Shown: positions 1 to 64,000, numbered from the stretch's first letter. The stretch: 64,000 nucleotides of DNA from an uncultured Porphyromonadaceae bacterium (GCA_964547475.1 CAZJNQ010000004.1:16784-80783); one strand, 5' to 3'. Notes: generated by a model not told the origin, from the letters alone. Numbers and translations: made by a program.

Positions 1-2430
1 TCGGTTCGCTCGGGTGCCCGCGCTTCCATGCCAGGTATGATGGATACCATCCTCAACCTGGGTTTGAATGATGATGCCGTCGCCGGTCTGATCAAACGTA
101 CAGGCAACCCCCGCTTCGCGTGGGATTCGTACCGCCGTTTCGTGCAAATGTATGGAGACGTTGTTCTCGGCTTGAAGCCCGCCTCAAAAGAAGACATGGA
201 TCCGTTTGAAGTCATCATAGATGAAGTGAAGGAGCGTAAAGGCGTTGAGCTTGACACCGAGCTGAGCGTGGAAGACCTGAAGGAGCTGGTAGTAAAATTC
301 AAGGCTGCCGTGAAGAGAACCACTGGAAAAGATTTTCCGGTCAATCCCTGGGAACAGCTGTGGGGAGCTGTGATGGCCGTATTCGACAGCTGGAATAACG
401 AGAGGGCCATTTATTACCGCAAGTTGAACCGCATCCCCGATGAATGGGGAACTGCCGTAAATGTCCAGGCGATGGTGTTCGGGAACATGGGGGAAAATTC
501 GGGGACAGGGGTTGCCTTTACCCGCGATGCCGGTACCGGAGAAGATATTTTCAACGGTGAATACCTGATCAATGCCCAGGGTGAAGATGTGGTGGCCGGT
601 ATCCGGACGCCCCAGCAGATCACCAGGGAAGGCAGCCGCAGGTGGGCAGTCCTGGCCAATATATCGGAAGAAGACAGGTCTTCAAAGTATCCCTCGCTGG
701 AAGAAGCCATGCCTGCCGTGTACGCCGAACTGAATGCCACGCAGCAGAAACTTGAGGACCATTACCGGGACATACAGGATTTGGAATTCACGATTCAGGA
801 CGGAAAGCTCTGGCTGTTGCAGACCCGCAATGGTAAGCGGACCGGTGCCGCGATGGTAAAGATCGCCATGGATCTCCTGAGGGAAGGCAAAATTGATGAG
901 AAGACCGCCCTTAAACGGGTTGAGCCGAATAAGCTGGATGAATTACTGCATCCGGTTTTCGATAAATCAGCCATTAAAAAAGCCAGGGTGATTGCCAAAG
1001 GTTTGCCGGCCTCACCGGGTGCAGCGACCGGACAGATCGTTTTTCATGCAGATGAAGCCGAAGAATGGGCTGCCAAAGGGAAAAAAGTCATCCTGGTAAG
1101 GATTGAGACCTCGCCTGAGGACCTTAAGGGGATGAACGTAGCTCAAGGTATCCTGACGGCGCGAGGCGGGATGACCTCCCATGCGGCTGTTGTGGCTCGC
1201 GGCATGGGCAAGTGCTGTGTATCAGGTGCGGGAGGCCTCCAGATCGATTATAAAGCCAGATCCGTCAAAGCCAGTGGTCAGGAGCTGAATGAAGGCGATT
1301 GGATCTCGCTGAATGGATCAACCGGTGAAGTGTACTACGGCAAAATACAGACCATTGACCCGGAACTTAGCGGAGATTTTGGAGAACTCATGCAACTGGC
1401 TGACAAGTATTCCAGGCTCAAAGTCAGGACCAATGCGGATACCCCGCATGATTCAAAGGTTGCACGCAGTTTCGGCGCGGTCGGGATAGGTTTGTGCCGC
1501 ACGGAACATATGTTCTTCGAAGGAGACCGCATCAAGGCCGTACGTGAAATGATCCTCTCCAATGACGAATCCGGGAGGAGAAAAGCCCTCGCCAAACTGC
1601 TGCCTATGCAGCGCGGGGATTTCGAGGGCATTTTTGAAGCCATGCAGGGATTGCCGGTCACGGTAAGGCTGCTGGATCCACCGCTGCATGAATTCGTTCC
1701 CCACGAAGAAGCCAACCAGAAAGAAATGGCCATTGAAATGAGCATTTCGCCTGAAGAGGTCAAAGCCAAGGTGGATTCCCTTCATGAATTCAACCCCATG
1801 CTCGGGCACCGTGGCTGCCGGCTGGGTTGTACCTATCCTGAAATCACCGAAATGCAGGTCCGCGCAATTATTGAGGCAGCCCTGAACCTGAAAAAGCGCG
1901 GAATTGAAGCCAAGCCTGAAATCATGATCCCCTTGACCGGGACACTGGAAGAAATGAAAAACCAGGAAAAGGTCACCCGCGACACGGCCGAAAAGGTATT
2001 TGCCGAAATGAAGGACAGGATTGACTACCTGGTTGGAACGATGATCGAAGTTCCTCGCGCCGCCCTGGTGGCAGACCAGATCGCCACCTCGGCCGAGTTC
2101 TTTTCCTTCGGGACCAATGACCTGACCCAGATGACTTTCGGCTATTCACGAGATGATGCCGGGAAATTCCTGCCCATTTATCTACAGAAAGGCATCCTCC
2201 AGGATGATCCGTTCCAGATATTGGACCAGACCGGTGTTGGTCAGCTGGTGCAGATGGGTGTGGAAAGGGGCCGGAGCACCAGGAACAAACTGAAAGTCGG
2301 CATTTGCGGCGAACACGGAGGAGAACCCTCTTCCGTAGGTTTCTGCCACAGGGTGGGCATGGACTATGTCAGTTGTTCGCCTTTCAGGGTTCCTATTGCG
2401 AGGCTCGCTGCCGCACAGGCTGCCGTGTAA
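1..2430 (+). CDS. ppdK: pyruvate, phosphate dikinase (5'-truncated by the window edge)
   Basis: Frame 1 is open from nt 1 ([24 protein letters not shown]). It has the phosphohistidine motif [15 protein letters not shown] and the C-terminal PEP-utilizer motifs [18 protein letters not shown] and CGEHGG. Stop at 2430. Confidence 0.95.
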
Positions 2431-2445
2431 ATGCAACGTCCAGGA

Positions 2446-2480
2446 CCTGTCAGCTCTGAAGATGAGCTGGCAGGTTTTTT
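2446..2480 (+). terminator. Rho-independent terminator after ppdK
   Basis: CCTGTCAGCTC / GAGCTGGCAGG forms an 11-bp stem with one G-U pair and a 7-nt loop, followed directly by TTTTTT. It lies 16 nt after the ppdK stop. Confidence 0.7.
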
Positions 2481-2494
2481 AATATCGGGTTTCT

Positions 2495-2502
2495 TATCTT
2501 TG
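2495..2502 (+). promoter_or_regulatory. candidate Bacteroidota -7 promoter box (TAnnTTTG) for plsY
   Basis: TATCTTTG matches TAnnTTTG and ends 18 nt upstream of the plsY ATG, downstream of the ppdK terminator. Confidence 0.35.
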
Positions 2503-2519
2503 ACAAGTCTATTTAAGGA

Positions 2520-3155
2520 ATGAGTACCTGGGTGGCAATCGGGCTCTTGATCCTGGCCTACTTGTTAGGATCGGTATCCTCGGCAGTCTGGCTGGGCAAG
2601 CTATTCAAGGGTGTTGATGTCAGGCAGATGGGTAGCGGCAATGCCGGATTTGCCAATGTGGTACGGAACCTGGGTCCTTGGATCGGCATACCGGTGCTGA
2701 TCATTGACACTTTAAAGGGATACCTTGCCGTACAGTTGGCTTTCCTGATACCTGGGGTTGAAAACGGTTCTGAACTTCACCATTTCTGGCAGATCCTCTA
2801 CGGGATTGCAGCACTCCTCGGTCATTTGTTTCCCATTTTCACCGGTTTCCGGGGCGGAAAAGGAGTCTTAACCGGTCTGGGCATTGTCCTGGCTATTTAT
2901 CCTTTTGGAGCCTTGCTTTCTTTTTTTGTCTTCCTGATCGCGTTCCTGGCCAGCCGGTATGTCAGTCTGGGTTCCATGATGGCCGGGATCTCCTTCCCTC
3001 TCTTCGTACTGTTTCTCTTTCCGGGCACCAACGTGCCCCTTTCGGTCTTTTCCTGGATAGTCGCAGCGGTTCTGCTCATCACCCATCAGAAAAACATCGA
3101 AAGAATATTGAACGGCAACGAGCGAAGGACCGGTCTTTTTAAGAGAAAGAATTGA
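2520..3155 (+). CDS. plsY: glycerol-3-phosphate acyltransferase PlsY
   Basis: 211-aa polytopic membrane ORF with the PlsY motifs GSGNAGFANV and FRGGKGV. Confidence 0.9.
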   Translation: MSTWVAIGLLILAYLLGSVSSAVWLGKLFKGVDVRQMGSGNAGFANVVRNLGPWIGIPVLIIDTLKGYLAVQLAFLIPGVENGSELHHFWQILYGIAALLGHLFPIFTGFRGGKGVLTGLGIVLAIYPFGALLSFFVFLIAFLASRYVSLGSMMAGISFPLFVLFLFPGTNVPLSVFSWIVAAVLLITHQKNIERILNGNERRTGLFKRKN

Positions 3156-3930
3156 CAAAAACCAAGGGGAGAATTCTTCTTAATTCCACGCCGCTGACCT
3201 TTTGCACCAGACGCCCCTGGTTGGCATAAGAGATGTCACCGGTTTCCTCTGAGACAATAATCACGAAAGAATCTGAGTTCTCTGACATCCCGACACCTGC
3301 TTTATGGCGCAGTCCAAGGTCTGCAGGGAGATTCGGATTCTCGGTAACCGGCAGGACGCATTTGGCTGCAGAAATTCTGTTTTTCGCCAGGATCATTCCG
3401 CCATCGTGCATCGGGCTCCCTTTTCTGAATATGGATTCGATCAGGTCGCTGCTGATCACCGCATCGACCATTGCCCCTGTTTCAGCGAAGGCCCTGAGTT
3501 CGGATTTCTTGGCCATGACCAGGAGGGCTCCCGTCCGGGTCTTCGACAAATGCTCACAGGCGGTGACGATGGAACTGAAATCCCAATCCGACTCCCTGGC
3601 GGATTGAAAAGAAAACAGGTTGTTCAGGCTGATTTTCCCCTTCCTGAAATATCGGGTACCCAGAACCAGAAGAAACCTTCTTACTTCCTGCTGAAAAACG
3701 ATCAGCAGCGCAAGCAGGCCCAATCCTACGGCCTGTCCGAGGATCGTGCCCAGAAGCTGCATGTTTAGGGCCCTGACCAGCATCCAAAGGACATATACCA
3801 GAAAAACACCGTAGAAAATATTAACGGCCACTGTACCCCTGACCAATTTATAGATCTGGTATATCAGGATGGCTACCAGCAGTATGTCAAGCAAATCAAG
3901 AAAACCGAATGAATCAAAAATGAATCCCAT
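3139..3930 (-). CDS. cdaA: diadenylate cyclase CdaA (c-di-AMP synthase)
   Basis: N-terminal TM helices followed by DisA_N/DAC-domain motifs (TGALLVM, MHDGGMIL, GLRHKAGVG, IIVSEETG). It starts 4 nt downstream of the folP stop on the same strand. Confidence 0.9.
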   Translation of the reverse strand: MGFIFDSFGFLDLLDILLVAILIYQIYKLVRGTVAVNIFYGVFLVYVLWMLVRALNMQLLGTILGQAVGLGLLALLIVFQQEVRRFLLVLGTRYFRKGKISLNNLFSFQSARESDWDFSSIVTACEHLSKTRTGALLVMAKKSELRAFAETGAMVDAVISSDLIESIFRKGSPMHDGGMILAKNRISAAKCVLPVTENPNLPADLGLRHKAGVGMSENSDSFVIIVSEETGDISYANQGRLVQKVSGVELRRILPLVFVNSFS

Positions 3931-3934
3931 CTGA

Positions 3935-4795
3935 TCAAGCTGTTAATCTGTTTACCAATTGGATGCACTCTTTAGCCTGCTTCACATCATGTGTTCTGAG
4001 GACGTCAGCCCCTTTCAGGAGCGCCGCTGTATGAAGCACGCTGGATCCGTTCAGGGAAGTTTCAGGCACTCCGTTCAGAATCTTATAAATCATGGATTTT
4101 CTCGACACCCCCACTACGATGGGCCGGTTAAAAATCCGGAACCGATCCAATCCGGCCAGCAAATCATAGTTATGATCCAGCGTCTTGCCGAAGCCGAACC
4201 CGGGATCAATCCAAATATCCGTAACACCGGCGTCGGTCAGGCGATTGATCCGGTCAGAAAAAAAAAGGCTGATGTCACCAATCACATCGGAGTAAACCGG
4301 ATTCTCCTGCATGATCCGTGGATTGCCCAACATGTGCATCAGAATATAAACTGTACGGTTTCTTCCGGCAGTCAAAAACATATCAGGATCCAGGTTGCCG
4401 CCTGATATATCATTGATAACCTGGACATTATAATTCCTGATAGCCCATTCCGCAATGGATGAGCGATAGGTATCGACCGACAGGACAGCTTCCGGGAAAT
4501 CACTCCGGATGATTGACAAAGCCCTGTCCAGCCGTGCCCGTTCCTCTGAGGCGTCGGGTTCAACGGCACCGGGCCGCGAGGAGCAGGCGCCTACATCCAG
4601 TATGTCCGCACCTTCCTCCAGGAGCCGATTCGCCTGAACACGGGCCATCTCATCGCTCAGGTAACGGCCGCCGTCATAAAAGGAATCCGGTGTCACGTTC
4701 AGGATGCCCATGATCAGGGGTTGATCCGTCAAGAAAAGCTTGTCGCCAAATCGAAAAGGGCTCTGAGTGAATATTTTCCGTGAATCTATTTTCAT
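3935..4795 (-). CDS. folP: dihydropteroate synthase
   Basis: Pterin-binding motifs GILNVTPDSFYDGG, DILDVGA, LSVDTY and GFGFGK. 286 aa. Confidence 0.93.
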   Translation of the reverse strand: MKIDSRKIFTQSPFRFGDKLFLTDQPLIMGILNVTPDSFYDGGRYLSDEMARVQANRLLEEGADILDVGACSSRPGAVEPDASEERARLDRALSIIRSDFPEAVLSVDTYRSSIAEWAIRNYNVQVINDISGGNLDPDMFLTAGRNRTVYILMHMLGNPRIMQENPVYSDVIGDISLFFSDRINRLTDAGVTDIWIDPGFGFGKTLDHNYDLLAGLDRFRIFNRPIVVGVSRKSMIYKILNGVPETSLNGSSVLHTAALLKGADVLRTHDVKQAKECIQLVNRLTA

Positions 4796-4880
4796 CCGGA
4801 ACAGAAACAGGGTATAAATGTAAAACTTTGCCGGCGCTTTTCACCGGCAATTTGTATTTTAGACGACAGATTAAAGCCGG

Positions 4881-5423
4881 ATGGATAAAACGCTTAAACA
4901 ATACAATCAGATAGTTACGATCTGTCGTGATCTTTTTGAAAAGAAAATGATGGATTACGGCACCTCCTGGAGGATCATGCGGCCGGAATCCGTGACGGAT
5001 CAGATCTACATCAAGGCGCAAAGGATCCAGAGCATCGAGCAGAAGAAAGCACAAAAAATCGGAGATGATACCCGGTCAGAGTTCATCGGCATTGTCAATT
5101 ACAGCCTGATCGGCCTGATTCAGCTCGAACTTGGTGAATCAGAACCCGTTGAGATGGATCCCTCCGCCGCTCTGTCGCATTATGACCGGCAGGTCAGCCG
5201 GACCAGGGACCTGATGACGGCAAAAAACCATGACTACGGCGAAGCCTGGAGATCCATGCGGATATCTTCCTATACCGACCTGATCCTGATGAAGGTTTAC
5301 AGGACCAAGCAAATAGAGGACAACAAGGGATTGACGCTTGTTTCCGAAGGTGTGGCAGCCAATTATATGGACATGATCAATTACGCTATTTTCGCCCTGA
5401 TCAAGATTGATTTCAATGAGTAA
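4881..5423 (+). CDS. DUF1599-type protein (two internal repeats)
   Basis: Two tandem homologous halves (DYGTSWRIMRPESVTDQIYIKAQRIQSIE and DYGEAWRSMRISSYTDLILMKVYRTKQIE). To my recollection this family sits next to folP in Bacteroidota. Confidence 0.75.
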   Translation: MDKTLKQYNQIVTICRDLFEKKMMDYGTSWRIMRPESVTDQIYIKAQRIQSIEQKKAQKIGDDTRSEFIGIVNYSLIGLIQLELGESEPVEMDPSAALSHYDRQVSRTRDLMTAKNHDYGEAWRSMRISSYTDLILMKVYRTKQIEDNKGLTLVSEGVAANYMDMINYAIFALIKIDFNE

Positions 5424-6528
5424 AACCAGTATCAGTAAAGCACTTTTTTTAATCAGCCAGTACCTTGTCGCACTGGTTTTTGTCTTTTCGGGATTCGTCA
5501 AATGCGTCGATCCCACCGGGACAGCCATCAAAATGGAAGAGTATTTCACCGCCTTCGGAATGGACTCATTAATTCCACTTTCGATGACCTTAGCCCTGGT
5601 GATGTGCGGAGCCGAGCTTCTGATAGGGGTCTCGCTTTTGCTGAATCTGCGCGTGATTTGGGGGATTTGGGGCGCTCTGGCCCTGATGGTTTTTTATACG
5701 CCCCTGACCCTCTGGCTGGCCCTGACGGACAAGGTTACCGACTGCGGTTGTTTCGGAGATGCCATCAAACTCACTAACTGGCAGACTTTCCTTAAGAATG
5801 TTGTCCTGGACCTGTTTGTCCTGATCCTCCTGTTAGGAAGAAAGCAGATACGGTCTGGGCTGAAGATAACCTATCAGGTTGCCGGAATTGCTGCCTTCGC
5901 TGTCTTTGTGGCTGTGTTTGAATGGTATAATGTCAGCCATCTGCCGGTTATCGATTTCATGCCCTATAAAAAAGGAACCCATATTCCATCCCGGATGATC
6001 ATCCCGGACGGAGCATTGCAGCCAAGGCACAAGATTACCTTCATTTACGAGAAAAATGGCAGGCGGAAAAGATTCAGCAGCGAAAACCTTCCTGATTCCA
6101 CCTGGATATTTGTCGACCGGAAAGACCGGCTCCTCCGGAAGGGATATGAACCGCCCATACATGACTTTTCCATTATTACCCCGGATAATCAGGATGTTAC
6201 AACACAAATACTGGAATATCCCGATTCTGTTTACCTTCTGGTGATCTCATCCATTGAAAAGACCAACACGAAATATTTTGAGCAAATCAACCGGATTGCG
6301 CAATCAGCCTGGTCCCAGGGTTATGATTTTTATGCGTTGACTTCATCGCTCCCCGAGGAACATGAAATTTTCAGGGAACGGGTCAAGGCCTCGTACCCTA
6401 TTTACATGATGGATGAAACGACCCTGAAAACCATGATCCGGTCGAATCCCGGGCTATTACTGATCAAGGAAGGGACGGTCCTCGGGAAGTGGCACTTCCG
6501 CGATCTGAAAAAAGTGTTGACCCGGTAA
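5416..6528 (+). CDS. DoxX/MauE-like membrane protein with a C-terminal thioredoxin-like-sized soluble domain
   Basis: N-terminal TM helices with a DCGCFGD motif typical of MauE/DoxX-type proteins. The C-terminal soluble half has no CxxC. I chose ATG 5416 (8-nt overlap with the preceding stop) rather than the TTG 5407 in the ORF track. Confidence 0.65.
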   Translation: MSKTSISKALFLISQYLVALVFVFSGFVKCVDPTGTAIKMEEYFTAFGMDSLIPLSMTLALVMCGAELLIGVSLLLNLRVIWGIWGALALMVFYTPLTLWLALTDKVTDCGCFGDAIKLTNWQTFLKNVVLDLFVLILLLGRKQIRSGLKITYQVAGIAAFAVFVAVFEWYNVSHLPVIDFMPYKKGTHIPSRMIIPDGALQPRHKITFIYEKNGRRKRFSSENLPDSTWIFVDRKDRLLRKGYEPPIHDFSIITPDNQDVTTQILEYPDSVYLLVISSIEKTNTKYFEQINRIAQSAWSQGYDFYALTSSLPEEHEIFRERVKASYPIYMMDETTLKTMIRSNPGLLLIKEGTVLGKWHFRDLKKVLTR

Positions 6529-6561
6529 GCTGATCTACACACTACAATTAATCTAACCAAC

Positions 6562-7323
6562 ATGAGGAAACGTATTGTTGCTGGCAACTGGAAAATGAAT
6601 ACCGATATCGAGAGCGGAAAGCGGCTGGCCGCTGCCTTGATGAACCTGCTCTCCGGAAAACCGGCTCCCTTGAATGTCGGAGTGGCTATCGCTCCGCCTT
6701 TCACCCACTTGTCTGAGATTCGCAAACAAATCGATACCAGCAAGATTTGCCTGGCTGCGCAGAACTGTGCCTCCGAATCCAGCGGGGCTTTCACTGGAGA
6801 AGTGTCGGCAGGCATGCTTAAATCAGCCGGCGTGATGGCAGTCATCATCGGGCATTCCGAAAGGAGGAGTTATTTCCATGAGGATCATGCCGCCCTGGCA
6901 AAAAAAGTCGACCTGGTATTGAAAAACGATATGCGGCCCGTGTTTTGTTTCGGTGAGGTACTGGGTGAAAGAAACGCCGGAATTCAGAACCAGATAGTCG
7001 AGTCGCAACTGAAAGAGAGCCTTTTCCAATTATCAGAGGCTGATTTCACCAGGGTTATTTTGGCCTACGAACCTGTCTGGGCCATCGGGACCGGTGTGGT
7101 CGCCACTCCCGGACAGGCTCAGGAAATGCATCATTTCATCCGTAGCCTGATCATCGCGCGTTATGGCAATGAAATAGCGGAGGACACGACCATTTTATAC
7201 GGTGGAAGCTGCAAGTCCTCGAATGCAGCCGAGCTGTTTTCAAAGCCGGATGTCGATGGCGGCCTGATCGGGGGAGCTTCGCTGGATGCCGCTGAATTTC
7301 ACCGGATTATCCATTGTTTCTGA
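6562..7323 (+). CDS. tpiA: triosephosphate isomerase
   Basis: Motifs AGNWKMN, IIGHSERR, AYEPVWAIGTG and YGGS. 253 aa. Confidence 0.95.
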   Translation: MRKRIVAGNWKMNTDIESGKRLAAALMNLLSGKPAPLNVGVAIAPPFTHLSEIRKQIDTSKICLAAQNCASESSGAFTGEVSAGMLKSAGVMAVIIGHSERRSYFHEDHAALAKKVDLVLKNDMRPVFCFGEVLGERNAGIQNQIVESQLKESLFQLSEADFTRVILAYEPVWAIGTGVVATPGQAQEMHHFIRSLIIARYGNEIAEDTTILYGGSCKSSNAAELFSKPDVDGGLIGGASLDAAEFHRIIHCF

Positions 7324-7348
7324 AAAAACGACCGGTCAATCATTTATG

Positions 7349-7382
7349 GAAAGGCAATCCGTTATATATTGGATTGCCTTTC
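7349..7382 (+). terminator. strong hairpin after tpiA (possible terminator or attenuator)
   Basis: GAAAGGCAATCC / GGATTGCCTTTC forms a perfect 12-bp stem with a 10-nt AT-rich loop. The tail is only moderately T-rich (TGGTTCCTTTCGC). It ends 14 nt before the ATG of the next gene. Confidence 0.45.
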
Positions 7383-7395
7383 TGGTTCCTTTCGC

Positions 7396-10300
7396 ATGAA
7401 ACAGTTGCTAAGAATTGGGTTGATGACAATCGTCGTCCTTTATGCCGGCACACAGCTGGCAAAGGGGCAGGAATCCGTCCGTTTTCATGCGGAGGCGGGG
7501 TTGTTTGTCGCGGAACTAAGGGATCTTTTCGGGGGACGGCATGCGGATGAGACAGCCCGGTTGATTCAAGACCTTGAATCAGCCAATAAGGCCGGCTATC
7601 TGGAGGAAAATCACTGGATTGACCTGGCGCGAAAGGTTAACCGGCTGGATTATCTCAAGGCCAGGCCTTTTCCTGATTTTTACCTGATGATCGAGACATT
7701 CGTGACCGTTGCCGGAATTCAGAGCCGTTCCGATTATATCAACTGGTCCATGAATGTCGACAAGCTCCTTGAAACGGAAGACAAAAACCTCGGTCGTGTC
7801 AACACGTTTCTGACCTTTACCCGGGACTTCATTCAACAAGGATTGTTGATGGAATCACCCTCCTGCACCTGGATCAGCTATCCTAAGACCGGAGCCTTCC
7901 AAATGGATACCAGTTTTTCGGTCAGGCAGGAAAATGTAACCCTGGTTTGCCGGTCGGGGTCGGATAGCACGGTCATATTTTCCGCATCGGGCACGTTCTA
8001 TCCCGAAACCGGCAGCTGGATCGGCGATTCAGGCCTGGTTACCTGGGAACGGCTTGACATCCCGGCCGATCAGGTGCAGGTAAAGCTCCGGACCTACCGG
8101 ATAGACATCAGGCGTTCGGTTTACACGATCGATTCCGTCAACCTGATTGACAAACGGTATTTCACTAATCCCCTGACCGGTGTCCTGGAGAACAAGGTTC
8201 AGCCAGGCATCTCCCGCGACCAGGCCGGCTATCCCCGATTTACTTCTTATGAACTGAAGAATCGCATAAAGGATATCTACCCGGGAATGGATTATGAAGG
8301 CGGTTTTTCCTTACAGGGCAAGAAAGTTCTCGGTACTGGTGAACCGTCGCAAAAAAGTGTCCTGACGATTTTCTACAATGAAAGGCCTCTGATCCGCCTG
8401 GCTTCCACCTATTTTGTCTTTCAACCCGAACAGGCCAGGGGGATCAACACCGAAGCCAGCATTTACCTGGAAGCTGACTCCATTTACCATCCGGGGCTTC
8501 TTTTCCAGTACAACAAACCGAGAAACGAACTGGCCTTCATCCGTGATGGCCAGGGATTGTCACCGTCACGCTTTTTTGACTACTATCATCAATTTGACCT
8601 GGATGTTGAGATGATCCGGTGGAACCCGGGAGATTCCCTGCTGTTCATGAGCAGCATGGTCGGATCCCAGGAAAACAGGGCCGCTTTCGAATCTTCGGAT
8701 TTTTTCAGTATCGGGAGATACAATGAAATCCTGATTGAGGATATCAAGCACCCCGTGGCTGCTGTCAAGCAGTGCGCTGATTTCCTTTACTCCCGCTCCT
8801 TTACCCTGCGTGACCTGGCGTATTTCATGGACAGGCCCGAGCACCTGGTCGAAAAGATGCTCCTGCGCCTGTCATTTTTGGGTATGGTTCGGTATAATGT
8901 TGAAAACCAGCAGATCGAGGTCCTTCAACGAGCCTATGATTTCCTGAAAAAGAAAGCCGGCAGCCAGGATTATGACATAATCCAGTTTGAATCCCTGCAG
9001 GAACCTCCCAATCCAAACGCCATTCTGAACCTGAACACGAATATCCTGAGGGTTTTTTCGGTAAAACAGATCGAGCTCAGCAAAGCCAGGAACGTTATCC
9101 TCTATCCTGACCGGCAGATCGTTGACATACTTAAAAACCGGGAGATCCTGTTTACCGGAAACATTCGGGGTGGCCTCGCTTATTTCAGCGGATACGATTT
9201 TCGGTTTCGTTACGACGATTACTCCATCCTCATGGACTCGGTCAGCGTGATCCGGTTCCAGGTTTACGAGGATCCGGTCAAAAAAGGGGACCCGCCTAAA
9301 CTGGCCGATGTCACTTCCCTGGTTGAAAACACTTCCGGCACCCTGTTTATTGACCGGCCCGACAACAAATCGGGTTTTTATGCCGGGGCATTTCCGGAAT
9401 ATCCCATGTTGGTAACGGACAGCAACGCCTACGTCTATTACGACCAGAAAGAGATCCTCAACGGAATCTATCCCCGGGAAACCTTCAATTTCAGCATCCA
9501 TCCCTTTACCTTGAGGGGCTTGAACCTGACGACATTTGCCGATTCCCTCAACCTTCCCGGCCGTTTTGTCACGGCAGATATTTTCCCTCCGATTGAATTG
9601 ATACTCAGGCATCAGAAAGATCATTCCCTGGGTTTCCAGACGCTTCGGACTCCCGAGGAGGGGTACCCGATCTATAAAGGCAAGGGACGGTTTTTCAACC
9701 TGATGGCAATGAGCAAATCCGGGCTTCGTGGCTCCGGCACCCTGCAGTACCTTAACTCAACCCTGGAGTCCGACGATTTCCTTTTCCTGCCCGATCAGGT
9801 TACCACCCTGGCAAACACTTTCGCGGTTAATCAGGATACCGTTGAAAATGGAAATCCTGAAGCTGTCGGACAGGAAATGGCAGTATCCTGGATGCCTGAA
9901 AAGGACCGGATGGTGGCCAGTGGAAAAGACAATCCCCTCAGCATGTACGGCAAGGTGGAGTTTGACGGGGAATTATCGCTCGAGCCGGGTTCTCTCACAG
10001 GCAAGGGAACGATGCGTTTTGAAAGATATTCAGTGACGTCGGACCAATTTCATTTTTATCAGGAATCCTATGACGCTTCCAACGCCGAATTCAGGATCTT
10101 TGATGATTCGACCGGATCCGGCACTGAAGCCGACTCCGACCGTGTGGGTTTTATCGCCCGGCAAGTGGACGTCGCCGTCAGCACCCGCGAAAAGAAAGCA
10201 GGTTTCAGGACTGTTTCACCCTCTTCATCGATCGATTTTCCGCACAATCAATTCACCGGACAATCGGGTTCATTTATCTGGGATATGAACCTGAACCTGA

Positions 10301-11847
10301 TGGGATTTGACTCAACCCTGCTCCGGATGTCGCAGTCTTCTTCAGACCAGTTGGAAATCAAGTCCAAAAGAACTTTTTATGACGTAGACAACAAACTCAT
10401 CCGGGCAACGGAGACCGAATTCATAGACGTTGCCGACATGAGGATCTTTCCGGCCGACAGGAATCTCATGATTCGGGAAAAGGCCGACCTCGACACCCTC
10501 CGGCAGGCTGTACTGGTCAGCCGGGATACCGGACTGATCCACCGGATAAGCGGCGCCTCCGTCAAAATAATTGACCGTTCCAACTATTTTGCACGGGGCA
10601 ATTATCAGTACCGGGACATAGCCGGCCGTGAGTTCTCCATCCATTTTTCCGACATTCATCCGGATGCCGCCGGTCATTCCCAAGGGAAGGGAACCATCGG
10701 CATGAATTCAGGATTCGCCCTGAGTCCCGCCTTCAGGTATTATGGAGAAGTGGAATGGCACAACGATAAACCGCTCCTTCTGTTTGACGGCCAGATGCAA
10801 ATCGTTCATTCCTGCAACGAGAACATCCGCCAGTGGATCCGGTTCACGGACCGGATCAATCCCGACTCCGTATCCATACCCATTGATTCCGTCACCGTCA
10901 ATGATCAGAACGAAAGGCTGTTTAAAGGATTCTACCTGTCAAACCAGCCGGTTGAGCTTTATTCCACCTTTATCGGGCCTCACCTGAGATACAGCGACCA
11001 GCCCCTGATATCTGCCTGGGGCAGGCTCTGGTACGACGAATCCCGCTCGAGGTACCTGCTTGCTTCAGGCCAAAAGAAATCGGATCCTGCGGCGGATGCT
11101 CCTCTGCTCTCTTTCGACGCAAACCGGTGCATCTGTGAAGCTGACGGGAAAACCGGCCTGGGAGTCGATCTGGGAAAGGTCAAACTGACCGGTGCGGGCC
11201 GACTTATCCACGACTTACGGCAGGATAGCGTCAGCGGGACCATGACCCTGACCCTTGATTTCTTCATGGATGACAAAATCCTGGATTACATGGCCCGGTC
11301 CATCAACAATGCTTCGAGAACTGAACCTGTCAACTATGCTGATCCCTTATTCCGCGAATCATTCAGGTATTTGCTGGGGAAAACAAAAGCCGATGAATTG
11401 CTCGGGCAATTAAGCATGATGGGACGCTGGAGGAAGGTTCCCGAAGAGCTCATGCATACCCTTGTGATGACTGATGTCCACCTGGGGTGGAATCCCGAGA
11501 CAGGTTCATACCAGTCAGCAGGCAAGATAGGCATTGCCAACATAAGGGATAAAGGTGTGAACAAAAAGGTCGATGGATATCTTGAAATCGTCCACAAGAG
11601 AAGCGGTGACACATTCAGCCTCTACCTGGAGCTTGAAAGGCAGGGTTACTTCTTCTTCACTTATTCCCGCGGGATCCTGCAGTGCATATCAGGACCCAAA
11701 TACGAGAAATTCAACACTCTTTTGCGCTCAACAAAGGAAGCCAAAAGAATTCAGGAAACACAACCATGGGAACCGGGATTCCAATATTATCCCGGACAGT
11801 ACAGGCAAGTACAGGAATTCCTGATGAGGTTTGGGGTGGAACGTTAA
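7396..11847 (+). CDS. very large secreted protein of unknown family (1483 aa)
   Basis: Uninterrupted 4.45-kb ORF. ATG 7396 gives a classical signal peptide (MKQLLRIGLMTIVVLYAGTQLAKGQ). There is no lipobox Cys and no T9SS C-terminal domain, and I recognise no motif or internal repeat. Confidence 0.8.
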   Translation: MKQLLRIGLMTIVVLYAGTQLAKGQESVRFHAEAGLFVAELRDLFGGRHADETARLIQDLESANKAGYLEENHWIDLARKVNRLDYLKARPFPDFYLMIETFVTVAGIQSRSDYINWSMNVDKLLETEDKNLGRVNTFLTFTRDFIQQGLLMESPSCTWISYPKTGAFQMDTSFSVRQENVTLVCRSGSDSTVIFSASGTFYPETGSWIGDSGLVTWERLDIPADQVQVKLRTYRIDIRRSVYTIDSVNLIDKRYFTNPLTGVLENKVQPGISRDQAGYPRFTSYELKNRIKDIYPGMDYEGGFSLQGKKVLGTGEPSQKSVLTIFYNERPLIRLASTYFVFQPEQARGINTEASIYLEADSIYHPGLLFQYNKPRNELAFIRDGQGLSPSRFFDYYHQFDLDVEMIRWNPGDSLLFMSSMVGSQENRAAFESSDFFSIGRYNEILIEDIKHPVAAVKQCADFLYSRSFTLRDLAYFMDRPEHLVEKMLLRLSFLGMVRYNVENQQIEVLQRAYDFLKKKAGSQDYDIIQFESLQEPPNPNAILNLNTNILRVFSVKQIELSKARNVILYPDRQIVDILKNREILFTGNIRGGLAYFSGYDFRFRYDDYSILMDSVSVIRFQVYEDPVKKGDPPKLADVTSLVENTSGTLFIDRPDNKSGFYAGAFPEYPMLVTDSNAYVYYDQKEILNGIYPRETFNFSIHPFTLRGLNLTTFADSLNLPGRFVTADIFPPIELILRHQKDHSLGFQTLRTPEEGYPIYKGKGRFFNLMAMSKSGLRGSGTLQYLNSTLESDDFLFLPDQVTTLANTFAVNQDTVENGNPEAVGQEMAVSWMPEKDRMVASGKDNPLSMYGKVEFDGELSLEPGSLTGKGTMRFERYSVTSDQFHFYQESYDASNAEFRIFDDSTGSGTEADSDRVGFIARQVDVAVSTREKKAGFRTVSPSSSIDFPHNQFTGQSGSFIWDMNLNLMGFDSTLLRMSQSSSDQLEIKSKRTFYDVDNKLIRATETEFIDVADMRIFPADRNLMIREKADLDTLRQAVLVSRDTGLIHRISGASVKIIDRSNYFARGNYQYRDIAGREFSIHFSDIHPDAAGHSQGKGTIGMNSGFALSPAFRYYGEVEWHNDKPLLLFDGQMQIVHSCNENIRQWIRFTDRINPDSVSIPIDSVTVNDQNERLFKGFYLSNQPVELYSTFIGPHLRYSDQPLISAWGRLWYDESRSRYLLASGQKKSDPAADAPLLSFDANRCICEADGKTGLGVDLGKVKLTGAGRLIHDLRQDSVSGTMTLTLDFFMDDKILDYMARSINNASRTEPVNYADPLFRESFRYLLGKTKADELLGQLSMMGRWRKVPEELMHTLVMTDVHLGWNPETGSYQSAGKIGIANIRDKGVNKKVDGYLEIVHKRSGDTFSLYLELERQGYFFFTYSRGILQCISGPKYEKFNTLLRSTKEAKRIQETQPWEPGFQYYPGQYRQVQEFLMRFGVER

Positions 11848-11884
11848 GGCGATCGATAAACGTTTTACGATTAACAGCCGGTTA

Positions 11885-12388
11885 TTATGGATTGGCCTTT
11901 CGCGGCAGCTCCAGGACTTCCAGATCACTGATCCGCTCTCCATTAACATTAAAGCGAACGGCCGTACGGACCTGATGGATCCCCTGAAGGCCTGCTGCAC
12001 CCGGATTTATTTGAAGCATCTGCCGGGATTCATCGTACTTGACTTTCAGAATATGGGAATGACCGCAGACAAAGACTTTTGGCTTGAAGCTATTCAAGCG
12101 TTCAGCCACTGCCTGCGTAAACCGCCCGGATTGAAATCCTATGTGGGTAATCAGCACGGATACTTCCTCAATAGTAAATTCCTGAAATAAAGGAAGTTCC
12201 CTAACGATATTCCAGCCGTCAATGTTTCCGTGAACCCCCCGGAAGATCCTGTTCTCTGCCAGGCGATCCATGATCCCTAAATCTCCCAGATCACCGGCGT
12301 GCCAAATCTCATCGCAGCCGGAAAAGAAGTTCAGGACCGGATCATCCAGGTAACCGTGGGTGTCTGATAAGAGTCCGATTCTTGTCAT
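11885..12388 (-). CDS. YfcE/MJ0936-type metallophosphoesterase
   Basis: Motifs LLSDTHGY, WHAGDLGD, HGNIDG and VCGHSH. 167 aa. Confidence 0.85.
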   Translation of the reverse strand: MTRIGLLSDTHGYLDDPVLNFFSGCDEIWHAGDLGDLGIMDRLAENRIFRGVHGNIDGWNIVRELPLFQEFTIEEVSVLITHIGFQSGRFTQAVAERLNSFKPKVFVCGHSHILKVKYDESRQMLQINPGAAGLQGIHQVRTAVRFNVNGERISDLEVLELPRKANP

Positions 12389-12416
12389 GCCGCAAAGTTA
12401 GAAAGTCTGCTTTTTG

Positions 12417-12424
12417 TACATTTG
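12417..12424 (+). promoter_or_regulatory. candidate -7 promoter box (TAnnTTTG)
   Basis: TACATTTG ends 26 nt upstream of ATG 12450, in a divergent intergenic region. Confidence 0.3.
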
Positions 12425-12449
12425 CACAACTCATTCAATTCCGATCATC

Positions 12450-12953
12450 ATGAAAAAACTATTTTCTTTTCTGGTATTGATATTCCTTGTAGCCGGTATT
12501 CAGGGCACATTCTCACAGGAAAAGAAGGAAACACCCAAGATATACGATCCACAGGCTGATGCCCGGCTGGATATCAATAATGCGGTTCAGCAGGCAAACA
12601 CCGAAAGCAAGCATGTGTTCGTCCAGGTCGGAGGCAACTGGTGTCCCTGGTGTATTCGTTTTCACGGCTATATAAATGCAGATCCCGAAATCAAAAAACT
12701 GCTGGATGACAATTATGTATATGTTCTGCTGAACTACAGCACCGAAAACCGGAACGCCGAGCTCCTGAAATCCTTTGGAAATCCCGGGCGCATGGGCTAC
12801 CCGGTATTCCTGATCCTGGACAGGCAGGGACGATTGATCCATACACAGGACTCAGGGCTCCTGGAAGAAGGCCAAAGCTATAACAAGAACAAAGTCATGA
12901 CTTTCCTCCGGAACTGGTCTCCTGAAGCACTGGACCTGACCCGAATGAAATAA
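12450..12953 (+). CDS. secreted thioredoxin-fold protein (CPWC)
   Basis: ATG 12450 gives the signal peptide MKKLFSFLVLIFLVAGIQGTFSQ. The redox motif is GGNWCPWCIRF. Confidence 0.75.
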   Translation: MKKLFSFLVLIFLVAGIQGTFSQEKKETPKIYDPQADARLDINNAVQQANTESKHVFVQVGGNWCPWCIRFHGYINADPEIKKLLDDNYVYVLLNYSTENRNAELLKSFGNPGRMGYPVFLILDRQGRLIHTQDSGLLEEGQSYNKNKVMTFLRNWSPEALDLTRMK

Positions 12954-12955
12954 TC

Positions 12956-13660
12956 ATGCATCTTTTCTATGCTCCCGGCCTGACCGATCAGCCTGAGTTC
13001 ACCCTGTCGCCAGAAGAGTCTCATCATGCCGTCAGGGTGTTGAGACTGGTTCAGGGTGATCCGGTTGTACTGGTGAACGGTTGCGGAGGCTGGTACTCAG
13101 CGGTGATTGCATATCCCGATCCCAGGAATTGCCCGGTCGAAATAACGGAAAGCAAGCAGGGAATCGGCAAGCCCGGTTACGAACTTCATGTGGCCATGGC
13201 TCCCACCCGGCAGATAGACCGGTTTGAGTGGTTCATCGAAAAAGCGACTGAAATCGGCATTACCTCCATCACTCCGATTATCTGCAGCCGGTCAGAGCGC
13301 AAGGAGGTGAAAACCGACCGGTTGATCAAAGTAGCCATCGCCGCCATGAAACAGTCGCTGACAGCCTATCATCCCGCCATTCACAGCCTGTCGTCATTCA
13401 AGCAGTTCGTGTCCCGGCCTGCCGCGGGATCCAAATGGATCGCCCATTGTAATCCCGGCAACAAGAACTGGCTGGATGAATCACTTCAAAAAGACCAGCC
13501 CTGGACGATCCTTATCGGGCCCGAGGGGGATTTCACTCCTGCAGAAGTGGAACTTGCAGGTGAGGCGGGATATCTTCCTTTAACCCTCGGAACCTCCCGC
13601 CTGAGGACTGAAACAGCGGGACTGGTTGCCGTTCAGACCGTAAATTGGCTCTACCGTTAA
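12956..13660 (+). CDS. rsmE: 16S rRNA (uracil1498-N3)-methyltransferase RsmE
   Basis: N-terminal PUA-like region (HHAVRVLRL) and C-terminal SPOUT motifs (ILIGPEGDFTPAEV, LGTSRLRTETA). 234 aa. Confidence 0.9.
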   Translation: MHLFYAPGLTDQPEFTLSPEESHHAVRVLRLVQGDPVVLVNGCGGWYSAVIAYPDPRNCPVEITESKQGIGKPGYELHVAMAPTRQIDRFEWFIEKATEIGITSITPIICSRSERKEVKTDRLIKVAIAAMKQSLTAYHPAIHSLSSFKQFVSRPAAGSKWIAHCNPGNKNWLDESLQKDQPWTILIGPEGDFTPAEVELAGEAGYLPLTLGTSRLRTETAGLVAVQTVNWLYR

Positions 13661-13734
13661 TCAAATTTTCCTTTCCGATTTAAATTCATTATCTTGTAGC
13701 AGGTTAGCTAATTATCCAATAACCTGTAAAACCT

Positions 13735-14205
13735 ATGTTGGGACGCACAAGAAACAAGCGGCAGCTTGAAATTTTCGAGGTTCCGATAGCCCGTTTTATC
13801 AATCTTAAACATGAATTGGTCATCGGAGCCGATCAGATCGACTGGGAATCTCTTGAAGATTCATTCAAGGATTTCTATTCAGATAAAGGCAGGAGATCCA
13901 TACCGCCCAGGAAAATCATCGGGATGATGCTTTTAAAGGAACGTTTTAATCTCAGTGATGAGAAAGTCCTGAAGATCTGGCCTGAAAACCCTTATTGGCA
14001 ATATTTCTGCGGAGAGATCCATTTTCAGCCAGACAAGCCTTTCTCCCTGAGTGAGTTAACCCGTTTTCGAAGGAGAATAGGCGAACCCGGGCAGGTAATC
14101 ATGAAAAGGATCAATCTGAAACACTTCGGGAACCCGGACGTCAAGACTTATGAAACCCTGAATGACCGCAGGAAGAGAAGCTTCTGGAAGAAAATCATTG
14201 GATAG
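13735..14205 (+). mobile_element. truncated IS5/IS1182-type transposase remnant (InsH N-terminal/DUF772 domain only)
   Basis: The 156-aa ORF matches the transposase N-terminal domain pattern (IDWESL, GRRSIPPRKIIGMMLLKERFNLSDEKV, NPYWQYFCG, LTRFRRRIG). It ends before any DDE catalytic region, and the next gene starts 18 nt later. Confidence 0.7.
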
Positions 14206-14223
14206 GCAGAACAAGCGATCAGG

Positions 14224-15750
14224 ATGTTCAGGAGTGGTTTTTTTATAGGATCCTGTTTATTTTGGGCATTTCTCTCTTTTTGCCCCACTCAACTCAAATC
14301 CCAGACAGCCATGCAAACAAAGAAAGAAGACCGTAAACCGGCGGTCTCAGGATCGTTTTATCCATCAGATCCTGATCAATTGAGAAAAATGGTTGCCGGC
14401 TTTCTTTCACAGGGGAAACCGGACCAGACAAAGGGAACTTTAAGAGCGCTGGTGGTTCCGCACGCCGGATATGTTTTCTCGGGTGGAGTGGCAGCCTCCG
14501 GTTATAACCAGATTGATCCAAATGCCGGATATAAGCGGATTTTTATCCTGGCTTCCTCGCATCGCATGAGCCTGGGTAAAGCATCGGTCTATACCCGCGG
14601 AGATTATCTGACTCCCTTGGGAAGAATCGAGGTTGATCAGGCTGTCTCGGAGCAACTGGCTCTAAACCGGGAATTTTTCACCGATGATCCGGCGGCTCAC
14701 ATCCAGGAACACAGCATCGAGGTACAACTCCCCTTTCTCCAGGTAAGAATGTCCAAGCCTTTCAAACTGGTGCCAATTGTTATCGGTACCCAAACCCCAT
14801 CCGTCTGCGCGGGAATAGCCGCAGCACTGAAGCCGTGGTTCACATCGGAGAATCTGTTTATCATCAGTTCGGATTTCTCTCATTATCCCCGTTATGAAGA
14901 CGCCCGGAAGGTGGATGCATTGACCGCCGGTGCTTTCTGCGCCAATTCGGCTGAACGGTTCCTCGCGGTTCTGCGGGACAATGAAAAACTCAGGATATCC
15001 AACCTTGCAACCAGCATGTGTGCTTGGCCTTCGGGTCTGGTACTGCTTTACCTGACTCAGAACAATCCAAAGCTTGTATTCAGCAAGATCGATTATAAAA
15101 ATTCAGGTGATATTCAACCCTACGGTGACAAATCAGAAGTGGTGGGATATCATGCCATTGCTGTTTCCGAGGGAATTACTACAGCCTTTTTCCTGAGCGG
15201 GAAGGACAAGGAAGATTTACTGGCCATAGCCAGAACGACCCTTGAATCTTACATCCGCAATCACCAGGTACCGGTCCTGAGTCCTGCCGGATACGGAGGA
15301 TCCCTGAAAACGAAGACCGGGGCTTTTGTCACGCTCAAGCTGAAGGGCAATCTCCGGGGATGTATCGGTTCCTTTGAGCCTGATGCGCCATTGTACAAAG
15401 TCGTACAGGAAATGGCCATTGCCTCGTCAACCCAGGACACCCGTTTCCTGCCTGTCGAGGCAAAGGAATTGGATGACATCAATATCGAAATATCCGTGTT
15501 GACACCCTTAAGGAAAATAGATGACGTCCGGGAGATCATCCTGGGTAAACACGGCATTTATTTGAAAAAAGGATACCTCGGCGGCACCTTTCTGCCCCAG
15601 GTTGCCACGGAAACCGGCTGGACACTCGAGGAGTTTCTCGGTCATTGTGCGCAGGACAAGGCCGGGATCGGCTGGACCGGCTGGAAGGATGCAGATATCT
15701 ATATATATGAAGCCATTATCTTTGAGGAGGACATCCCGAAGAAACCATGA
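14224..15750 (+). CDS. fused Memo-like (AmmeMemoRadiSam protein B) / AMMECR1-like (protein A) protein
   Basis: The N-terminal half has Memo motifs (SGSFYPSD, VVPHAGYVFSG, SSDFSHY). The C-terminal half has AMMECR1 motifs (GAFVTLKLKGNLRGCIGS, LPVEAKEL, GTFLPQV). Starting at 14224 adds a hydrophobic leader. An alternative ATG at 14311 would remove it. Confidence 0.85.
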   Translation: MFRSGFFIGSCLFWAFLSFCPTQLKSQTAMQTKKEDRKPAVSGSFYPSDPDQLRKMVAGFLSQGKPDQTKGTLRALVVPHAGYVFSGGVAASGYNQIDPNAGYKRIFILASSHRMSLGKASVYTRGDYLTPLGRIEVDQAVSEQLALNREFFTDDPAAHIQEHSIEVQLPFLQVRMSKPFKLVPIVIGTQTPSVCAGIAAALKPWFTSENLFIISSDFSHYPRYEDARKVDALTAGAFCANSAERFLAVLRDNEKLRISNLATSMCAWPSGLVLLYLTQNNPKLVFSKIDYKNSGDIQPYGDKSEVVGYHAIAVSEGITTAFFLSGKDKEDLLAIARTTLESYIRNHQVPVLSPAGYGGSLKTKTGAFVTLKLKGNLRGCIGSFEPDAPLYKVVQEMAIASSTQDTRFLPVEAKELDDINIEISVLTPLRKIDDVREIILGKHGIYLKKGYLGGTFLPQVATETGWTLEEFLGHCAQDKAGIGWTGWKDADIYIYEAIIFEEDIPKKP

Positions 15751-18101
15751 CCACCCCCTACCTCCTGATCCCGGTCCTTATTATCCTCCTAATCCTGTAT
15801 GGCATCAGTCTCTTGTTCAGCCAACTGGAGGTATACAATCGGCTTACGCACCGGAAAATCTGGAATTACTCCCTCCTGGTCACATTCCTGACAACCGGTA
15901 TTCTTGGCATCCTGATGGCTATCCAGATCAATTACAAAATCGAAGTTCCCTGGACGGAGAAGGTCCTAAAGGTGCATGTCAATTTCGGGATTGCCATGAC
16001 AATCATCGCCTTCTTTCACCTTCTCTGGCACCTCAGGTATTATCTACCGTTTAAGGCTTTTTCCGGGAAAAGCCCGCGGCCAGGAACCAGGATACAGAAA
16101 CAGGTCAACATACCCGGTTTCCTTTTACCGTTCATGGTCGGGTTTACCGCTGTTGCATTTCAAACCCTCGTTATCCGGGAGCTGCTGGGTCTTTTCTCCG
16201 GAAATGAGTTTATCCTCTCCATTATTTTCTTTTTATGGCTGACCCTGACGGGAGCCGGAGCCTTCGCCGGTACCCGCACCAACACTCCTGCTGAGGGCAC
16301 CCGGTTATCAAAAAAAACCATTTACCTGATTTTGGCTCTTGCCTCCATGCCGGTAGCGCTGATTCCGCTCCTTTATTTTCTCAAGAGCCTGTTTTTTTCT
16401 CCCGGCATAGAAGCAGGTCCCGCCGGCCTGTCAGGCTTTCTTTTCCTGATCCTTCTGCCGTTCTGCTTCCTGAATGGATTCTCATTCACTTACTCGGTCA
16501 AGCTCTTACGTCCATCCGGTATGACAGCCGGAGGGGCTTATGCCTGGGAGAGTGTCGGTTCAGCTTCCTCCGGCTTTCTCATGACCCTGGCCATACTCCT
16601 GGGAATCTTCTCAGGTTATCCAGGCAGGTGGGCTGAACGGCTCATTCATCCCAATGAGGAAATCATCCAGACCTATTCGGGGGTATCGGGCCGTCTTACT
16701 GTCACCAGGACAGGTGAACAGGTCAATATTTACGAGAACGGGGTTTTGACCCACTCTTCGGGCAATCCACTGACCAATGAGGAGCTGGTCCATTTCACCC
16801 TGTGCAGCCATCCGGACCCGCGCGACATTCTGGTCATTGGCGGAACCTGTACGGGCATCACTGCGGAGCTGATGAAATATGACTGTCACCGGGTAGATTG
16901 CATTGAACCCGATCCGCAGGTCATCCGGACTGCCAAGAAACTAAATCTTCTCGCAGAAGGGTATCCAAACATCAACTATCTCAGGATAAATCCATTTCAT
17001 CACCTCATTTCCGATACGGCAACCTATGATGTCGTGATTGTGATGTTGGCAGGACCCCAGAACCTGAACCTTAACCGGTATTATGCATCCTCCTTTTTTG
17101 CTTTGGCCAGGAAGCATCTGGGGCATTCAGGAATGGTAACCGTCATGCTTCCCGGTACGGCCAATTATGTCTCCGGCAATGCCCTGGACATGCTGGGGCC
17201 CATTTACTCAGCCGCCAGGAAATCCTTTGGACAAGTTGCCCTGTTGCCGGGGGAAAACAATTACCTGATGGCTTCCGATGAAAAATGGACCATAGACATT
17301 CTTCACACACTGCAAGAGCGAAAGATCCAAACCACCTTTATCCGGCCGGGATACTTTGATGAAAACCTGCTGATTGCCAGGAAATCTGAAATGGAACAGT
17401 TACTGAACCAGGTTTTTACTGCCAATGAAGAGTTCCGGCCCAAAGCTTTTCTGGGAATGATAAACTGGTGGATCGGGCAGTTTCCCCTTCGCTTACTGTG
17501 GATTTTCGGAGCTGCAGCCCTGTTTATCATCCTGCTGACCCTGGTCGGGAGCAAACCGGAAAGTAACGCCATGTTTTTATTGGGAGCAGGAGCTTCCGGT
17601 CTTCAGATCATTCTCCTCTTCCTGGTTCAAATAACCGCCGGCACGCTTTATCTCTTCGCCGGTTGCCTGCCGGCCATTTTCATGACAGGCCTTGCGACGG
17701 GAAGTTGGTGCTTTCTCCGGAAGAGAGTCGGTAAGATCCTGAGCTCTGATACTTTTATCTGGCTTTTGTTTTCCTTTTCCGGTCTGCTTTTGCTTGTAAT
17801 CTCGGAATGGCTGGCCCATCCGTCGGGAATGACCGGGCTCAAGACCGTTTTGATATTCCTGATTTCCTTTATTGCGGCATTCTCAAACGGAGCCGTTTTT
17901 GCCCGGCTGGCATCCCAGCCGGGAGATCATGCAAATCCAGGCAGGATCTATGCTTACGACCTTATGGGTGCCGCGTTGGGTGCCATTGTGTTCCCGCTTG
18001 CCCTGGTACCTCTGTTCGGAATCAAGCTGGCTATAGGGGTTATTTCCGCTACGGGTATTGTATCTTTGGGGTTGACAAAACTCGTGCGTAAACGTTCATG
18101 A
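15747..18101 (+). CDS. polytopic membrane protein with a central spermidine-synthase-like (class I methyltransferase fold) domain
   Basis: 784 aa with multiple TM helices on both sides of a soluble core (ILVIGGTCTGITAELMKY, VDCIEPDPQVI, YDVVIVMLAGPQN). ATGA start/stop overlaps link it to both neighbouring genes. Confidence 0.75.
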   Translation: MTTPYLLIPVLIILLILYGISLLFSQLEVYNRLTHRKIWNYSLLVTFLTTGILGILMAIQINYKIEVPWTEKVLKVHVNFGIAMTIIAFFHLLWHLRYYLPFKAFSGKSPRPGTRIQKQVNIPGFLLPFMVGFTAVAFQTLVIRELLGLFSGNEFILSIIFFLWLTLTGAGAFAGTRTNTPAEGTRLSKKTIYLILALASMPVALIPLLYFLKSLFFSPGIEAGPAGLSGFLFLILLPFCFLNGFSFTYSVKLLRPSGMTAGGAYAWESVGSASSGFLMTLAILLGIFSGYPGRWAERLIHPNEEIIQTYSGVSGRLTVTRTGEQVNIYENGVLTHSSGNPLTNEELVHFTLCSHPDPRDILVIGGTCTGITAELMKYDCHRVDCIEPDPQVIRTAKKLNLLAEGYPNINYLRINPFHHLISDTATYDVVIVMLAGPQNLNLNRYYASSFFALARKHLGHSGMVTVMLPGTANYVSGNALDMLGPIYSAARKSFGQVALLPGENNYLMASDEKWTIDILHTLQERKIQTTFIRPGYFDENLLIARKSEMEQLLNQVFTANEEFRPKAFLGMINWWIGQFPLRLLWIFGAAALFIILLTLVGSKPESNAMFLLGAGASGLQIILLFLVQITAGTLYLFAGCLPAIFMTGLATGSWCFLRKRVGKILSSDTFIWLLFSFSGLLLLVISEWLAHPSGMTGLKTVLIFLISFIAAFSNGAVFARLASQPGDHANPGRIYAYDLMGAALGAIVFPLALVPLFGIKLAIGVISATGIVSLGLTKLVRKRS

Positions 18102-19225
18102 ACAAGCGGGAGTTTCTGAAATGTTTAACAATTACCGGAGCCTCAGCCTGCATCGCATCGACGGGAGCTATCGGCAATGAATTGATATCAGCTATGGATG
18201 ATTTGAACACTGACAACCAGGGAGAAAGGGAAGCCAGCCATTATGTGGTCACTCCCCGCGGCGTTAAATGCCTTATCTGTCCCAATGAGTGCACTTTGAA
18301 GGAAGGGGAGTTAAGTGATTGCCACAACCGGATAGCCCGCGACGGGAAACTCTTCACGATGGCCTATGGAAATCCCTGCGCGGTCCATATTGATCCGGTT
18401 GAAAAAAAGCCCTTGCTGCATTTTTATCCGGCCAGTCTCTCTTTCAGTCTGGCCACGGCAGGATGTAATTTCGCCTGCCTGAATTGCCAGAACTGGGAGA
18501 TCAGCCAGACTTCGCCCACGAAGACCCGGAATTATCAGGCTACTCCCGTTCAGCTCGTCGACCAGGCTATCCGGGAAAACTGCAAGTCAATAGCCTATAC
18601 CTATTCCGAACCGATCACCTTTTTTGAGTACATGCTCGATACAGCGACGTTGGCCAAAAGCAGGGGAATCAAGAATATAATGGTTTCCAACGGTTACATC
18701 AACCCGGAACCCCTGCTGGAATTGTGCAAGGTGATCGACGCAGCCAATATCGACCTGAAGACCTTTGATGAGGAGGTCCATCTGAAACTGACCGCCGGCA
18801 ACCTCAAACCGGTCCTTGAAACATTAAAAACGTTCAGAAAGGAGGGTGTTTGGCTCGAAATCACCAACCTGATCGTACCCAGCTGGACCGATAATTTCGA
18901 TGTCATTGCACGCATGTGTGATTGGTTGGCCCAGGAGGGATTCAATGATTATCCCCTGCACTTCAGCCGTTTCCATCCGCAGCATAAACTGACCCGCCTC
19001 CCGGTCACCCCTTTGCAATCCCTGACCCGGGCCAAGGAAATTGCCCTGAAAGCGGGTCTTCACTACGTCTATGTAGGGAATGTACCGGGCATCGGGGGAG
19101 AGGACACCTATTGCCACAGCTGCAAAGTGCTCCTGGTCAAGAGAAACGGTTTTGAAATAGAGCAGAACCTGATTGTCAACGGGCGCTGTCCGAAATGCCA
19201 GACTCCGGTCCCCGGACGGTGGTAA
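18098..19225 (+). CDS. AmmeMemoRadiSam-type radical SAM enzyme with a Tat-like N-terminal leader
   Basis: CX3CX2C motif CNFACLNC, plus an N-terminal Cys cluster (CLICPNEC, DCHNR) and a C-terminal one (CHSC, CPKC) as in the PflA-like AmmeMemoRadiSam partner. ATG 18098 overlaps the upstream stop as ATGA. Confidence 0.88.
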   Translation: MNKREFLKCLTITGASACIASTGAIGNELISAMDDLNTDNQGEREASHYVVTPRGVKCLICPNECTLKEGELSDCHNRIARDGKLFTMAYGNPCAVHIDPVEKKPLLHFYPASLSFSLATAGCNFACLNCQNWEISQTSPTKTRNYQATPVQLVDQAIRENCKSIAYTYSEPITFFEYMLDTATLAKSRGIKNIMVSNGYINPEPLLELCKVIDAANIDLKTFDEEVHLKLTAGNLKPVLETLKTFRKEGVWLEITNLIVPSWTDNFDVIARMCDWLAQEGFNDYPLHFSRFHPQHKLTRLPVTPLQSLTRAKEIALKAGLHYVYVGNVPGIGGEDTYCHSCKVLLVKRNGFEIEQNLIVNGRCPKCQTPVPGRW

Positions 19226-19273
19226 TCTAAAATTTCTTTATCTTCGGATAGATCTTCAAGTTTAGAAGCGTAC

Positions 19274-22228
19274 ATGCAAGTAAACTGGGTTTTGTTTCAC
19301 CGGTTTAAGATCAAACCGGTCTTTGTTTTCATTTTCTCCCTCTGGGCAGCTGCCTTACCCGGGCAAGTCAAAAACAAAGGAATCCCGCACATTATCAATT
19401 ATCCCAAACAGGTTTATGAGGGGGGTACCCAGAACTGGAGCATCACCCAGGATCAGAAAGGCTTCATGTATTTCGGCAATAATGACGGTCTCCTGGAATT
19501 TGACGGTAAGCGGTGGAGGAGATACTCTCTCTCAGACCGTTTTCTGTACCGGGCTGTGGCGGTTACATCGGACGGGACCATATACATTGGATTGTCAAAT
19601 GACTTCGGTATGATGATACCTGATGAAAGAGGTATCCTGCACTATGTTTCACTTTCTGATCAATTTCCCCGGATTGCCGTAGGATTCAATGAAATCTGGA
19701 AGATTTTTGAAACTCCAGCTGGTATCTATTTTCAATCAAAAAGTAAAATTTTTCTGTATAAGGGTAATCAAATGGATGTCATTTTTCCTGACAGGGAGTT
19801 CAATTTCCTGTTCAAAGCGGATAAAACCCTGTATACCAGTGAACGGCACCTTGGACTTCTTAAAATACAAGGCACGCAAGTATCCAAGGTTCCGGGTGGT
19901 GATGCCTTTATCGGGATGAACATTGAATCCGTGGTTCCCTATGATGACCGGAACCTGATCATCGGCACAGCCAAAAACGGACTTTTCCTTTATGACGGAG
20001 AAAAAGCCGTTCCCTGGGCCAAAGAAGCATCAGCCTTTTTGATGGAGAACTCCATATTTTGCGGCATCGCCCTGCCCAACCGCTACTATGCCTATGGGAC
20101 AATCCGGGACGGTGTGCTGATCATTGATAAGGAAGGCAGACCGATTCAACACCTGAACCAGTCGAAAGGACTGCAAAACAATACTGTGCTGAGCCTTTTC
20201 TCCGATCGCGACAATAATCTATGGCTTGGTCTTGACCGGGGGATTTCCTATGCAGAAATCAACTCTCCCATAACTTTTTACAATTACGGAAAATCCTTGC
20301 CGGGAACAGGGTATGTTTCCATTCTGGCGGACGGCAATCTCTATGCCGGCACCAACCAGGGACTTTTCCTGAAGAAATGGTCTGAGTATGAAAATCCTCT
20401 TAATGAACGGGATTATTTTTCAGTTGTTCCGGGTACCCAAGGCCAGGTTTGGTCACTCAAAATGATTGATAAAAACTTGTTTTGCGGGCATAACCTGGGG
20501 ACGTTCCTGATCCGTGGCACGGAAGCCAAAATGATTTCCGAAGTACCGGGCAGTTGGGATTTTTTAAAACTATCCGCAAATCCAGGTATTGTCCTGGGTG
20601 GAACATACACCGGGGTCAATCTATACACCAAGAGCCCTGAAGGTTGGAAATTCTCAGGACCGATAGCAGGATTCCATGAAAGCACACGACTTTTTGCCGA
20701 GGATGACCTGGGCCGCCTGTGGATTGCACATGGAAGCCTGGGTGTTTTCAGGGTTGAATTCAATGAGGATTATACAACGGTCACCTCGGTTAAGTTATAT
20801 ACCGACCGGGAGGGATTACCCTCGAAATACCGTAACTCGGTTTACAAGATTGGCAGCCAGATCCTGTTTACCACCATCAACGGGATTTATTACTATGACC
20901 AGGCTACCGATTCTTTTATGCCGGACCTCAGGTTTAACGAACTGATCGGGAAGGAACCCGTTAGTTCCCTTTATGAAGACAAACAGGGAAATATCTGGTA
21001 TTTCAAGCCCTCCGAAATGGGAATTATCCGATCGGGCAATCAATCGGGCCGGAGTGTTGAGAAAAGACCCTTTTACCCCCTGAGGAACCAAACAAACCGC
21101 AGTTATGAGCATGTTAATTTCCTTGACGAAAACAACATAATCATCGCTTGCGAAGAAGGTTATGCACATTATGATCCAACCTACGCCCTGAAGCTGGCTG
21201 AAAATGCGCAATGTCATATACGAGCTGTCATCGGCACAGGGAAAGTTTCCACCACCTACCTGGGAGGAAACGAACCGACAATCATAGATGCATCCGGTGA
21301 CAATCAAAAACAAGATCTTCGTATAAGCATACCCTTCTCCTCCAACAACCTCAGGTTTGAGTTCGCTGTCCCTCTTTATGACCATCCCGATGAATTACGG
21401 TTCAAATACTACCTTGAAGGTTACGATGATTACGAGAGTGCATGGACAACTGAAGCATTCAAAGAGTACACCGGACTCAAGGAAGGTTCCTACCTTTTCA
21501 GAGTCAAAGGATTGGGTATTAATAACATAGAAACTTCAGAAGCTTCGGTCAGGTTCCGGGTGCTGCCACCCTGGTTCAGGAGTACGGTAGCCTATGTTTT
21601 TTACATTTTAGTTCTTCTGTCCGCCAGTTTTCTGACCGGCCGAAGGATTCTACATAAATTCCAGCAAGAGAAACTGGCTGTCACTATCCAGCATGAAAAG
21701 AATTTTGAGCAGATCAGGCAACGTTACCTGGCCGAATCGCTAGAATCCGAAAAAAGACTGGTGGTGCTTGAAAAGGATAAACTGGAAACAGAAATGGCAT
21801 TCAAGAACAAGCAATTGTCAGCCAGCATATCCGGTCTGGTCAGGAAGAACGAGTTCCTCATCATGCTTCGAAAAGAGATGATCAGGATTTCCGAGAAGCT
21901 GGTGGACTCCGAAGCCGGGAGAAACCTCAACCGCGTAATCGCGAAGGTGGAAGCCAATATTGAAGCTGAAGCAGATTACCGGCAGTTCGAGGACCACTTT
22001 GATGCCGTCCATGACAATTTTCTGAAAAACCTGAAAAAACAGTTTCCCCAGCTGACACCGACTGATTTGAGGCTCTGTGCTTACCTGCGTTTAAACCTGA
22101 CAACCAAGGAGATCGCACCGCTTCTAAACATATCACCGCGGGGGGTGGAGATCAGCCGTTACCGTTTGCGCAAGAAAATGAACCTTCCACACGATCTTAA
22201 CCTGACGGATTTCATGATCAATTTCTGA
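19274..22228 (+). CDS. membrane one-component sensor-regulator: beta-propeller (Reg_prop) repeats + Y_Y_Y domain + TM helix + coiled coil + LuxR-type HTH
   Basis: Repeated propeller motifs (NDGLLEFDG, NLWLGLDRGISY, GRLWIAHGSLGVF). Y_Y_Y motif LRFKYYLEGYDDYESAW and SYLFRVKG. TM helix VAYVFYILVLLSASFL. C-terminal HTH LTPTDLRLCAYLRLNLTTKEIAPLLNISPRGVEISRYRLRKK. There are no histidine kinase or receiver motifs. Confidence 0.85.
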   Translation: MQVNWVLFHRFKIKPVFVFIFSLWAAALPGQVKNKGIPHIINYPKQVYEGGTQNWSITQDQKGFMYFGNNDGLLEFDGKRWRRYSLSDRFLYRAVAVTSDGTIYIGLSNDFGMMIPDERGILHYVSLSDQFPRIAVGFNEIWKIFETPAGIYFQSKSKIFLYKGNQMDVIFPDREFNFLFKADKTLYTSERHLGLLKIQGTQVSKVPGGDAFIGMNIESVVPYDDRNLIIGTAKNGLFLYDGEKAVPWAKEASAFLMENSIFCGIALPNRYYAYGTIRDGVLIIDKEGRPIQHLNQSKGLQNNTVLSLFSDRDNNLWLGLDRGISYAEINSPITFYNYGKSLPGTGYVSILADGNLYAGTNQGLFLKKWSEYENPLNERDYFSVVPGTQGQVWSLKMIDKNLFCGHNLGTFLIRGTEAKMISEVPGSWDFLKLSANPGIVLGGTYTGVNLYTKSPEGWKFSGPIAGFHESTRLFAEDDLGRLWIAHGSLGVFRVEFNEDYTTVTSVKLYTDREGLPSKYRNSVYKIGSQILFTTINGIYYYDQATDSFMPDLRFNELIGKEPVSSLYEDKQGNIWYFKPSEMGIIRSGNQSGRSVEKRPFYPLRNQTNRSYEHVNFLDENNIIIACEEGYAHYDPTYALKLAENAQCHIRAVIGTGKVSTTYLGGNEPTIIDASGDNQKQDLRISIPFSSNNLRFEFAVPLYDHPDELRFKYYLEGYDDYESAWTTEAFKEYTGLKEGSYLFRVKGLGINNIETSEASVRFRVLPPWFRSTVAYVFYILVLLSASFLTGRRILHKFQQEKLAVTIQHEKNFEQIRQRYLAESLESEKRLVVLEKDKLETEMAFKNKQLSASISGLVRKNEFLIMLRKEMIRISEKLVDSEAGRNLNRVIAKVEANIEAEADYRQFEDHFDAVHDNFLKNLKKQFPQLTPTDLRLCAYLRLNLTTKEIAPLLNISPRGVEISRYRLRKKMNLPHDLNLTDFMINF

Positions 22229-22270
22229 CAGCCCCGTATTTGCTTCGTTTCCCGAAAAACCTTTTAGTCC

Positions 22271-22310
22271 TGATGTAGCTGTGATGTAGTCAAGATGTAA
22301 CAGTTATGTG
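22271..22310 (+). promoter_or_regulatory. four direct repeats phased at exactly 11 bp (candidate operator upstream of susC)
   Basis: TGATGTAG (22271), TGATGTAG (22282), AGATGTAA (22293) and TTATGTG (22304). The ATGT cores start at 22273, 22284, 22295 and 22306. The array lies in a 333-bp non-coding region between the regulator and susC. Confidence 0.35.
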
Positions 22311-22561
22311 TTTTCACCGTTGTCAGTCCCTGGGATTAACCTTAAACTTACTTGTCCGACTGTGTCCCGGGAGGATAACGGTAGGAACCTGAACCTATTT
22401 GATGATTGGGTTAATTGATTTGGAAGGGTTTTATCTAAATTTCATTAATGACTATGTACCGGACAATACCCTACCCGATTATTCCGGGCCCTTAGTCCAA
22501 CTCTGATTGTCTCCTCCAGGAATTTCGTTCCTGCTAATTAGCCAAAATTTATATCAACCTA

Positions 22562-25500
22562 ATGTTTAATCCTATGAATCTTAAACTTTTCCGTTTTCTA
22601 AAAGTCTTTACTGCGGTGCTCGTCATCTGGCTCGTTGCAGTGTCGGCATTCGCTCAGGGACTTGTAGTTTCGGGAACCGTTACCGATGAAAAAGGTGGCG
22701 GGCTTCCCGGAGTTAACGTAGTAATCAAGGGCACGCAATTGGGCGTTTCAACCGATCAGGCGGGCAAGTACAGCCTGTCGGTTCCCAATGCTCAAGCAGT
22801 CTTGTCCTTCAGTTACGTGGGATACCAGGCGCAGGATATCCCCGTTGAAGGGCGTACGGTCATCAACGTATCACTTCAACCACTCGACATCACTATCGAT
22901 GAGGCTGTGGTTGTGGGCTACGGCGTTCAAAAAAAGAGCCTGATCAGTGGTGCCATAGCGAAAGTTACGGCTGAGGAAATGGTCAGGGGCAACAACCTCA
23001 GGATCAACCAGGCATTGCAGGGTAAGACTTCCGGTGTGGTCATCATGAACAATTCCGGTCAGCCCGGGGATTTCGTCTCGGTCAGGATCCGCGGGATTGG
23101 TACTAACGGCGATGCGGAGCCTTTATACATCGTTGACGGGCTTCCGACCAATGGTTACGGTATTGATTATCTGAATCCTTCCGATATTGAGTCGGTCGAA
23201 GTCCTGAAAGATGCTGCCTCGGCAGCGATCTATGGAGCCAGGGCGGCTAACGGGGTTATCCTGATCACCACCAAAAAAGGCAACAGGGGAACCACGCAGG
23301 TCACCTATTCAAGCTACCTCGGATTTCAAAATCCCTGGAGAAAACTGGATGTCCTTGACAAAGACGACTATTTCATGCTGCAGAATGAAGCAGCCGCCAA
23401 TGCAGGTCAGCCCTGGAAATTCAGCCAGGCCATGATCGATACTTTTCCTTACAGCACCGACTGGCAGGATGAAATGTTCAATTACAATGCCCCTAAACTT
23501 AACCACGAGGTAGTGATTTCCGGTGGCAGCGGAAGGGGCAGTTTCCTCAGCTCGTTCAATTACCTCAAGCAGGACGGGATTGTTGCCAAAGGCAAATCCA
23601 ATTTCGAGCGGTTTACCTACAGGCTGAACCTGGACTGGGATTTGGATTTCCTCAAGATCGGAACCAATATCAACCTGGCAAACATGAACAGTCAGGGGAT
23701 TTCGACGAATGACCACTTTGCTTCCACCAGCCTGGTTCAAGCCTTGAACACTCCGCCAATAGTACCGGTTAAATTTCCCAACGGTGAATGGGCATCTCCC
23801 GAGGATTTCGGCATAGGGATGCAGGAAATCACCAACCCGGTTGCCATGCTTTCCTATACGAACGGACATACCAACACCTATAAAGCTGTGGGCAATACCT
23901 ACGCCTCGTTTGACTTCGGAAAGCTCTTCGGTGCGTTGGAGGGTCTGACCTTCCGCACCTCCCTGGGTGGGGAGTATGCTTTGGTAATCAACCGGAATTA
24001 TAATCCGGAATACGATCTGGATGCCACTCATAAAACCCTTATCAACAGCGTTTCGAGGAGCGAGGATAATTACATGAACTGGAACTGGGAGAACATCCTG
24101 ACCTATGATAAAACCTTCGGTGAACATCATATCACCGCACTGGCCGGTCATGCTGCCCAGAGAAACCAGTATAGCAATGTCGGAGGGTCAAAAAATGACG
24201 TGATCTTCGACGATTACGAGCATGCCTTCCTGGATAATGCGATGGATGTGACCTCCGCAACCATTTATGGAGGTTACAGTGATCACACCATGCTTTCCTA
24301 CTTTGGAAGGATCAACTACGACCTGATGAACAAGTACATGGTGACGGCCATAATGAGAACTGACGGTTCCTCGAGGTTTGGTTCAGCCAATAAGTTCGGT
24401 ACCTTCCCGTCCCTGTCGGCAGGGTGGATCTTTTCGCGTGAATCTTTCATGGAAAAATTCGGCAACTGGTTGAGTTTGGGAAAACTCCGTGCCAGCTGGG
24501 GACAGAATGGGAACGAATCGATCGGGGACTTCCGTTACACTTCGGTGATGGGAACCGGTTCCATATATTATTATGGGATCGGACAGATCCAGTACAACGG
24601 GATGGTCCCAACCCGGATTGCCAATCCGAGCCTGAAATGGGAAACCTCGGAACAGTTGGACTTCGGTCTTGACCTGGGTTTCCTGAACAACAAGTTATCC
24701 CTGACGGTAGACTATTATATCAAGACCACCAAAGACTGGCTGATCGAAGCCCCGGCTCCCATGCTGGTTGGCAACGTACCCCCGGTGATCAATGGAGGTT
24801 CGGTGAGGAACAGCGGACTTGATATGGAATTCGGTTACCGCGAGCATTTTAACGATCTCTACGTGGATGTTAAACTGATTGGTAACACCAATAAGAATAT
24901 TGTCCTGGATATTCAGAACGAGGAGCAGCGCCTGCAAGGCGGCGGCGGCGGATTCGGGCAAGCCGACATCGTCCGCGCCGAAGTGGGCTCGCCTCTGGGA
25001 GTGTTTTACGGTATTCAGACTGACGGCATCTTCCAGAATGAGGAGGAAGTGCAGGCTCACACAAATGCAGAAGGAAAGCTGATTCAACCCAACGCTCAGC
25101 CAGGTGACTTCCGTTTTGTCGACCAGAACGGCGACGGAACCATCGACAGCAACGACCGGGTCATGATAGGCAATCCTTATCCTGATTTTACCGGGGGTTT
25201 GAACTTGTCCCTGGAATTCAAAGGAATTGATTTCAACATGTTTTGGTACACTGCGTTAGGCCATCAGGTCTGGGATGCAACCCGGCGTTATGACATGAAC
25301 TATACCAATTACCGGGGTGAAGCCCTAAACAGATGGACCGGTGAAGGCAGTACGGACGAGTATCCTCGCCTGACTTACAACGACCTGAACCAAAACTTTA
25401 AAACCCCGAGTGATTTCTGGGTTAAAGATGCTGATTACCTGAGGCTCAGGAACCTGTCAATCGGTTATACGCTACCCGGCAAGATAACCCGGATGATCCG

Positions 25501-25666
25501 GATCAGCAAAGTCAGGTTCTATATCCTGGCCGAGAATCTGCTGACATTCACCAAATATGACGGCTATGAACCTGAGATCGGCGGTGGCGTGTTTAATTAC
25601 GGTGTTGACCATGGCATCTATCCGCAGGCCCGCACTATTTATGGTGGAATCAATGTAACCTTCTGA
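22562..25666 (+). CDS. susC: SusC/RagA-family TonB-dependent outer-membrane transporter
   Basis: Signal peptide, carboxypeptidase-regulatory-like domain (VSGTVTDEKGGGLPGVNVVIKGT), plug region (VVVGYG, IESVEVLKDAASAAIYGARAANGVILITTKKG), a long barrel and a terminal aromatic residue (INVTF). Confidence 0.93.
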   Translation: MFNPMNLKLFRFLKVFTAVLVIWLVAVSAFAQGLVVSGTVTDEKGGGLPGVNVVIKGTQLGVSTDQAGKYSLSVPNAQAVLSFSYVGYQAQDIPVEGRTVINVSLQPLDITIDEAVVVGYGVQKKSLISGAIAKVTAEEMVRGNNLRINQALQGKTSGVVIMNNSGQPGDFVSVRIRGIGTNGDAEPLYIVDGLPTNGYGIDYLNPSDIESVEVLKDAASAAIYGARAANGVILITTKKGNRGTTQVTYSSYLGFQNPWRKLDVLDKDDYFMLQNEAAANAGQPWKFSQAMIDTFPYSTDWQDEMFNYNAPKLNHEVVISGGSGRGSFLSSFNYLKQDGIVAKGKSNFERFTYRLNLDWDLDFLKIGTNINLANMNSQGISTNDHFASTSLVQALNTPPIVPVKFPNGEWASPEDFGIGMQEITNPVAMLSYTNGHTNTYKAVGNTYASFDFGKLFGALEGLTFRTSLGGEYALVINRNYNPEYDLDATHKTLINSVSRSEDNYMNWNWENILTYDKTFGEHHITALAGHAAQRNQYSNVGGSKNDVIFDDYEHAFLDNAMDVTSATIYGGYSDHTMLSYFGRINYDLMNKYMVTAIMRTDGSSRFGSANKFGTFPSLSAGWIFSRESFMEKFGNWLSLGKLRASWGQNGNESIGDFRYTSVMGTGSIYYYGIGQIQYNGMVPTRIANPSLKWETSEQLDFGLDLGFLNNKLSLTVDYYIKTTKDWLIEAPAPMLVGNVPPVINGGSVRNSGLDMEFGYREHFNDLYVDVKLIGNTNKNIVLDIQNEEQRLQGGGGGFGQADIVRAEVGSPLGVFYGIQTDGIFQNEEEVQAHTNAEGKLIQPNAQPGDFRFVDQNGDGTIDSNDRVMIGNPYPDFTGGLNLSLEFKGIDFNMFWYTALGHQVWDATRRYDMNYTNYRGEALNRWTGEGSTDEYPRLTYNDLNQNFKTPSDFWVKDADYLRLRNLSIGYTLPGKITRMIRISKVRFYILAENLLTFTKYDGYEPEIGGGVFNYGVDHGIYPQARTIYGGINVTF

Positions 25667-25681
25667 TTTACTATCATTTTA

Positions 25682-27298
25682 ATGAAATCTGAAATGAAAA
25701 AATTAAGATATATCGCATACATAGCCCTCGTTTTTCTGGGCTTGCAGGCTTGTACAAAAGATTTTCTGGAACTGGAGCCGAAGACCGGCCTGGTGGAAGA
25801 AAACTTTTATAAATCAGAAAACGACGCTTTTCTGGCGCTCACGGGTGTATATGACGCCATGGCCGTTCAAAACTGGCAGTTTGTGCCGATCATGTCCGAT
25901 ATTTTTTCCGATGATGCCTATGCAGGCGGATCGGATGCCGGTGACATGAGTCAATGGCAGGAAATTGAGTTATCCACGATGACTGCTGAAAACAATTCGG
26001 CGTCAGACCTATGGAACCGGTGCTATTCCGGGCTATACAGGGCTAATCTGTACCTCCAGAAAGAAGCCGGGATCACATGGGATAATCCGGACAACCAGAA
26101 GAGGTTTATCGCGGAAGCCAAATTCCTGAGGGCTTATTTCTATTGGGATCTGGTCCGTCATTATGGCTGGGTTCCGATCATCAATACAGTTCTGCCCTCG
26201 ATCGAAGATTACAGGAATGCAACCCAAAACACTCCATCCGAGGTCTATACGGTGATTGCCACCGACCTGCTCGATGCGATTCCGGATCTTCCCCTGATGG
26301 TACCTTCGACCGAAGCCGGGAGGGTAACCAAGTATGCCGCCCAAGCGCTTATTGCGCGGATCTATCTTTTCTACAACGGAATCAAAACAGCCATCCCGGA
26401 TCTCGGATTAACGGGTGAATGGAGCGACGGGACCGTGACAATTGACAAGGCTTATGTCGAGGCTGCTCTTGATGAGATCATCAATAGCGGTGCTTACGAT
26501 CTGATGCCGGATTATGCCGATCTTTTTGACTGGGCCCACGAAAACAACATTGAATCGGTTTTCGAATGGCAATATTCGGAAAAGGCCAAATCGGGTGATT
26601 GGGGAGGATGGGGCATTGAAGGCAACTTCTCGGTGATCTTCTATGGGATCCGGAATCCTTCAGGATATGGTGGCTTCTTCGATGCAGGCTGGAGTTTCGG
26701 TACCGTCAGCTGGTCCCTCGTCGATGAGTTTGAACCTGGCGATCCCAGGAAGGATGTGGCCATTTTCAATGCTGATGAAAACATGGATTCCTACCTGCAC
26801 GCCTTTGAGAACTCTGGATATTTCAATCGCAAATGGCTGCCGCGCAACGCCTATCAGCCGACCAGCGGAAGCCGCGAACTCAATTATCCGGTCAACTTCT
26901 ATGATATCCGGTTTGCCGATGTACTTCTGATGGCTGCAGAGGTTTACCTCATCGATAATCCCGCGAAAGCAAAAGATTACCTGAACCGGGTCAGGACGCG
27001 TGCCCTGGGAGCTTCAGCCGCGCTTTCGTCCGTGGCACTTCAGGATATCATGCATGAACGCAGGGTCGAACTGGCGGGTGAAGGGTCACGTAAGTGGGAT
27101 CTACTTCGGCAAGGCTTGGACTTCGCCAAGGAGAAGATCGATGGAAGTTTCAATGTACCGGCCGGTATTCCCAACAGGCAGGACTTCAACAACCGGTCAT
27201 TCGACACCCAGACCTGGGGAATGTTTCCGATTCCGGGAAAGGATATCAGGAATTGCAACGACGGTGTTCTGAAACAGTATGTTCCTAAATACAAATAA
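25682..27298 (+). CDS. susD: SusD/RagB-family glycan-binding lipoprotein
   Basis: Lipoprotein signal (FLGLQAC). It starts 15 nt after susC and has SusD-like TPR-rich sequence (RAYFYWDLVRHYG, ERRVELAGEGSRKWDL). Confidence 0.92.
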   Translation: MKSEMKKLRYIAYIALVFLGLQACTKDFLELEPKTGLVEENFYKSENDAFLALTGVYDAMAVQNWQFVPIMSDIFSDDAYAGGSDAGDMSQWQEIELSTMTAENNSASDLWNRCYSGLYRANLYLQKEAGITWDNPDNQKRFIAEAKFLRAYFYWDLVRHYGWVPIINTVLPSIEDYRNATQNTPSEVYTVIATDLLDAIPDLPLMVPSTEAGRVTKYAAQALIARIYLFYNGIKTAIPDLGLTGEWSDGTVTIDKAYVEAALDEIINSGAYDLMPDYADLFDWAHENNIESVFEWQYSEKAKSGDWGGWGIEGNFSVIFYGIRNPSGYGGFFDAGWSFGTVSWSLVDEFEPGDPRKDVAIFNADENMDSYLHAFENSGYFNRKWLPRNAYQPTSGSRELNYPVNFYDIRFADVLLMAAEVYLIDNPAKAKDYLNRVRTRALGASAALSSVALQDIMHERRVELAGEGSRKWDLLRQGLDFAKEKIDGSFNVPAGIPNRQDFNNRSFDTQTWGMFPIPGKDIRNCNDGVLKQYVPKYK

Positions 27299-27299
27299 G

Positions 27300-29042
27300 A
27301 TGAAAAACCTTAAATATCTCGCCTTTATAGCGTTGTCGGGTTTGGTTCTCGGTTCTTGCGAGCCGACTGAACTGCAGAAGCCTGATATAGGTGATGCACC
27401 TGATGCATCGGACCTCCAGATCACTATCACTCCCGGTGCTGATGCTTTTCATTTCACCATCGAAAACACTTCATCGGTAACGGGTATCGCCACCTGGGAC
27501 CTGGGTAACGGCAATACGGCAAACGGTAACGAAGTGGAAGCTTACTATCCGCTTCCCGGCACGTATTCCATCGCGCTTACTCTTTATACCAAAGGTGGGC
27601 ACGCAAGCATTACGAAGGATCAGACAACCACGGAAACAGACTGGGCCTATTTCACCGATCCGGTCATGACCATCCTGTGCGGAGGGGCTGAGGCAATCAA
27701 TGGAAAAACCTGGGTTATGGACAGTCTGGCCACCGGCCATATGGGTGTGGGCCCAAGCCTTGAGAGCAGTTTCTCCTGGTGGGCGGCTTCTCCACTGGCC
27801 AAATCCTACAAGGGACTGTACGATGATGAACTGACACTGAAATTAACCGGTTTTGCAGCCGTTTATGACAACAAAGGCGTCAGTTACGTCAAGGATTTCC
27901 GGATCAGCGACCCGGCCTATTCCAATCCCAGGATCAACGATACGGATTACATGGTCGATTATCCCGGCCCAATCAACGGAACCTGGTCCTATTATGAAAA
28001 GGACGGGAAACAGTACCTCAAACTGGCCGGAACTACTCCCGTCTATCCTTGTTTCGATACCGGGGCCAAGGATGGAGAATACCTGATCCTCAATGTTTCG
28101 GAAAACAGTCTTGAACTTGCCTGCATCGGTGGGGACAACAATGCCTGGCACTATTTGCTGATCCCGAAAGGCTATGTCCTCCCGACCATCACATTTGATG
28201 CCGTTTTTGCTGCCACCGGCAATCCCAATGAGTTTCAGTTTTCATTGGACAACCTGGTTGTCCCCGCAGGATTATCGGTTAAAGAAGTGGTGTGGAATTT
28301 CGGCGACGGCACAGTGGTTGAAACCAACAATGCCACCCAGCCGCAGGTCCATACCTACATGCGGAAAGGCAACTATTCGGCGAGCGTCACCCTCACCTCA
28401 TCTGCCGACGTAACTTATGAGGAATACCTGTCTGTCAGCGTAACGGCCAATCATCCCGACTATGTCGAATACCTCCTGGATGCCATGGTCATGTACAATG
28501 ATTTTGGAGAGACCCAATTGGTAGAAGCAGGCCTGGATCGGTCAGGAGGAACAGCTTCATTGGCTGTTGTAGCCAATCCTGATGACAGCCGGTATCCGAA
28601 CCGGAGCAAAAATGTTGCCTTCTTTACCAAGGTTAACAACCAGTGGGCTAACGTTTTCATCAAACTTCCGGACGGTTACCGTTTCGATTTACGCAAACAG
28701 ACCCGATTCAAAGTGCTGGTTTACGGTACTGCCGGCCAGGAAGTGTTGCTCAAGCTGGAGAATACCGACCGGGGAGGGAATGCATGGCAAACCGGTTGTG
28801 AACTGAAAAAAACCATCCAGGCATCTGACACCTGGGAGATCATGGAATTTGATTTCGCGGGAGCCGGAGCAGGCTGGGATTGGACCGGAGATATCTTTAC
28901 GTCCGATATTGCCACTGATGACCGCTTCAACCACGATTTTTATAACGTGGTCAGGCTCATGTATCAACCCGGTGTTGGTGACGGGTCATTCAGCGTTTAT
29001 GTCGACGATTTCGCCGGACCTCATGTAGAAGGGTTGGAATGA
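27300..29042 (+). CDS. PKD-domain surface lipoprotein (probable surface glycan-binding protein)
   Basis: ATG 27300 gives a lipoprotein signal (LVLGSC). Two PKD-like motifs (WDLGNGNTANGNEVEAYYPLPGTYSIALT and WNFGDGTVVETNNATQPQVHTYMRKGNYSASVT). It occupies the position after susD that is typical of surface glycan-binding proteins. Confidence 0.75.
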   Translation: MKNLKYLAFIALSGLVLGSCEPTELQKPDIGDAPDASDLQITITPGADAFHFTIENTSSVTGIATWDLGNGNTANGNEVEAYYPLPGTYSIALTLYTKGGHASITKDQTTTETDWAYFTDPVMTILCGGAEAINGKTWVMDSLATGHMGVGPSLESSFSWWAASPLAKSYKGLYDDELTLKLTGFAAVYDNKGVSYVKDFRISDPAYSNPRINDTDYMVDYPGPINGTWSYYEKDGKQYLKLAGTTPVYPCFDTGAKDGEYLILNVSENSLELACIGGDNNAWHYLLIPKGYVLPTITFDAVFAATGNPNEFQFSLDNLVVPAGLSVKEVVWNFGDGTVVETNNATQPQVHTYMRKGNYSASVTLTSSADVTYEEYLSVSVTANHPDYVEYLLDAMVMYNDFGETQLVEAGLDRSGGTASLAVVANPDDSRYPNRSKNVAFFTKVNNQWANVFIKLPDGYRFDLRKQTRFKVLVYGTAGQEVLLKLENTDRGGNAWQTGCELKKTIQASDTWEIMEFDFAGAGAGWDWTGDIFTSDIATDDRFNHDFYNVVRLMYQPGVGDGSFSVYVDDFAGPHVEGLE

Positions 29043-29190
29043 TGGTTCTTTTCATTTAATAGTAGGAGAATGTGGGGTTGCCCCGAATCCGTCTGGCCTG
29101 GAAGTAAAAGGTTCTATACTCATAAGGAATTAAAATAACTATCTCTCTGCCAGACCACTATTTGGGGTGACCCCTTTCCCTTTTCACCCT

Positions 29191-31956
29191 ATGTCAAACA
29201 AGATTTGGATCGGTCTTGTGTGGTTATCCCTTGCGACGATACCGTACGGCCTGACCGCACAGGAGGAGGTGTTACTGCGTCGCTCGGGAAAACAAATAGT
29301 GGATGGCAATGGCCAGGAAGTTCTGCTCCGCGGCATCGGCCTGGGAGGATGGATGCTCCAGGAGGGATATATGCTGGAGACGGCCGGTTTTGCCGGTACA
29401 CAGCATGAAATCCGAGACCTGATCACGCGTTTGATAGGAGCGGAAGGGACACAAGGATTTTACGAAGCCTGGCTGGCTAACCATGTTACAAAAAAGGACA
29501 TTGATTCACTGGCCCGCTGGGGATTCAATTCGGTAAGGCCTGCCCTGCATTACAATTTGTTTACCCTTCCGATAGAAGAAGAACCTTTAGGCGGTTATCA
29601 GACCTGGATAGACAAAGGTTTCATCATGCTCGACAGTCTGGTTTCCTGGTGCGCGGCCAACCGGATGTATGTAATCCTTGACCTTCATGCCGCTCCGGGT
29701 GGTCAGGGGAGGGATAACAATATTTCCGACAGGGATCCTTCCAGGCTATCTCTCTGGGAGAGCAGTGCCAATCGGACCAAAACTGTCGAACTCTGGAAGA
29801 AACTGGCGGAAAGATATGCCGGCAATCCCTGGATCGGGGGGTATGACATACTGAATGAGACCAACTGGGATTTTGAACAAAGCGGTAACCAAAATGGTTG
29901 TAATTGCCAGCAAAACAAACCTTTGGCTGATCTGTTCAAAAAGATCATCGGGGCGATCCGCAGTCGGGATCAACAACACATCATTTTTCTCGAAGGAAAT
30001 TGCTGGGGCGGCAACTTTAATGGACTGGAGTCGCTTTTCGGTTTCGACGACAATCTTGTTCTCAGTTTTCACCGGTATTGGAGCCAGAACACCTATTCCA
30101 CCATTGCTGATAAGGTTCGCCTTCGTGACACCTATAATCTGCCTCTCTGGATGGGCGAATCCGGAGAGAACTCGAATCATTGGTTCACCGAGGCTGTATC
30201 CCTGTTGGAAAAAAATGATATCGGATGGTCCTGGTGGCCTGAAAAGAAAATTCACTCGGTTGTCGGGCCCATGACCGTTGTAAAAACGCCCGAATACCAA
30301 CGGTTGCTGGATTACTGGGAAGGCCGAGGCCCTGCCCCTGATCCCGTCACTGCTGAAGCAACCCTGATGCAGATGGCAGAGAACCTTAAAATCCAGAATT
30401 GCGAGATTCATTATGACGTGATGGATGCGCTGCTGCGCCAGCCTCATGACAGCACCTTAAGTCCGTTTATGCGTCATGCCTTGCCGGGGACCATTCCCGC
30501 TGTGCATTTTGACCTGGGTAAAAATGGAATAGCTTATCAGGACAAGGAATATGAAAACAACGGAAACAGCTCCCATAACTGGAACCTGGGGTGGATCTAT
30601 CGCAATGACGGTCCGGATATTGTTTACTGCCAGGATTCAGCCGAATATTCAAACGGGTATGCCATTACCGGCATCGAAAAAGGAGAATGGTTGAAATACA
30701 GCATTGATATTGACACTGCCGGTTATTATGATCTGATGGTACGCACTTCCTCCACTCTGGATCGGGGTGCTTTCCGGATCGAAATCAACGGCATGGATGT
30801 CTCGGGAACCTTAGCAGTGCCTATAACGGGTGACCTCCAGAAGTTCTATCCGGTGATGATCAGGAATATCAGGCTTGAACAAGGGATCCAGTGTTTGGCC
30901 ATCGTCTTTGAGGAGGGAGGTTTCAACCTGAGTTCATTTGTGTTCAACGGACCCACCGGAGTAAAAGATGTAGCTTTTTCCCTTATGTCGGTAAAAACCG
31001 ACGAATTGGGCAGACAGTTGATTCTTACATTTAACCAGGAACTTACAGGTTATCCGGCGACGGGAATTTCCTTTTATCTGGTCAGGGGAGAGGAAACCGT
31101 ATCACCTGGATCCGTCATTTTCAACAGGGGTTTACCAAGATCCCTTTTTTTAAAATTCTCCACATGCTTCGCCCAGACCGATCATCTATTATTGACTTAC
31201 CAGGGTGACCAGATCATCGGACAGGATGCTGAAGTGTTGGCTGCATTCAGTAATCGGCCTGTGGTTAATATAGTGACTATGAGGCATCTGGTACCCGGTC
31301 ATATCGAGGCTGAGGACTTTTTTGCAAACCATGGATTTCAGTTCGAAGAGTGCAGCGACACAGGAAACGGATTGAACGCCGGATGGGCTGATCCTGGCGA
31401 TTACCTCGATTTTCCCGTCAGAATCGTCCAGGCCGGCAGGTTCGAGGTCACCTGCCGTTACTCCTGTTACTCAGGGACCAGCCAGGCGGAATTACTGCTC
31501 TCCGAAGATAGCCTTGAAACTTTGGGGCTTATCCTGTTTCCATCTACAGGCGGCTGGCAACAATGGCAATCGGCCAAACAGGAGGTGATTCTTCCGGCCG
31601 GTTGGAATATTTTGCGTTTTCAGGCAATAACAGCCGGCTTCAACCTTAACCATTTCGACCTTGTCAAGGTAACCGACAGCATCAAGCCGGATACTGCAAG
31701 CCAGGTCAGTTTTAAGCTTTTTCCAAATCCCGCCTCTCACCGCGTTCATGTCGAAATAACGAACCCTGAAGAAAAATCCGAAGTGCTTGAGGTGATCGAT
31801 CCCGTAGGGCACATACTCCACACCGAGAATACTCCCCCTTTGAAACAAATCTTATGCATCCTTGATACAAGAAAATACAGAGCTGGGCTTTATTTCGTCC
31901 GGATTCGCGACGAACAGATTATGGAAACCCAATCACTGTTTATTGTCAACCTGTAA
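29191..31956 (+). CDS. GH5-type beta-glucanase with two CBM6-like modules and a T9SS C-terminal sorting domain
   Basis: GH5 motifs: LLRGIGLGGWMLQEGYM, the acid/base in DILNETNW and the nucleophile in LWMGESGEN. CBM6-like segments (GEWLKYSIDIDTAGYYDL and HIEAEDFFANHG, GDYLDFPVRIVQAGRFEV). C-terminal FKLFPNPASHRVHVEI and GLYFVRI. I took ATG 29191 rather than the GTG 29167 in the ORF track. Confidence 0.8.
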   Translation: MSNKIWIGLVWLSLATIPYGLTAQEEVLLRRSGKQIVDGNGQEVLLRGIGLGGWMLQEGYMLETAGFAGTQHEIRDLITRLIGAEGTQGFYEAWLANHVTKKDIDSLARWGFNSVRPALHYNLFTLPIEEEPLGGYQTWIDKGFIMLDSLVSWCAANRMYVILDLHAAPGGQGRDNNISDRDPSRLSLWESSANRTKTVELWKKLAERYAGNPWIGGYDILNETNWDFEQSGNQNGCNCQQNKPLADLFKKIIGAIRSRDQQHIIFLEGNCWGGNFNGLESLFGFDDNLVLSFHRYWSQNTYSTIADKVRLRDTYNLPLWMGESGENSNHWFTEAVSLLEKNDIGWSWWPEKKIHSVVGPMTVVKTPEYQRLLDYWEGRGPAPDPVTAEATLMQMAENLKIQNCEIHYDVMDALLRQPHDSTLSPFMRHALPGTIPAVHFDLGKNGIAYQDKEYENNGNSSHNWNLGWIYRNDGPDIVYCQDSAEYSNGYAITGIEKGEWLKYSIDIDTAGYYDLMVRTSSTLDRGAFRIEINGMDVSGTLAVPITGDLQKFYPVMIRNIRLEQGIQCLAIVFEEGGFNLSSFVFNGPTGVKDVAFSLMSVKTDELGRQLILTFNQELTGYPATGISFYLVRGEETVSPGSVIFNRGLPRSLFLKFSTCFAQTDHLLLTYQGDQIIGQDAEVLAAFSNRPVVNIVTMRHLVPGHIEAEDFFANHGFQFEECSDTGNGLNAGWADPGDYLDFPVRIVQAGRFEVTCRYSCYSGTSQAELLLSEDSLETLGLILFPSTGGWQQWQSAKQEVILPAGWNILRFQAITAGFNLNHFDLVKVTDSIKPDTASQVSFKLFPNPASHRVHVEITNPEEKSEVLEVIDPVGHILHTENTPPLKQILCILDTRKYRAGLYFVRIRDEQIMETQSLFIVNL

Positions 31957-31967
31957 CCCTGATTCTT

Positions 31968-34202
31968 ATGAAAAACATATTTAACCTGGCCTTGCTGCTC
32001 CTTATGGGATTGGCTTCCTGTACGAATTCCGATATTCCGGTACCGGGCATCAGCGAAAAACAATTGCAGAAAAAGACTGACAGTGTCCTCAGGTTAATGA
32101 CATTGGAAGAAAAAATCGGTCAACTCAACCAATTTTCCGGAGATGGCGAATTGACAGGCCCCGTTACTTTGAGGCCCGACCTGCTCCAAAGCATCCGGGA
32201 CGGGAAAGTCGGTTCCATGCTGAATATTAATGGGGCAGAGTATACACGGAAAATTCAGCAGATCGCCGTCGAAGAATCACGCCTGAAAATACCCTTGATC
32301 TTTGGTTATGATGTCATTCATGGTTACAAAACCATTTTTCCCGTTCCACTGGGCGAGACGGCTTCATGGGACCTCGAAACCGTGGAACGTGCTGCACGGA
32401 TCGCGGCAACTGAAGCCACTGCAGCCGGCCAGCACTGGACCTTTTCACCGATGGTTGATATCTCGCGCGATCCCCGTTGGGGGAGGATCATGGAAGGATC
32501 CGGCGAAGATCCCTACCTGGGTTCAAGGATGGCGGAAGCGAGGGTTAAGGGTTTCCAGGGTAAAGATCTTTCCGATCCCTCCACCGTGATAGCTTGTGCC
32601 AAGCATTACGCTGCCTACGGAAATGCACAGGCTGGACGGGACTATTATACTACCGACCTGAGTGAAAATACCTTGCGGGAAATTTACCTTCCTCCTTTCA
32701 AGGCTGCACTGGATGCAGGTGTAGAAACCTTTATGTCAGCATTTAACGATTTGAATGGGATTCCTGCTACCGGGAACAAATACCTGATCCAGGATATCCT
32801 GAAAACTGAATGGGCATTCAAGGGCATGGTCGTAAGCGATTGGGGATCCATTTCAGAAATGATCAATCACGGAATTGTTGCCGATAAATATGAAGCGGGT
32901 GCTTTGGCCTTTAATGCAGGGGTTGATATGGACATGGAGGGATTGGTTTACCTCCCGGAAATGGAGAAGCTACTTGAAGCCGGCAAGGTCACGGAAGAAC
33001 AGATTGACGAATCGGTGCGACGAATCTTGCGCCTGAAGTTCAAGTTGGGACTATTCGATGATCCCTACCGTTATTCGGATGTGAACCGTGAAAAAGAGCT
33101 GCTGTTGAATCCCCTATTCCTTCAGTTTGCCCGTGAAGCGGCAAGAAAATCTTTTGTTCTCCTGAAAAATGAAGGTCAGATACTACCCATACCGAACAGC
33201 GTCAGGACAGTGGCATTGATCGGACCGGCTGCAGACGCTGCACAGGATATGATTGGAAACTGGTCAGGCCGCGGTGAAGCCAAGGATGTGGTCACTCTGA
33301 AACAGGAGTTGGAACGGCAGTTGGGACCGGACAGGTTGCTATATGTGAAAGGTTCCAATTACAACGATGAAGACAGGTCGGGCTTTGCTGCCGCAATTGC
33401 GGTTTCACGAAAGGCTGACTACGTGATTGCGGCTTTCGGGGAGGAAGGGATGATGACCGGTGAAAGCATGAGCCGATCGGATATTTCCCTTCCGGGGGTT
33501 CAAGAAGAGTTGATCCTTGAACTGGCAAAGCTTGGAAAGCCCCTGGTACTGGTTCTGTTCAACGGGCGGCCACTGACCATCCCGGTCCTGAACCAGGTTG
33601 TCCCGGCCATCATGGAAGCCTGGATACCCGGTACCATGGCCGGCCCTGCCCTCTGCGATGTGCTGTTCGGCAAATACAACCCTTCGGGCAAGCTTCCGGT
33701 TACTTTCCCCTATTGCGTCGGACAAATCCCGATCTTTTACAATCATAAAAATTCGGGGAGACCGGGTAGCCGGGAATTAAAGTTCACCTCCCGTTACCTT
33801 GACGTTCAAAACGACCCGCTCTATTCTTTCGGTTATGGACTGAATTACACAAAGTACACTTACTCGAACCTGACATTGAGCGATACAGCGATGACGGCTC
33901 AGGATACCCTCCGGATCCGCGTCGAAGTCGCTAATTCGGGGCAGATGGCAGGGACCGAAACCGTGCAACTGTACATTCGCGACCTTGTTGGTTCCGTGAC
34001 TCGTCCGGTCATAGAATTGAAAGGCTTCAGGCAGATCAGCCTGAAACCAGGGGAAAAGAAAGTTGTGGAATTCTGGATTACTGCGAATGATCTGTCATTT
34101 TATAATAACAACATGAAATGGACGGCGGAGCCGGGGGATTTCCGTGTTTTTGTCGGGACCAGTTCGGCCGAAACCCTCGAAACGGGGTTTATCTTGAAAT
34201 AA
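31968..34202 (+). CDS. bglX: GH3 beta-glucosidase (lipoprotein)
   Basis: Lipobox LASC. GH3 motifs (KIPLIFGYDVIHG, RDPRWGRIMEGSGEDP, and the nucleophile in MVVSDWGS). C-terminal fibronectin-like domain. Confidence 0.93.
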   Translation: MKNIFNLALLLLMGLASCTNSDIPVPGISEKQLQKKTDSVLRLMTLEEKIGQLNQFSGDGELTGPVTLRPDLLQSIRDGKVGSMLNINGAEYTRKIQQIAVEESRLKIPLIFGYDVIHGYKTIFPVPLGETASWDLETVERAARIAATEATAAGQHWTFSPMVDISRDPRWGRIMEGSGEDPYLGSRMAEARVKGFQGKDLSDPSTVIACAKHYAAYGNAQAGRDYYTTDLSENTLREIYLPPFKAALDAGVETFMSAFNDLNGIPATGNKYLIQDILKTEWAFKGMVVSDWGSISEMINHGIVADKYEAGALAFNAGVDMDMEGLVYLPEMEKLLEAGKVTEEQIDESVRRILRLKFKLGLFDDPYRYSDVNREKELLLNPLFLQFAREAARKSFVLLKNEGQILPIPNSVRTVALIGPAADAAQDMIGNWSGRGEAKDVVTLKQELERQLGPDRLLYVKGSNYNDEDRSGFAAAIAVSRKADYVIAAFGEEGMMTGESMSRSDISLPGVQEELILELAKLGKPLVLVLFNGRPLTIPVLNQVVPAIMEAWIPGTMAGPALCDVLFGKYNPSGKLPVTFPYCVGQIPIFYNHKNSGRPGSRELKFTSRYLDVQNDPLYSFGYGLNYTKYTYSNLTLSDTAMTAQDTLRIRVEVANSGQMAGTETVQLYIRDLVGSVTRPVIELKGFRQISLKPGEKKVVEFWITANDLSFYNNNMKWTAEPGDFRVFVGTSSAETLETGFILK

Positions 34203-34212
34203 TCAAGTCAAT

Positions 34213-35034
34213 ATGAAAATGAGGACTATACCATTGTTGATTCTGGTACTGTCAATTTCCGCCGGGTGCAAGGTCCAGACCAACCCGGATGCATCCGGCC
34301 CCCTTTTTTCCGACCTGGTCTGGAGTGACGAATTCAACCGGCCGGGGGCTCCGGATACGTTTCTGTGGAGTTATGATACAGCCGGTAATGCAAGCGGATG
34401 GGGCAATAACGAATGGCAGTTCTATACAGACGGACGTGAGGAAAATGCCTATATCCAGGACGGCTTCCTTCATATAAAAGCCATCCGCGAGGAGATGCAG
34501 GGAAAAGCATTTAGTTCTGCCAGATTGGTGACCAGGGGCAAGGGAGACTGGCTCTTTGGGCGTTTGGAGGTACGGGCAAAACTCCCGGGTTCCAGGGGAA
34601 TCTGGCCAGCAATCTGGATGCTTCCGACTGATTGGGATTACGGGGGTTGGCCAAAATCAGGGGAGATCGACATTATGGAACACGTCGGTTACATGCCGGA
34701 TTCCGTCTTCGCGTCGGTCCATACCGAAACATATAACCACGTAATCGGAACCCAGAAAACCAAGGGTTATTACTTACCGGATTTACACGAACAGTTTCAC
34801 GTCTATTCCATGGAATGGGAGCCTGACCGGATCCGTATTTTTGTGGACTCAATCGCTTACTTTACTTTTATCAAAGAAACGGCCGAGCCACGGCTTTGGC
34901 CGTTTGACAAGAGGTTCCATTTGCTCTTGAATGTGGCGGTCGGGGGTAATTGGGGTGCTGTTCAGGGAGTCGATTCCACGGGCTTTCCCCAGGAAATGAT
35001 CGTGGATTATGTTAGGGTTTATCAGAAAAAATGA
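34213..35034 (+). CDS. GH16 endo-beta-1,3(4)-glucanase (laminarinase type), lipoprotein
   Basis: Lipobox SAGC. GH16 catalytic motif GEIDIMEHVG, plus WPAIWMLP and NVAVGGNWG. Confidence 0.92.
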   Translation: MKMRTIPLLILVLSISAGCKVQTNPDASGPLFSDLVWSDEFNRPGAPDTFLWSYDTAGNASGWGNNEWQFYTDGREENAYIQDGFLHIKAIREEMQGKAFSSARLVTRGKGDWLFGRLEVRAKLPGSRGIWPAIWMLPTDWDYGGWPKSGEIDIMEHVGYMPDSVFASVHTETYNHVIGTQKTKGYYLPDLHEQFHVYSMEWEPDRIRIFVDSIAYFTFIKETAEPRLWPFDKRFHLLLNVAVGGNWGAVQGVDSTGFPQEMIVDYVRVYQKK

Positions 35035-36854
35035 GATTCATACCCGGATTCATCGGAAGACTGACAACAGGACTACTGATCTGTTTCCTGCAAAGTAACG
35101 TTTCGTATCCTCAAAATTCAGCCCTGGTTTGGTCAGATGAATTCGAATACACGGGGTTGCCGGATGCCAGTAAATGGACCTACGACGAAGGCGGAACCGG
35201 TTGGGGAAACAATGAATTGCAGTATTATACGCGGAATCGCTCACAGAATGCCCGCGTGGCGAATGGGATCCTGACCATTGAGGCAATCAGGGAGGACTAT
35301 AATCAGAAGCAGTACACTTCAGCCAGGTTGGTTTCCCGAAATCATGGCGATTGGCTGTACGGCCGGATCGAGGTTAGGGCCAAGCTCCCTTCAGGAAGGG
35401 GAACCTGGCCGGCCATCTGGATGCTGCCAACCGACTGGGCCTACGGGAATTGGCCTGCCAGCGGTGAAATTGACATCATGGAGCATGTCGGACATGATCC
35501 CCAAAACATCTATGGTTCCATTCACACACAGGATTATAATCACGCGGCAGGCACCCAAAAAGGAGGCTCTGTCACCCGGTCTGACTTTGAATCGGACTTT
35601 CATGTTTATGCCGTGGAGTGGGCACCTGAAAAGATCGACTTTTTTGTAGATGATCTGAAATTCTTCACTTTCGTCAATGAGGGCAGTTGGGAGAAGTGGC
35701 CTTTCGACAAACGGTTCCACCTTTTGCTGAACATCGCCGTGGGAGGATCCTGGGGTGGTGCCCAGGGCGTGGATCCATCCATCTTTCCCCAAAGGATGGA
35801 AATTGACTATGTAAGGGTTTTCCAGGCTGCCAGCCTGGAAATTACCGGACCCGGTTATCTTGAACCCGGACAGACAACCCTCTTTTCCGCTACCCGGTTT
35901 TCCGGTTACACCTATTTATGGAGTATCCCCGACGATGCAACTCTGTTGTCCGGCCAGGGCACTAGCGAAATCAGCCTGACCTGGGGTATGACTGAAGCCG
36001 ACATCCGCATCCGGGTCGTCTCGGACCGGGATACACTGAGTACTTCACATTTCATCAGGTTAGTTAACCTGCCAATAGAGGAAGTTTATTTTTTTGGCAA
36101 CCTAAAGGATGAAGAGACTTCAAACCTGGGTATATCCACTACCGACGGCAGCAGTTATCGCTTTACCGAATCCGGCGACGGCTTGAAGATCGTCTATTCA
36201 ACTGTTAATCCGTCCACCTGGCCCCGGTTCGAACTTCAGCTTGACCGGCCGGTTAATTTAAAGGATCACCCCTGGTGCTTCGTCAATCTCAAGACCTATA
36301 ACCTGAGCCATTCCGTATCCGTCAGATTTGACTTTGCCGATATTTACGGGAGGGAGACAAACGCAACACCGGTTTTCAGACCCTTACCCATTGTCTCCGA
36401 CGGAGAATTCCATCTGTATAGCCATGATTATACGGGAAACTGGAGATCATCCTATCCCGAAGCAGCACAGCTGGTGGATTCAACCCGTATCATCAGGTTA
36501 ATAACCTATGTCAACGGAGGGATTTTCGGGGTATCTGATAAATCTGACAGCCTGTGGATTGAAAGCATCAGGTTCCAAACCGATGCTTGGGCGTCCAGCC
36601 ACCCCAACATCCATGCCAACCAGGTCGTGACTGTTTACCCTAATCCGCTCACTGACAGGCTCCACGTTCGTTCACCTGAGCCCATCACCTGCATCTCGGT
36701 GCTCACGATGAACGGAATTCCCGTATATGATTACGCTTATCCAGCATGCCCTGAAGCGGAAATTAACCTGGCTGGATTACCCTCGGGTATCTATCTGCTT
36801 AAAATCATTTCGACAGCAAACACCACGACCTTCCTGAAAGTTGCCAGGAAGTGA
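35031..36854 (+). CDS. GH16 beta-glucanase with extra C-terminal modules and a T9SS sorting domain
   Basis: ATGA overlap with the preceding GH16 gene. The catalytic module is paralogous (GEIDIMEHVG, WPAIWMLP). The C-terminus has VTVYPNPLTDRLHV and GIYLLKI, typical of a T9SS C-terminal domain. Confidence 0.9.
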   Translation: MRFIPGFIGRLTTGLLICFLQSNVSYPQNSALVWSDEFEYTGLPDASKWTYDEGGTGWGNNELQYYTRNRSQNARVANGILTIEAIREDYNQKQYTSARLVSRNHGDWLYGRIEVRAKLPSGRGTWPAIWMLPTDWAYGNWPASGEIDIMEHVGHDPQNIYGSIHTQDYNHAAGTQKGGSVTRSDFESDFHVYAVEWAPEKIDFFVDDLKFFTFVNEGSWEKWPFDKRFHLLLNIAVGGSWGGAQGVDPSIFPQRMEIDYVRVFQAASLEITGPGYLEPGQTTLFSATRFSGYTYLWSIPDDATLLSGQGTSEISLTWGMTEADIRIRVVSDRDTLSTSHFIRLVNLPIEEVYFFGNLKDEETSNLGISTTDGSSYRFTESGDGLKIVYSTVNPSTWPRFELQLDRPVNLKDHPWCFVNLKTYNLSHSVSVRFDFADIYGRETNATPVFRPLPIVSDGEFHLYSHDYTGNWRSSYPEAAQLVDSTRIIRLITYVNGGIFGVSDKSDSLWIESIRFQTDAWASSHPNIHANQVVTVYPNPLTDRLHVRSPEPITCISVLTMNGIPVYDYAYPACPEAEINLAGLPSGIYLLKIISTANTTTFLKVARK

Positions 36855-37012
36855 CAAGCCGTGCAACCCGTAAGGTAAGCTGTGCCATGTCAGACCGTGC
36901 AGTATTGATGAATTGATATTTGTCAATAACTGCCTGATCTATATCATTTCCAGTCTGATATATAATAATAAAAGATTCGAATGTTTTTACATATTTATAT
37001 ATGAGATAAATC

Positions 37013-37020
37013 TACTTTTG
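37013..37020 (+). promoter_or_regulatory. candidate -7 promoter box (TAnnTTTG) for the nuo operon
   Basis: TACTTTTG ends 22 nt upstream of the nuoA ATG, inside a 187-bp AT-rich intergenic region. Confidence 0.35.
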
Positions 37021-37041
37021 ACCTTAACTTAACTTCATGCT

Positions 37042-37395
37042 ATGAGCAGTGAGTCCCTGGTCCTTTTTTTCATCATTGGAGTGGTGCTGGTAGGAGGAGC
37101 CACCTTGTTCTCCCATTTCGTGGCACCGCGCATTTCAAAATCACCGGTCAAGTTCGAACCCTACGAATGCGGAATCCCGACCCAGGGGAAAACCTGGATC
37201 CAGTTCCATGTTGGCTATTACCTGTTCGCTATCATCTACCTGATCTTCGCGGTCGAAACGGTTTTTGTTTTCCCGTGGGGTGTGGTGATGAGAGAAGTAG
37301 GTCTCAGGGCGTTCATTGAAATTGTCATATTCTTTGTTATTCTGGGCCTGGGATTGCTTTATGCCTGGAAAAAAGGAGCCTTGAAATGGGTGTGA
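37042..37395 (+). CDS. nuoA: NADH-quinone oxidoreductase subunit A
   Basis: 117 aa with 3 TM helices and the FEPYECGI motif. Confidence 0.9.
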
Positions 37396-37946
37396 AAATC
37401 AAGTCCATGAAACGGGAAGATTTCAAGGACAACGAAACCCTGGAAATCTTCAGGCAATCAGGAGGCAATGTGCTCCTGACCACCATCGACAACATTATCA
37501 ACTGGGGTCGGTCTAATTCGGTCTGGCCTCTGACTTTTGCCACCAGCTGCTGCGGGATCGAGATGATGGCCGCCGGTGCCCCGCGCCATGATTTCGCCCG
37601 GTTCGGGATAGAGGTGTACCGGGCATCGCCCCGGCAGGCCGATGTGATTGTCGTTGCCGGAACGATCGTTTACAAGATGGCGCCGGTCCTGCGCCGGCTT
37701 TATGACCAGATGGCTGATCCCAAATACGTGATCGCCATGGGCGCCTGTGCGTGCTCCGGCGGACCCTTTTATTACAACACCTATTCGGTGGTACGCGGCG
37801 TGGACCATGTCATTCCGGTGGATGTCTATGTACCTGGCTGCCCTCCCCGACCGGAAGCCTTGTTATACGGGGTCATGCAACTGCAGCGAAAGATGAAAAC
37901 CGACAGCGTGAAGAATCCCCGTGACATGATGGCTGATTTCGTTTAA
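37386..37946 (+). CDS. nuoB: NADH-quinone oxidoreductase subunit B
   Basis: N2-cluster motifs [18 protein letters not shown] and PGCPPRPE. The start overlaps the end of nuoA (an alternative ATG is at 37407). Confidence 0.92.
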
Positions 37947-37956
37947 GCGACCTGAT

Positions 37957-38412
37957 ATGGATAAAGAAAAAATTATACAGGTGATTTCCGGATTGGTCCC
38001 CGTTGTGGTGCCTGATACTTCCAGAGATCCGCTTGAGATTCGGACGGATGCATCCGATCTCCGCAAGCTGGCGGAAATCCTCCGGGATAATGACCAACTC
38101 CGGTTTAACTATCTGATCAGCCTGTTTGGAATCGACTGGCAGGACCATTTCACGCTTGTTTATCATTTCGAGTCCACTGCCACTGGCCAATCACTGATCG
38201 TAAAAACCGACATCCCGGATCATGATCACCCGGAAGCTGATACACTCAGCGATCTCTGGAAAACAGCCGAGTACCAGGAAAGGGAAGTTTATGATCTGAT
38301 GGGGGTGACATTCAGGAACCACCCTGACCTCAGGCGGTTATTCCTCGAAGAAGGATGGGATTTCCCTCTCCGGAAGGATTACAGGGACGAGATTAATTTC
38401 ATTGAACGCTAA
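37957..38412 (+). CDS. nuoC: NADH-quinone oxidoreductase subunit C
   Basis: 30-kDa-subunit motif EYQEREVYDLMGVTFRNHPDLRRL. Confidence 0.9.
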   Translation: MDKEKIIQVISGLVPVVVPDTSRDPLEIRTDASDLRKLAEILRDNDQLRFNYLISLFGIDWQDHFTLVYHFESTATGQSLIVKTDIPDHDHPEADTLSDLWKTAEYQEREVYDLMGVTFRNHPDLRRLFLEEGWDFPLRKDYRDEINFIER

Positions 38413-38416
38413 GCAT

Positions 38417-39547
38417 ATGCAGGAAGCTGAATTACAAGATATTCTGACCTCTCGCGAAGATGGCGAGTATATCATCAATATCGGGCCCCAACACCCTTCC
38501 ACCCATGGCGTTCTGCGGTTTGTGGTGTCATTGAAAGGGGAAATCCTGGAGTATCTCATTCCTCATTGCGGATACATTCATCGAGGAATCGAGAAGATGT
38601 GTGAAAGGCTGACCTATCAGCAGATCATCCACCTGACCGACCGGATGGATTACCTCTCGGCTCACATGAACAATGAGGTTATCTCCCTGGCAGTTGAAAA
38701 AGGGATGGAAATCGAAGTCCCGGAACGCGCAAAATATATCCGGACGATCCTGGCCGAGCTTCAGCGACTGGACTCTCACCAGCTCTGGTGGTCGGCATTC
38801 GGAATGGATTTGGGGGGGCCCACCTGTTTCTTCTATGGCCTGCGCGACCGTGAAAAAATCCTGGACATTTTTGAAGAATCATTCGGTTCGAGGCTGCTTC
38901 ACAGCTACATCTGCCCGGGCGGGCTGATGAATGACATCCATCCCAATTTCCAGACAAGGACCAAAGAATTCATGAAGTACTTCCGGAAAAAACTGCCCGA
39001 ATACGACGATCTTCTCACCGGGAACGTGATTTTCGAACAGCGTACGAAAGGATTGGGAACCCTCTCGAAGGAAGAAGCCATCAGCTATGGCCTGACCGGC
39101 CCCTGCGGGCGGGGATCGGGTTTCTCCTGCGACATCCGGAAGCATCATCCTTATAGCGCCTATGATAAAGTGGAGTTCAAGGAAATACTTTACGATGAAG
39201 GTGATACCTGGGCACGCTATAAAGTCAGGATCGACGAAATGTGGGAATCGATGAATATCATCGAGCAACTGATCGATAACATTCCCGCAGGAGAGCATAC
39301 CGCCAGAATGAAGCCGGTCATCAAGCTGCCGGAGGGCGAATATCATCAGCGTGTTGAAACTGCTCGGGGCGAGCTGGTTGCCTATATAGTCAGCATGGGA
39401 GACAAGTATCCTTACCGCCTCCATTTCCGGACCCCGAATTTCAATAACCTGTTCGTCATCAACCGTCTCGCCGCCGGATATAAGATTGCCGACCTGATCG
39501 CCATCAGTGGTTCCCTTGACCTGGTGATCCCTGATATTGACCGATAG
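38417..39547 (+). CDS. nuoD: NADH-quinone oxidoreductase subunit D
   Basis: NIGPQHPSTHGVLR motif. I took ATG 38417 rather than the TTG 38402 in the ORF track, which overlaps nuoC. Confidence 0.93.
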   Translation: MQEAELQDILTSREDGEYIINIGPQHPSTHGVLRFVVSLKGEILEYLIPHCGYIHRGIEKMCERLTYQQIIHLTDRMDYLSAHMNNEVISLAVEKGMEIEVPERAKYIRTILAELQRLDSHQLWWSAFGMDLGGPTCFFYGLRDREKILDIFEESFGSRLLHSYICPGGLMNDIHPNFQTRTKEFMKYFRKKLPEYDDLLTGNVIFEQRTKGLGTLSKEEAISYGLTGPCGRGSGFSCDIRKHHPYSAYDKVEFKEILYDEGDTWARYKVRIDEMWESMNIIEQLIDNIPAGEHTARMKPVIKLPEGEYHQRVETARGELVAYIVSMGDKYPYRLHFRTPNFNNLFVINRLAAGYKIADLIAISGSLDLVIPDIDR

Positions 39548-39570
39548 AGTTAACGATTAAACACTGACCG

Positions 39571-40662
39571 ATGCCATTCAATATCTATGACTTTTCCGTT
39601 ACGACGAAAGCCGTCGATGAGTATTTCAAGGCGCACATGTCGCCGACCTGGGCTTTTGTCATGGAATTGTTGATCGTCGGCCTCGTCTTCCTGATCGTTT
39701 ACGCGATTATCGGTTTATACCTGGTGCTGGCCGAGCGGAAAGTATGCGCCATCATGCAAAACCGTTACGGACCCAACCGCGTGGGCAAATGGGGTTTGGT
39801 ACAAACCATTGCTGACCTGATCAAGCTCCTGATGAAGGAGCTGATTCCTGTCAGGAAGTCCGACAAGTTCTTGTTCAACGTAGCCCCATACATCGTGATC
39901 ATCGCCTCTTTCATGGCCATTGCCGCCATCCCTTTCGCCAAGGGGCTGCAGGGAGTCGATTTCAATATCGGGGTGTTTTACATGATGGCGGTCTCATCCA
40001 TAGGGGTGATAGGTACGCTGCTGGCGGGGTGGTCAAGCAACAGCAAGTATTCCCTGATCGGGGCCATGAGAAGCGGCGCCCAGGTGGTGAGTTATGAACT
40101 GTCGGTCGGATTGGCCCTCCTGGCTGTCGTCATTTTCAGCGGATCCATGCAATTGTCGACCATCATCGAAAGCCAGGCCAACGGCTGGTGGATTTTCAAG
40201 GGTCACCTTCCGGCCATCATTGCATTTGTCATGTTCTTGATAGCCAGCACGGCCGAGATCAACCGGGGACCGTTCGACCTGGCCGAAGCCGAGTCGGAAC
40301 TGACCGCCGGTTTTCACACCGAATATTCCGGGATCAAATTCGCCTTCTTTTTCCTGGCGGAATACATGAACATGTTCATCGTTGCATCCCTGGCTGCCAC
40401 CGTTTTCCTGGGAGGCTGGATGCCGCTTCATATCGGCAACCTGGAGGCCTTCAACCGGATCATGGACTTTATTCCGCCCATCTTCTGGTTTTTCGGCAAG
40501 ACAATATTCGTGATCTATCTCATCATGTGGTTCAAATGGACGTTTCCCCGCCTCAGGATCGACCAACTCCTGACGCTTGAATGGAAATACCTTCTGCCCA
40601 TAAACCTGTTAAATATCCTTTTAATAGCCTTCCTGGTCCTGATGGGATGGTACTTTAAATAA
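39571..40662 (+). CDS. nuoH: NADH-quinone oxidoreductase subunit H
   Basis: AERKVCAIMQNRYGPNRVG and FDLAEAESEL motifs. Polytopic. Confidence 0.93.
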   Translation: MPFNIYDFSVTTKAVDEYFKAHMSPTWAFVMELLIVGLVFLIVYAIIGLYLVLAERKVCAIMQNRYGPNRVGKWGLVQTIADLIKLLMKELIPVRKSDKFLFNVAPYIVIIASFMAIAAIPFAKGLQGVDFNIGVFYMMAVSSIGVIGTLLAGWSSNSKYSLIGAMRSGAQVVSYELSVGLALLAVVIFSGSMQLSTIIESQANGWWIFKGHLPAIIAFVMFLIASTAEINRGPFDLAEAESELTAGFHTEYSGIKFAFFFLAEYMNMFIVASLAATVFLGGWMPLHIGNLEAFNRIMDFIPPIFWFFGKTIFVIYLIMWFKWTFPRLRIDQLLTLEWKYLLPINLLNILLIAFLVLMGWYFK

Positions 40663-40667
40663 GAAAT

Positions 40668-41195
40668 ATGAATCCAGTAGCCCAATATTTCAGCGACATC
40701 TTTCATGCGGTCGGGTCACTCTGGAAAGGGCTCCGGGTCACCGGCTATTATTTCGTGCATCCCAGGCAGATTGTCACGCAGAAATATCCCGAGAACCGGA
40801 AGCATCTCGAAATGTTTGACCGCTTCAAGGGTGAAGTGATCCTTGTGCATGATGAGAATAATCAGCACCGGTGCAACGGTTGCGGAATATGCCAGATCAA
40901 CTGCCCGAACGGTTCCATTGAGATCATCACGGATTCCGTCCCGAATGACGAAGGCAAACCGGAACGCATCATAGACAAGCATATCTATCATCTGTCCATG
41001 TGCACTTTTTGCGGTTTGTGCGTTAAAAACTGCCCCAGCACGGCACTGGCCTTTTCGCAACAGTTCGAGCATGCCGTTTATGACCGCAGCAAGCTGACCA
41101 AGGTTCTGAATCAGCCCGGATCCAGCATCCGCAAGGAGCCTAAAACTCCGAAAGTCCATGCTGAGCCCGTGCCCAAGTCCAACCCTGATAATTGA
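40668..41195 (+). CDS. nuoI: NADH-quinone oxidoreductase subunit I
   Basis: Two 4Fe-4S motifs, CNGCGICQINCP and CTFCGLCVKNCP. Confidence 0.92.
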   Translation: MNPVAQYFSDIFHAVGSLWKGLRVTGYYFVHPRQIVTQKYPENRKHLEMFDRFKGEVILVHDENNQHRCNGCGICQINCPNGSIEIITDSVPNDEGKPERIIDKHIYHLSMCTFCGLCVKNCPSTALAFSQQFEHAVYDRSKLTKVLNQPGSSIRKEPKTPKVHAEPVPKSNPDN

Positions 41196-41204
41196 ATCCG
41201 ATCT

Positions 41205-41711
41205 ATGGCACTGAATGTTTGGATGTTTTATATTCTGGCAACGGTCATCGCGGTCTGCTCCGTGCTGACCATCACGAGCCGGCGGATACTCAGGGCAGCT
41301 TTCTACCTGCTGTGCGTGCTGGTCGCCACTGCAGGGCTCTATTTCCTGTTCGATTATCAATTCATGGCCGGGGTTCAGCTGGTCCTCTATGCAGGAGGCA
41401 TAGTTGTGCTGATCATTTTTTCCATCCTTTTGACCAGCCATATCAGCCAAAAATTCCCCAAACCCGAAGCTATACGCCTGATAACGGGCATTTTCGTCGG
41501 CGTATCCGGTTTTGCCCTGGCGATGCTGGCCATCCTGAAATACGCTTTCAAGGCAACCGACAGCGCTGCCATCCGGATAGACATGCACACTATTGGGAAC
41601 CAGCTCCTGGGAACCGGTAAAAACGGCTACGCTCTCCCGTTCGAAGTGATCAGCATCCTGCTGTTGGCCGCAATGATCGGTGCCATCATCATCGCAAAAA
41701 AAGGTAAATAA
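41205..41711 (+). CDS. nuoJ: NADH-quinone oxidoreductase subunit J
   Basis: 168-aa membrane protein in the canonical position, with YAGGIVVLIIF and PFEVISILLLAAMIGAI. Confidence 0.88.
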   Translation: MALNVWMFYILATVIAVCSVLTITSRRILRAAFYLLCVLVATAGLYFLFDYQFMAGVQLVLYAGGIVVLIIFSILLTSHISQKFPKPEAIRLITGIFVGVSGFALAMLAILKYAFKATDSAAIRIDMHTIGNQLLGTGKNGYALPFEVISILLLAAMIGAIIIAKKGK

Positions 41712-41724
41712 AACTCCAGAGGAA

Positions 41725-42042
41725 ATGATCGAAGGAATACCCATAACCCACGTACTGATCGTCAGTGCATTCATGTTTTTCGCCGGAATTTGCGGTTTCA
41801 TCGTCCGCCGGAACATGATCACCATCCTGATGTCTATCGAGCTCATCCTGAATGCCGTTTCCATCAACATGGTGGTATTCAACAAATACCTTTTTCCCGA
41901 CCAGCTGCAGGGACATTTTTTCGCCCTCTTCATCGTGGGTATCGCGGCAGCGGAGGCCTCTGTTGCCATAGCGTTGATTATAAATATCTATCGCCGACTT
42001 GCCTCCATCAATGTCGAACAGGTCAACGAAATGAAACACTAA
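41725..42042 (+). CDS. nuoK: NADH-quinone oxidoreductase subunit K
   Basis: RRNMITILMSIELILNAV motif. ATG 41725 lies after the nuoJ stop, whereas the ORF-track start 41680 overlaps nuoJ. Confidence 0.9.
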   Translation: MIEGIPITHVLIVSAFMFFAGICGFIVRRNMITILMSIELILNAVSINMVVFNKYLFPDQLQGHFFALFIVGIAAAEASVAIALIINIYRRLASINVEQVNEMKH

Positions 42043-42060
42043 CCCAATTTTCTGGCATAC

Positions 42061-43977
42061 ATGGATTATTCATACACTCTCTTAATTCTTCTGATACCGT
42101 TCCTGGCATTTGTCTTCATCGGACTGGCCGGAATGAAATTCAAGCCTGTGGTTTCCGGATTGATTGGGACGGTTGGACTCGGGTTGGTCTTCATGCTTTC
42201 CTGGTATACGGCCTGGCAATATTTCTTCGTCGGGGGTTTGGTGGACGGTGAATATCCGAAGATCATCGCGATGTCGGTTGACTGGCTTCATTTCTCATCT
42301 TCCCTGACCATCCGCATGGGCATTCTCCTGGATCCAATTTCGGTCATGATGCTCGTGGTGGTCTCCTCCGTTTCGTTCATGGTTCATATCTACAGCCTGG
42401 GTTACATGAAAGGGGAGAAAGGATTTGCCCGGTTTTATTCGTTCCTTTCATTGTTCACCTTTTCCATGCTGGGTTTGGTGGTTGCCACCAATATCTTTCA
42501 GATGTATGTGTTCTGGGAGCTGGTCGGCGTATCCTCCTTTCTCCTGATCGGGTTTTATTATCAAAAGCCTTCCGCAGTCGCAGCTTCAAAAAAAGCGTTT
42601 ATTGTCACCCGGTTTGCCGACCTGGGTTTCCTGATCGGTATCCTTCTGTTGTCATTCTTCACCCAGACATTCGATTTCGAAATCCTGACCCGGTCAGATC
42701 ATTCCATATTCAGCAACGCGGCTTCTTCAACTTTCATGGGAATGTCGGTACTCACCTGGTCCTGCATACTCATTTTCATGGGAGGTGCGGGAAAATCGGC
42801 CATGTTCCCCTTTCATATCTGGCTGCCTGATGCCATGGAAGGCCCCACACCGGTTTCTGCCCTGATTCATGCCGCCACCATGGTAGTCGCGGGAGTTTTC
42901 CTGGTTGCCCGAATGTTTCCGGTTTTCTATTTCCAGGCTCCGGATGCGCTGGACGTGGTGGCTTATGTGGGCGGGTTTACTTCCCTTTTTGCCGCGATCA
43001 TTGCCTGTACCCAATATGATATCAAGCGGATTCTCGCCTTTTCCACCCTGTCCCAGATCGGTTACATGATGCTGGCACTGGGCGTGTCGGGGTTTGACGG
43101 ACACGAAGGGACCGGATACATGGCTTCCATGTTCCACCTGTTTACCCACGCGTTCTTCAAGGCTCTCCTGTTCCTCGGTGCCGGGGCCATCATCCATGCC
43201 GTGCACAGCAACGTGATGCAGGATATGGGCGGATTGAGAAAGTATCTTCCGGTCACTCATATCACCTTCCTGATAGCCTGCCTTACGATAGCAGGAGTAC
43301 CGTTCCTGTCGGCTTTCTTCAGCAAGGATGAGATCCTGGTGGCCGCCTATCATCATGATAAATTGCTTTTTGCCGTCGAATTCCTGGTAGCCGGGATCAC
43401 CGCTTTTTACATGTTCCGCCTCTATTTCACTGTCTTCTGGGGCAAAGAACGGCAGTATCATCACACCCCGCACGAGGCACCAAGGGTCATGACCATCCCG
43501 CTCATGATCCTGGCTTTCGGATCCATTTTCGCCGGATATCTTCCGTTCGCCAGGCTGGTCACAGCCGACTCCCGGCCTTTTGAATCACACCTCGATTTTG
43601 GCATTGCCATCCCATCCGTGCTGATCGGGCTTGCGGGCATCGTACTTGCCTGGATCCTCTACCGGAAAGAGAGCAGCCTGCCTGAAAGGATCGTCAGATC
43701 GCTGGGAGGTTTCTACCGCATGGTTTACCACAAGTTTTACGTCGACGAAATTTACCTTTTCATTACCAGGAATATCATTTTCAATTACATATCCCGCCCG
43801 GTCGCATGGTTTGACCGGCACGTGGTTGACGGGGCCATGAACGGCATCGGCTGGATCACCGTTACCAGTTCAAAAAAGATCAAAGGCCTTCAGTCGGGTA
43901 ACGTACCCCAGTACGGGATGGTTTTCGCCCTGGGAGCGATCGTGCTGGTGTTGGTTTTCGCTTTTTTGATCCGGTAA
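42061..43977 (+). CDS. nuoL: NADH-quinone oxidoreductase subunit L
   Basis: 638-aa antiporter-like subunit with WELVGVSSFLLIGF and SALIHAATMVVAGV. Confidence 0.93.
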   Translation: MDYSYTLLILLIPFLAFVFIGLAGMKFKPVVSGLIGTVGLGLVFMLSWYTAWQYFFVGGLVDGEYPKIIAMSVDWLHFSSSLTIRMGILLDPISVMMLVVVSSVSFMVHIYSLGYMKGEKGFARFYSFLSLFTFSMLGLVVATNIFQMYVFWELVGVSSFLLIGFYYQKPSAVAASKKAFIVTRFADLGFLIGILLLSFFTQTFDFEILTRSDHSIFSNAASSTFMGMSVLTWSCILIFMGGAGKSAMFPFHIWLPDAMEGPTPVSALIHAATMVVAGVFLVARMFPVFYFQAPDALDVVAYVGGFTSLFAAIIACTQYDIKRILAFSTLSQIGYMMLALGVSGFDGHEGTGYMASMFHLFTHAFFKALLFLGAGAIIHAVHSNVMQDMGGLRKYLPVTHITFLIACLTIAGVPFLSAFFSKDEILVAAYHHDKLLFAVEFLVAGITAFYMFRLYFTVFWGKERQYHHTPHEAPRVMTIPLMILAFGSIFAGYLPFARLVTADSRPFESHLDFGIAIPSVLIGLAGIVLAWILYRKESSLPERIVRSLGGFYRMVYHKFYVDEIYLFITRNIIFNYISRPVAWFDRHVVDGAMNGIGWITVTSSKKIKGLQSGNVPQYGMVFALGAIVLVLVFAFLIR

Positions 43978-44009
43978 TAAATTATTTCTACAAGAAACAG
44001 AAACCGATT

Positions 44010-45506
44010 ATGAATATCCTGAACGTTTTCGTGATCATCCCTGTACTGACCGTGCTTAGCATCATGCTCGTTAAAGACAGCAGGAGCGTGCGGATTACGG
44101 CGGCTGCGGGAATGTCGCTGCAGCTGATTGCGGCAGCCGTTCTGGCCATCTTGTTCTTTGTCCAGCGGAAAGCAGGGATGACCGAAGAGTTCCTCTTTCA
44201 GAGTGACATCACCTGGTTCAAGTCACTGAACATACATTACGCCATTGGCGTGGACAGCATAGCCGTTTGGATGATCTGCCTGACTTCCCTCGTTGTTTTT
44301 GCCGGGATTTTCGCCTCCTGGGTGGTGGAGCACCTTTCCAGGGAGTTCTTCATATCCTTGATCACCCTGGCAACCGGGGTTTTCGGATTTTTCATTTCCC
44401 TTGACCTGTTCACCATGTTCCTTTTTTATGAACTGGCGGTGATCCCGATGTACCTGCTGATCGGCATCTGGGGCAGCGGACCAAAGGAATACTCGGCCAT
44501 GAAACTGACCCTTATGCTGATGGGGGGATCAGCCCTGCTGGTTGTCGGCCTGCTGGGCCTGTACTTTTATTCGGCGTCAGCCGGTCCTGTCACGTTCAAT
44601 CTGCTCGAGCTTTCAAAGATCTCTTTCCCGATTGGCATGCAGAGGTTCTTTTTCCCATTCCTGTTTGTCGGTTTCGGGATACTGGGAGCCCTTTTTCCGC
44701 TGCACACCTGGTCGCCCGACGGCCATTCGTCAGCACCCACAGCGGTCTCCATGTTGCATGCCGGCGTTCTGATGAAGCTGGGAGGTTATGGCTGCCTGCG
44801 CGTGGCTATGTTCCTGTTGCCGGAAGCTGCCAACGAGATGGCCTGGATCTTCCTGGTCCTTACCACCATCAGCGTGGTCTACGGCGCCTTCGGAGCGATC
44901 TGGCAAAAGGATCTGAAATATATCAATGCCTACTCCTCGGTTAGCCATTGCGGACTGGTGCTTTTTGCCCTTCTGATGATGACAAAGACTTCCATCAATG
45001 GTGCCGTGATCCAGATGATCTCCCACGGTCTGATGACAGCCCTCTTTTTTGCCCTGATCGGGATGATTTACGGAAGGACGCACAGCCGCATTGTGCCCGA
45101 CATGGGCGGATTGATGAATGTGATTCCTTTCCTGGGTGTGGCCTATGTGATTGCCGGCTTGGCTTCACTGGGTCTCCCGGGTTTGAGCGGTTTTGTGGCC
45201 GAAATGACCATTTTCGTAGGTTCCTTTGAACACACCGACACTTTCAGGCGGGTGATCACCATCATTGCCACCCTGTCCATCGTCATCACAGCCGTATATA
45301 TTCTGCGTGTCGTGGGACAGCTGCTCCTGGGGCCCGTCAGGCAAAAAGAGTATCTCGAATTCCCCGATGCCCGGTGGTATGAGAGGCTCAGTGTGGTGGC
45401 ATTGATCCTGCCGATAGCGATCATCGGCCTCTATCCTGCATTCCTTTCCAATTCCCTGACTGACGCCATCGGGCCTATTGTCGCACGCTTAACGTCCCTG
45501 TTTTAA
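44010..45506 (+). CDS. nuoM: NADH-quinone oxidoreductase subunit M
   Basis: 498-aa antiporter-like subunit with HTWSPDGHSSAPTAVSMLHAGVLMKLGGYG. Confidence 0.92.
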   Translation: MNILNVFVIIPVLTVLSIMLVKDSRSVRITAAAGMSLQLIAAAVLAILFFVQRKAGMTEEFLFQSDITWFKSLNIHYAIGVDSIAVWMICLTSLVVFAGIFASWVVEHLSREFFISLITLATGVFGFFISLDLFTMFLFYELAVIPMYLLIGIWGSGPKEYSAMKLTLMLMGGSALLVVGLLGLYFYSASAGPVTFNLLELSKISFPIGMQRFFFPFLFVGFGILGALFPLHTWSPDGHSSAPTAVSMLHAGVLMKLGGYGCLRVAMFLLPEAANEMAWIFLVLTTISVVYGAFGAIWQKDLKYINAYSSVSHCGLVLFALLMMTKTSINGAVIQMISHGLMTALFFALIGMIYGRTHSRIVPDMGGLMNVIPFLGVAYVIAGLASLGLPGLSGFVAEMTIFVGSFEHTDTFRRVITIIATLSIVITAVYILRVVGQLLLGPVRQKEYLEFPDARWYERLSVVALILPIAIIGLYPAFLSNSLTDAIGPIVARLTSLF

Positions 45507-45509
45507 CAG

Positions 45510-46943
45510 ATGAATTCCATGGAGAGCCAATCATTTTACCTGATGAGAAACGAACTGGCCCTGTTGGGCACGGCCCTGATTATCCTGGTTGCCGAGATAT
45601 TTGCCAGGCCCGACAAGAAAAACGGGATCATACCGCTGGCAGGAATGCTGTTTGCCGTGATAACAGTCATTGGTTTCCTGCCACTCCCGGAAGGCCGCCT
45701 TTTCGGAGGCAGCTTCATCACCAATTCCATGACCGTCTTTATGAAGAACATCCTGAATACAGGCGTTTTAATAGTCCTGCTCCAATCTTACAGCTGGTTA
45801 AAAAGAGAGGAAAACCAGGGCAAGATTGCTGAATACTTCATCCTGGTGATAGCAACACTTATCGGGATGAATTTCATGATCTCCTCAGGCGATTTCCTGA
45901 TGATGTACATCGGCCTGGAACTGGCCACAATTCCAATGGCTGCCCTCGCCGCCTTCCAGAAGTTCAGCGCGAAATCGGCTGAAGCCGGGATCAAGCTGAT
46001 CCTGACTTCCGCCCTTTCATCCGGTATTCTCCTTTACGGAATTTCTTTCCTCTACGGTACGGCCGGATCGATCTATTTTGAGGATCTTGCCGGCCGGACC
46101 GGAAGTGATCCTCTGCAAACTTTCGGCCTCGTTTTCTTTGTTTCGGGAATGGCCTTCAAAATATCCCTTGTCCCTTTCCATCTCTGGACAGCGGATGTTT
46201 ACGAAGGAGCTCCGGTCAACATAACCTCTTATTTATCCGTAGTATCAAAAGGGGCAGCCGCCTTTACTCTGATGATCATCCTGTTCCGGGTATTCAGTAC
46301 GGTGACCGGAGTCTGGCAACCCCTGTTATACACCCTTGCCGTGGCCACCATGACGGTGGGTAACCTGTTCGCCATCCGGCAGGATAACCTGAAGCGTTTC
46401 CTGGCTTTTTCCTCCATCGCCCAGGCAGGCTTCATCCTCCTGGGAATCATGCAGGCCGGTGAGATGGGAATGGCTTCGGTTGTTTATTTTATGCTGATCT
46501 ATCTGTTTACGAACCTGGCGGCTTTCGGGGTAGTGGCTGCCGTATCCGAAGCTTCGGGAGAGGAAAGGATCTCCGATTATACCGGGCTTTACAGGACCAA
46601 TCCCAGGCTGACGCTGACCATGATGCTGGCACTCTTCTCACTGGCCGGCATTCCCCCAGTGGCCGGTTTCTTCGGCAAGTTTTTCCTGTTCACCTCTGCG
46701 GGTGCCAAAGGTTATTACATCCTCGTTTTGATAGCCGTCTTAAATGCCACCATCTCGCTGTATTATTATTTACGGGTGGTTAAAGCCATGATGATCGACA
46801 AGTCGGAGACCCCGATCGCTGCATTCAGAACTCCCTGGCCCATGCGGATCAGCCTATTGATCTGCCTGGCCGGTATCTTCCTGATCGGTTTTGCCGGTTT
46901 CATTTATGAGTATATTACAGGCATCAGTTTCGGTATCAACTAA
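45510..46943 (+). CDS. nuoN: NADH-quinone oxidoreductase subunit N
   Basis: 477-aa antiporter-like subunit with PFHLWTADVYEGAP. It is the last gene of the nuo operon. Confidence 0.92.
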   Translation: MNSMESQSFYLMRNELALLGTALIILVAEIFARPDKKNGIIPLAGMLFAVITVIGFLPLPEGRLFGGSFITNSMTVFMKNILNTGVLIVLLQSYSWLKREENQGKIAEYFILVIATLIGMNFMISSGDFLMMYIGLELATIPMAALAAFQKFSAKSAEAGIKLILTSALSSGILLYGISFLYGTAGSIYFEDLAGRTGSDPLQTFGLVFFVSGMAFKISLVPFHLWTADVYEGAPVNITSYLSVVSKGAAAFTLMIILFRVFSTVTGVWQPLLYTLAVATMTVGNLFAIRQDNLKRFLAFSSIAQAGFILLGIMQAGEMGMASVVYFMLIYLFTNLAAFGVVAAVSEASGEERISDYTGLYRTNPRLTLTMMLALFSLAGIPPVAGFFGKFFLFTSAGAKGYYILVLIAVLNATISLYYYLRVVKAMMIDKSETPIAAFRTPWPMRISLLICLAGIFLIGFAGFIYEYITGISFGIN

Positions 46944-46955
46944 TTGCACTCGACA

Positions 46956-47276
46956 ATGGCTCTGAATCAGGGTAAACATATCATTGAAGTGATCGACGGG
47001 AAACGGTGTACCCTGGTTGAATCGGGGATCAGCCGTTTCCGGATGGAATTCCTGAAAAAACTCCTGGAATTCAACCGGTACGAAGTCAGGGTTGAGGCTG
47101 CTGAAGACGGTACCTGGAAGCTTGGGGTCACCGACCTGGTTTTCCATGCTGTAGTGGATATTTACAAGCGCCGTTTGAAGACTCCCAACGGGAAAAAAGT
47201 AACCCCGGCATACTGGCTGCAGTTAACTGACTCGCAGACCGAAACCGAGGTTTTTTACTGGAACAAGCCTGGTTAG
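46956..47276 (+). CDS. small hypothetical protein (106 aa) directly downstream of nuoN
   Basis: ORF with ATG 12 nt after the nuoN stop, on the same strand. It is soluble with a charged composition, and I recognise no motif. Its stop codon overlaps the stop of the convergent rhodanese-like gene. Confidence 0.5.
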   Translation: MALNQGKHIIEVIDGKRCTLVESGISRFRMEFLKKLLEFNRYEVRVEAAEDGTWKLGVTDLVFHAVVDIYKRRLKTPNGKKVTPAYWLQLTDSQTETEVFYWNKPG

Positions 47277-47899
47277 CAACCTCCGGAAGCCTTCTTTTTT
47301 GCTGGTTTTTTAACCAGTGCCGGTCGTGATGCGGATCCCTTGTCAGTCGAAGATGACAATACGACCGCACCACCTCCGCCCAGGGCGGCACCTGCGGCCT
47401 GACGGTAATCATACCGTGCCAGTTCCTCATTCGGATCCGAGGAAGCAGGTTTCAGGGGATTCAGGATGGTCTCCACCCAATGATTCAGTCCCCCTTCCAG
47501 GATGTAATTGTTCTCGTATCCAAGTTGCCTGGTGATCAGCCAGGCTTCATTGGCCTCGACTGTCCCGTTTGAGTAAAAAATATTCATTTTAAGATCCTGG
47601 TTCAGGTAAGCGTTCCATTGATCATTGAGCAGGTCGTTAAGGGGTATGTTGATGGCCCCCGGGAGACTGTACTGTTCAAATTCATCCGGATCGCGGACGT
47701 CAATGAGTTGAATGGAAGGATCCTTGTTGACCAGCCTGTCAGCAAGCTCATCAGGGCTGAAAAATTGCTGGCGTCCGACAGCCTCCTCCAACAGTTGTCC
47801 GGCTGTAAGCTTATAGGGGTGAGTGGTGTTCTGAGGAACCGCTGCGATGATCAATCCCAGGCCGAGAGCGGAAATAGACCAAATAACTCTTGCTTTCAT
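47273..47899 (-). CDS. exported rhodanese-like domain protein lacking the active-site Cys, with a Gly/Lys-rich tail ending in Cys
   Basis: Signal peptide MKARVIWSISALGLGLIIAAV. Rhodanese fold motifs (IQLIDVRDPDEFEQYSLPGAINIP, ILEGGLNHW). The active-site loop reads FYSNGTVEAN with no Cys. The tail GGGGAVVLSSSTDKGSASRPALVKKPAKKKASGGC ends in the only Cys of the protein. Confidence 0.8.
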   Translation of the reverse strand: MKARVIWSISALGLGLIIAAVPQNTTHPYKLTAGQLLEEAVGRQQFFSPDELADRLVNKDPSIQLIDVRDPDEFEQYSLPGAINIPLNDLLNDQWNAYLNQDLKMNIFYSNGTVEANEAWLITRQLGYENNYILEGGLNHWVETILNPLKPASSDPNEELARYDYRQAAGAALGGGGAVVLSSSTDKGSASRPALVKKPAKKKASGGC

Positions 47900-47917
47900 A
47901 TCGATAGTTTTTGAATC

Positions 47918-48508
47918 CTAATATTCTTCACGCGGAAATTTCTTTTCTGCCCATTCGGCAACAAAGAACATCCCGGCTGCAATTGCTACCAGCAGCAGGG
48001 CAAAGAGCCCATCCGACAGTCCCAGCGATTCGCTGATCTTGGGGCTCCCCTTGAAGGCAGCCATATAGAGTTTGTCCCAGAGCGAAAAGGTTTCAGAAAA
48101 TAAGAGGACGCCCAGGAAAAGACCGCCGACAAACACCATGGCATCGATCTTACCGATGGCAGCCCCGCAGAAACTGGTTCCCGGACAAAATCCACCCATA
48201 ATAAAACCGGCACCCATCACAACGCCTCCGATAATGGCTGAGGAGAGATAGGTCGGGTTGACAAAAAGCATGTCCAGGTCAATCCATCCGAACAGGCTCA
48301 TGAACAAAAGTCCCACCATGGCCGTAATGGCAGCTGTAAAGAAGACTTTCAGGACAACGGTATCGTATCCGTAAAAAACGCCAGCCAGTTTGCGGCTGGA
48401 TGAGAATCCGCTGCTTTCCAGCACCAGCCCGAAACCGATGCCTATCAGGAAAGCCAGGAAAAGATTGGTATTCTCGGAGATTATCTCATTGACGACTAAA
48501 GGTCCCAT
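47918..48508 (-). CDS. YeeE/YedE-family sulfur-compound (thiosulfate) transporter half-protein
   Basis: 196-aa polytopic protein with a conserved Cys motif (GGFCPGTSFCGAAIG) typical of the sulphur-transport domain. Confidence 0.85.
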   Translation of the reverse strand: MGPLVVNEIISENTNLFLAFLIGIGFGLVLESSGFSSSRKLAGVFYGYDTVVLKVFFTAAITAMVGLLFMSLFGWIDLDMLFVNPTYLSSAIIGGVVMGAGFIMGGFCPGTSFCGAAIGKIDAMVFVGGLFLGVLLFSETFSLWDKLYMAAFKGSPKISESLGLSDGLFALLLVAIAAGMFFVAEWAEKKFPREEY

Positions 48509-48526
48509 TTGTGATTCTTTTTAAGG

Positions 48527-49057
48527 TTAAATCCAGTTCTTTCTGAAAAAATAGGCCAGTGCGTAAGCTGTTCCGAAGATGGCAGCCATCGTAATGAATC
48601 CTCCGAGCGACAGCACGGCCATGCCGCTCAGGGCTGCACCGCTTGTGCACCCCCGTCCCAGCTGGGAGCCGAAACCAAACAGGATCCCACCGATTGCCGC
48701 GAAGATCAATCGCCTGCGGGAGGTGATCTTCGGGCTATGTTCCACTTTCAGTTTCAGACGGCCCCAGAGGGCTCCGGAAACAAAACCCCCTACCAGCACG
48801 CCGGCCATCTCGAACACAAGCCAGTTCTTAAGCGGATTCGGGTGTTCCTTCTTATAGTCGTTGTAGAATGCGTTCTTCTGAACGTGAGCCGGTGCCACCA
48901 CATCGGTTGCCGCCACGATCACGCTCTTGATTGCACCGCTGGCGCCCAATCCCCTGCCGGCAATGTAATTGGCTGCCAGCAACACCAAACCCAGGAGTAG
49001 TCCCCCTAAATACGGATTCAGGTATTTCCGGGAGTGATCTTTTCTTGTCTTTTCCAT
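48527..49057 (-). CDS. YeeE/YedE-family sulfur-compound (thiosulfate) transporter half-protein
   Basis: GSQLGRGCTSGAALSG motif. I start at ATG 49057. The ORF-track start 49108 is a GTG inside a repeat hairpin. Confidence 0.85.
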   Translation of the reverse strand: MEKTRKDHSRKYLNPYLGGLLLGLVLLAANYIAGRGLGASGAIKSVIVAATDVVAPAHVQKNAFYNDYKKEHPNPLKNWLVFEMAGVLVGGFVSGALWGRLKLKVEHSPKITSRRRLIFAAIGGILFGFGSQLGRGCTSGAALSGMAVLSLGGFITMAAIFGTAYALAYFFRKNWI

Positions 49058-49084
49058 TTCTAATGTGTTACTTGTGTGGTAAGT

Positions 49085-49210
49085 CTTGTGTCTACCCCGG
49101 GTTTCCACCCGGGGTTACTGTATCTTGTGTCTTGTGTCTGCCCCGGGTTTCCACCCGGGTTACTGTATCTTGTGTCTTGTGTCTGCCCCGGGTTTCCACC
49201 CGGGGTTACT
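49085..49210 (-). repeat. three tandem copies of a 45-46-bp hairpin-containing repeat
   Basis: Copies at 49085-49130, 49131-49175 and 49176-49210 (the last is truncated). The unit is CTTGTGTCT(A/G)CCCCGGGTTTCCACCCGGG(G)TTACTGTATCTTGTGT. Each copy holds the palindrome CCCCGGG-TTTCCA-CCCGGGG (49095-49114, 49141-49159, 49186-49205). Confidence 0.9.
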
Positions 49211-49230
49211 TTTTCCTTTTTCCTTTTTCC
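49210..49230 (-). repeat. (TTTTTCC)x3 perfect microsatellite abutting the psrC stop codon
   Basis: TTTTTCC TTTTTCC TTTTTCC on the + strand, which reads GGAAAAA x3 in the sense of the operon mRNA. It lies immediately 3' of the psrC stop. Confidence 0.9.
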
Positions 49231-50172
49231 TTAATACAGCCATCTGCTCATCTGTCCGGCATAAACGATGATGAACCTGAGCATCAGTCCTCCGAAAAGC
49301 ACCAGGACAGCCGGAAAATAAACCGGCATCCTGAATTTCATCAGTTCGAGGGTTTCCAGGATCGCTGGCAGGACCAGTCCCATCACTACAACCAGCATCC
49401 AGAAGGGGGCCGTATAAGGTCCGCCCAGGAATAGACTCGCAGCATCGATCTGCACCTGCGTGCTGGCCAGAAATCCCATGAACATATGGATTATCAGGAA
49501 CAATTCAATAGCAATCAGCAGGAGATCGATCCTGGCAAACAGTTTTTTCTCATCATGATTTTTCGAGAACAGTATGATGACCACAGCCCCTGTCGAGAGA
49601 CCTGAAACCAGGAAGAGCGGCCCCAGGATGGAGGTATTCCACAGGGGCCGGGCATTGAAAGCCGACAGCAATATACCTGTGTAAACGCCCAGGATGATGG
49701 AGAAAATGGCCATGATCCAGGCCAGGACTTTCTTGTATTTATTGAAAAATGCTTCCAGGTCTTTAAGCCACCGATATCTCCAGTCCCACCGGGGAAAAAC
49801 GTCACGCATATGGATTGCAGCCCAGATAAATGCCAGGGGCGTAACCACCATCAGGGTCCACGCACCCCATGACATCGGGGATTGCAGCCTGATCGTTGTA
49901 TAGAGTTGCATGAAGTACAGCTTGTGCTTCAGGTCGAGGAACAGGGCAAGCAATCCCAGAACCAGGAGCAGCGGGGCAATCATGGGGGCAACCTTCACCG
50001 TGGCGCGGTATGTGGTTTCCTTGCCCCGCAGACAGAAAAATGCGGCAAAAAACAGGATACCGGCTGCAAGGCCTCCCAGGAAGAGGTAAAGCGGAATTTG
50101 CCAGTGCCAGATATTCAATTGCGGATCAATCAGGTGATTCATGCGTCCGCTTACGATAATCTCTTCTCTCAT
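49231..50172 (-). CDS. psrC: NrfD/PsrC-type membrane anchor subunit of a molybdopterin oxidoreductase
   Basis: 313 aa, about 8 TM helices, with the NrfD-like N-terminus NIWHWQIPLYLFLGGLAAG. It starts 13 nt after psrB. Confidence 0.85.
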   Translation of the reverse strand: MREEIIVSGRMNHLIDPQLNIWHWQIPLYLFLGGLAAGILFFAAFFCLRGKETTYRATVKVAPMIAPLLLVLGLLALFLDLKHKLYFMQLYTTIRLQSPMSWGAWTLMVVTPLAFIWAAIHMRDVFPRWDWRYRWLKDLEAFFNKYKKVLAWIMAIFSIILGVYTGILLSAFNARPLWNTSILGPLFLVSGLSTGAVVIILFSKNHDEKKLFARIDLLLIAIELFLIIHMFMGFLASTQVQIDAASLFLGGPYTAPFWMLVVVMGLVLPAILETLELMKFRMPVYFPAVLVLFGGLMLRFIIVYAGQMSRWLY

Positions 50173-50185
50173 AACGTCTTCCGGT

Positions 50186-50719
50186 TTAGATTAAGAAATA
50201 AAGTTGCGGATCGGTTCCGGCTTCCGGTATCAGGGTCTTGTGTTTCCTCGTCCTTAGGACCAGTGAAACCGGGCTCTTGGGATCATCCAGGTCACCGAAA
50301 TACATGCATTTTGTCGGGCAGGCTGAGACGCAGGCCGGCTCGAGGCCCTTCTCAACACGATGCAGGCAGAAAGTGCACTTGTCAACATATCCATCAGGAT
50401 GGGAATACCTTGCATCATAAGGGCACGATGCTATACAGGCTCCGCAACCGATGCAGCGGTGATGGGTCACAGTGACAATGCCGCCGGCTTCATAATGACT
50501 GGCACCGGTCGGGCAACACCTGACACAGGGGGAATTGGCGCAGTGGTTGCAGCGCTCCGACCTGAACTCCAGTTCAACCTGCGGATAAGTGCCATCGGTC
50601 ACCTCCACGACCCAGTCACGGCAGTAACCGATGGGGACATGATTCTCAGTCTGGCATGCGACGACGCAATCGCTGCAGCCGACACATTTCCTGGTATCAA
50701 CGGCCATTGCGTATCTCAT
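50186..50719 (-). CDS. psrB: 4Fe-4S ferredoxin-type electron-transfer subunit (PsrB/DmsB family)
   Basis: Four Cys clusters (CVGCSDCVVAC, CNHCANSPCVRCC, CIGCGACIASC, CTFC). ATGA overlap with psrA. Confidence 0.9.
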   Translation of the reverse strand: MRYAMAVDTRKCVGCSDCVVACQTENHVPIGYCRDWVVEVTDGTYPQVELEFRSERCNHCANSPCVRCCPTGASHYEAGGIVTVTHHRCIGCGACIASCPYDARYSHPDGYVDKCTFCLHRVEKGLEPACVSACPTKCMYFGDLDDPKSPVSLVLRTRKHKTLIPEAGTDPQLYFLI

Positions 50720-52944
50720 GATCCGACCTCCTCAATTTCAGTGACGAAAGTGACAAAATTACCCCGCATGCCGGTACCACCCATCAGTGGATCAACCAGC
50801 ACCTTTGTGATGAGGTTCGTGTCACTGGCCCCCTTGCCGTAACACCGTTTCATTTTTTTCTGGTCATGCCCGAAGCCATGGACCATGTAAACCGAATCCC
50901 ACCGTATCCTTTCGGTAATCCGGACGCGGATCGGAAATTCGGAACGTTTATCGTCCTGATTCTTAAGGTGTACGTATTGACCGTTTTGCAATCCCCATTC
51001 AGCGGCCACCTTTGGATTCACCCAAACGGTATTTTCATCCATCAGGTCAGTCAGGTTCGCGTTATTGGCAGTGCGGCTGAAGGTATGCATTGGGGCACGG
51101 CCGTAATTGAGCCGGTAGTAACCGGCCGGAGGTTCCTCGTGAGGGGTGTATTTGGGCAGGGGATCAAATCCGGCCTGCTCCAATGCCGTGGCATAGAGCT
51201 CTATCTTCCCGGTATTGGTGTAAAATTCGACTTCTTCACCGGGTGCAAAATACAGGTCATCCGCCGTTCTGTCAAAGGTCTTAACACCGATTCGCTGCAT
51301 CTCTGCCAGACTGGTGCCCAACTGCTGTAGCTGCCAATCGAGCAGGTCTTCGATCTTTTCAAACGGAAAAAAGGATTCAAGACCCATTTTTTTTGCCAGT
51401 TGCCTTGCCATCCAGTAGGCGGGCTTTGTATCAAACTTGGGTTTTACAGCCGGCATGCGGAGGGCGATCTGCGGTTTCCGGTGAGCGCTCACCCGTATCT
51501 CATCATAGCGTTCAATATAGGTACATTCAGGCAGCACCACATCCGCATACCCCGTGATTTCCATCGGCATGGTATCTATCACGACCAGCAACTGAAGCGA
51601 TTGGATTGCCTTGATCGTATTTTCCTGGTTGGGCAGGGTTTCGATGAGGTTGGTGCCGTTGACGATCCATGCCTTGAAATTGCATCCGCGGCTCGGATCC
51701 GGTATGGTTGCATCGCAAACCCCATTGGCAAGGACCGTATCGGCCAACGGGTAAAGGTCCGGGAATTCGGTTCTCCAGGTCCTTTTGGGTACCGGGTATT
51801 CCGGATGGGGAGGCTCGGGAACAGTCATTGATTCGGGCCTGTAGAATCCTCCGCGCCTGCCCCAGGAACCGAGCAGGGCATTTAGAATGGCAACCGCCCG
51901 GAGCCTTTGGGTGTCGTCACCATACCAGGTCACATGCCTGCCGGGATGGACAATCACGGCGGGCGAAGCATGTCCCATTTCGTGCGCGGTTTGCCGGATA
52001 ATATCCGGCTTGATGGTTGTAATGCCATAGGCCCATTCGGGGGTCATGCCGGAGACGTGGGCCTTAAGCTGTTCCAGCCCATAAGTGTATTTTTCAACGT
52101 AATCCCTGTCATAAAGACCTTCTTCGATGATCACATGAATCCAGGCCAACAGGAGGGCCAGATCGGTAGCAGGCTTGATCGGCAACCAGTACTTCGATTT
52201 CCCCGCGGCTGTCGAAAACCGCGGATCAACGGTGATGATGACCGCCCCCTTGTCAATCGCGTCTGACATCTCCTGAACCTGCCCGTTATGCATGTTCTCA
52301 CCGATATGGGAACCGATCAGAACCAGGCAGCGGGTATCCCGTATGTCGGTCCTTTCAGGGCTTTCTACACCTTCGCCGAAGGTGTTCTGAAAAGCCACCT
52401 CCCTCGGGCCCCGGCATTGCGCATAGGAAGGTGCGGCAATATGGGGCGAGCCCATCGCCTTCAGGAGGGTGCCGAAATATTTCCCTCCCGAGCCATGCGA
52501 AAACAAAGCGGTGCATTCAGGACCCTCATCCGCCGAAATCTTTTTCAGCTTGTCGGCAATATAGTTTAGGGCCTCTTCCCAGGTAGCTTCCCTGAAAACC
52601 TGCTTGCCTCTCTCTTCCGTGCGGATCAGGGGAGTCCTGAGCCGGTCCTCGTCGGTGTACATCCCCACCCCGCCGGTACCCCTTGGACAGAACCTGCCGT
52701 TTGAATGCAGATCCCCCTGGTTACCGGTGATCTTCCAGACCTCTCCCCTGTCATCCTTGTGGATCCAGCCCGCACATTTCCAGAAACAGACCTCGCAATA
52801 GGTCGGGGTTCTGCGCATGCTTTCATAAATAGCCTTGTCAGCAATTGCAGGGGCATTTGCCATTGATTGGATCAAAGGCCATGCTATTGCCGTTCCGCCG
52901 GCTCCCACAGCCGAGATCCGGATAAAATCCCGTCGCGTTGACAT
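50716..52944 (-). CDS. psrA: Tat-exported molybdopterin oxidoreductase catalytic subunit, polysulfide/thiosulfate reductase-like
   Basis: Tat leader MSTRRDFIRISAVGAGG. N-terminal FeS motif CEVCFWKCAG and FCPRG. 742 aa, in the size range of PsrA/PhsA. The substrate is not determinable from sequence alone. Confidence 0.85.
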   Translation of the reverse strand: MSTRRDFIRISAVGAGGTAIAWPLIQSMANAPAIADKAIYESMRRTPTYCEVCFWKCAGWIHKDDRGEVWKITGNQGDLHSNGRFCPRGTGGVGMYTDEDRLRTPLIRTEERGKQVFREATWEEALNYIADKLKKISADEGPECTALFSHGSGGKYFGTLLKAMGSPHIAAPSYAQCRGPREVAFQNTFGEGVESPERTDIRDTRCLVLIGSHIGENMHNGQVQEMSDAIDKGAVIITVDPRFSTAAGKSKYWLPIKPATDLALLLAWIHVIIEEGLYDRDYVEKYTYGLEQLKAHVSGMTPEWAYGITTIKPDIIRQTAHEMGHASPAVIVHPGRHVTWYGDDTQRLRAVAILNALLGSWGRRGGFYRPESMTVPEPPHPEYPVPKRTWRTEFPDLYPLADTVLANGVCDATIPDPSRGCNFKAWIVNGTNLIETLPNQENTIKAIQSLQLLVVIDTMPMEITGYADVVLPECTYIERYDEIRVSAHRKPQIALRMPAVKPKFDTKPAYWMARQLAKKMGLESFFPFEKIEDLLDWQLQQLGTSLAEMQRIGVKTFDRTADDLYFAPGEEVEFYTNTGKIELYATALEQAGFDPLPKYTPHEEPPAGYYRLNYGRAPMHTFSRTANNANLTDLMDENTVWVNPKVAAEWGLQNGQYVHLKNQDDKRSEFPIRVRITERIRWDSVYMVHGFGHDQKKMKRCYGKGASDTNLITKVLVDPLMGGTGMRGNFVTFVTEIEEVGS

Positions 52945-53047
52945 GAATATCTTGTATCTAAGTATTTATGTATTTCGATCTGTAAATATAAGTTCTAATT
53001 TCCAATCTGCTATTCCACTAACAATAAAAAAGTGCCCTATTATTGAC

Positions 53048-53055
53048 TATTTTTG
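53048..53055 (+). promoter_or_regulatory. candidate -7 promoter box (TAnnTTTG) for lipA
   Basis: TATTTTTG ends 19 nt upstream of ATG 53074, in an AT-rich divergent intergenic region. Confidence 0.35.
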
Positions 53056-53073
53056 AACTTCACAAATTATTGT

Positions 53074-53961
53074 ATGACCACTGCCAAGCAACGCAGGCTT
53101 CCTGAATGGCTGCGAATATCCTCCCGTCTGGACCACGGTGAAAGTTATGAAAAAGTCCGCCAGGTTGTTAAGGATAACCATCTTCACACGATCTGCACTT
53201 CCGGAAACTGTCCGAATATCGGTGAGTGTTGGAGAGCCGGTACGGCGACCTTCATGATCCTGGGCGATATATGCACGCGTTCCTGCAGGTTTTGCGGGGT
53301 CACCACTGGCCGGCCGCTGCCTCCCGATCGGGGGGAACCCCAACGGGTTGCCGTATCGATCAAAAAAATGGGATTGAAACATGCCGTGATCACTTCGGTG
53401 GACCGGGATGATCTTACCGACCGGGGTGCTTCTTTCTGGGCTGAGACGATCAATGCCATCAAAGAGGTCAACAGGGGCCTGACGATTGAAACCCTGATAC
53501 CTGATTTTGATGGCCGGGAGGACCTGATTTTGCTTGTGATCCGGGCTCGGCCTGATATCATTTCGCACAATCTTGAAACGGTCCGCAGGCTGACCCCCCT
53601 GATCCGGACAAAGGCCCGTTATGACACCAGCCTGGCAGTCATCCATCAGATCAGCAGGTCGGGCATCGTGGCAAAATCCGGGATCATGCTGGGCCTGGGT
53701 GAAACGGAAGATGAGATCCTGGAAACGATGGATGACCTGCTGGCATCCGGCTGCACGGTCATGACAATAGGCCAGTATCTCCGGCCCACCCGCTCGCACC
53801 TGCCGGTCGCGGAATGGGTGCACCCGGATCAGTTCAGGAAATATGAGCAGGCAGGGTTGCAGAAAGGCTTCCGGATGGTTGAAAGCCATCCCCTCGTCCG
53901 CTCATCCTTCCATGCGGAAAAACATGTCATCTCAGGAAATGAAGGGAAAGATCGTTTTTGA
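53074..53961 (+). CDS. lipA: lipoyl synthase
   Basis: Auxiliary cluster CPNIGECW and radical SAM motif CTRSCRFCGV. ATG 53074 (MTTAKQRRLPEWLR) was chosen over the TTG 53053 in the ORF track. Confidence 0.93.
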   Translation: MTTAKQRRLPEWLRISSRLDHGESYEKVRQVVKDNHLHTICTSGNCPNIGECWRAGTATFMILGDICTRSCRFCGVTTGRPLPPDRGEPQRVAVSIKKMGLKHAVITSVDRDDLTDRGASFWAETINAIKEVNRGLTIETLIPDFDGREDLILLVIRARPDIISHNLETVRRLTPLIRTKARYDTSLAVIHQISRSGIVAKSGIMLGLGETEDEILETMDDLLASGCTVMTIGQYLRPTRSHLPVAEWVHPDQFRKYEQAGLQKGFRMVESHPLVRSSFHAEKHVISGNEGKDRF

Positions 53962-54628
53962 GGACCTGGGTCTGATGGACTATCAGGAAGCCTGGGACTA
54001 CCAGGTCAGGCTGTTCGATGAAAGGGTTGGCGCCAAGCTGATGAACCGGGAGCATCCGGAAGCCGATCCGGTATATCCCGATAACCGGTTGCTGTTCGTC
54101 GAACATCCTCACGTTTACACCCTGGGAAAGTCGGGTAACCAGAATAACCTGTTGATCGACAAGACTTTTCTAAGCAACATCCAAGCCACTTACTACCACA
54201 TCGACCGCGGAGGGGACATTACCTATCATGGCCCGGGACAGATCGTGGGATATCCCATTTTTGACCTCGAACAGTTTGGACTTCACATCAGGCAATATGT
54301 CCATCATCTCGAGGAAAGCATTATTGAGACCCTTAAGATTTATGGAATTACCGCGGGCCGTCTGGAGGGAGCGACCGGCGTCTGGCTGGATCCAGGAACT
54401 TCCCGTGCCCGGAAGATCTGTGCCATCGGGATCAAGGCCAGCCGGCATATAACCATGCACGGATTTGCCTTTAACGTCAACACGGACCTGAAATATTTCG
54501 GTTATATCAACCCCTGCGGTTTCCAGGACAAGGGGGTAACCTCCCTGGAAAAAGAACTGGGAGCCCGTCAGGACATGACAGAGGTTAAGAAGCACCTCCG
54601 GTCGGCCCTGATGGGATTGTTTTCGTAA
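53924..54628 (+). CDS. lipB: lipoyl(octanoyl) transferase
   Basis: Motifs RGGDITYHGPGQIVGYP and KICAIGIK. The start is uncertain (ATG 53912, 53924 or 53939), and all three overlap the 3' end of lipA. Confidence 0.88.
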   Translation: MSSQEMKGKIVFEDLGLMDYQEAWDYQVRLFDERVGAKLMNREHPEADPVYPDNRLLFVEHPHVYTLGKSGNQNNLLIDKTFLSNIQATYYHIDRGGDITYHGPGQIVGYPIFDLEQFGLHIRQYVHHLEESIIETLKIYGITAGRLEGATGVWLDPGTSRARKICAIGIKASRHITMHGFAFNVNTDLKYFGYINPCGFQDKGVTSLEKELGARQDMTEVKKHLRSALMGLFS

Positions 54629-54669
54629 AATAGGTCAGTATCTTTAGTCAGATTTGATTTTTTCGGAGG

Positions 54670-57048
54670 ATGGCAAAACATAACCGGCGGGAGTTTATCC
54701 GGAATTCAGCGATAGCGGGTGGGATGGTTTTATCCTCGGAAATCCTTCTCAAGGAGGCTTTTGGTTTTGATTCCGGTTCAGGACAAGCCACAGGCATTCC
54801 CCGTGAAGGCTGGATCAGGGTGGGTTGCCCTTCTCATAACTGCGGTGGACGGTGCCTCCTGAATGTAAAGGTTGATAATGGCATCATCACGCGAATAGAG
54901 ACGGATGACCGTCCGGGAGATTCCCCTGCCGATCCGCAACTGCGTGCCTGCATCCGTGGCAGAAGCTACCGGAGGAGGCAGTATCATCCTGACCGGCTTA
55001 AATATCCCTTGTTGCGAACCGGCAAGCGGGGCGAAGGCAAGTTTACCCGCATCAGCTGGAATGAAGCCCTGGAACGGATGGCCGATGCGCTGATCAGGAT
55101 TAAAAAAAAATATGGTAACGAATCCATCTTCATTCCATACGGAACGGGAAGTTATAGCCATATCAACGGGCGCTGGCCGGCTGTCAGGCTGATCAACCTC
55201 TTTGGAGGATCCCTCGATTATTACAATTCCTACTCCTGGGCAGCCATCAGCCGCGCCACTCCCACGGTTTACGGCACGAACGTAACGGGAAACCAGCGGC
55301 AGGACTGGCTCAACTCGAAGTACATCATCATGTGGGGCTGGAATCCCGCTGAGATGCGTGATGGGACCAACTCTGAATATTTCCTGAAGCTGGCAAGGGA
55401 AAACGGGGCCCGGATAGTCTGTATCGATCCGCGGATGACCTTGTCGGCGGTTGCCCTGGCTGATGAATGGATCCCTGTCCGGCCGGGAACCGACGTTGCC
55501 CTGATGAGCGCCATGGCCTATGTAATGGTATCGGAAGGGATTTACGATGAGAAGTTCGTGAGCACCCATTGTGTGGGCTTTGACCGTTCACAGATGCCAT
55601 CGGGACTGGAAAGCGAGGAGTCCTACCTGGATTATCTGATGGGGATCCTCGATGGACAGCCCAAGACACCCGCCTGGGCATCCGGGATAACGGGTGTCCC
55701 TTCCTCAACCATCACCCGCATTGCCCGTGAATATGCCACAATAAAACCGGCCATGCTTTACCAGGGTTACGGGATGCAGCGCAGGGCATATGGTGAGCAG
55801 CCCGTGAGGGGTGGCTGTGTTCTCGCGGCCCTTACGGGAAATATCGGGATCCATGGCGGATGGGCATCCGGGATAGCCCTGCAGCCTGGTGGAGGTCCCT
55901 TTTGGAGCATTTTCCCCACAGGAATCAATCCGGTTAAAGCCAGGATCCCCTCATTCCTTTGGACGGAAGCGGTGATCAGGGGAACGAACCTGACTCCGGC
56001 CGAAGGTCTTACCGGGGTCGAAAAGCTGGCCTCCGGCATCAAAATGATTTGGGCCGTGGCGTCGAATATCCTGGTCAACCAGCACGGCAACAGCCGCCGG
56101 GCTGAAAGAATACTGGAAAATGAGCAGCTGGCGGAGTTTATCGTGGTCCAGGACCAATTCATGACTTCATCAGCCCGGTATGCCGATCTGGTGTTGCCAG
56201 CCTGTACCCATTTTGAAACCTGGGGCCTGGAGGATGGCTGGAAATATGGCGAGGAGATCATCCTGATGCCCCAACTGGTGGAGCCGTTGGCCGAAACCAA
56301 ATCAGATTACAGGATCTGCGCTGACCTGGCCGAAAAGCTTGGACTCAGGGAAGCATTTACCGAAGGGCTCGATGAAAAGGGCTGGACACGCAGGCTCTGG
56401 GATGAATTCAGGGAGAGAAGGTTTCAGGATCTGCCTGCATTTGAATCCTTCGTGGCGTCCAATCAAGGGGTCTACAGCACACCGGTTAAAAATCCAGCTG
56501 TGGCATTTGAGTCATTCAGGATCGATCCTGAAAACCATCCCTTGCCTACTCCCAGCGGAAAGATTGAAATTTTTTCAGAAGGGCTGTTCAAGTTGAACAA
56601 TCCTGCCGAAATACCGCCCATACCTAAATACATACAGGAATGGGAGTCGCCTTTCGGTCCTGAAGCCAGGGAATTTCCGCTGCAGGCTATCGGTGCCCAT
56701 TATATGGCACGGGTACATTCAACGCATGACAACACTGACTGGCTTCGCGAAGCCTTTCCTCAGCGGGTTTTCATCAATCCGGTTGATGCAGAAGCAAGGA
56801 ACCTGAAGACCGGGGACCGGGTTAAGGTCTTCAACCAGAGAGGCATATTGATCCTTCCCTGCCGTGTGACACCGAGGATCATGCCAGGGGTGGTTTCTAT
56901 CCCGCAGGGAGCCTGGACCCGGAATGGAACCGGTGGTACTGATACGGGTGGCAATATCAATAATCTCTCCTCCGAAAGGTGGACACCGTTGGCTTTTGGC
57001 AACGCGCAGCATACCATCATGGTTCAGGTTGAAAAAACAAAAGAATGA
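54670..57048 (+). CDS. dmsA: Tat-exported DMSO-reductase-family molybdopterin oxidoreductase, catalytic subunit
   Basis: Tat leader MAKHNRREFIRNSAIAGG and N-terminal Cys motif CPSHNCGGRC. 792 aa, with MGD-binding regions. Confidence 0.9.
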   Translation: MAKHNRREFIRNSAIAGGMVLSSEILLKEAFGFDSGSGQATGIPREGWIRVGCPSHNCGGRCLLNVKVDNGIITRIETDDRPGDSPADPQLRACIRGRSYRRRQYHPDRLKYPLLRTGKRGEGKFTRISWNEALERMADALIRIKKKYGNESIFIPYGTGSYSHINGRWPAVRLINLFGGSLDYYNSYSWAAISRATPTVYGTNVTGNQRQDWLNSKYIIMWGWNPAEMRDGTNSEYFLKLARENGARIVCIDPRMTLSAVALADEWIPVRPGTDVALMSAMAYVMVSEGIYDEKFVSTHCVGFDRSQMPSGLESEESYLDYLMGILDGQPKTPAWASGITGVPSSTITRIAREYATIKPAMLYQGYGMQRRAYGEQPVRGGCVLAALTGNIGIHGGWASGIALQPGGGPFWSIFPTGINPVKARIPSFLWTEAVIRGTNLTPAEGLTGVEKLASGIKMIWAVASNILVNQHGNSRRAERILENEQLAEFIVVQDQFMTSSARYADLVLPACTHFETWGLEDGWKYGEEIILMPQLVEPLAETKSDYRICADLAEKLGLREAFTEGLDEKGWTRRLWDEFRERRFQDLPAFESFVASNQGVYSTPVKNPAVAFESFRIDPENHPLPTPSGKIEIFSEGLFKLNNPAEIPPIPKYIQEWESPFGPEAREFPLQAIGAHYMARVHSTHDNTDWLREAFPQRVFINPVDAEARNLKTGDRVKVFNQRGILILPCRVTPRIMPGVVSIPQGAWTRNGTGGTDTGGNINNLSSERWTPLAFGNAQHTIMVQVEKTKE

Positions 57049-57674
57049 CAACCTACGGATTCTATTTCGATTCCCGGTACTGTTCGGGTTGCAAAACCTG
57101 CCAGGTTGCCTGCAAGGACAAGAATAACCTTCCGGGAAACCTGAAGTACAGAAGGGTATATGAGATCTGCGGATCTGACTGGAAACGGAATGATGAAGGT
57201 GCCTGGATATCCGGTGTCGTGGCCTACAACCTGTCCATCGGCTGCAATCACTGCGAAAAACCTCTCTGCGTCACCTCCTGCCCGACAAAAGCCATGCAGG
57301 CCAGCCCGGAAGGTATCGTCACGATCGATCCCAACCGCTGCATCGGTTGCCGTTATTGTGAATGGGCCTGCCCCTACGGTGCCCCGCAATACAATAAAGC
57401 AAAAGGGATCATGCAGAAGTGCGACTTTTGCCTCGATTATCTCCGGGAAGGGAAACCTCCGGTGTGCGTATCATCCTGTCCCATGCGGGCACTCGATTTC
57501 GGACCGATTGAACAACTCGAAGCCCGGTACGGTACTATCCGTTCGGTTTACCCACTGCCGGATCCCGGGATAACCCACCCTTCCCTGATCATCAGGCCTC
57601 ACAAAGGAACCGACGATGCACAAAAAATGACCGCAGCCATCATGAACCGGGAGGAGGTCAAAAATGAGCAGTAA
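57045..57674 (+). CDS. dmsB: DMSO reductase-type 4Fe-4S subunit
   Basis: ATGA overlap with dmsA. Cys clusters CSGCKTCQVAC, CNHCEKPLCVTSC, CIGCRYCEWAC and CDFC. Confidence 0.92.
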   Translation: MTTYGFYFDSRYCSGCKTCQVACKDKNNLPGNLKYRRVYEICGSDWKRNDEGAWISGVVAYNLSIGCNHCEKPLCVTSCPTKAMQASPEGIVTIDPNRCIGCRYCEWACPYGAPQYNKAKGIMQKCDFCLDYLREGKPPVCVSSCPMRALDFGPIEQLEARYGTIRSVYPLPDPGITHPSLIIRPHKGTDDAQKMTAAIMNREEVKNEQ

Positions 57675-58533
57675 GGAATGGCCATTGATGGTTTTCACCC
57701 TGGCCATGCAGCTTTCAGCAGGAATCATCCTGATCTATGACCTGTTCCTTCTTTTTCCCCTGTACCGGACACGGGTGGATCTGCCTGCGAGGTTCCAATG
57801 GATACTGATGATCGCCCTTGCGGCAGCTATGGTAGGTGTGGGATGTTCTTTCCTGCACCTTGGGAATCCCCTGAATGCCCCTAAAACACTTTCCAACCTG
57901 TCAGGCTCATGGCTCAGCAGGGAAGTCATATCACTCCTGATATTTACCGGCTTGTTGCTGGTCGTTACCATTCTGCATTTCCGGTTTCCGTCAGCCGGCA
58001 GGTCCATGAAATGGCTGGTTGACCTGACTGTTCTTGCAGGCCTGGTCTTGATCTATTGCATGAGCCGGATCTATATGATCCCAGGCCGTCCTGCCTGGAA
58101 CAGTTTGTTTACGCCGGCAGGATTTTACCTGTCATCCATCATACTCGGAACGGGAATCCTTCTCCTTTTTCAAATTAACAGCGGTTCCTGGGCCAGCCAG
58201 AAAGCCCTGTCAATCCTTGCCATATCCGTTATCGCCATCCAGATTGCGCTGGTTCCCCTGTACCTCTCCTGGATCGGGATTATGGAAAGATCATCAGGAC
58301 TGACCCTGAATGTTTTGCTCCATGACAACCTGGTCTGGTTCTATCTGCGCCTGGTCTGCTATTTCCTTGGATTGGGATGCAGCATCTGGGCCTTGCTGTC
58401 CATCCGGTCGGACATGGTCCACAACCGTTACCTTTTCCTTCCGGTCATCCTGACATTAATGGCAATCCTCGCAGCTCAGATTATCGACCGGTTTCTTTTT
58501 TATACCCAAAACCTGTCGGCTGAAGGGTTTTAA
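57664..58533 (+). CDS. dmsC: DmsC-type membrane anchor subunit
   Basis: 289 aa, about 8 TM helices, with the N-terminus KEWPLMVFTLAMQLSAG typical of DmsC. It overlaps dmsB by 11 nt. Confidence 0.8.
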   Translation: MSSKEWPLMVFTLAMQLSAGIILIYDLFLLFPLYRTRVDLPARFQWILMIALAAAMVGVGCSFLHLGNPLNAPKTLSNLSGSWLSREVISLLIFTGLLLVVTILHFRFPSAGRSMKWLVDLTVLAGLVLIYCMSRIYMIPGRPAWNSLFTPAGFYLSSIILGTGILLLFQINSGSWASQKALSILAISVIAIQIALVPLYLSWIGIMERSSGLTLNVLLHDNLVWFYLRLVCYFLGLGCSIWALLSIRSDMVHNRYLFLPVILTLMAILAAQIIDRFLFYTQNLSAEGF

Positions 58534-59795
58534 ACAGCCTGCTGCAGGTGTTTCCTGATTTTGTACCCCCTCCATCCGAAAAGAAAAATGATCACGAAGC
58601 AGGCCATCGGAACCAGGAATCCGATCTCCATCCCCGAAATATCAGCGATATATCCCATGAAAACAGGGCAAACTGCACCACCCACAATAGCCATGACCAG
58701 GTAGGACGATGCCTGTTTGGTCTGCGCTCCGAGCCCTTTGATTCCCAAGGCAAATATGGTTGGAAACATGATCGACATGCAGAAATAAGTCAAGAAAAGG
58801 GCTATCAGTGATATCCATCCGAGGTTGGCGACAACCAGGCACATGGTGAGGACATTGACAAAGGCATAAACGGCGATCATCCGGTTAGGCTTGATCCACT
58901 TCATGATCACGCTGCCTGAAACCCTTCCGAGCCAGAAAAAAAAGAAGCCCAACGAAAGCAGATAAGCCGCCTTTTCGGGTGTAAACTGCGGCATGGTTTC
59001 AGTTACATAGTTGATAAAAAAACTGTTGACACCGGTCTGGGCAGCCACATAAAAGAATTGGGCAATGACTGCGAAAACGAAGTGCCTCTGCTTCCAGAAA
59101 GGCCGGGTTATCTCACCGGGCTCCCGGTGTTCTGCCTCTTCCTCATTGATCTCCGGAAGCTTCGTCATGATAAACAGAAACGCGACCAACAGGACAAAGG
59201 AGCCAATGATCATGTAGGGCAAAGCCATCGATGAAAACTTGTTGCCATCCACTCCCGACGAGGTGTTTCCAAGAATCAGTATGCCGCCGATGGTCGGTCC
59301 GACCATCCAGCCCAAGCCATTGAAAGATTGGGAAAGGTTGATCCTCTGGGCCGCGCTGTGTTTCGGCCCGAGCACTGTCGTATAAGGATTGGCCGCGGTT
59401 TCCAGGCAAGTCAGCCCGCATGCTATGATGAACAGGCATAGCAGGGTGAACTCAAATGTCTGTATGTAGGTGGCCGGGAGGAACAGAAAGGCGCCGAATG
59501 CGTAAAGCAGCAAGCCGAAAATGATCCCTTTCCGGTAGCCAAAACGCTTCATGAACAATCCGGCCGGAATACCCATTAGGAAATATCCTCCGTAGAGCGC
59601 TGCCTGGATCCACCCTGACCGGGCCTTGGTGATCCCCAGGATATCCTGGAAATGCTTGTTTAGCACATCAAGAAGGCTATGGGCAAAGCCCCACAGAAAA
59701 AAAAGACTGGTGACCAGAATGAATGGTATCAGGAAATTTCTCCCATCGAGCTTGACCAGTGAAGTTTTCACTTTCTCCATAGTCCGGTTATCCAT
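58530..59795 (-). CDS. MFS sugar:H+ symporter (FucP/GluP family)
   Basis: 421 aa with 12 predicted TM helices. The N-terminal region (FLWGFAHSLLDVLNKHFQ and GIPAGLFMKRFGYRKG) is characteristic of fucose and glucose/galactose permeases. Confidence 0.85.
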   Translation of the reverse strand: MDNRTMEKVKTSLVKLDGRNFLIPFILVTSLFFLWGFAHSLLDVLNKHFQDILGITKARSGWIQAALYGGYFLMGIPAGLFMKRFGYRKGIIFGLLLYAFGAFLFLPATYIQTFEFTLLCLFIIACGLTCLETAANPYTTVLGPKHSAAQRINLSQSFNGLGWMVGPTIGGILILGNTSSGVDGNKFSSMALPYMIIGSFVLLVAFLFIMTKLPEINEEEAEHREPGEITRPFWKQRHFVFAVIAQFFYVAAQTGVNSFFINYVTETMPQFTPEKAAYLLSLGFFFFWLGRVSGSVIMKWIKPNRMIAVYAFVNVLTMCLVVANLGWISLIALFLTYFCMSIMFPTIFALGIKGLGAQTKQASSYLVMAIVGGAVCPVFMGYIADISGMEIGFLVPMACFVIIFLFGWRGYKIRKHLQQAV

Positions 59796-59858
59796 GTCGC
59801 GAAGTTTTGGTTCTGAATTGTGTTAGCCAGCCAAATCTACTGTTTTAGCTCAAGATAA

Positions 59859-61019
59859 TTATAGCCTGGATTTAAAAATTGCCGGAACGTCCTCGATGGT
59901 CAAATCCTTTCCTTGTCCCAGGTACGTCACGTTCCTGCTCTTTAACTGGCTGACTACCTTATCGATAACCTCAAGCCCGATACCATGTTCAGAAAGCCGG
60001 GTATTCACTCCCAGACAGCGGAAAAACTGGTCGGTTATCCGGGTTGCTTCCCTGATAGCCGCCATGTGATCGGCACTGGTGATTCCCCATATCCTATCGG
60101 CATACTGGAGCATTTTATCCTTTCTCCGTTCCCCGGCAACATCCATCACGCCTGGAAGAATGATGGCGAGGGTGACTGCATGGTCCAGCCCGTAGAGGAC
60201 GGTCAATTCATGACCCAGGGTATGAGTGGTCCAATCGGTTGTAACGCCCTTTGAAAGGAATGAGTTCAAGGCATTGGCCGCTGCCCACATGAGATTGGCT
60301 CGGTCATTGTAATCAGGCTGCTGATCGGCATAGATCCTGGAGCCCGTGTCTCTCAAAATGAGCAGAAGGCTCTCTGCAAACCGGTCCTGCACCTCCGCCT
60401 TTGCCGGATAGGTCAGGTATTGCTCAAGGACGTGAATAAAGGCATCGATCACGCCGTTAGCCAGCTGGTTTTTAGGCAGGGAATAGGTGACCAGTGGATC
60501 CAGCACGGAAAAGCGCGGCATCACCTCACTGGAAGCGAAGGATAATTTTTGCCCCAGAGACTTCCTGGTTATCACCGCATTGGCATTCATCTCAGTACCT
60601 GTCGCCGGCAGGGTCAGGACTGTGCCCAGAGGTATGGCAGAAGTGACCTGGGCACCTTTAAGCAGGATATCCCAGGAATCCTTGCCCTTGTAACAGGCTG
60701 CCGCAGCCAGGAACTTGGATGCGTCGATGACCGAACCGCCTCCGACTGCCAGGATGAACCCGATTTTTTTCTCCCTGATGATATCCAGGGCCGGCAACAA
60801 TTGTTCATAAACGGGATTGGGCTGGACCCCAGGGAATTCATAATATTCATACTCTTTCAACACTTCCATGACCTGGTCGTAAACGCCATTTTTCCGGATG
60901 CTGCCGCCTCCGTATACCAGGAGGATCGGTATCTTTTCAGGCAAGTGTTCGGGTATTTTCGCAATGGTCCCCTTCCCAAACAGTATCCTGACGGGATTAT
61001 AATATTCGAAATTCTTCAT
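59859..61019 (-). CDS. iron-containing (group III) alcohol dehydrogenase
   Basis: GGGSVIDASK motif and metal-binding His residues (THTLGHELT). ATG 61019 (MKNFEYYNPVRILFG) is preferred over the upstream start in the ORF track, which would include the candidate promoter box. Confidence 0.9.
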   Translation of the reverse strand: MKNFEYYNPVRILFGKGTIAKIPEHLPEKIPILLVYGGGSIRKNGVYDQVMEVLKEYEYYEFPGVQPNPVYEQLLPALDIIREKKIGFILAVGGGSVIDASKFLAAAACYKGKDSWDILLKGAQVTSAIPLGTVLTLPATGTEMNANAVITRKSLGQKLSFASSEVMPRFSVLDPLVTYSLPKNQLANGVIDAFIHVLEQYLTYPAKAEVQDRFAESLLLILRDTGSRIYADQQPDYNDRANLMWAAANALNSFLSKGVTTDWTTHTLGHELTVLYGLDHAVTLAIILPGVMDVAGERRKDKMLQYADRIWGITSADHMAAIREATRITDQFFRCLGVNTRLSEHGIGLEVIDKVVSQLKSRNVTYLGQGKDLTIEDVPAIFKSRL

Positions 61020-61046
61020 GACCGTAAGTTTTCTGAGTTTTAGATT

Positions 61047-61054
61047 CAAATATA
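61047..61054 (-). promoter_or_regulatory. candidate -7 promoter box (TAnnTTTG) for the ADH-MFS operon
   Basis: The minus strand reads TATATTTG, ending 27 nt upstream of ATG 61019. Confidence 0.3.
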
Positions 61055-61136
61055 ACCGATATTGTTAATTTCATTGGTTGTAATCATGGCCGGGAAATTC
61101 AGATTTGTCTATTCAAAAAATCAATTCAAACCCAAC

Positions 61137-62504
61137 ATGAAAAGAATTAATCTTGCACTTTTTTTATTGATTTTCTTTGGATTATCGATTGAAGCAACAG
61201 CCCAGGATCCCTGGACCCGGCTGTTCAACGGAAAGAACCTGAAGGGCTGGAAGCAGCTGAACGGGTTTGCCAGGTATACGGTAAAGGATGGAGCAATCGT
61301 CGGAAGCACGGTGGCCGGTTCTCCCAACAGTTTTCTGTGCACGACCCAAGATTATTCCGATTTTATCCTTGAGTTCGAAGTATGGGTGGATTCCCGGCTT
61401 AATTCCGGAGTGCAGGTCAGGAGCCATAGCTACCCCGCCTATCAGAATGGCAGGGTACATGGTTATCAGGTGGAGATCGACCCTTCGGATCGTGCGTGGA
61501 GTGCCGGAATTTATGATGAAGCGCGTCGCGCCTGGCTTTACACCCTGGCTGATAATCCGGATGCCCGCAGGGCGTTCAGGAAGAACGAATGGAACCTCTA
61601 CCGCGTGGAAGCCATCGGGACTTCCATCCGGGTATGGCTGAACGGCGTGCCGGCCTCCAACCTGACAGATGATATGGATGCCAGCGGTTTCATAGGGCTC
61701 CAGGTTCACGGCATAGGCGATGATCCGGCAAACTCCGGCATTCAGGTCAAATGGAGAAACATCCGGATCATTACGCGGGAACCTGAAAAGTACCGTTTGC
61801 CGATGCCTCCCTCCGTCAGGGAGATCTCAGCCATTCCGAATACCCTGACCGGCTGGGAGATAGCTCAAGGTTGGAAGCTGTTGTGGGACGGTAAAACCAC
61901 GTTGGGTTGGAGAGGGGCTGACAAGACCGCTTTCCCCGAAAAAGGATGGGAGATCAAGGATCGATGCCTGAATGTACAGGGAGCATCGGGAGGTGAATCG
62001 GCTAACGGCGGAGATATTGTGACCACAGCAAAATACAAGGATTTTGAATTGCAGGTTGACTTCAGGCTATCGCAGGGAGCCAACAGCGGGATCAAGTATT
62101 TCGTGGTGGAAGGACTTAACAAAGGGGTTGGTTCCGCCATCGGGCTGGAGTATCAGTTGCTGGATGATGCCAACCACCCCGATGCTTTGGCGGGCGTTGG
62201 CGGCAACCGGACCTGTGCCGGTTTGTACGACCTGATTCCACCGCTGGATGGCAAGGCCCTGAATCCTCCCGGTCAATGGAACACTGCCCGGATCATGGCC
62301 AAAGGAAACCTGGTAGAGCACTGGCTGAATGGTAAAAAGACCGTTGAATATGAGAGGGGTACGCAAATCTTCAGGGCTCTGGTCCAGAAAAGCAAGTATA
62401 GCGTCTATCCGGCTTTCGGGGAGGCGACCGAAGGTCCGATCCTTCTCCAGGATCATGGCAATCAGGTGAGTTTCAGGAATATAAAGATCAGAATATTAAA
62501 TTAA
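61137..62504 (+). CDS. secreted protein with two tandem DUF1080 (3-keto-disaccharide hydrolase-like) domains
   Basis: ATG 61137 gives a signal peptide (MKRINLALFLLIFFGLSIEATAQ). Two homologous halves (LFNGKNLKGWKQ with IRVWLNG, and LWDGKTTLGWRG with VEHWLNG). The C-terminal motif is ILLQDHGNQVSFRNIKI. Confidence 0.8.
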   Translation: MKRINLALFLLIFFGLSIEATAQDPWTRLFNGKNLKGWKQLNGFARYTVKDGAIVGSTVAGSPNSFLCTTQDYSDFILEFEVWVDSRLNSGVQVRSHSYPAYQNGRVHGYQVEIDPSDRAWSAGIYDEARRAWLYTLADNPDARRAFRKNEWNLYRVEAIGTSIRVWLNGVPASNLTDDMDASGFIGLQVHGIGDDPANSGIQVKWRNIRIITREPEKYRLPMPPSVREISAIPNTLTGWEIAQGWKLLWDGKTTLGWRGADKTAFPEKGWEIKDRCLNVQGASGGESANGGDIVTTAKYKDFELQVDFRLSQGANSGIKYFVVEGLNKGVGSAIGLEYQLLDDANHPDALAGVGGNRTCAGLYDLIPPLDGKALNPPGQWNTARIMAKGNLVEHWLNGKKTVEYERGTQIFRALVQKSKYSVYPAFGEATEGPILLQDHGNQVSFRNIKIRILN

Positions 62505-62510
62505 CTCCAG

Positions 62511-64000
62511 ATGACAATCAGAATAGGACCTGTTCTCCTCTGCACATCCTTGATCTTTTGCCTGATGAGTGCCTGCACTATGCGGGAATTGAGCCCGGTT
62601 TCAATCATTCCCAAGCCGGAAAGCCTGGTTCAAGGCAACGGGCAGATCCGGTTAACGGACCGGTACTCCATATACCTTTCAGATCCGGATCTGCTTTCAG
62701 CAAATGCTGTATTTCTGGCCGGCAGGATAAAGAAAGCGGCAGGATTCGACCTGGAGATCGGCAGCCGGGAAACGAGACGTTCGATCAGGCTTGAGATAGA
62801 CCCCTCAATCCAGGATTCCCTGGGATCTGAAGGCTATTCCCTCACCGTCTCCGGCCAAACCGTGACCATCAAGGGTTCTTCCACTGCGGGGATCTTTTAC
62901 GGTATCCAGACCCTCTTTCAACTTCTTCCTCCCGCCATCTATTCCGAAAAGCCCGTCACGGGGACCGCCTGGAGTATCCCCCGGGTTACTATATCGGACG
63001 CACCCCGGTTCGCCTGGCGGGGATTCCTGCTCGACGTATCCCGCCATTTCTTCCCGGTTTCCTATGTCCGCGAAGTTCTGGATCATATGGCTATCCACAA
63101 GCTGAACAGGTTACACCTGCACCTGACCGACGACCAGGGCTGGAGAGTGGAAATCAGGAAATACCCAAAACTGACTGAGGTCGGAGCCTGGCGCGTGAAC
63201 CGTGAAGACCGGCACTGGAACGACCGGGAAGCCCAGAAGCCGGGCGAGATTGCAGATTATGGCGGCTTCTACTCGCAGGATGAGATCCGCGAATTGGTCA
63301 AATATGCATCCGACCGGTGCATAACCATCGTCCCTGAAATAGAAATGCCTGCCCATGCAACCGGTGCCCTCGCCTCCTACCCCGAGTTCTCCTGCCGGGA
63401 AGAGCCGCTGTATGTCCTGCCCGGTGGCATCTGGCCCTGTGACAATATTTTCTGCGCCGGAAAGGATAAAACCTTTACCTTCCTGGAGGATGTGCTCAGG
63501 GAAGTTATGGAGCTCTTCCCCTCGGAATATATTCATATAGGAGGTGATGAAGCGGATAAAACCCAGTGGACCCTGTGCCCGGCATGCCAGAAAAGGATCC
63601 GTACAGAAGGCCTGCAGGACGAAAAAGAGCTGCAAAGCTATTTTATCCGGCGCATGGAGAGGTTTCTAAATGACAACGGCAGGAAGCTGATCGGGTGGGA
63701 TGAAATTCTGGAAGGCGGCCTGGCGCCCAACGCGGCAGTCATGTCGTGGCGGGGTGTTCAGGGCGGCATAGAATCAGCCCGGTCAGGCCACAAGGTGGTC
63801 ATGACACCGACTTCCCATTGCTACATCGATTACTACCAGGGGGCTCCGGAAATGGAACCGATCGCCATCGGAGGTTATGTGCCCCTTGAAAAGGTTTATT
63901 CCTTCGAGCCGGTCCCTGAAGCGTTAAACCAGGAAGAGGCCCGGTTGATACTGGGGGCACAGGCCAATCTATGGACCGAATACGTGGCAACATCCGAACA
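62511..64000 (+). CDS. GH20 beta-N-acetylhexosaminidase (3'-truncated by the window edge)
   Basis: This ORF is absent from the ORF track because no stop is reached. My own translation from ATG 62511 gives a lipoprotein-like leader (LIFCLMSAC). It also gives GYSLTVSGQTVTIKGSSTAGIFYGIQT, DAPRFAWRGFLLDVSRHF, LHLHLTDDQGWRVEI, EIEMPAH, YIHIGGDE and GWDE. Confidence 0.9.
   Translation, partial: MTIRIGPVLLCTSLIFCLMSACTMRELSPVSIIPKPESLVQGNGQIRLTDRYSIYLSDPDLLSANAVFLAGRIKKAAGFDLEIGSRETRRSIRLEIDPSIQDSLGSEGYSLTVSGQTVTIKGSSTAGIFYGIQTLFQLLPPAIYSEKPVTGTAWSIPRVTISDAPRFAWRGFLLDVSRHFFPVSYVREVLDHMAIHKLNRLHLHLTDDQGWRVEIRKYPKLTEVGAWRVNREDRHWNDREAQKPGEIADYGGFYSQDEIRELVKYASDRCITIVPEIEMPAHATGALASYPEFSCREEPLYVLPGGIWPCDNIFCAGKDKTFTFLEDVLREVMELFPSEYIHIGGDEADKTQWTLCPACQKRIRTEGLQDEKELQSYFIRRMERFLNDNGRKLIGWDEILEGGLAPNAAVMSWRGVQGGIESARSGHKVVMTPTSHCYIDYYQGAPEMEPIAIGGYVPLEKVYSFEPVPEALNQEEARLILGAQANLWTEYVATSE

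Follow-up and report, generated by a model that had tools for sequence, protein, structure and literature searches.

Within the window (the whole 64,000-nucleotide stretch of DNA from an uncultured Porphyromonadaceae bacterium analysed here) the plus strand carries an AmmeMemoRadiSam system at 14224-19225, and the membrane protein gene that sits inside its operon is a deeply co-conserved fourth component of the trio. Taken together, the N-terminal leaders of the enzymes, an outward-facing SpeE-like domain and a DUF4405-like module predict a system that is extracytoplasmic as a whole, and it is tentatively read as a periplasm-facing AmmeMemoRadiSam variant whose membrane partner would link it to the cytoplasm as a source of AdoMet, of electrons or of both. 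In this widespread variant the soluble parts have export-type leaders and are accompanied by a dedicated membrane protein. If export does take place, the radical SAM reaction goes on in a compartment that is not known to contain either the enzyme's cofactor or its electron source.

The operon and its enzymes

The first gene, amrBA (14224-15750, 508 aa), had initially been annotated as a Memo-like half fused to an AMMECR1-like half, and this is borne out by Pfam (Memo, E = 1.3e-54, residues 39-311; AMMECR1, E = 6.2e-50, residues 334-500) and by the NCBIfam models TIGR04336 AmmeMemoSam_B (231.6 bits, cut-off 26, residues 37-314) and TIGR04335 AmmeMemoSam_A (158.5 bits, cut-off 99, residues 332-500). 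By our own HMM coordinates the Memo (AmrB) domain lies at 14332-15165 and the AMMECR1 (AmrA) domain at 15214-15735, and the putative metal and active-site motifs PHAG, SH, EHS, SSDFSH, MC and LRGCIG are kept in the fusion when it is compared with MEMO1 and MM0484. The gene for the 784-aa membrane protein follows at 15747-18101 and amrS (375 aa) closes the operon at 18098-19225, each junction being an ATGA stop/start overlap (15747-15750, sequence ...AAACCATGACCACC, and 18098-18101, sequence ...GTTCATGAACAAG). All of these elements, and the motifs quoted for them (VVPHAGYVFSG, SSDFSHY, GAFVTLKLKGNLRGCIGS and CNFACLNC), are present in the DNA and its translations as the initial annotation had them, and with the Memo, AMMECR1 and radical SAM families all scoring above curated cut-offs the family assignments are far above chance level. 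The window proteins thus match all three models of the canonical amrA/amrB/amrS system.

The components are encoded together in one overlapping operon in the window and the same arrangement is kept in relatives. The idea that fusion and translational coupling represent a remodelling of the system holds as far as both are real, but neither is special, as Memo-AMMECR1 fusions and tight amrB-amrS operons are also found in the canonical Ideonella and Segatella loci, which do not have the membrane gene. AMMECR1-dioxygenase fusions were already reported in 2007 (PMC2034487).

AmrS matches TIGR04337 with 362.2 bits (cut-off 220) from residue 55 onwards, and also matches Pfam Radical_SAM. Its intact CxxxCxxC cluster motif (C123-N-F-A-C127-L-N-C130, 18464-18487) has cysteines that are invariant in the amrS alignment, as is an N-terminal CxxCxxxC...C auxiliary motif. 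PflA is the closest solved relative (3c8f, E = 3.7e-10). The likeness to PflA and the glycyl-radical activases is in the CxxxCxxC core; AmrS differs in adding the N-terminal cysteine motif and a C-terminal extension, all NCBIfam activase equivalogs score far under cut-off for it, and no glycyl-radical enzyme partner for it is present.

The membrane protein and its SpeE-like domain

The middle protein had been described as polytopic with a spermidine-synthase-like core, and this agrees with its match to Pfam Spermine_synth (PF01564; confined to residues 344-465, 53.4 bits with a cut-off of 22.9) and with an AF2 model of the full protein (pLDDT 91.7, pTM 0.91) in which an alpha/beta domain takes the central position and 15 helices are TM. 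The membrane core is split, its N-terminal half (TM4-TM8, 16122-16598; helices 126-149, 155-177, 185-216, 225-257 and 261-284) preceding the SpeE-like domain and its C-terminal half (TM9-TM15, 17490-18095; separate AF2 model pLDDT 86.4) following it. A profile of the C-terminal half finds two matching stretches in most family members, so the core halves are homologous, and Q...G...(E/Y) motifs are common to both. Foldseek searches of the PDB with the C-terminal half gave only MFS transporters among the best 50 matches, all weak (E 0.07-0.3, TMq 0.34-0.57) and none with E <= 0.001, and Pfam gave no MFS match. In contrast to classical MFS proteins with 6+6 helices and a cytoplasmic loop, the arrangement is 5 (7 in relatives) + 7 helices, and the halves are joined by a domain of about 250 residues that is predicted to be external.

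This SpeE-like domain (residues 305-553, 16659-17405) is predicted to be extracytoplasmic by the positive-inside rule: the predicted inner loops have a K+R density of 0.227 and the outer ones a density of 0.073, and the outward orientation is predicted for 86/86 homologues. In a fusion of the L010 type an FMN_bind domain is placed on the SpeE-like domain's side of the membrane, and FMN_bind domains are extracytosolic by established biology (PMC11334425).

The domain's only Foldseek matches are spermidine and thermospermine synthases, at TM-scores to target of 0.63-0.72 and with 13-20% identity, and the full SpeE fold is kept, including its N-terminal beta-domain (about 270-290 residues). The likeness to the SpeE aminopropyltransferases (PF01564, including the membrane-anchored PRK03612) thus extends to fold, Pfam domain and a ribose-binding Glu, whereas the NCBIfam SpeE equivalogs are all far under cut-off (best PRK03612, 76.6 versus 472; TIGR00417, 44.3 versus 249.6). 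At the positions of human spermidine synthase (hSpdS) D104, D173, D176 and E124 the window protein has C368, M433, G436 and E387. The equivalent of D104, the GGGDG Asp to which the aminopropyl amine binds and which keeps AdoMet out, is gone in all 86 homologues, being mostly L/I/V. D173 and D176 are the catalytic and amine-binding Asp residues of DSSDP, and the equivalent of D173 is gone in 78 and Asp in 8; the ribose-hydroxyl-binding Glu (E124) is Glu in 81/86. The adenine-binding Asp (D155) is present in 46/86 but in only 3/31 of the window's own clade, and an invariant pair new to the domain, N443-R444, appears in the homologue alignment. With the dcAdoMet-selecting and catalytic aspartates of the aminopropyltransferases lost, a polyamine product of the system, which had been proposed, is unlikely. 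A further difference from SpeE is the predicted outward orientation, on a side of the membrane not expected to contain dcAdoMet. As residues for AdoMet binding are retained only in part, and few members of the window's clade have the adenine-binding Asp, the domain might be a pseudoenzyme of the non-binding kind. The name 'fused MFS/spermidine synthase' is given by NCBI to distant relatives of the membrane protein (P0088, P0099), and a search of a literature library found no published function for that fused class.

At its N-terminus the protein has a three-TM DUF4405-like module (15747-16046; helices 7-26, 32-63 and 70-94) with a putative haem-b site made up of His35, His77, His91 and His95, conserved in 71/73, 73/74, 73/73 and 65/73 sequences. 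The match to Pfam DUF4405 (PF14358) is full-length and below the gathering score (21.1-21.4 bits versus 26.7), with matches at E <= 0.01 in 8/21 members. Proteins with DUF4405 have been shown to be haem-b cytochromes (PMC11334425), and by analogy the window's module would bind haem b as well. It differs from DUF4405 cytochromes in having three helices rather than six, and a bis-His site would need dimerisation. The module is found in 33/80 loci, many family members being without any redox module, and a distant clade has FMN_bind and two Fer4_5 (NapH-like Fe-S) domains in its place. Both the four-His module and the distant clade's domains are reminiscent of flavinylation-associated extracytosolic electron transfer systems (DUF4405, MsrQ/PepSY-like cytochromes; NosR/NapH-like proteins); no apbE was seen near the locus.

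Leaders and co-conservation

The fusion starts with a hydrophobic leader, MFRSGFFIGSCLFWAFLSFCPTQLKSQ (14224-14304, read from the translation), a putative Sec-type signal; several Lys/Arg residues follow it, which is atypical for a Sec signal. AmrS starts with a putative Tat-type leader, MNKREFLKCLTITGASACIASTGAIG (18098-18175), within a 54-residue N-terminal extension that falls outside the TIGR04337 model. Its motif NKREFLK (N-K-R-E-F-L-K) has K-R where a classic twin-arginine motif has R-R, and is followed by a mildly hydrophobic h-region, CLTITGASACIASTGAIG, ahead of the Fe-S enzyme. The TAT_signal HMM TIGR01409 does not match this leader, and an archaeal AmrS leader (L070) scores 15.8 against its cut-off of 16.7. 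AmrS leaders of this kind resemble those of Tat-exported Fe-S and cofactor proteins (DmsA/DmsB, the Rieske protein, hydrogenase small subunits) in their N-terminal [ST]-[RK]-R-x-F-[LI]-K pattern, their mildly hydrophobic G/A/S/T-rich h-region and their cofactor-containing passenger, and in the window's genome a DmsA homologue, a classic Tat substrate, starts MAKHNRREFIRNSAIAGG with the motif NRREFIR.

Across loci with the membrane gene every readable AmrS N-terminus (69/69; 47 KR, 14 RR, 8 RK) has a Tat-type motif and, behind it, an h-region. Spirochaetota, Syntrophales, Planctomycetes and archaea have RR at the homologous position, Bacteroidota have KR and Desulfobacteraceae RK; the canonical S/T-R-R-x-F-L-K stands there in six other lineages, archaea among them. 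Three loci with a leaderless AmrS have a separate 61-79 aa ORF with EMTRRxF, which resembles hitch-hiker export. The Memo/AMMECR1 partners have a hydrophobic or lipobox leader in 55/56 readable loci (stand-alone AMMECR1 in 4/4), and in several of them a lipobox can be read (VTSC, ITSC, LISC and VSGC are examples). Motif inspection and the positive-inside rule are what point to export. The AmrS and fusion leaders, the outward SpeE-like domain and the DUF4405-like module had all been overlooked in the initial annotation. We know of no radical SAM enzyme established so far as a Tat substrate, and a full-text literature search found nothing on one as a periplasmic twin-arginine substrate.

The survey of the membrane gene covered 80 genomes of GTDB species representatives, which belong to at least 8 phyla and include archaea. 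Neither of the two outcomes that the initial annotation had named as refuting it came about: the family searches did assign Memo, AMMECR1 and radical SAM, and the membrane gene is not confined to the trio of this one genome. Its family comprises 105 clusters, and a TM-specific profile extends to 544 clusters at E <= 1e-30. The tightest partner of the membrane gene is amrS, which in 61/70 loci with enough flank is the next gene downstream and has the same orientation; among 50 GTDB loci with flanks of at least 3.5 kb, amrS is present in 47, AMMECR1 in 45, Memo in 42 and all three in 41. The order Memo-AMMECR1, membrane protein, radical SAM returns with membrane-protein homologues of 49, 42, 31, 28 and 25% identity amid unrelated flanks (the trio itself with homologues of 49-23%), and four loci (L065, L071, L077, L087) hold only the membrane gene and amrS.

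Leader and membrane gene also go together when sampling is centred on canonical amrS: both are present in 11 cases, only the leader in 1, only the membrane gene in 2 and neither in 24 (Fisher p = 7e-7). Exported-type AmrS is phylogenetically coherent, with a largest pure clade of 80/92 and 4 parsimony changes. Canonical systems, with Ideonella, Trichlorobacter amrS and a set of 24 leaderless metagenomic loci as examples, lack both the AmrS leader and the membrane partner, and the window differs from them in its 54-residue AmrS extension, the signal-like leader of the fusion and the 784-aa protein encoded between. In these canonical cytoplasmic systems a SpeE-like or methyltransferase partner is found in 0/26 leaderless loci, barring 2 of the L010 type, and therefore the SpeE-like domain appears tied to location and not to core chemistry.

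How the parts may work together

In the periplasm-facing model that we tentatively prefer, AmrS would receive its Fe-S clusters while still in the cytoplasm and then be exported folded via Tat by its K-R or R-R leader, and the Memo-AMMECR1 fusion, a probable lipoprotein in many relatives, would be exported by Sec. The 784-aa protein would be an obligate fourth subunit making this relocation workable, with an MFS-like 12-helix core of two homologous halves and an outward SpeE-like Rossmann domain between them that has kept the ribose-binding Glu and lost the residues for aminopropyl transfer and AdoMet-carboxylate discrimination. The core, with the SpeE-like domain as adenosyl binder, might then bring AdoMet to the outer face and hand it to AmrS. 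The redox module, in this clade probably the added DUF4405-like three-helix module with its four conserved histidines, might give the exported enzymes a connection to an electron source or sink of the cell; it is putatively of haem-b type here and is FMN_bind plus NapH-like Fe-S in the distant clade. To our knowledge AdoMet outside the cytoplasm has not been reported to date, which counts against an extracytoplasmic reading, and b-haem potentials are too high for reducing a radical SAM cluster, which counts against electron supply by haem b. Also counted against the model are the window's K-R leader with no TIGR01409 match, the Lys/Arg residues behind its fusion leader, the partial retention of AdoMet-binding residues, the many family members that lack a redox module, the external position of the large domain, the plain hydrophobic leaders without twin-Arg on the membrane-partnered AmrS of L131 and L135, the weak MFS similarity, the sub-threshold DUF4405 match and the Segatella pattern, a leader on amrBA and none on amrS, which the model leaves unexplained.

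A membrane or envelope substrate, as first suggested for the system, is possible as one among several readings. Close to that suggestion, the membrane protein might bind or flip a substrate of the membrane or envelope, for example a lipid or a molecule of polyprenyl or quinone-like type, and present it at the outer face to the exported enzymes, with the SpeE-like domain acting as a substrate-binding lid and not as an AdoMet handler. This fits the same co-conservation and export data, and it would make use of the MFS-like core, a fold within which lipid flippases exist, and of the conserved polar residues inside the TM helices (Q139, R144, E154, E268, Q628, D738); the many Memo-AMMECR1 partners that are probably lipoproteins would be at the membrane surface, and Burroughs et al. 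in 2019 reportedly tied some Memo contexts to aliphatic isoprenoid modification. It is nevertheless rather unlikely, since it gives no account of the source of AdoMet and reductant for a radical SAM enzyme that is exported, since the membrane gene is tied most tightly to amrS (adjacent in 61/70, present in 47/50, and its only companion in several loci) and not to Memo/AMMECR1, and since a ribose-binding Glu kept in 81/86 suits an adenosyl ligand more than a lipid.

A third reading makes the SpeE-like domain an active AdoMet-dependent enzyme, a methyl- or 3-amino-3-carboxypropyl-transferase with a new active site (E345/E346, D428, N443/R444, Y446) that would carry out a further step on the product of the trio. 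The complete fold with its beta-domain, the weak profile matches to class I methyltransferases (METTL13, UPF0020; E about 1e-3), and the hydrophobic replacement of the dcAdoMet-selecting Asp in 86/86, which with the new invariant Arg would suit the AdoMet carboxylate, speak for such activity. Set against these are the loss of the adenine-binding Asp in the window's clade, canonical loci that do without any such partner and a continuing need for AdoMet outside the cell, making this improbable.

Were the hydrophobic leaders only tethers or docking peptides, catalysis would be cytoplasmic, the membrane protein would be a scaffold and the problem of AdoMet supply would vanish; the K-R leader of the window's AmrS with no TAT_signal match, the K/R-rich stretch after the fusion leader and the non-Tat leaders of L131 and L135 are all in keeping with this. 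Such a cytoplasmic-face assembly is highly improbable in view of the canonical twin-arginine motifs that six other lineages, archaea included, have at the corresponding place, the clear lipoboxes on many partners, the small Tat-signal ORFs beside leaderless AmrS, the positive-inside prediction for all 86 homologues and the extracytosolic FMN_bind fused on the SpeE-like side. Chance insertion of an unrelated membrane spermidine synthase gene, for which nothing speaks beyond the single window, is ruled out for practical purposes by the conservation of the association, which spans at least 8 phyla and a variety of flanks and gene orders, by the ATGA coupling on either side of the gene and by the absence of spermidine synthase catalytic residues.

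Operon assignment and co-conservation of the membrane gene

The trio in the window is a bona fide AmmeMemoRadiSam member. On the forward strand amrBA (14224-15750) encodes a 508-aa Memo-AMMECR1 fusion and is followed by the gene of a 784-aa membrane protein (15747-18101) and by amrS (18098-19225), encoding a 375-aa radical SAM enzyme, with ATGA overlaps at both junctions, as the initial annotation had it in describing the three genes as coupled. In Pfam the fusion matches Memo (E = 1.3e-54) and AMMECR1 (E = 6.2e-50), in NCBIfam TIGR04336 (231.6 bits, cut-off 26) and TIGR04335 (158.5 bits, cut-off 99), and AmrS reaches 362 bits against TIGR04337, the AmmeMemoRadiSam radical SAM enzyme model (cut-off 220). 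The HMM searches suggested with that annotation thus assign all three families, and its reading of a Memo-AMMECR1 fusion beside a radical SAM gene stands. Signature residues of both Memo and AMMECR1 are kept in the fusion on alignment to human MEMO1 and archaeal MM0484. Gene fusion and a tight operon are ordinary in the canonical system too, that is the trio without the membrane gene (PMC2034487 and the loci compared here).

Homologues of the membrane protein were sampled along the identity scale (105 clusters), and at 49, 42, 31, 28 and 25% identity the gene has a Memo-AMMECR1 fusion on one side and a radical SAM gene on the other, with further neighbours that are unrelated among these loci. 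At 23% identity, a relative that additionally has FMN_bind and Fer4_5 domains again lies next to such a fusion and a radical SAM gene, with the genes ordered differently. A scan of GTDB species representatives, in which loci were scored with purpose-built domain HMMs, gave at least 559 loci, and the 80 kept come from Bacteroidales, Ignavibacteria, Aminicenantes, Syntrophales, Desulfobacterales, Planctomycetes, Spirochaetota and several archaeal lineages. Among the 50 with at least 3.5 kb on both sides amrS is present in 47, AMMECR1 in 45, Memo in 42 and all three in 41, and so the gene-neighbourhood comparison proposed earlier, here extended beyond Bacteroidota, bears out the claimed membrane fourth component as co-conserved with the trio and not peculiar to one genome. 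Chance insertion of the membrane gene into the operon is ruled out by this co-conservation across loci. Immediately downstream of the membrane gene and on the same strand lies amrS (61/70 loci with enough downstream flank), and immediately upstream AMMECR1 or the fusion (45/68 with enough upstream flank); by adjacency and presence (61/70; 47/50) the membrane gene thus has its closest link with the radical SAM enzyme. A profile of the membrane helices reaches 544 clusters (50% identity) at E <= 1e-30 and 4,286 at E <= 1e-10.

AmrS leaders go together with the membrane gene

The initial annotation saw the operon and its genes and overlooked the putative export signals on AmrS and on the fusion. 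AmrS of the window begins MNKREFLKCLTITGASACIASTGAIG, starting 54 residues ahead of the TIGR04337 match, and the aligned position reads [ST]-R-R-x-F-[LI]-K in Spirochaetota, Syntrophales, Planctomycetes and Woese-, Aenigm- and other archaea, K-R in Bacteroidota and R-K in Desulfobacteraceae. A Tat-type motif and then a mildly hydrophobic stretch are found in 69/69 readable AmrS N-termini (47 KR, 14 RR and 8 RK, with three loci of split radical SAM hits, L060, L085 and L086, entered from their visible RR motifs). As an internal control served the DmsA homologue of the same window, part of a DmsABC-like molybdoenzyme operon (54670-58533, forward strand; DmsA/YnfE-family subunit with TIGR02166 at 882 bits, 4Fe-4S subunit and DmsC anchor), which begins MAKHNRREFIRNSAIAGG, a textbook twin-arginine signal, and so the source organism has classic Tat substrates. 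The AmrS leader is like this signal but has K instead of the first R.

The 120 closest AmrS relatives listed are all at least 57% identical and do not reach canonical systems; these were sampled by plasmid tblastn and by a metagenome scan that started from a canonical amrS (80 loci returned). Ideonella amrB-amrS and Trichlorobacter amrS have no leaders, and the annotated canonical systems examined hold no membrane gene. In metagenome loci with adequate flanks an AmrS leader comes with the membrane gene in 11 cases and without it in 1, and a leaderless AmrS with it in 2 and without it in 24 (Fisher p = 7e-7). The sole locus with a leader and no membrane gene, L160, has at the corresponding position a Tat-signal (SRRSFIKK) DUF362 protein (5617-6615), flanked by a Memo-AMMECR1 fusion that has a leader and an amrS that has a Tat leader; no MFS/SpeE-like gene lies within 7 kb there, and the DUF362 protein could be an alternative partner. 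At another locus, L004, a DUF362 gene is found just downstream of the operon.

The two loci with the membrane gene and no leader are of a type in which a small ORF carries the Tat motif. Three loci with leaderless AmrS have a conserved ORF of 61-79 aa overlapping the amrS 3' end and beginning ...EMTRRxF (L010 4204-4389; L141 7921-8160; L158 2420-2644), with one hydrophobic helix, a C-terminal ...YPGK...WSG motif and no match in Pfam, and the membrane protein in these loci bears FMN_bind and Fer4_5. These ORFs may be separately encoded Tat escort or hitch-hiker subunits. When 149 AmrS cores were placed in a rough NJ tree, one pure clade took in 80 of the 92 exported-type enzymes, and four state changes suffice for the exported-type distribution.

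Hydrophobic leaders are also present on the Memo-AMMECR1 partners in 55/56 readable cases, the remaining case having one by eye; several show clear lipoboxes, and stand-alone AMMECR1 proteins of Desulfobacteraceae loci have leaders in 4/4. A Segatella hominis plasmid (NZ_CP137560.1; L092, 4408-6825) carries a canonical-looking amrB(A)-amrS with a signal-like leader on the fusion (MRKIVLVVLLTMCMMMEA), a 295-aa AmrS without leader and no membrane partner, and L114 resembles it in having a lipobox on Memo and a leaderless AmrS. The Segatella-type leader on amrBA alone is a weak point, unaccounted for by an exported-system model. Two membrane-partnered AmrS (L131 and L135) have strongly hydrophobic Sec-like leaders with no twin-arginine, KR or RK (e.g. 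MKKTILITFLSLGMFLVISF); such non-Tat leaders are odd for an Fe-S enzyme if truly exported, and are a weak point of export. A literature search, with Burroughs et al. 2019 (JBC 294:10211), said to treat extended Memo-AMMECR1-radical SAM contexts, outside its reach, gave no description of AmrS Tat-type leaders or of this membrane partner.

The membrane protein and its possible role

With such leaders AmrS would be exported folded by Tat and the Memo-AMMECR1 protein by Sec, and the three proteins would be jointly active at the membrane's outer surface. Radical SAM catalysis requires AdoMet and a low-potential electron, neither of them known to be available outside the cytoplasm, so that a Tat-exported radical SAM family raises the question of their source, the obvious candidate being the co-conserved membrane protein. 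The role favoured for it is a 'service' one, the supply of AdoMet and/or a connection to a redox partner, because the sole exported-specific component joins a transporter-like core, an adenosyl-binding fold and, in two clades, transmembrane redox modules that differ between these clades.

The AlphaFold2 model of the membrane protein (pLDDT 91.7, pTM 0.91) has three N-terminal helices, five helices, an alpha/beta domain (residues 305-553) and seven C-terminal helices. Foldseek with the full-length model returned SpeE matches only, and no PDB sequence matched the membrane regions in a profile search; when the C-terminal half of the helices was modelled by itself (pLDDT 86.4), its top 50 PDB matches were all MFS transporters, and weak (E 0.07-0.3). 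Since the C-half profile also matches the N-half in most family members, the membrane core is read as a two-repeat MFS-like bundle, which agrees with the NCBI label 'fused MFS/spermidine synthase' of distant relatives. That the membrane protein serves instead as a flippase or presenter of the substrate, a membrane or envelope molecule, is rather doubtful; the service role fits with its gene being linked more closely to amrS than to Memo or AMMECR1, and with canonical loci in which no SpeE-like partner was found.

The central domain has the full spermidine synthase fold (Foldseek TM-score to target 0.63-0.72); its Pfam Spermine_synth match (53 bits) is restricted to residues 344-465, and every NCBIfam SpeE equivalog model stays far under its cut-off. 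In the numbering of human spermidine synthase, D104, which selects dcAdoMet, is Asp in 0/86 homologues (C368 in the window), the catalytic D173 is Asp in 8/86 (M433), and the amine-binding D176 is G436 in the window. Ribose-binding E124 is Glu in 81/86 (E387), and adenine-binding D155 is Asp in 46/86, yet in 3/31 of the window's clade. On this loss of catalytic residues polyamine synthesis by the membrane protein is rejected, and the polyamine-like product at which the SpeE-like core had been taken to hint is unlikely. A SpeE fold without its defining catalytic features makes the name 'spermidine synthase' unfit, and as an enzyme name for this clade it is almost certainly wrong. A new pair, N443-R444, is nearly invariant (86/86 and 85/86); that the domain has become a neo-functional alkyltransferase is improbable. 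For the service role the fold would no longer discriminate against the AdoMet carboxylate.

The K+R density of the loops, taken from the model, is 0.227 for predicted cytoplasmic against 0.073 for external loops, with the same direction in 86/86 homologues, and for this reason the SpeE-like domain is predicted to face outward. FMN_bind of the relative bearing it falls on the same side by hydrophobic-segment count. Beside this bias, a scaffold at the cytoplasmic face is very unlikely. The N-terminal three-helix module gives a full-length, sub-threshold match to DUF4405, has four nearly invariant histidines and is present in 33/80 loci only; DUF4405 proteins are demonstrated haem-b cytochromes tied to extracytosolic electron transfer, and FMN_bind is an extracytosolic domain (PMC11334425). 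A Bacteroidota relative, L006, has a 168-aa lipoprotein-like ORF (5498-6004) ahead of a membrane protein without the DUF4405-like module, and a HEPN/nucleotidyltransferase toxin-antitoxin pair (8170-8866) inserted between the membrane gene and amrS.

The service role has its weak points: in the clade of the window the AdoMet-binding residues are kept only in part, similarity to MFS and to DUF4405 is weak, and many members are without a redox module. Potentials of b-haems seem too high for reduction of a radical SAM cluster. The complete picture, of a first extracytoplasmic radical SAM family across bacteria and archaea, with a dedicated membrane protein that exports AdoMet via its MFS-like core, passes it on via a spermidine-synthase domain put to new use and, in some clades, also carries electrons across the membrane, is possible and is put forward tentatively. 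Export or presentation of AdoMet would add a new transport activity and show the SpeE fold in a new role, and a function would follow for the large class, hundreds to thousands of clusters at 50% identity, that is labelled 'fused MFS/spermidine synthase' or 'spermidine synthase'.

Conservation of Memo and AMMECR1 extends from archaea to humans, and both are linked to human disease; we know of no reaction for either, and the main clue to their function from gene context is the bacterial trio with the radical SAM enzyme. An exported variant would assign the system to a defined compartment and add a component to it, and so offers a concrete, testable handle; it points to a periplasmic, membrane or envelope substrate and argues, at least for itself, against a nucleic acid, which is hard to square with the earlier proposal of RNA base modification (PMC2034487). 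If true, the chemistry of Memo, AMMECR1 and the radical SAM enzyme would, at least in the exported variant, target a small molecule or envelope component and not RNA.

Neighbouring features of the window

An Rfam scan of 13400-19500 found no riboswitch or other known RNA, and a promoter scan gave 7 promoter-like sites against 5.8 expected, with models that do not cover Bacteroidota promoters. A terminator-like hairpin with T-run (19299-19320, forward strand) lies 74 nt past the amrS stop, inside the opening codons of the long ORF that follows, at its annotated start (19274), and the true start of this regulator may be a later Met. The regulator, a hybrid one (Reg_prop, Y_Y_Y, LuxR-type HTH), belongs to a polysaccharide-utilisation locus immediately downstream of the operon (19274-36854, forward strand) that also holds SusC/SusD, a PKD protein, a GH5 with CBM6/CBM35, a GH3 and two GH16, three of the enzymes with T9SS C-terminal sorting domains; its target is probably beta-glucan. 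The locus is not linked to the AmmeMemoRadiSam system, because in L001 (GCA_942493265.1), the relative at the 49% level, nuo genes come after the operon instead.

On the other side, 19 nt upstream of the operon, a 156-aa ORF (13735-14205, forward strand) has the N-terminal DUF772/IS5-type transposase domain only (NCBIfam transpos_IS5_1, positions 2-111 of 419), with no DDE part. Its syntenic orthologue in L001 is 74% identical, against 61% for the RsmE neighbour; the ORF looks retained or domesticated, and it could be a regulator. Further upstream, a 1492-aa ORF (7369-11847, forward strand) has no Pfam match at E <= 0.001, and its counterpart of 1483 aa is conserved upstream in L001.
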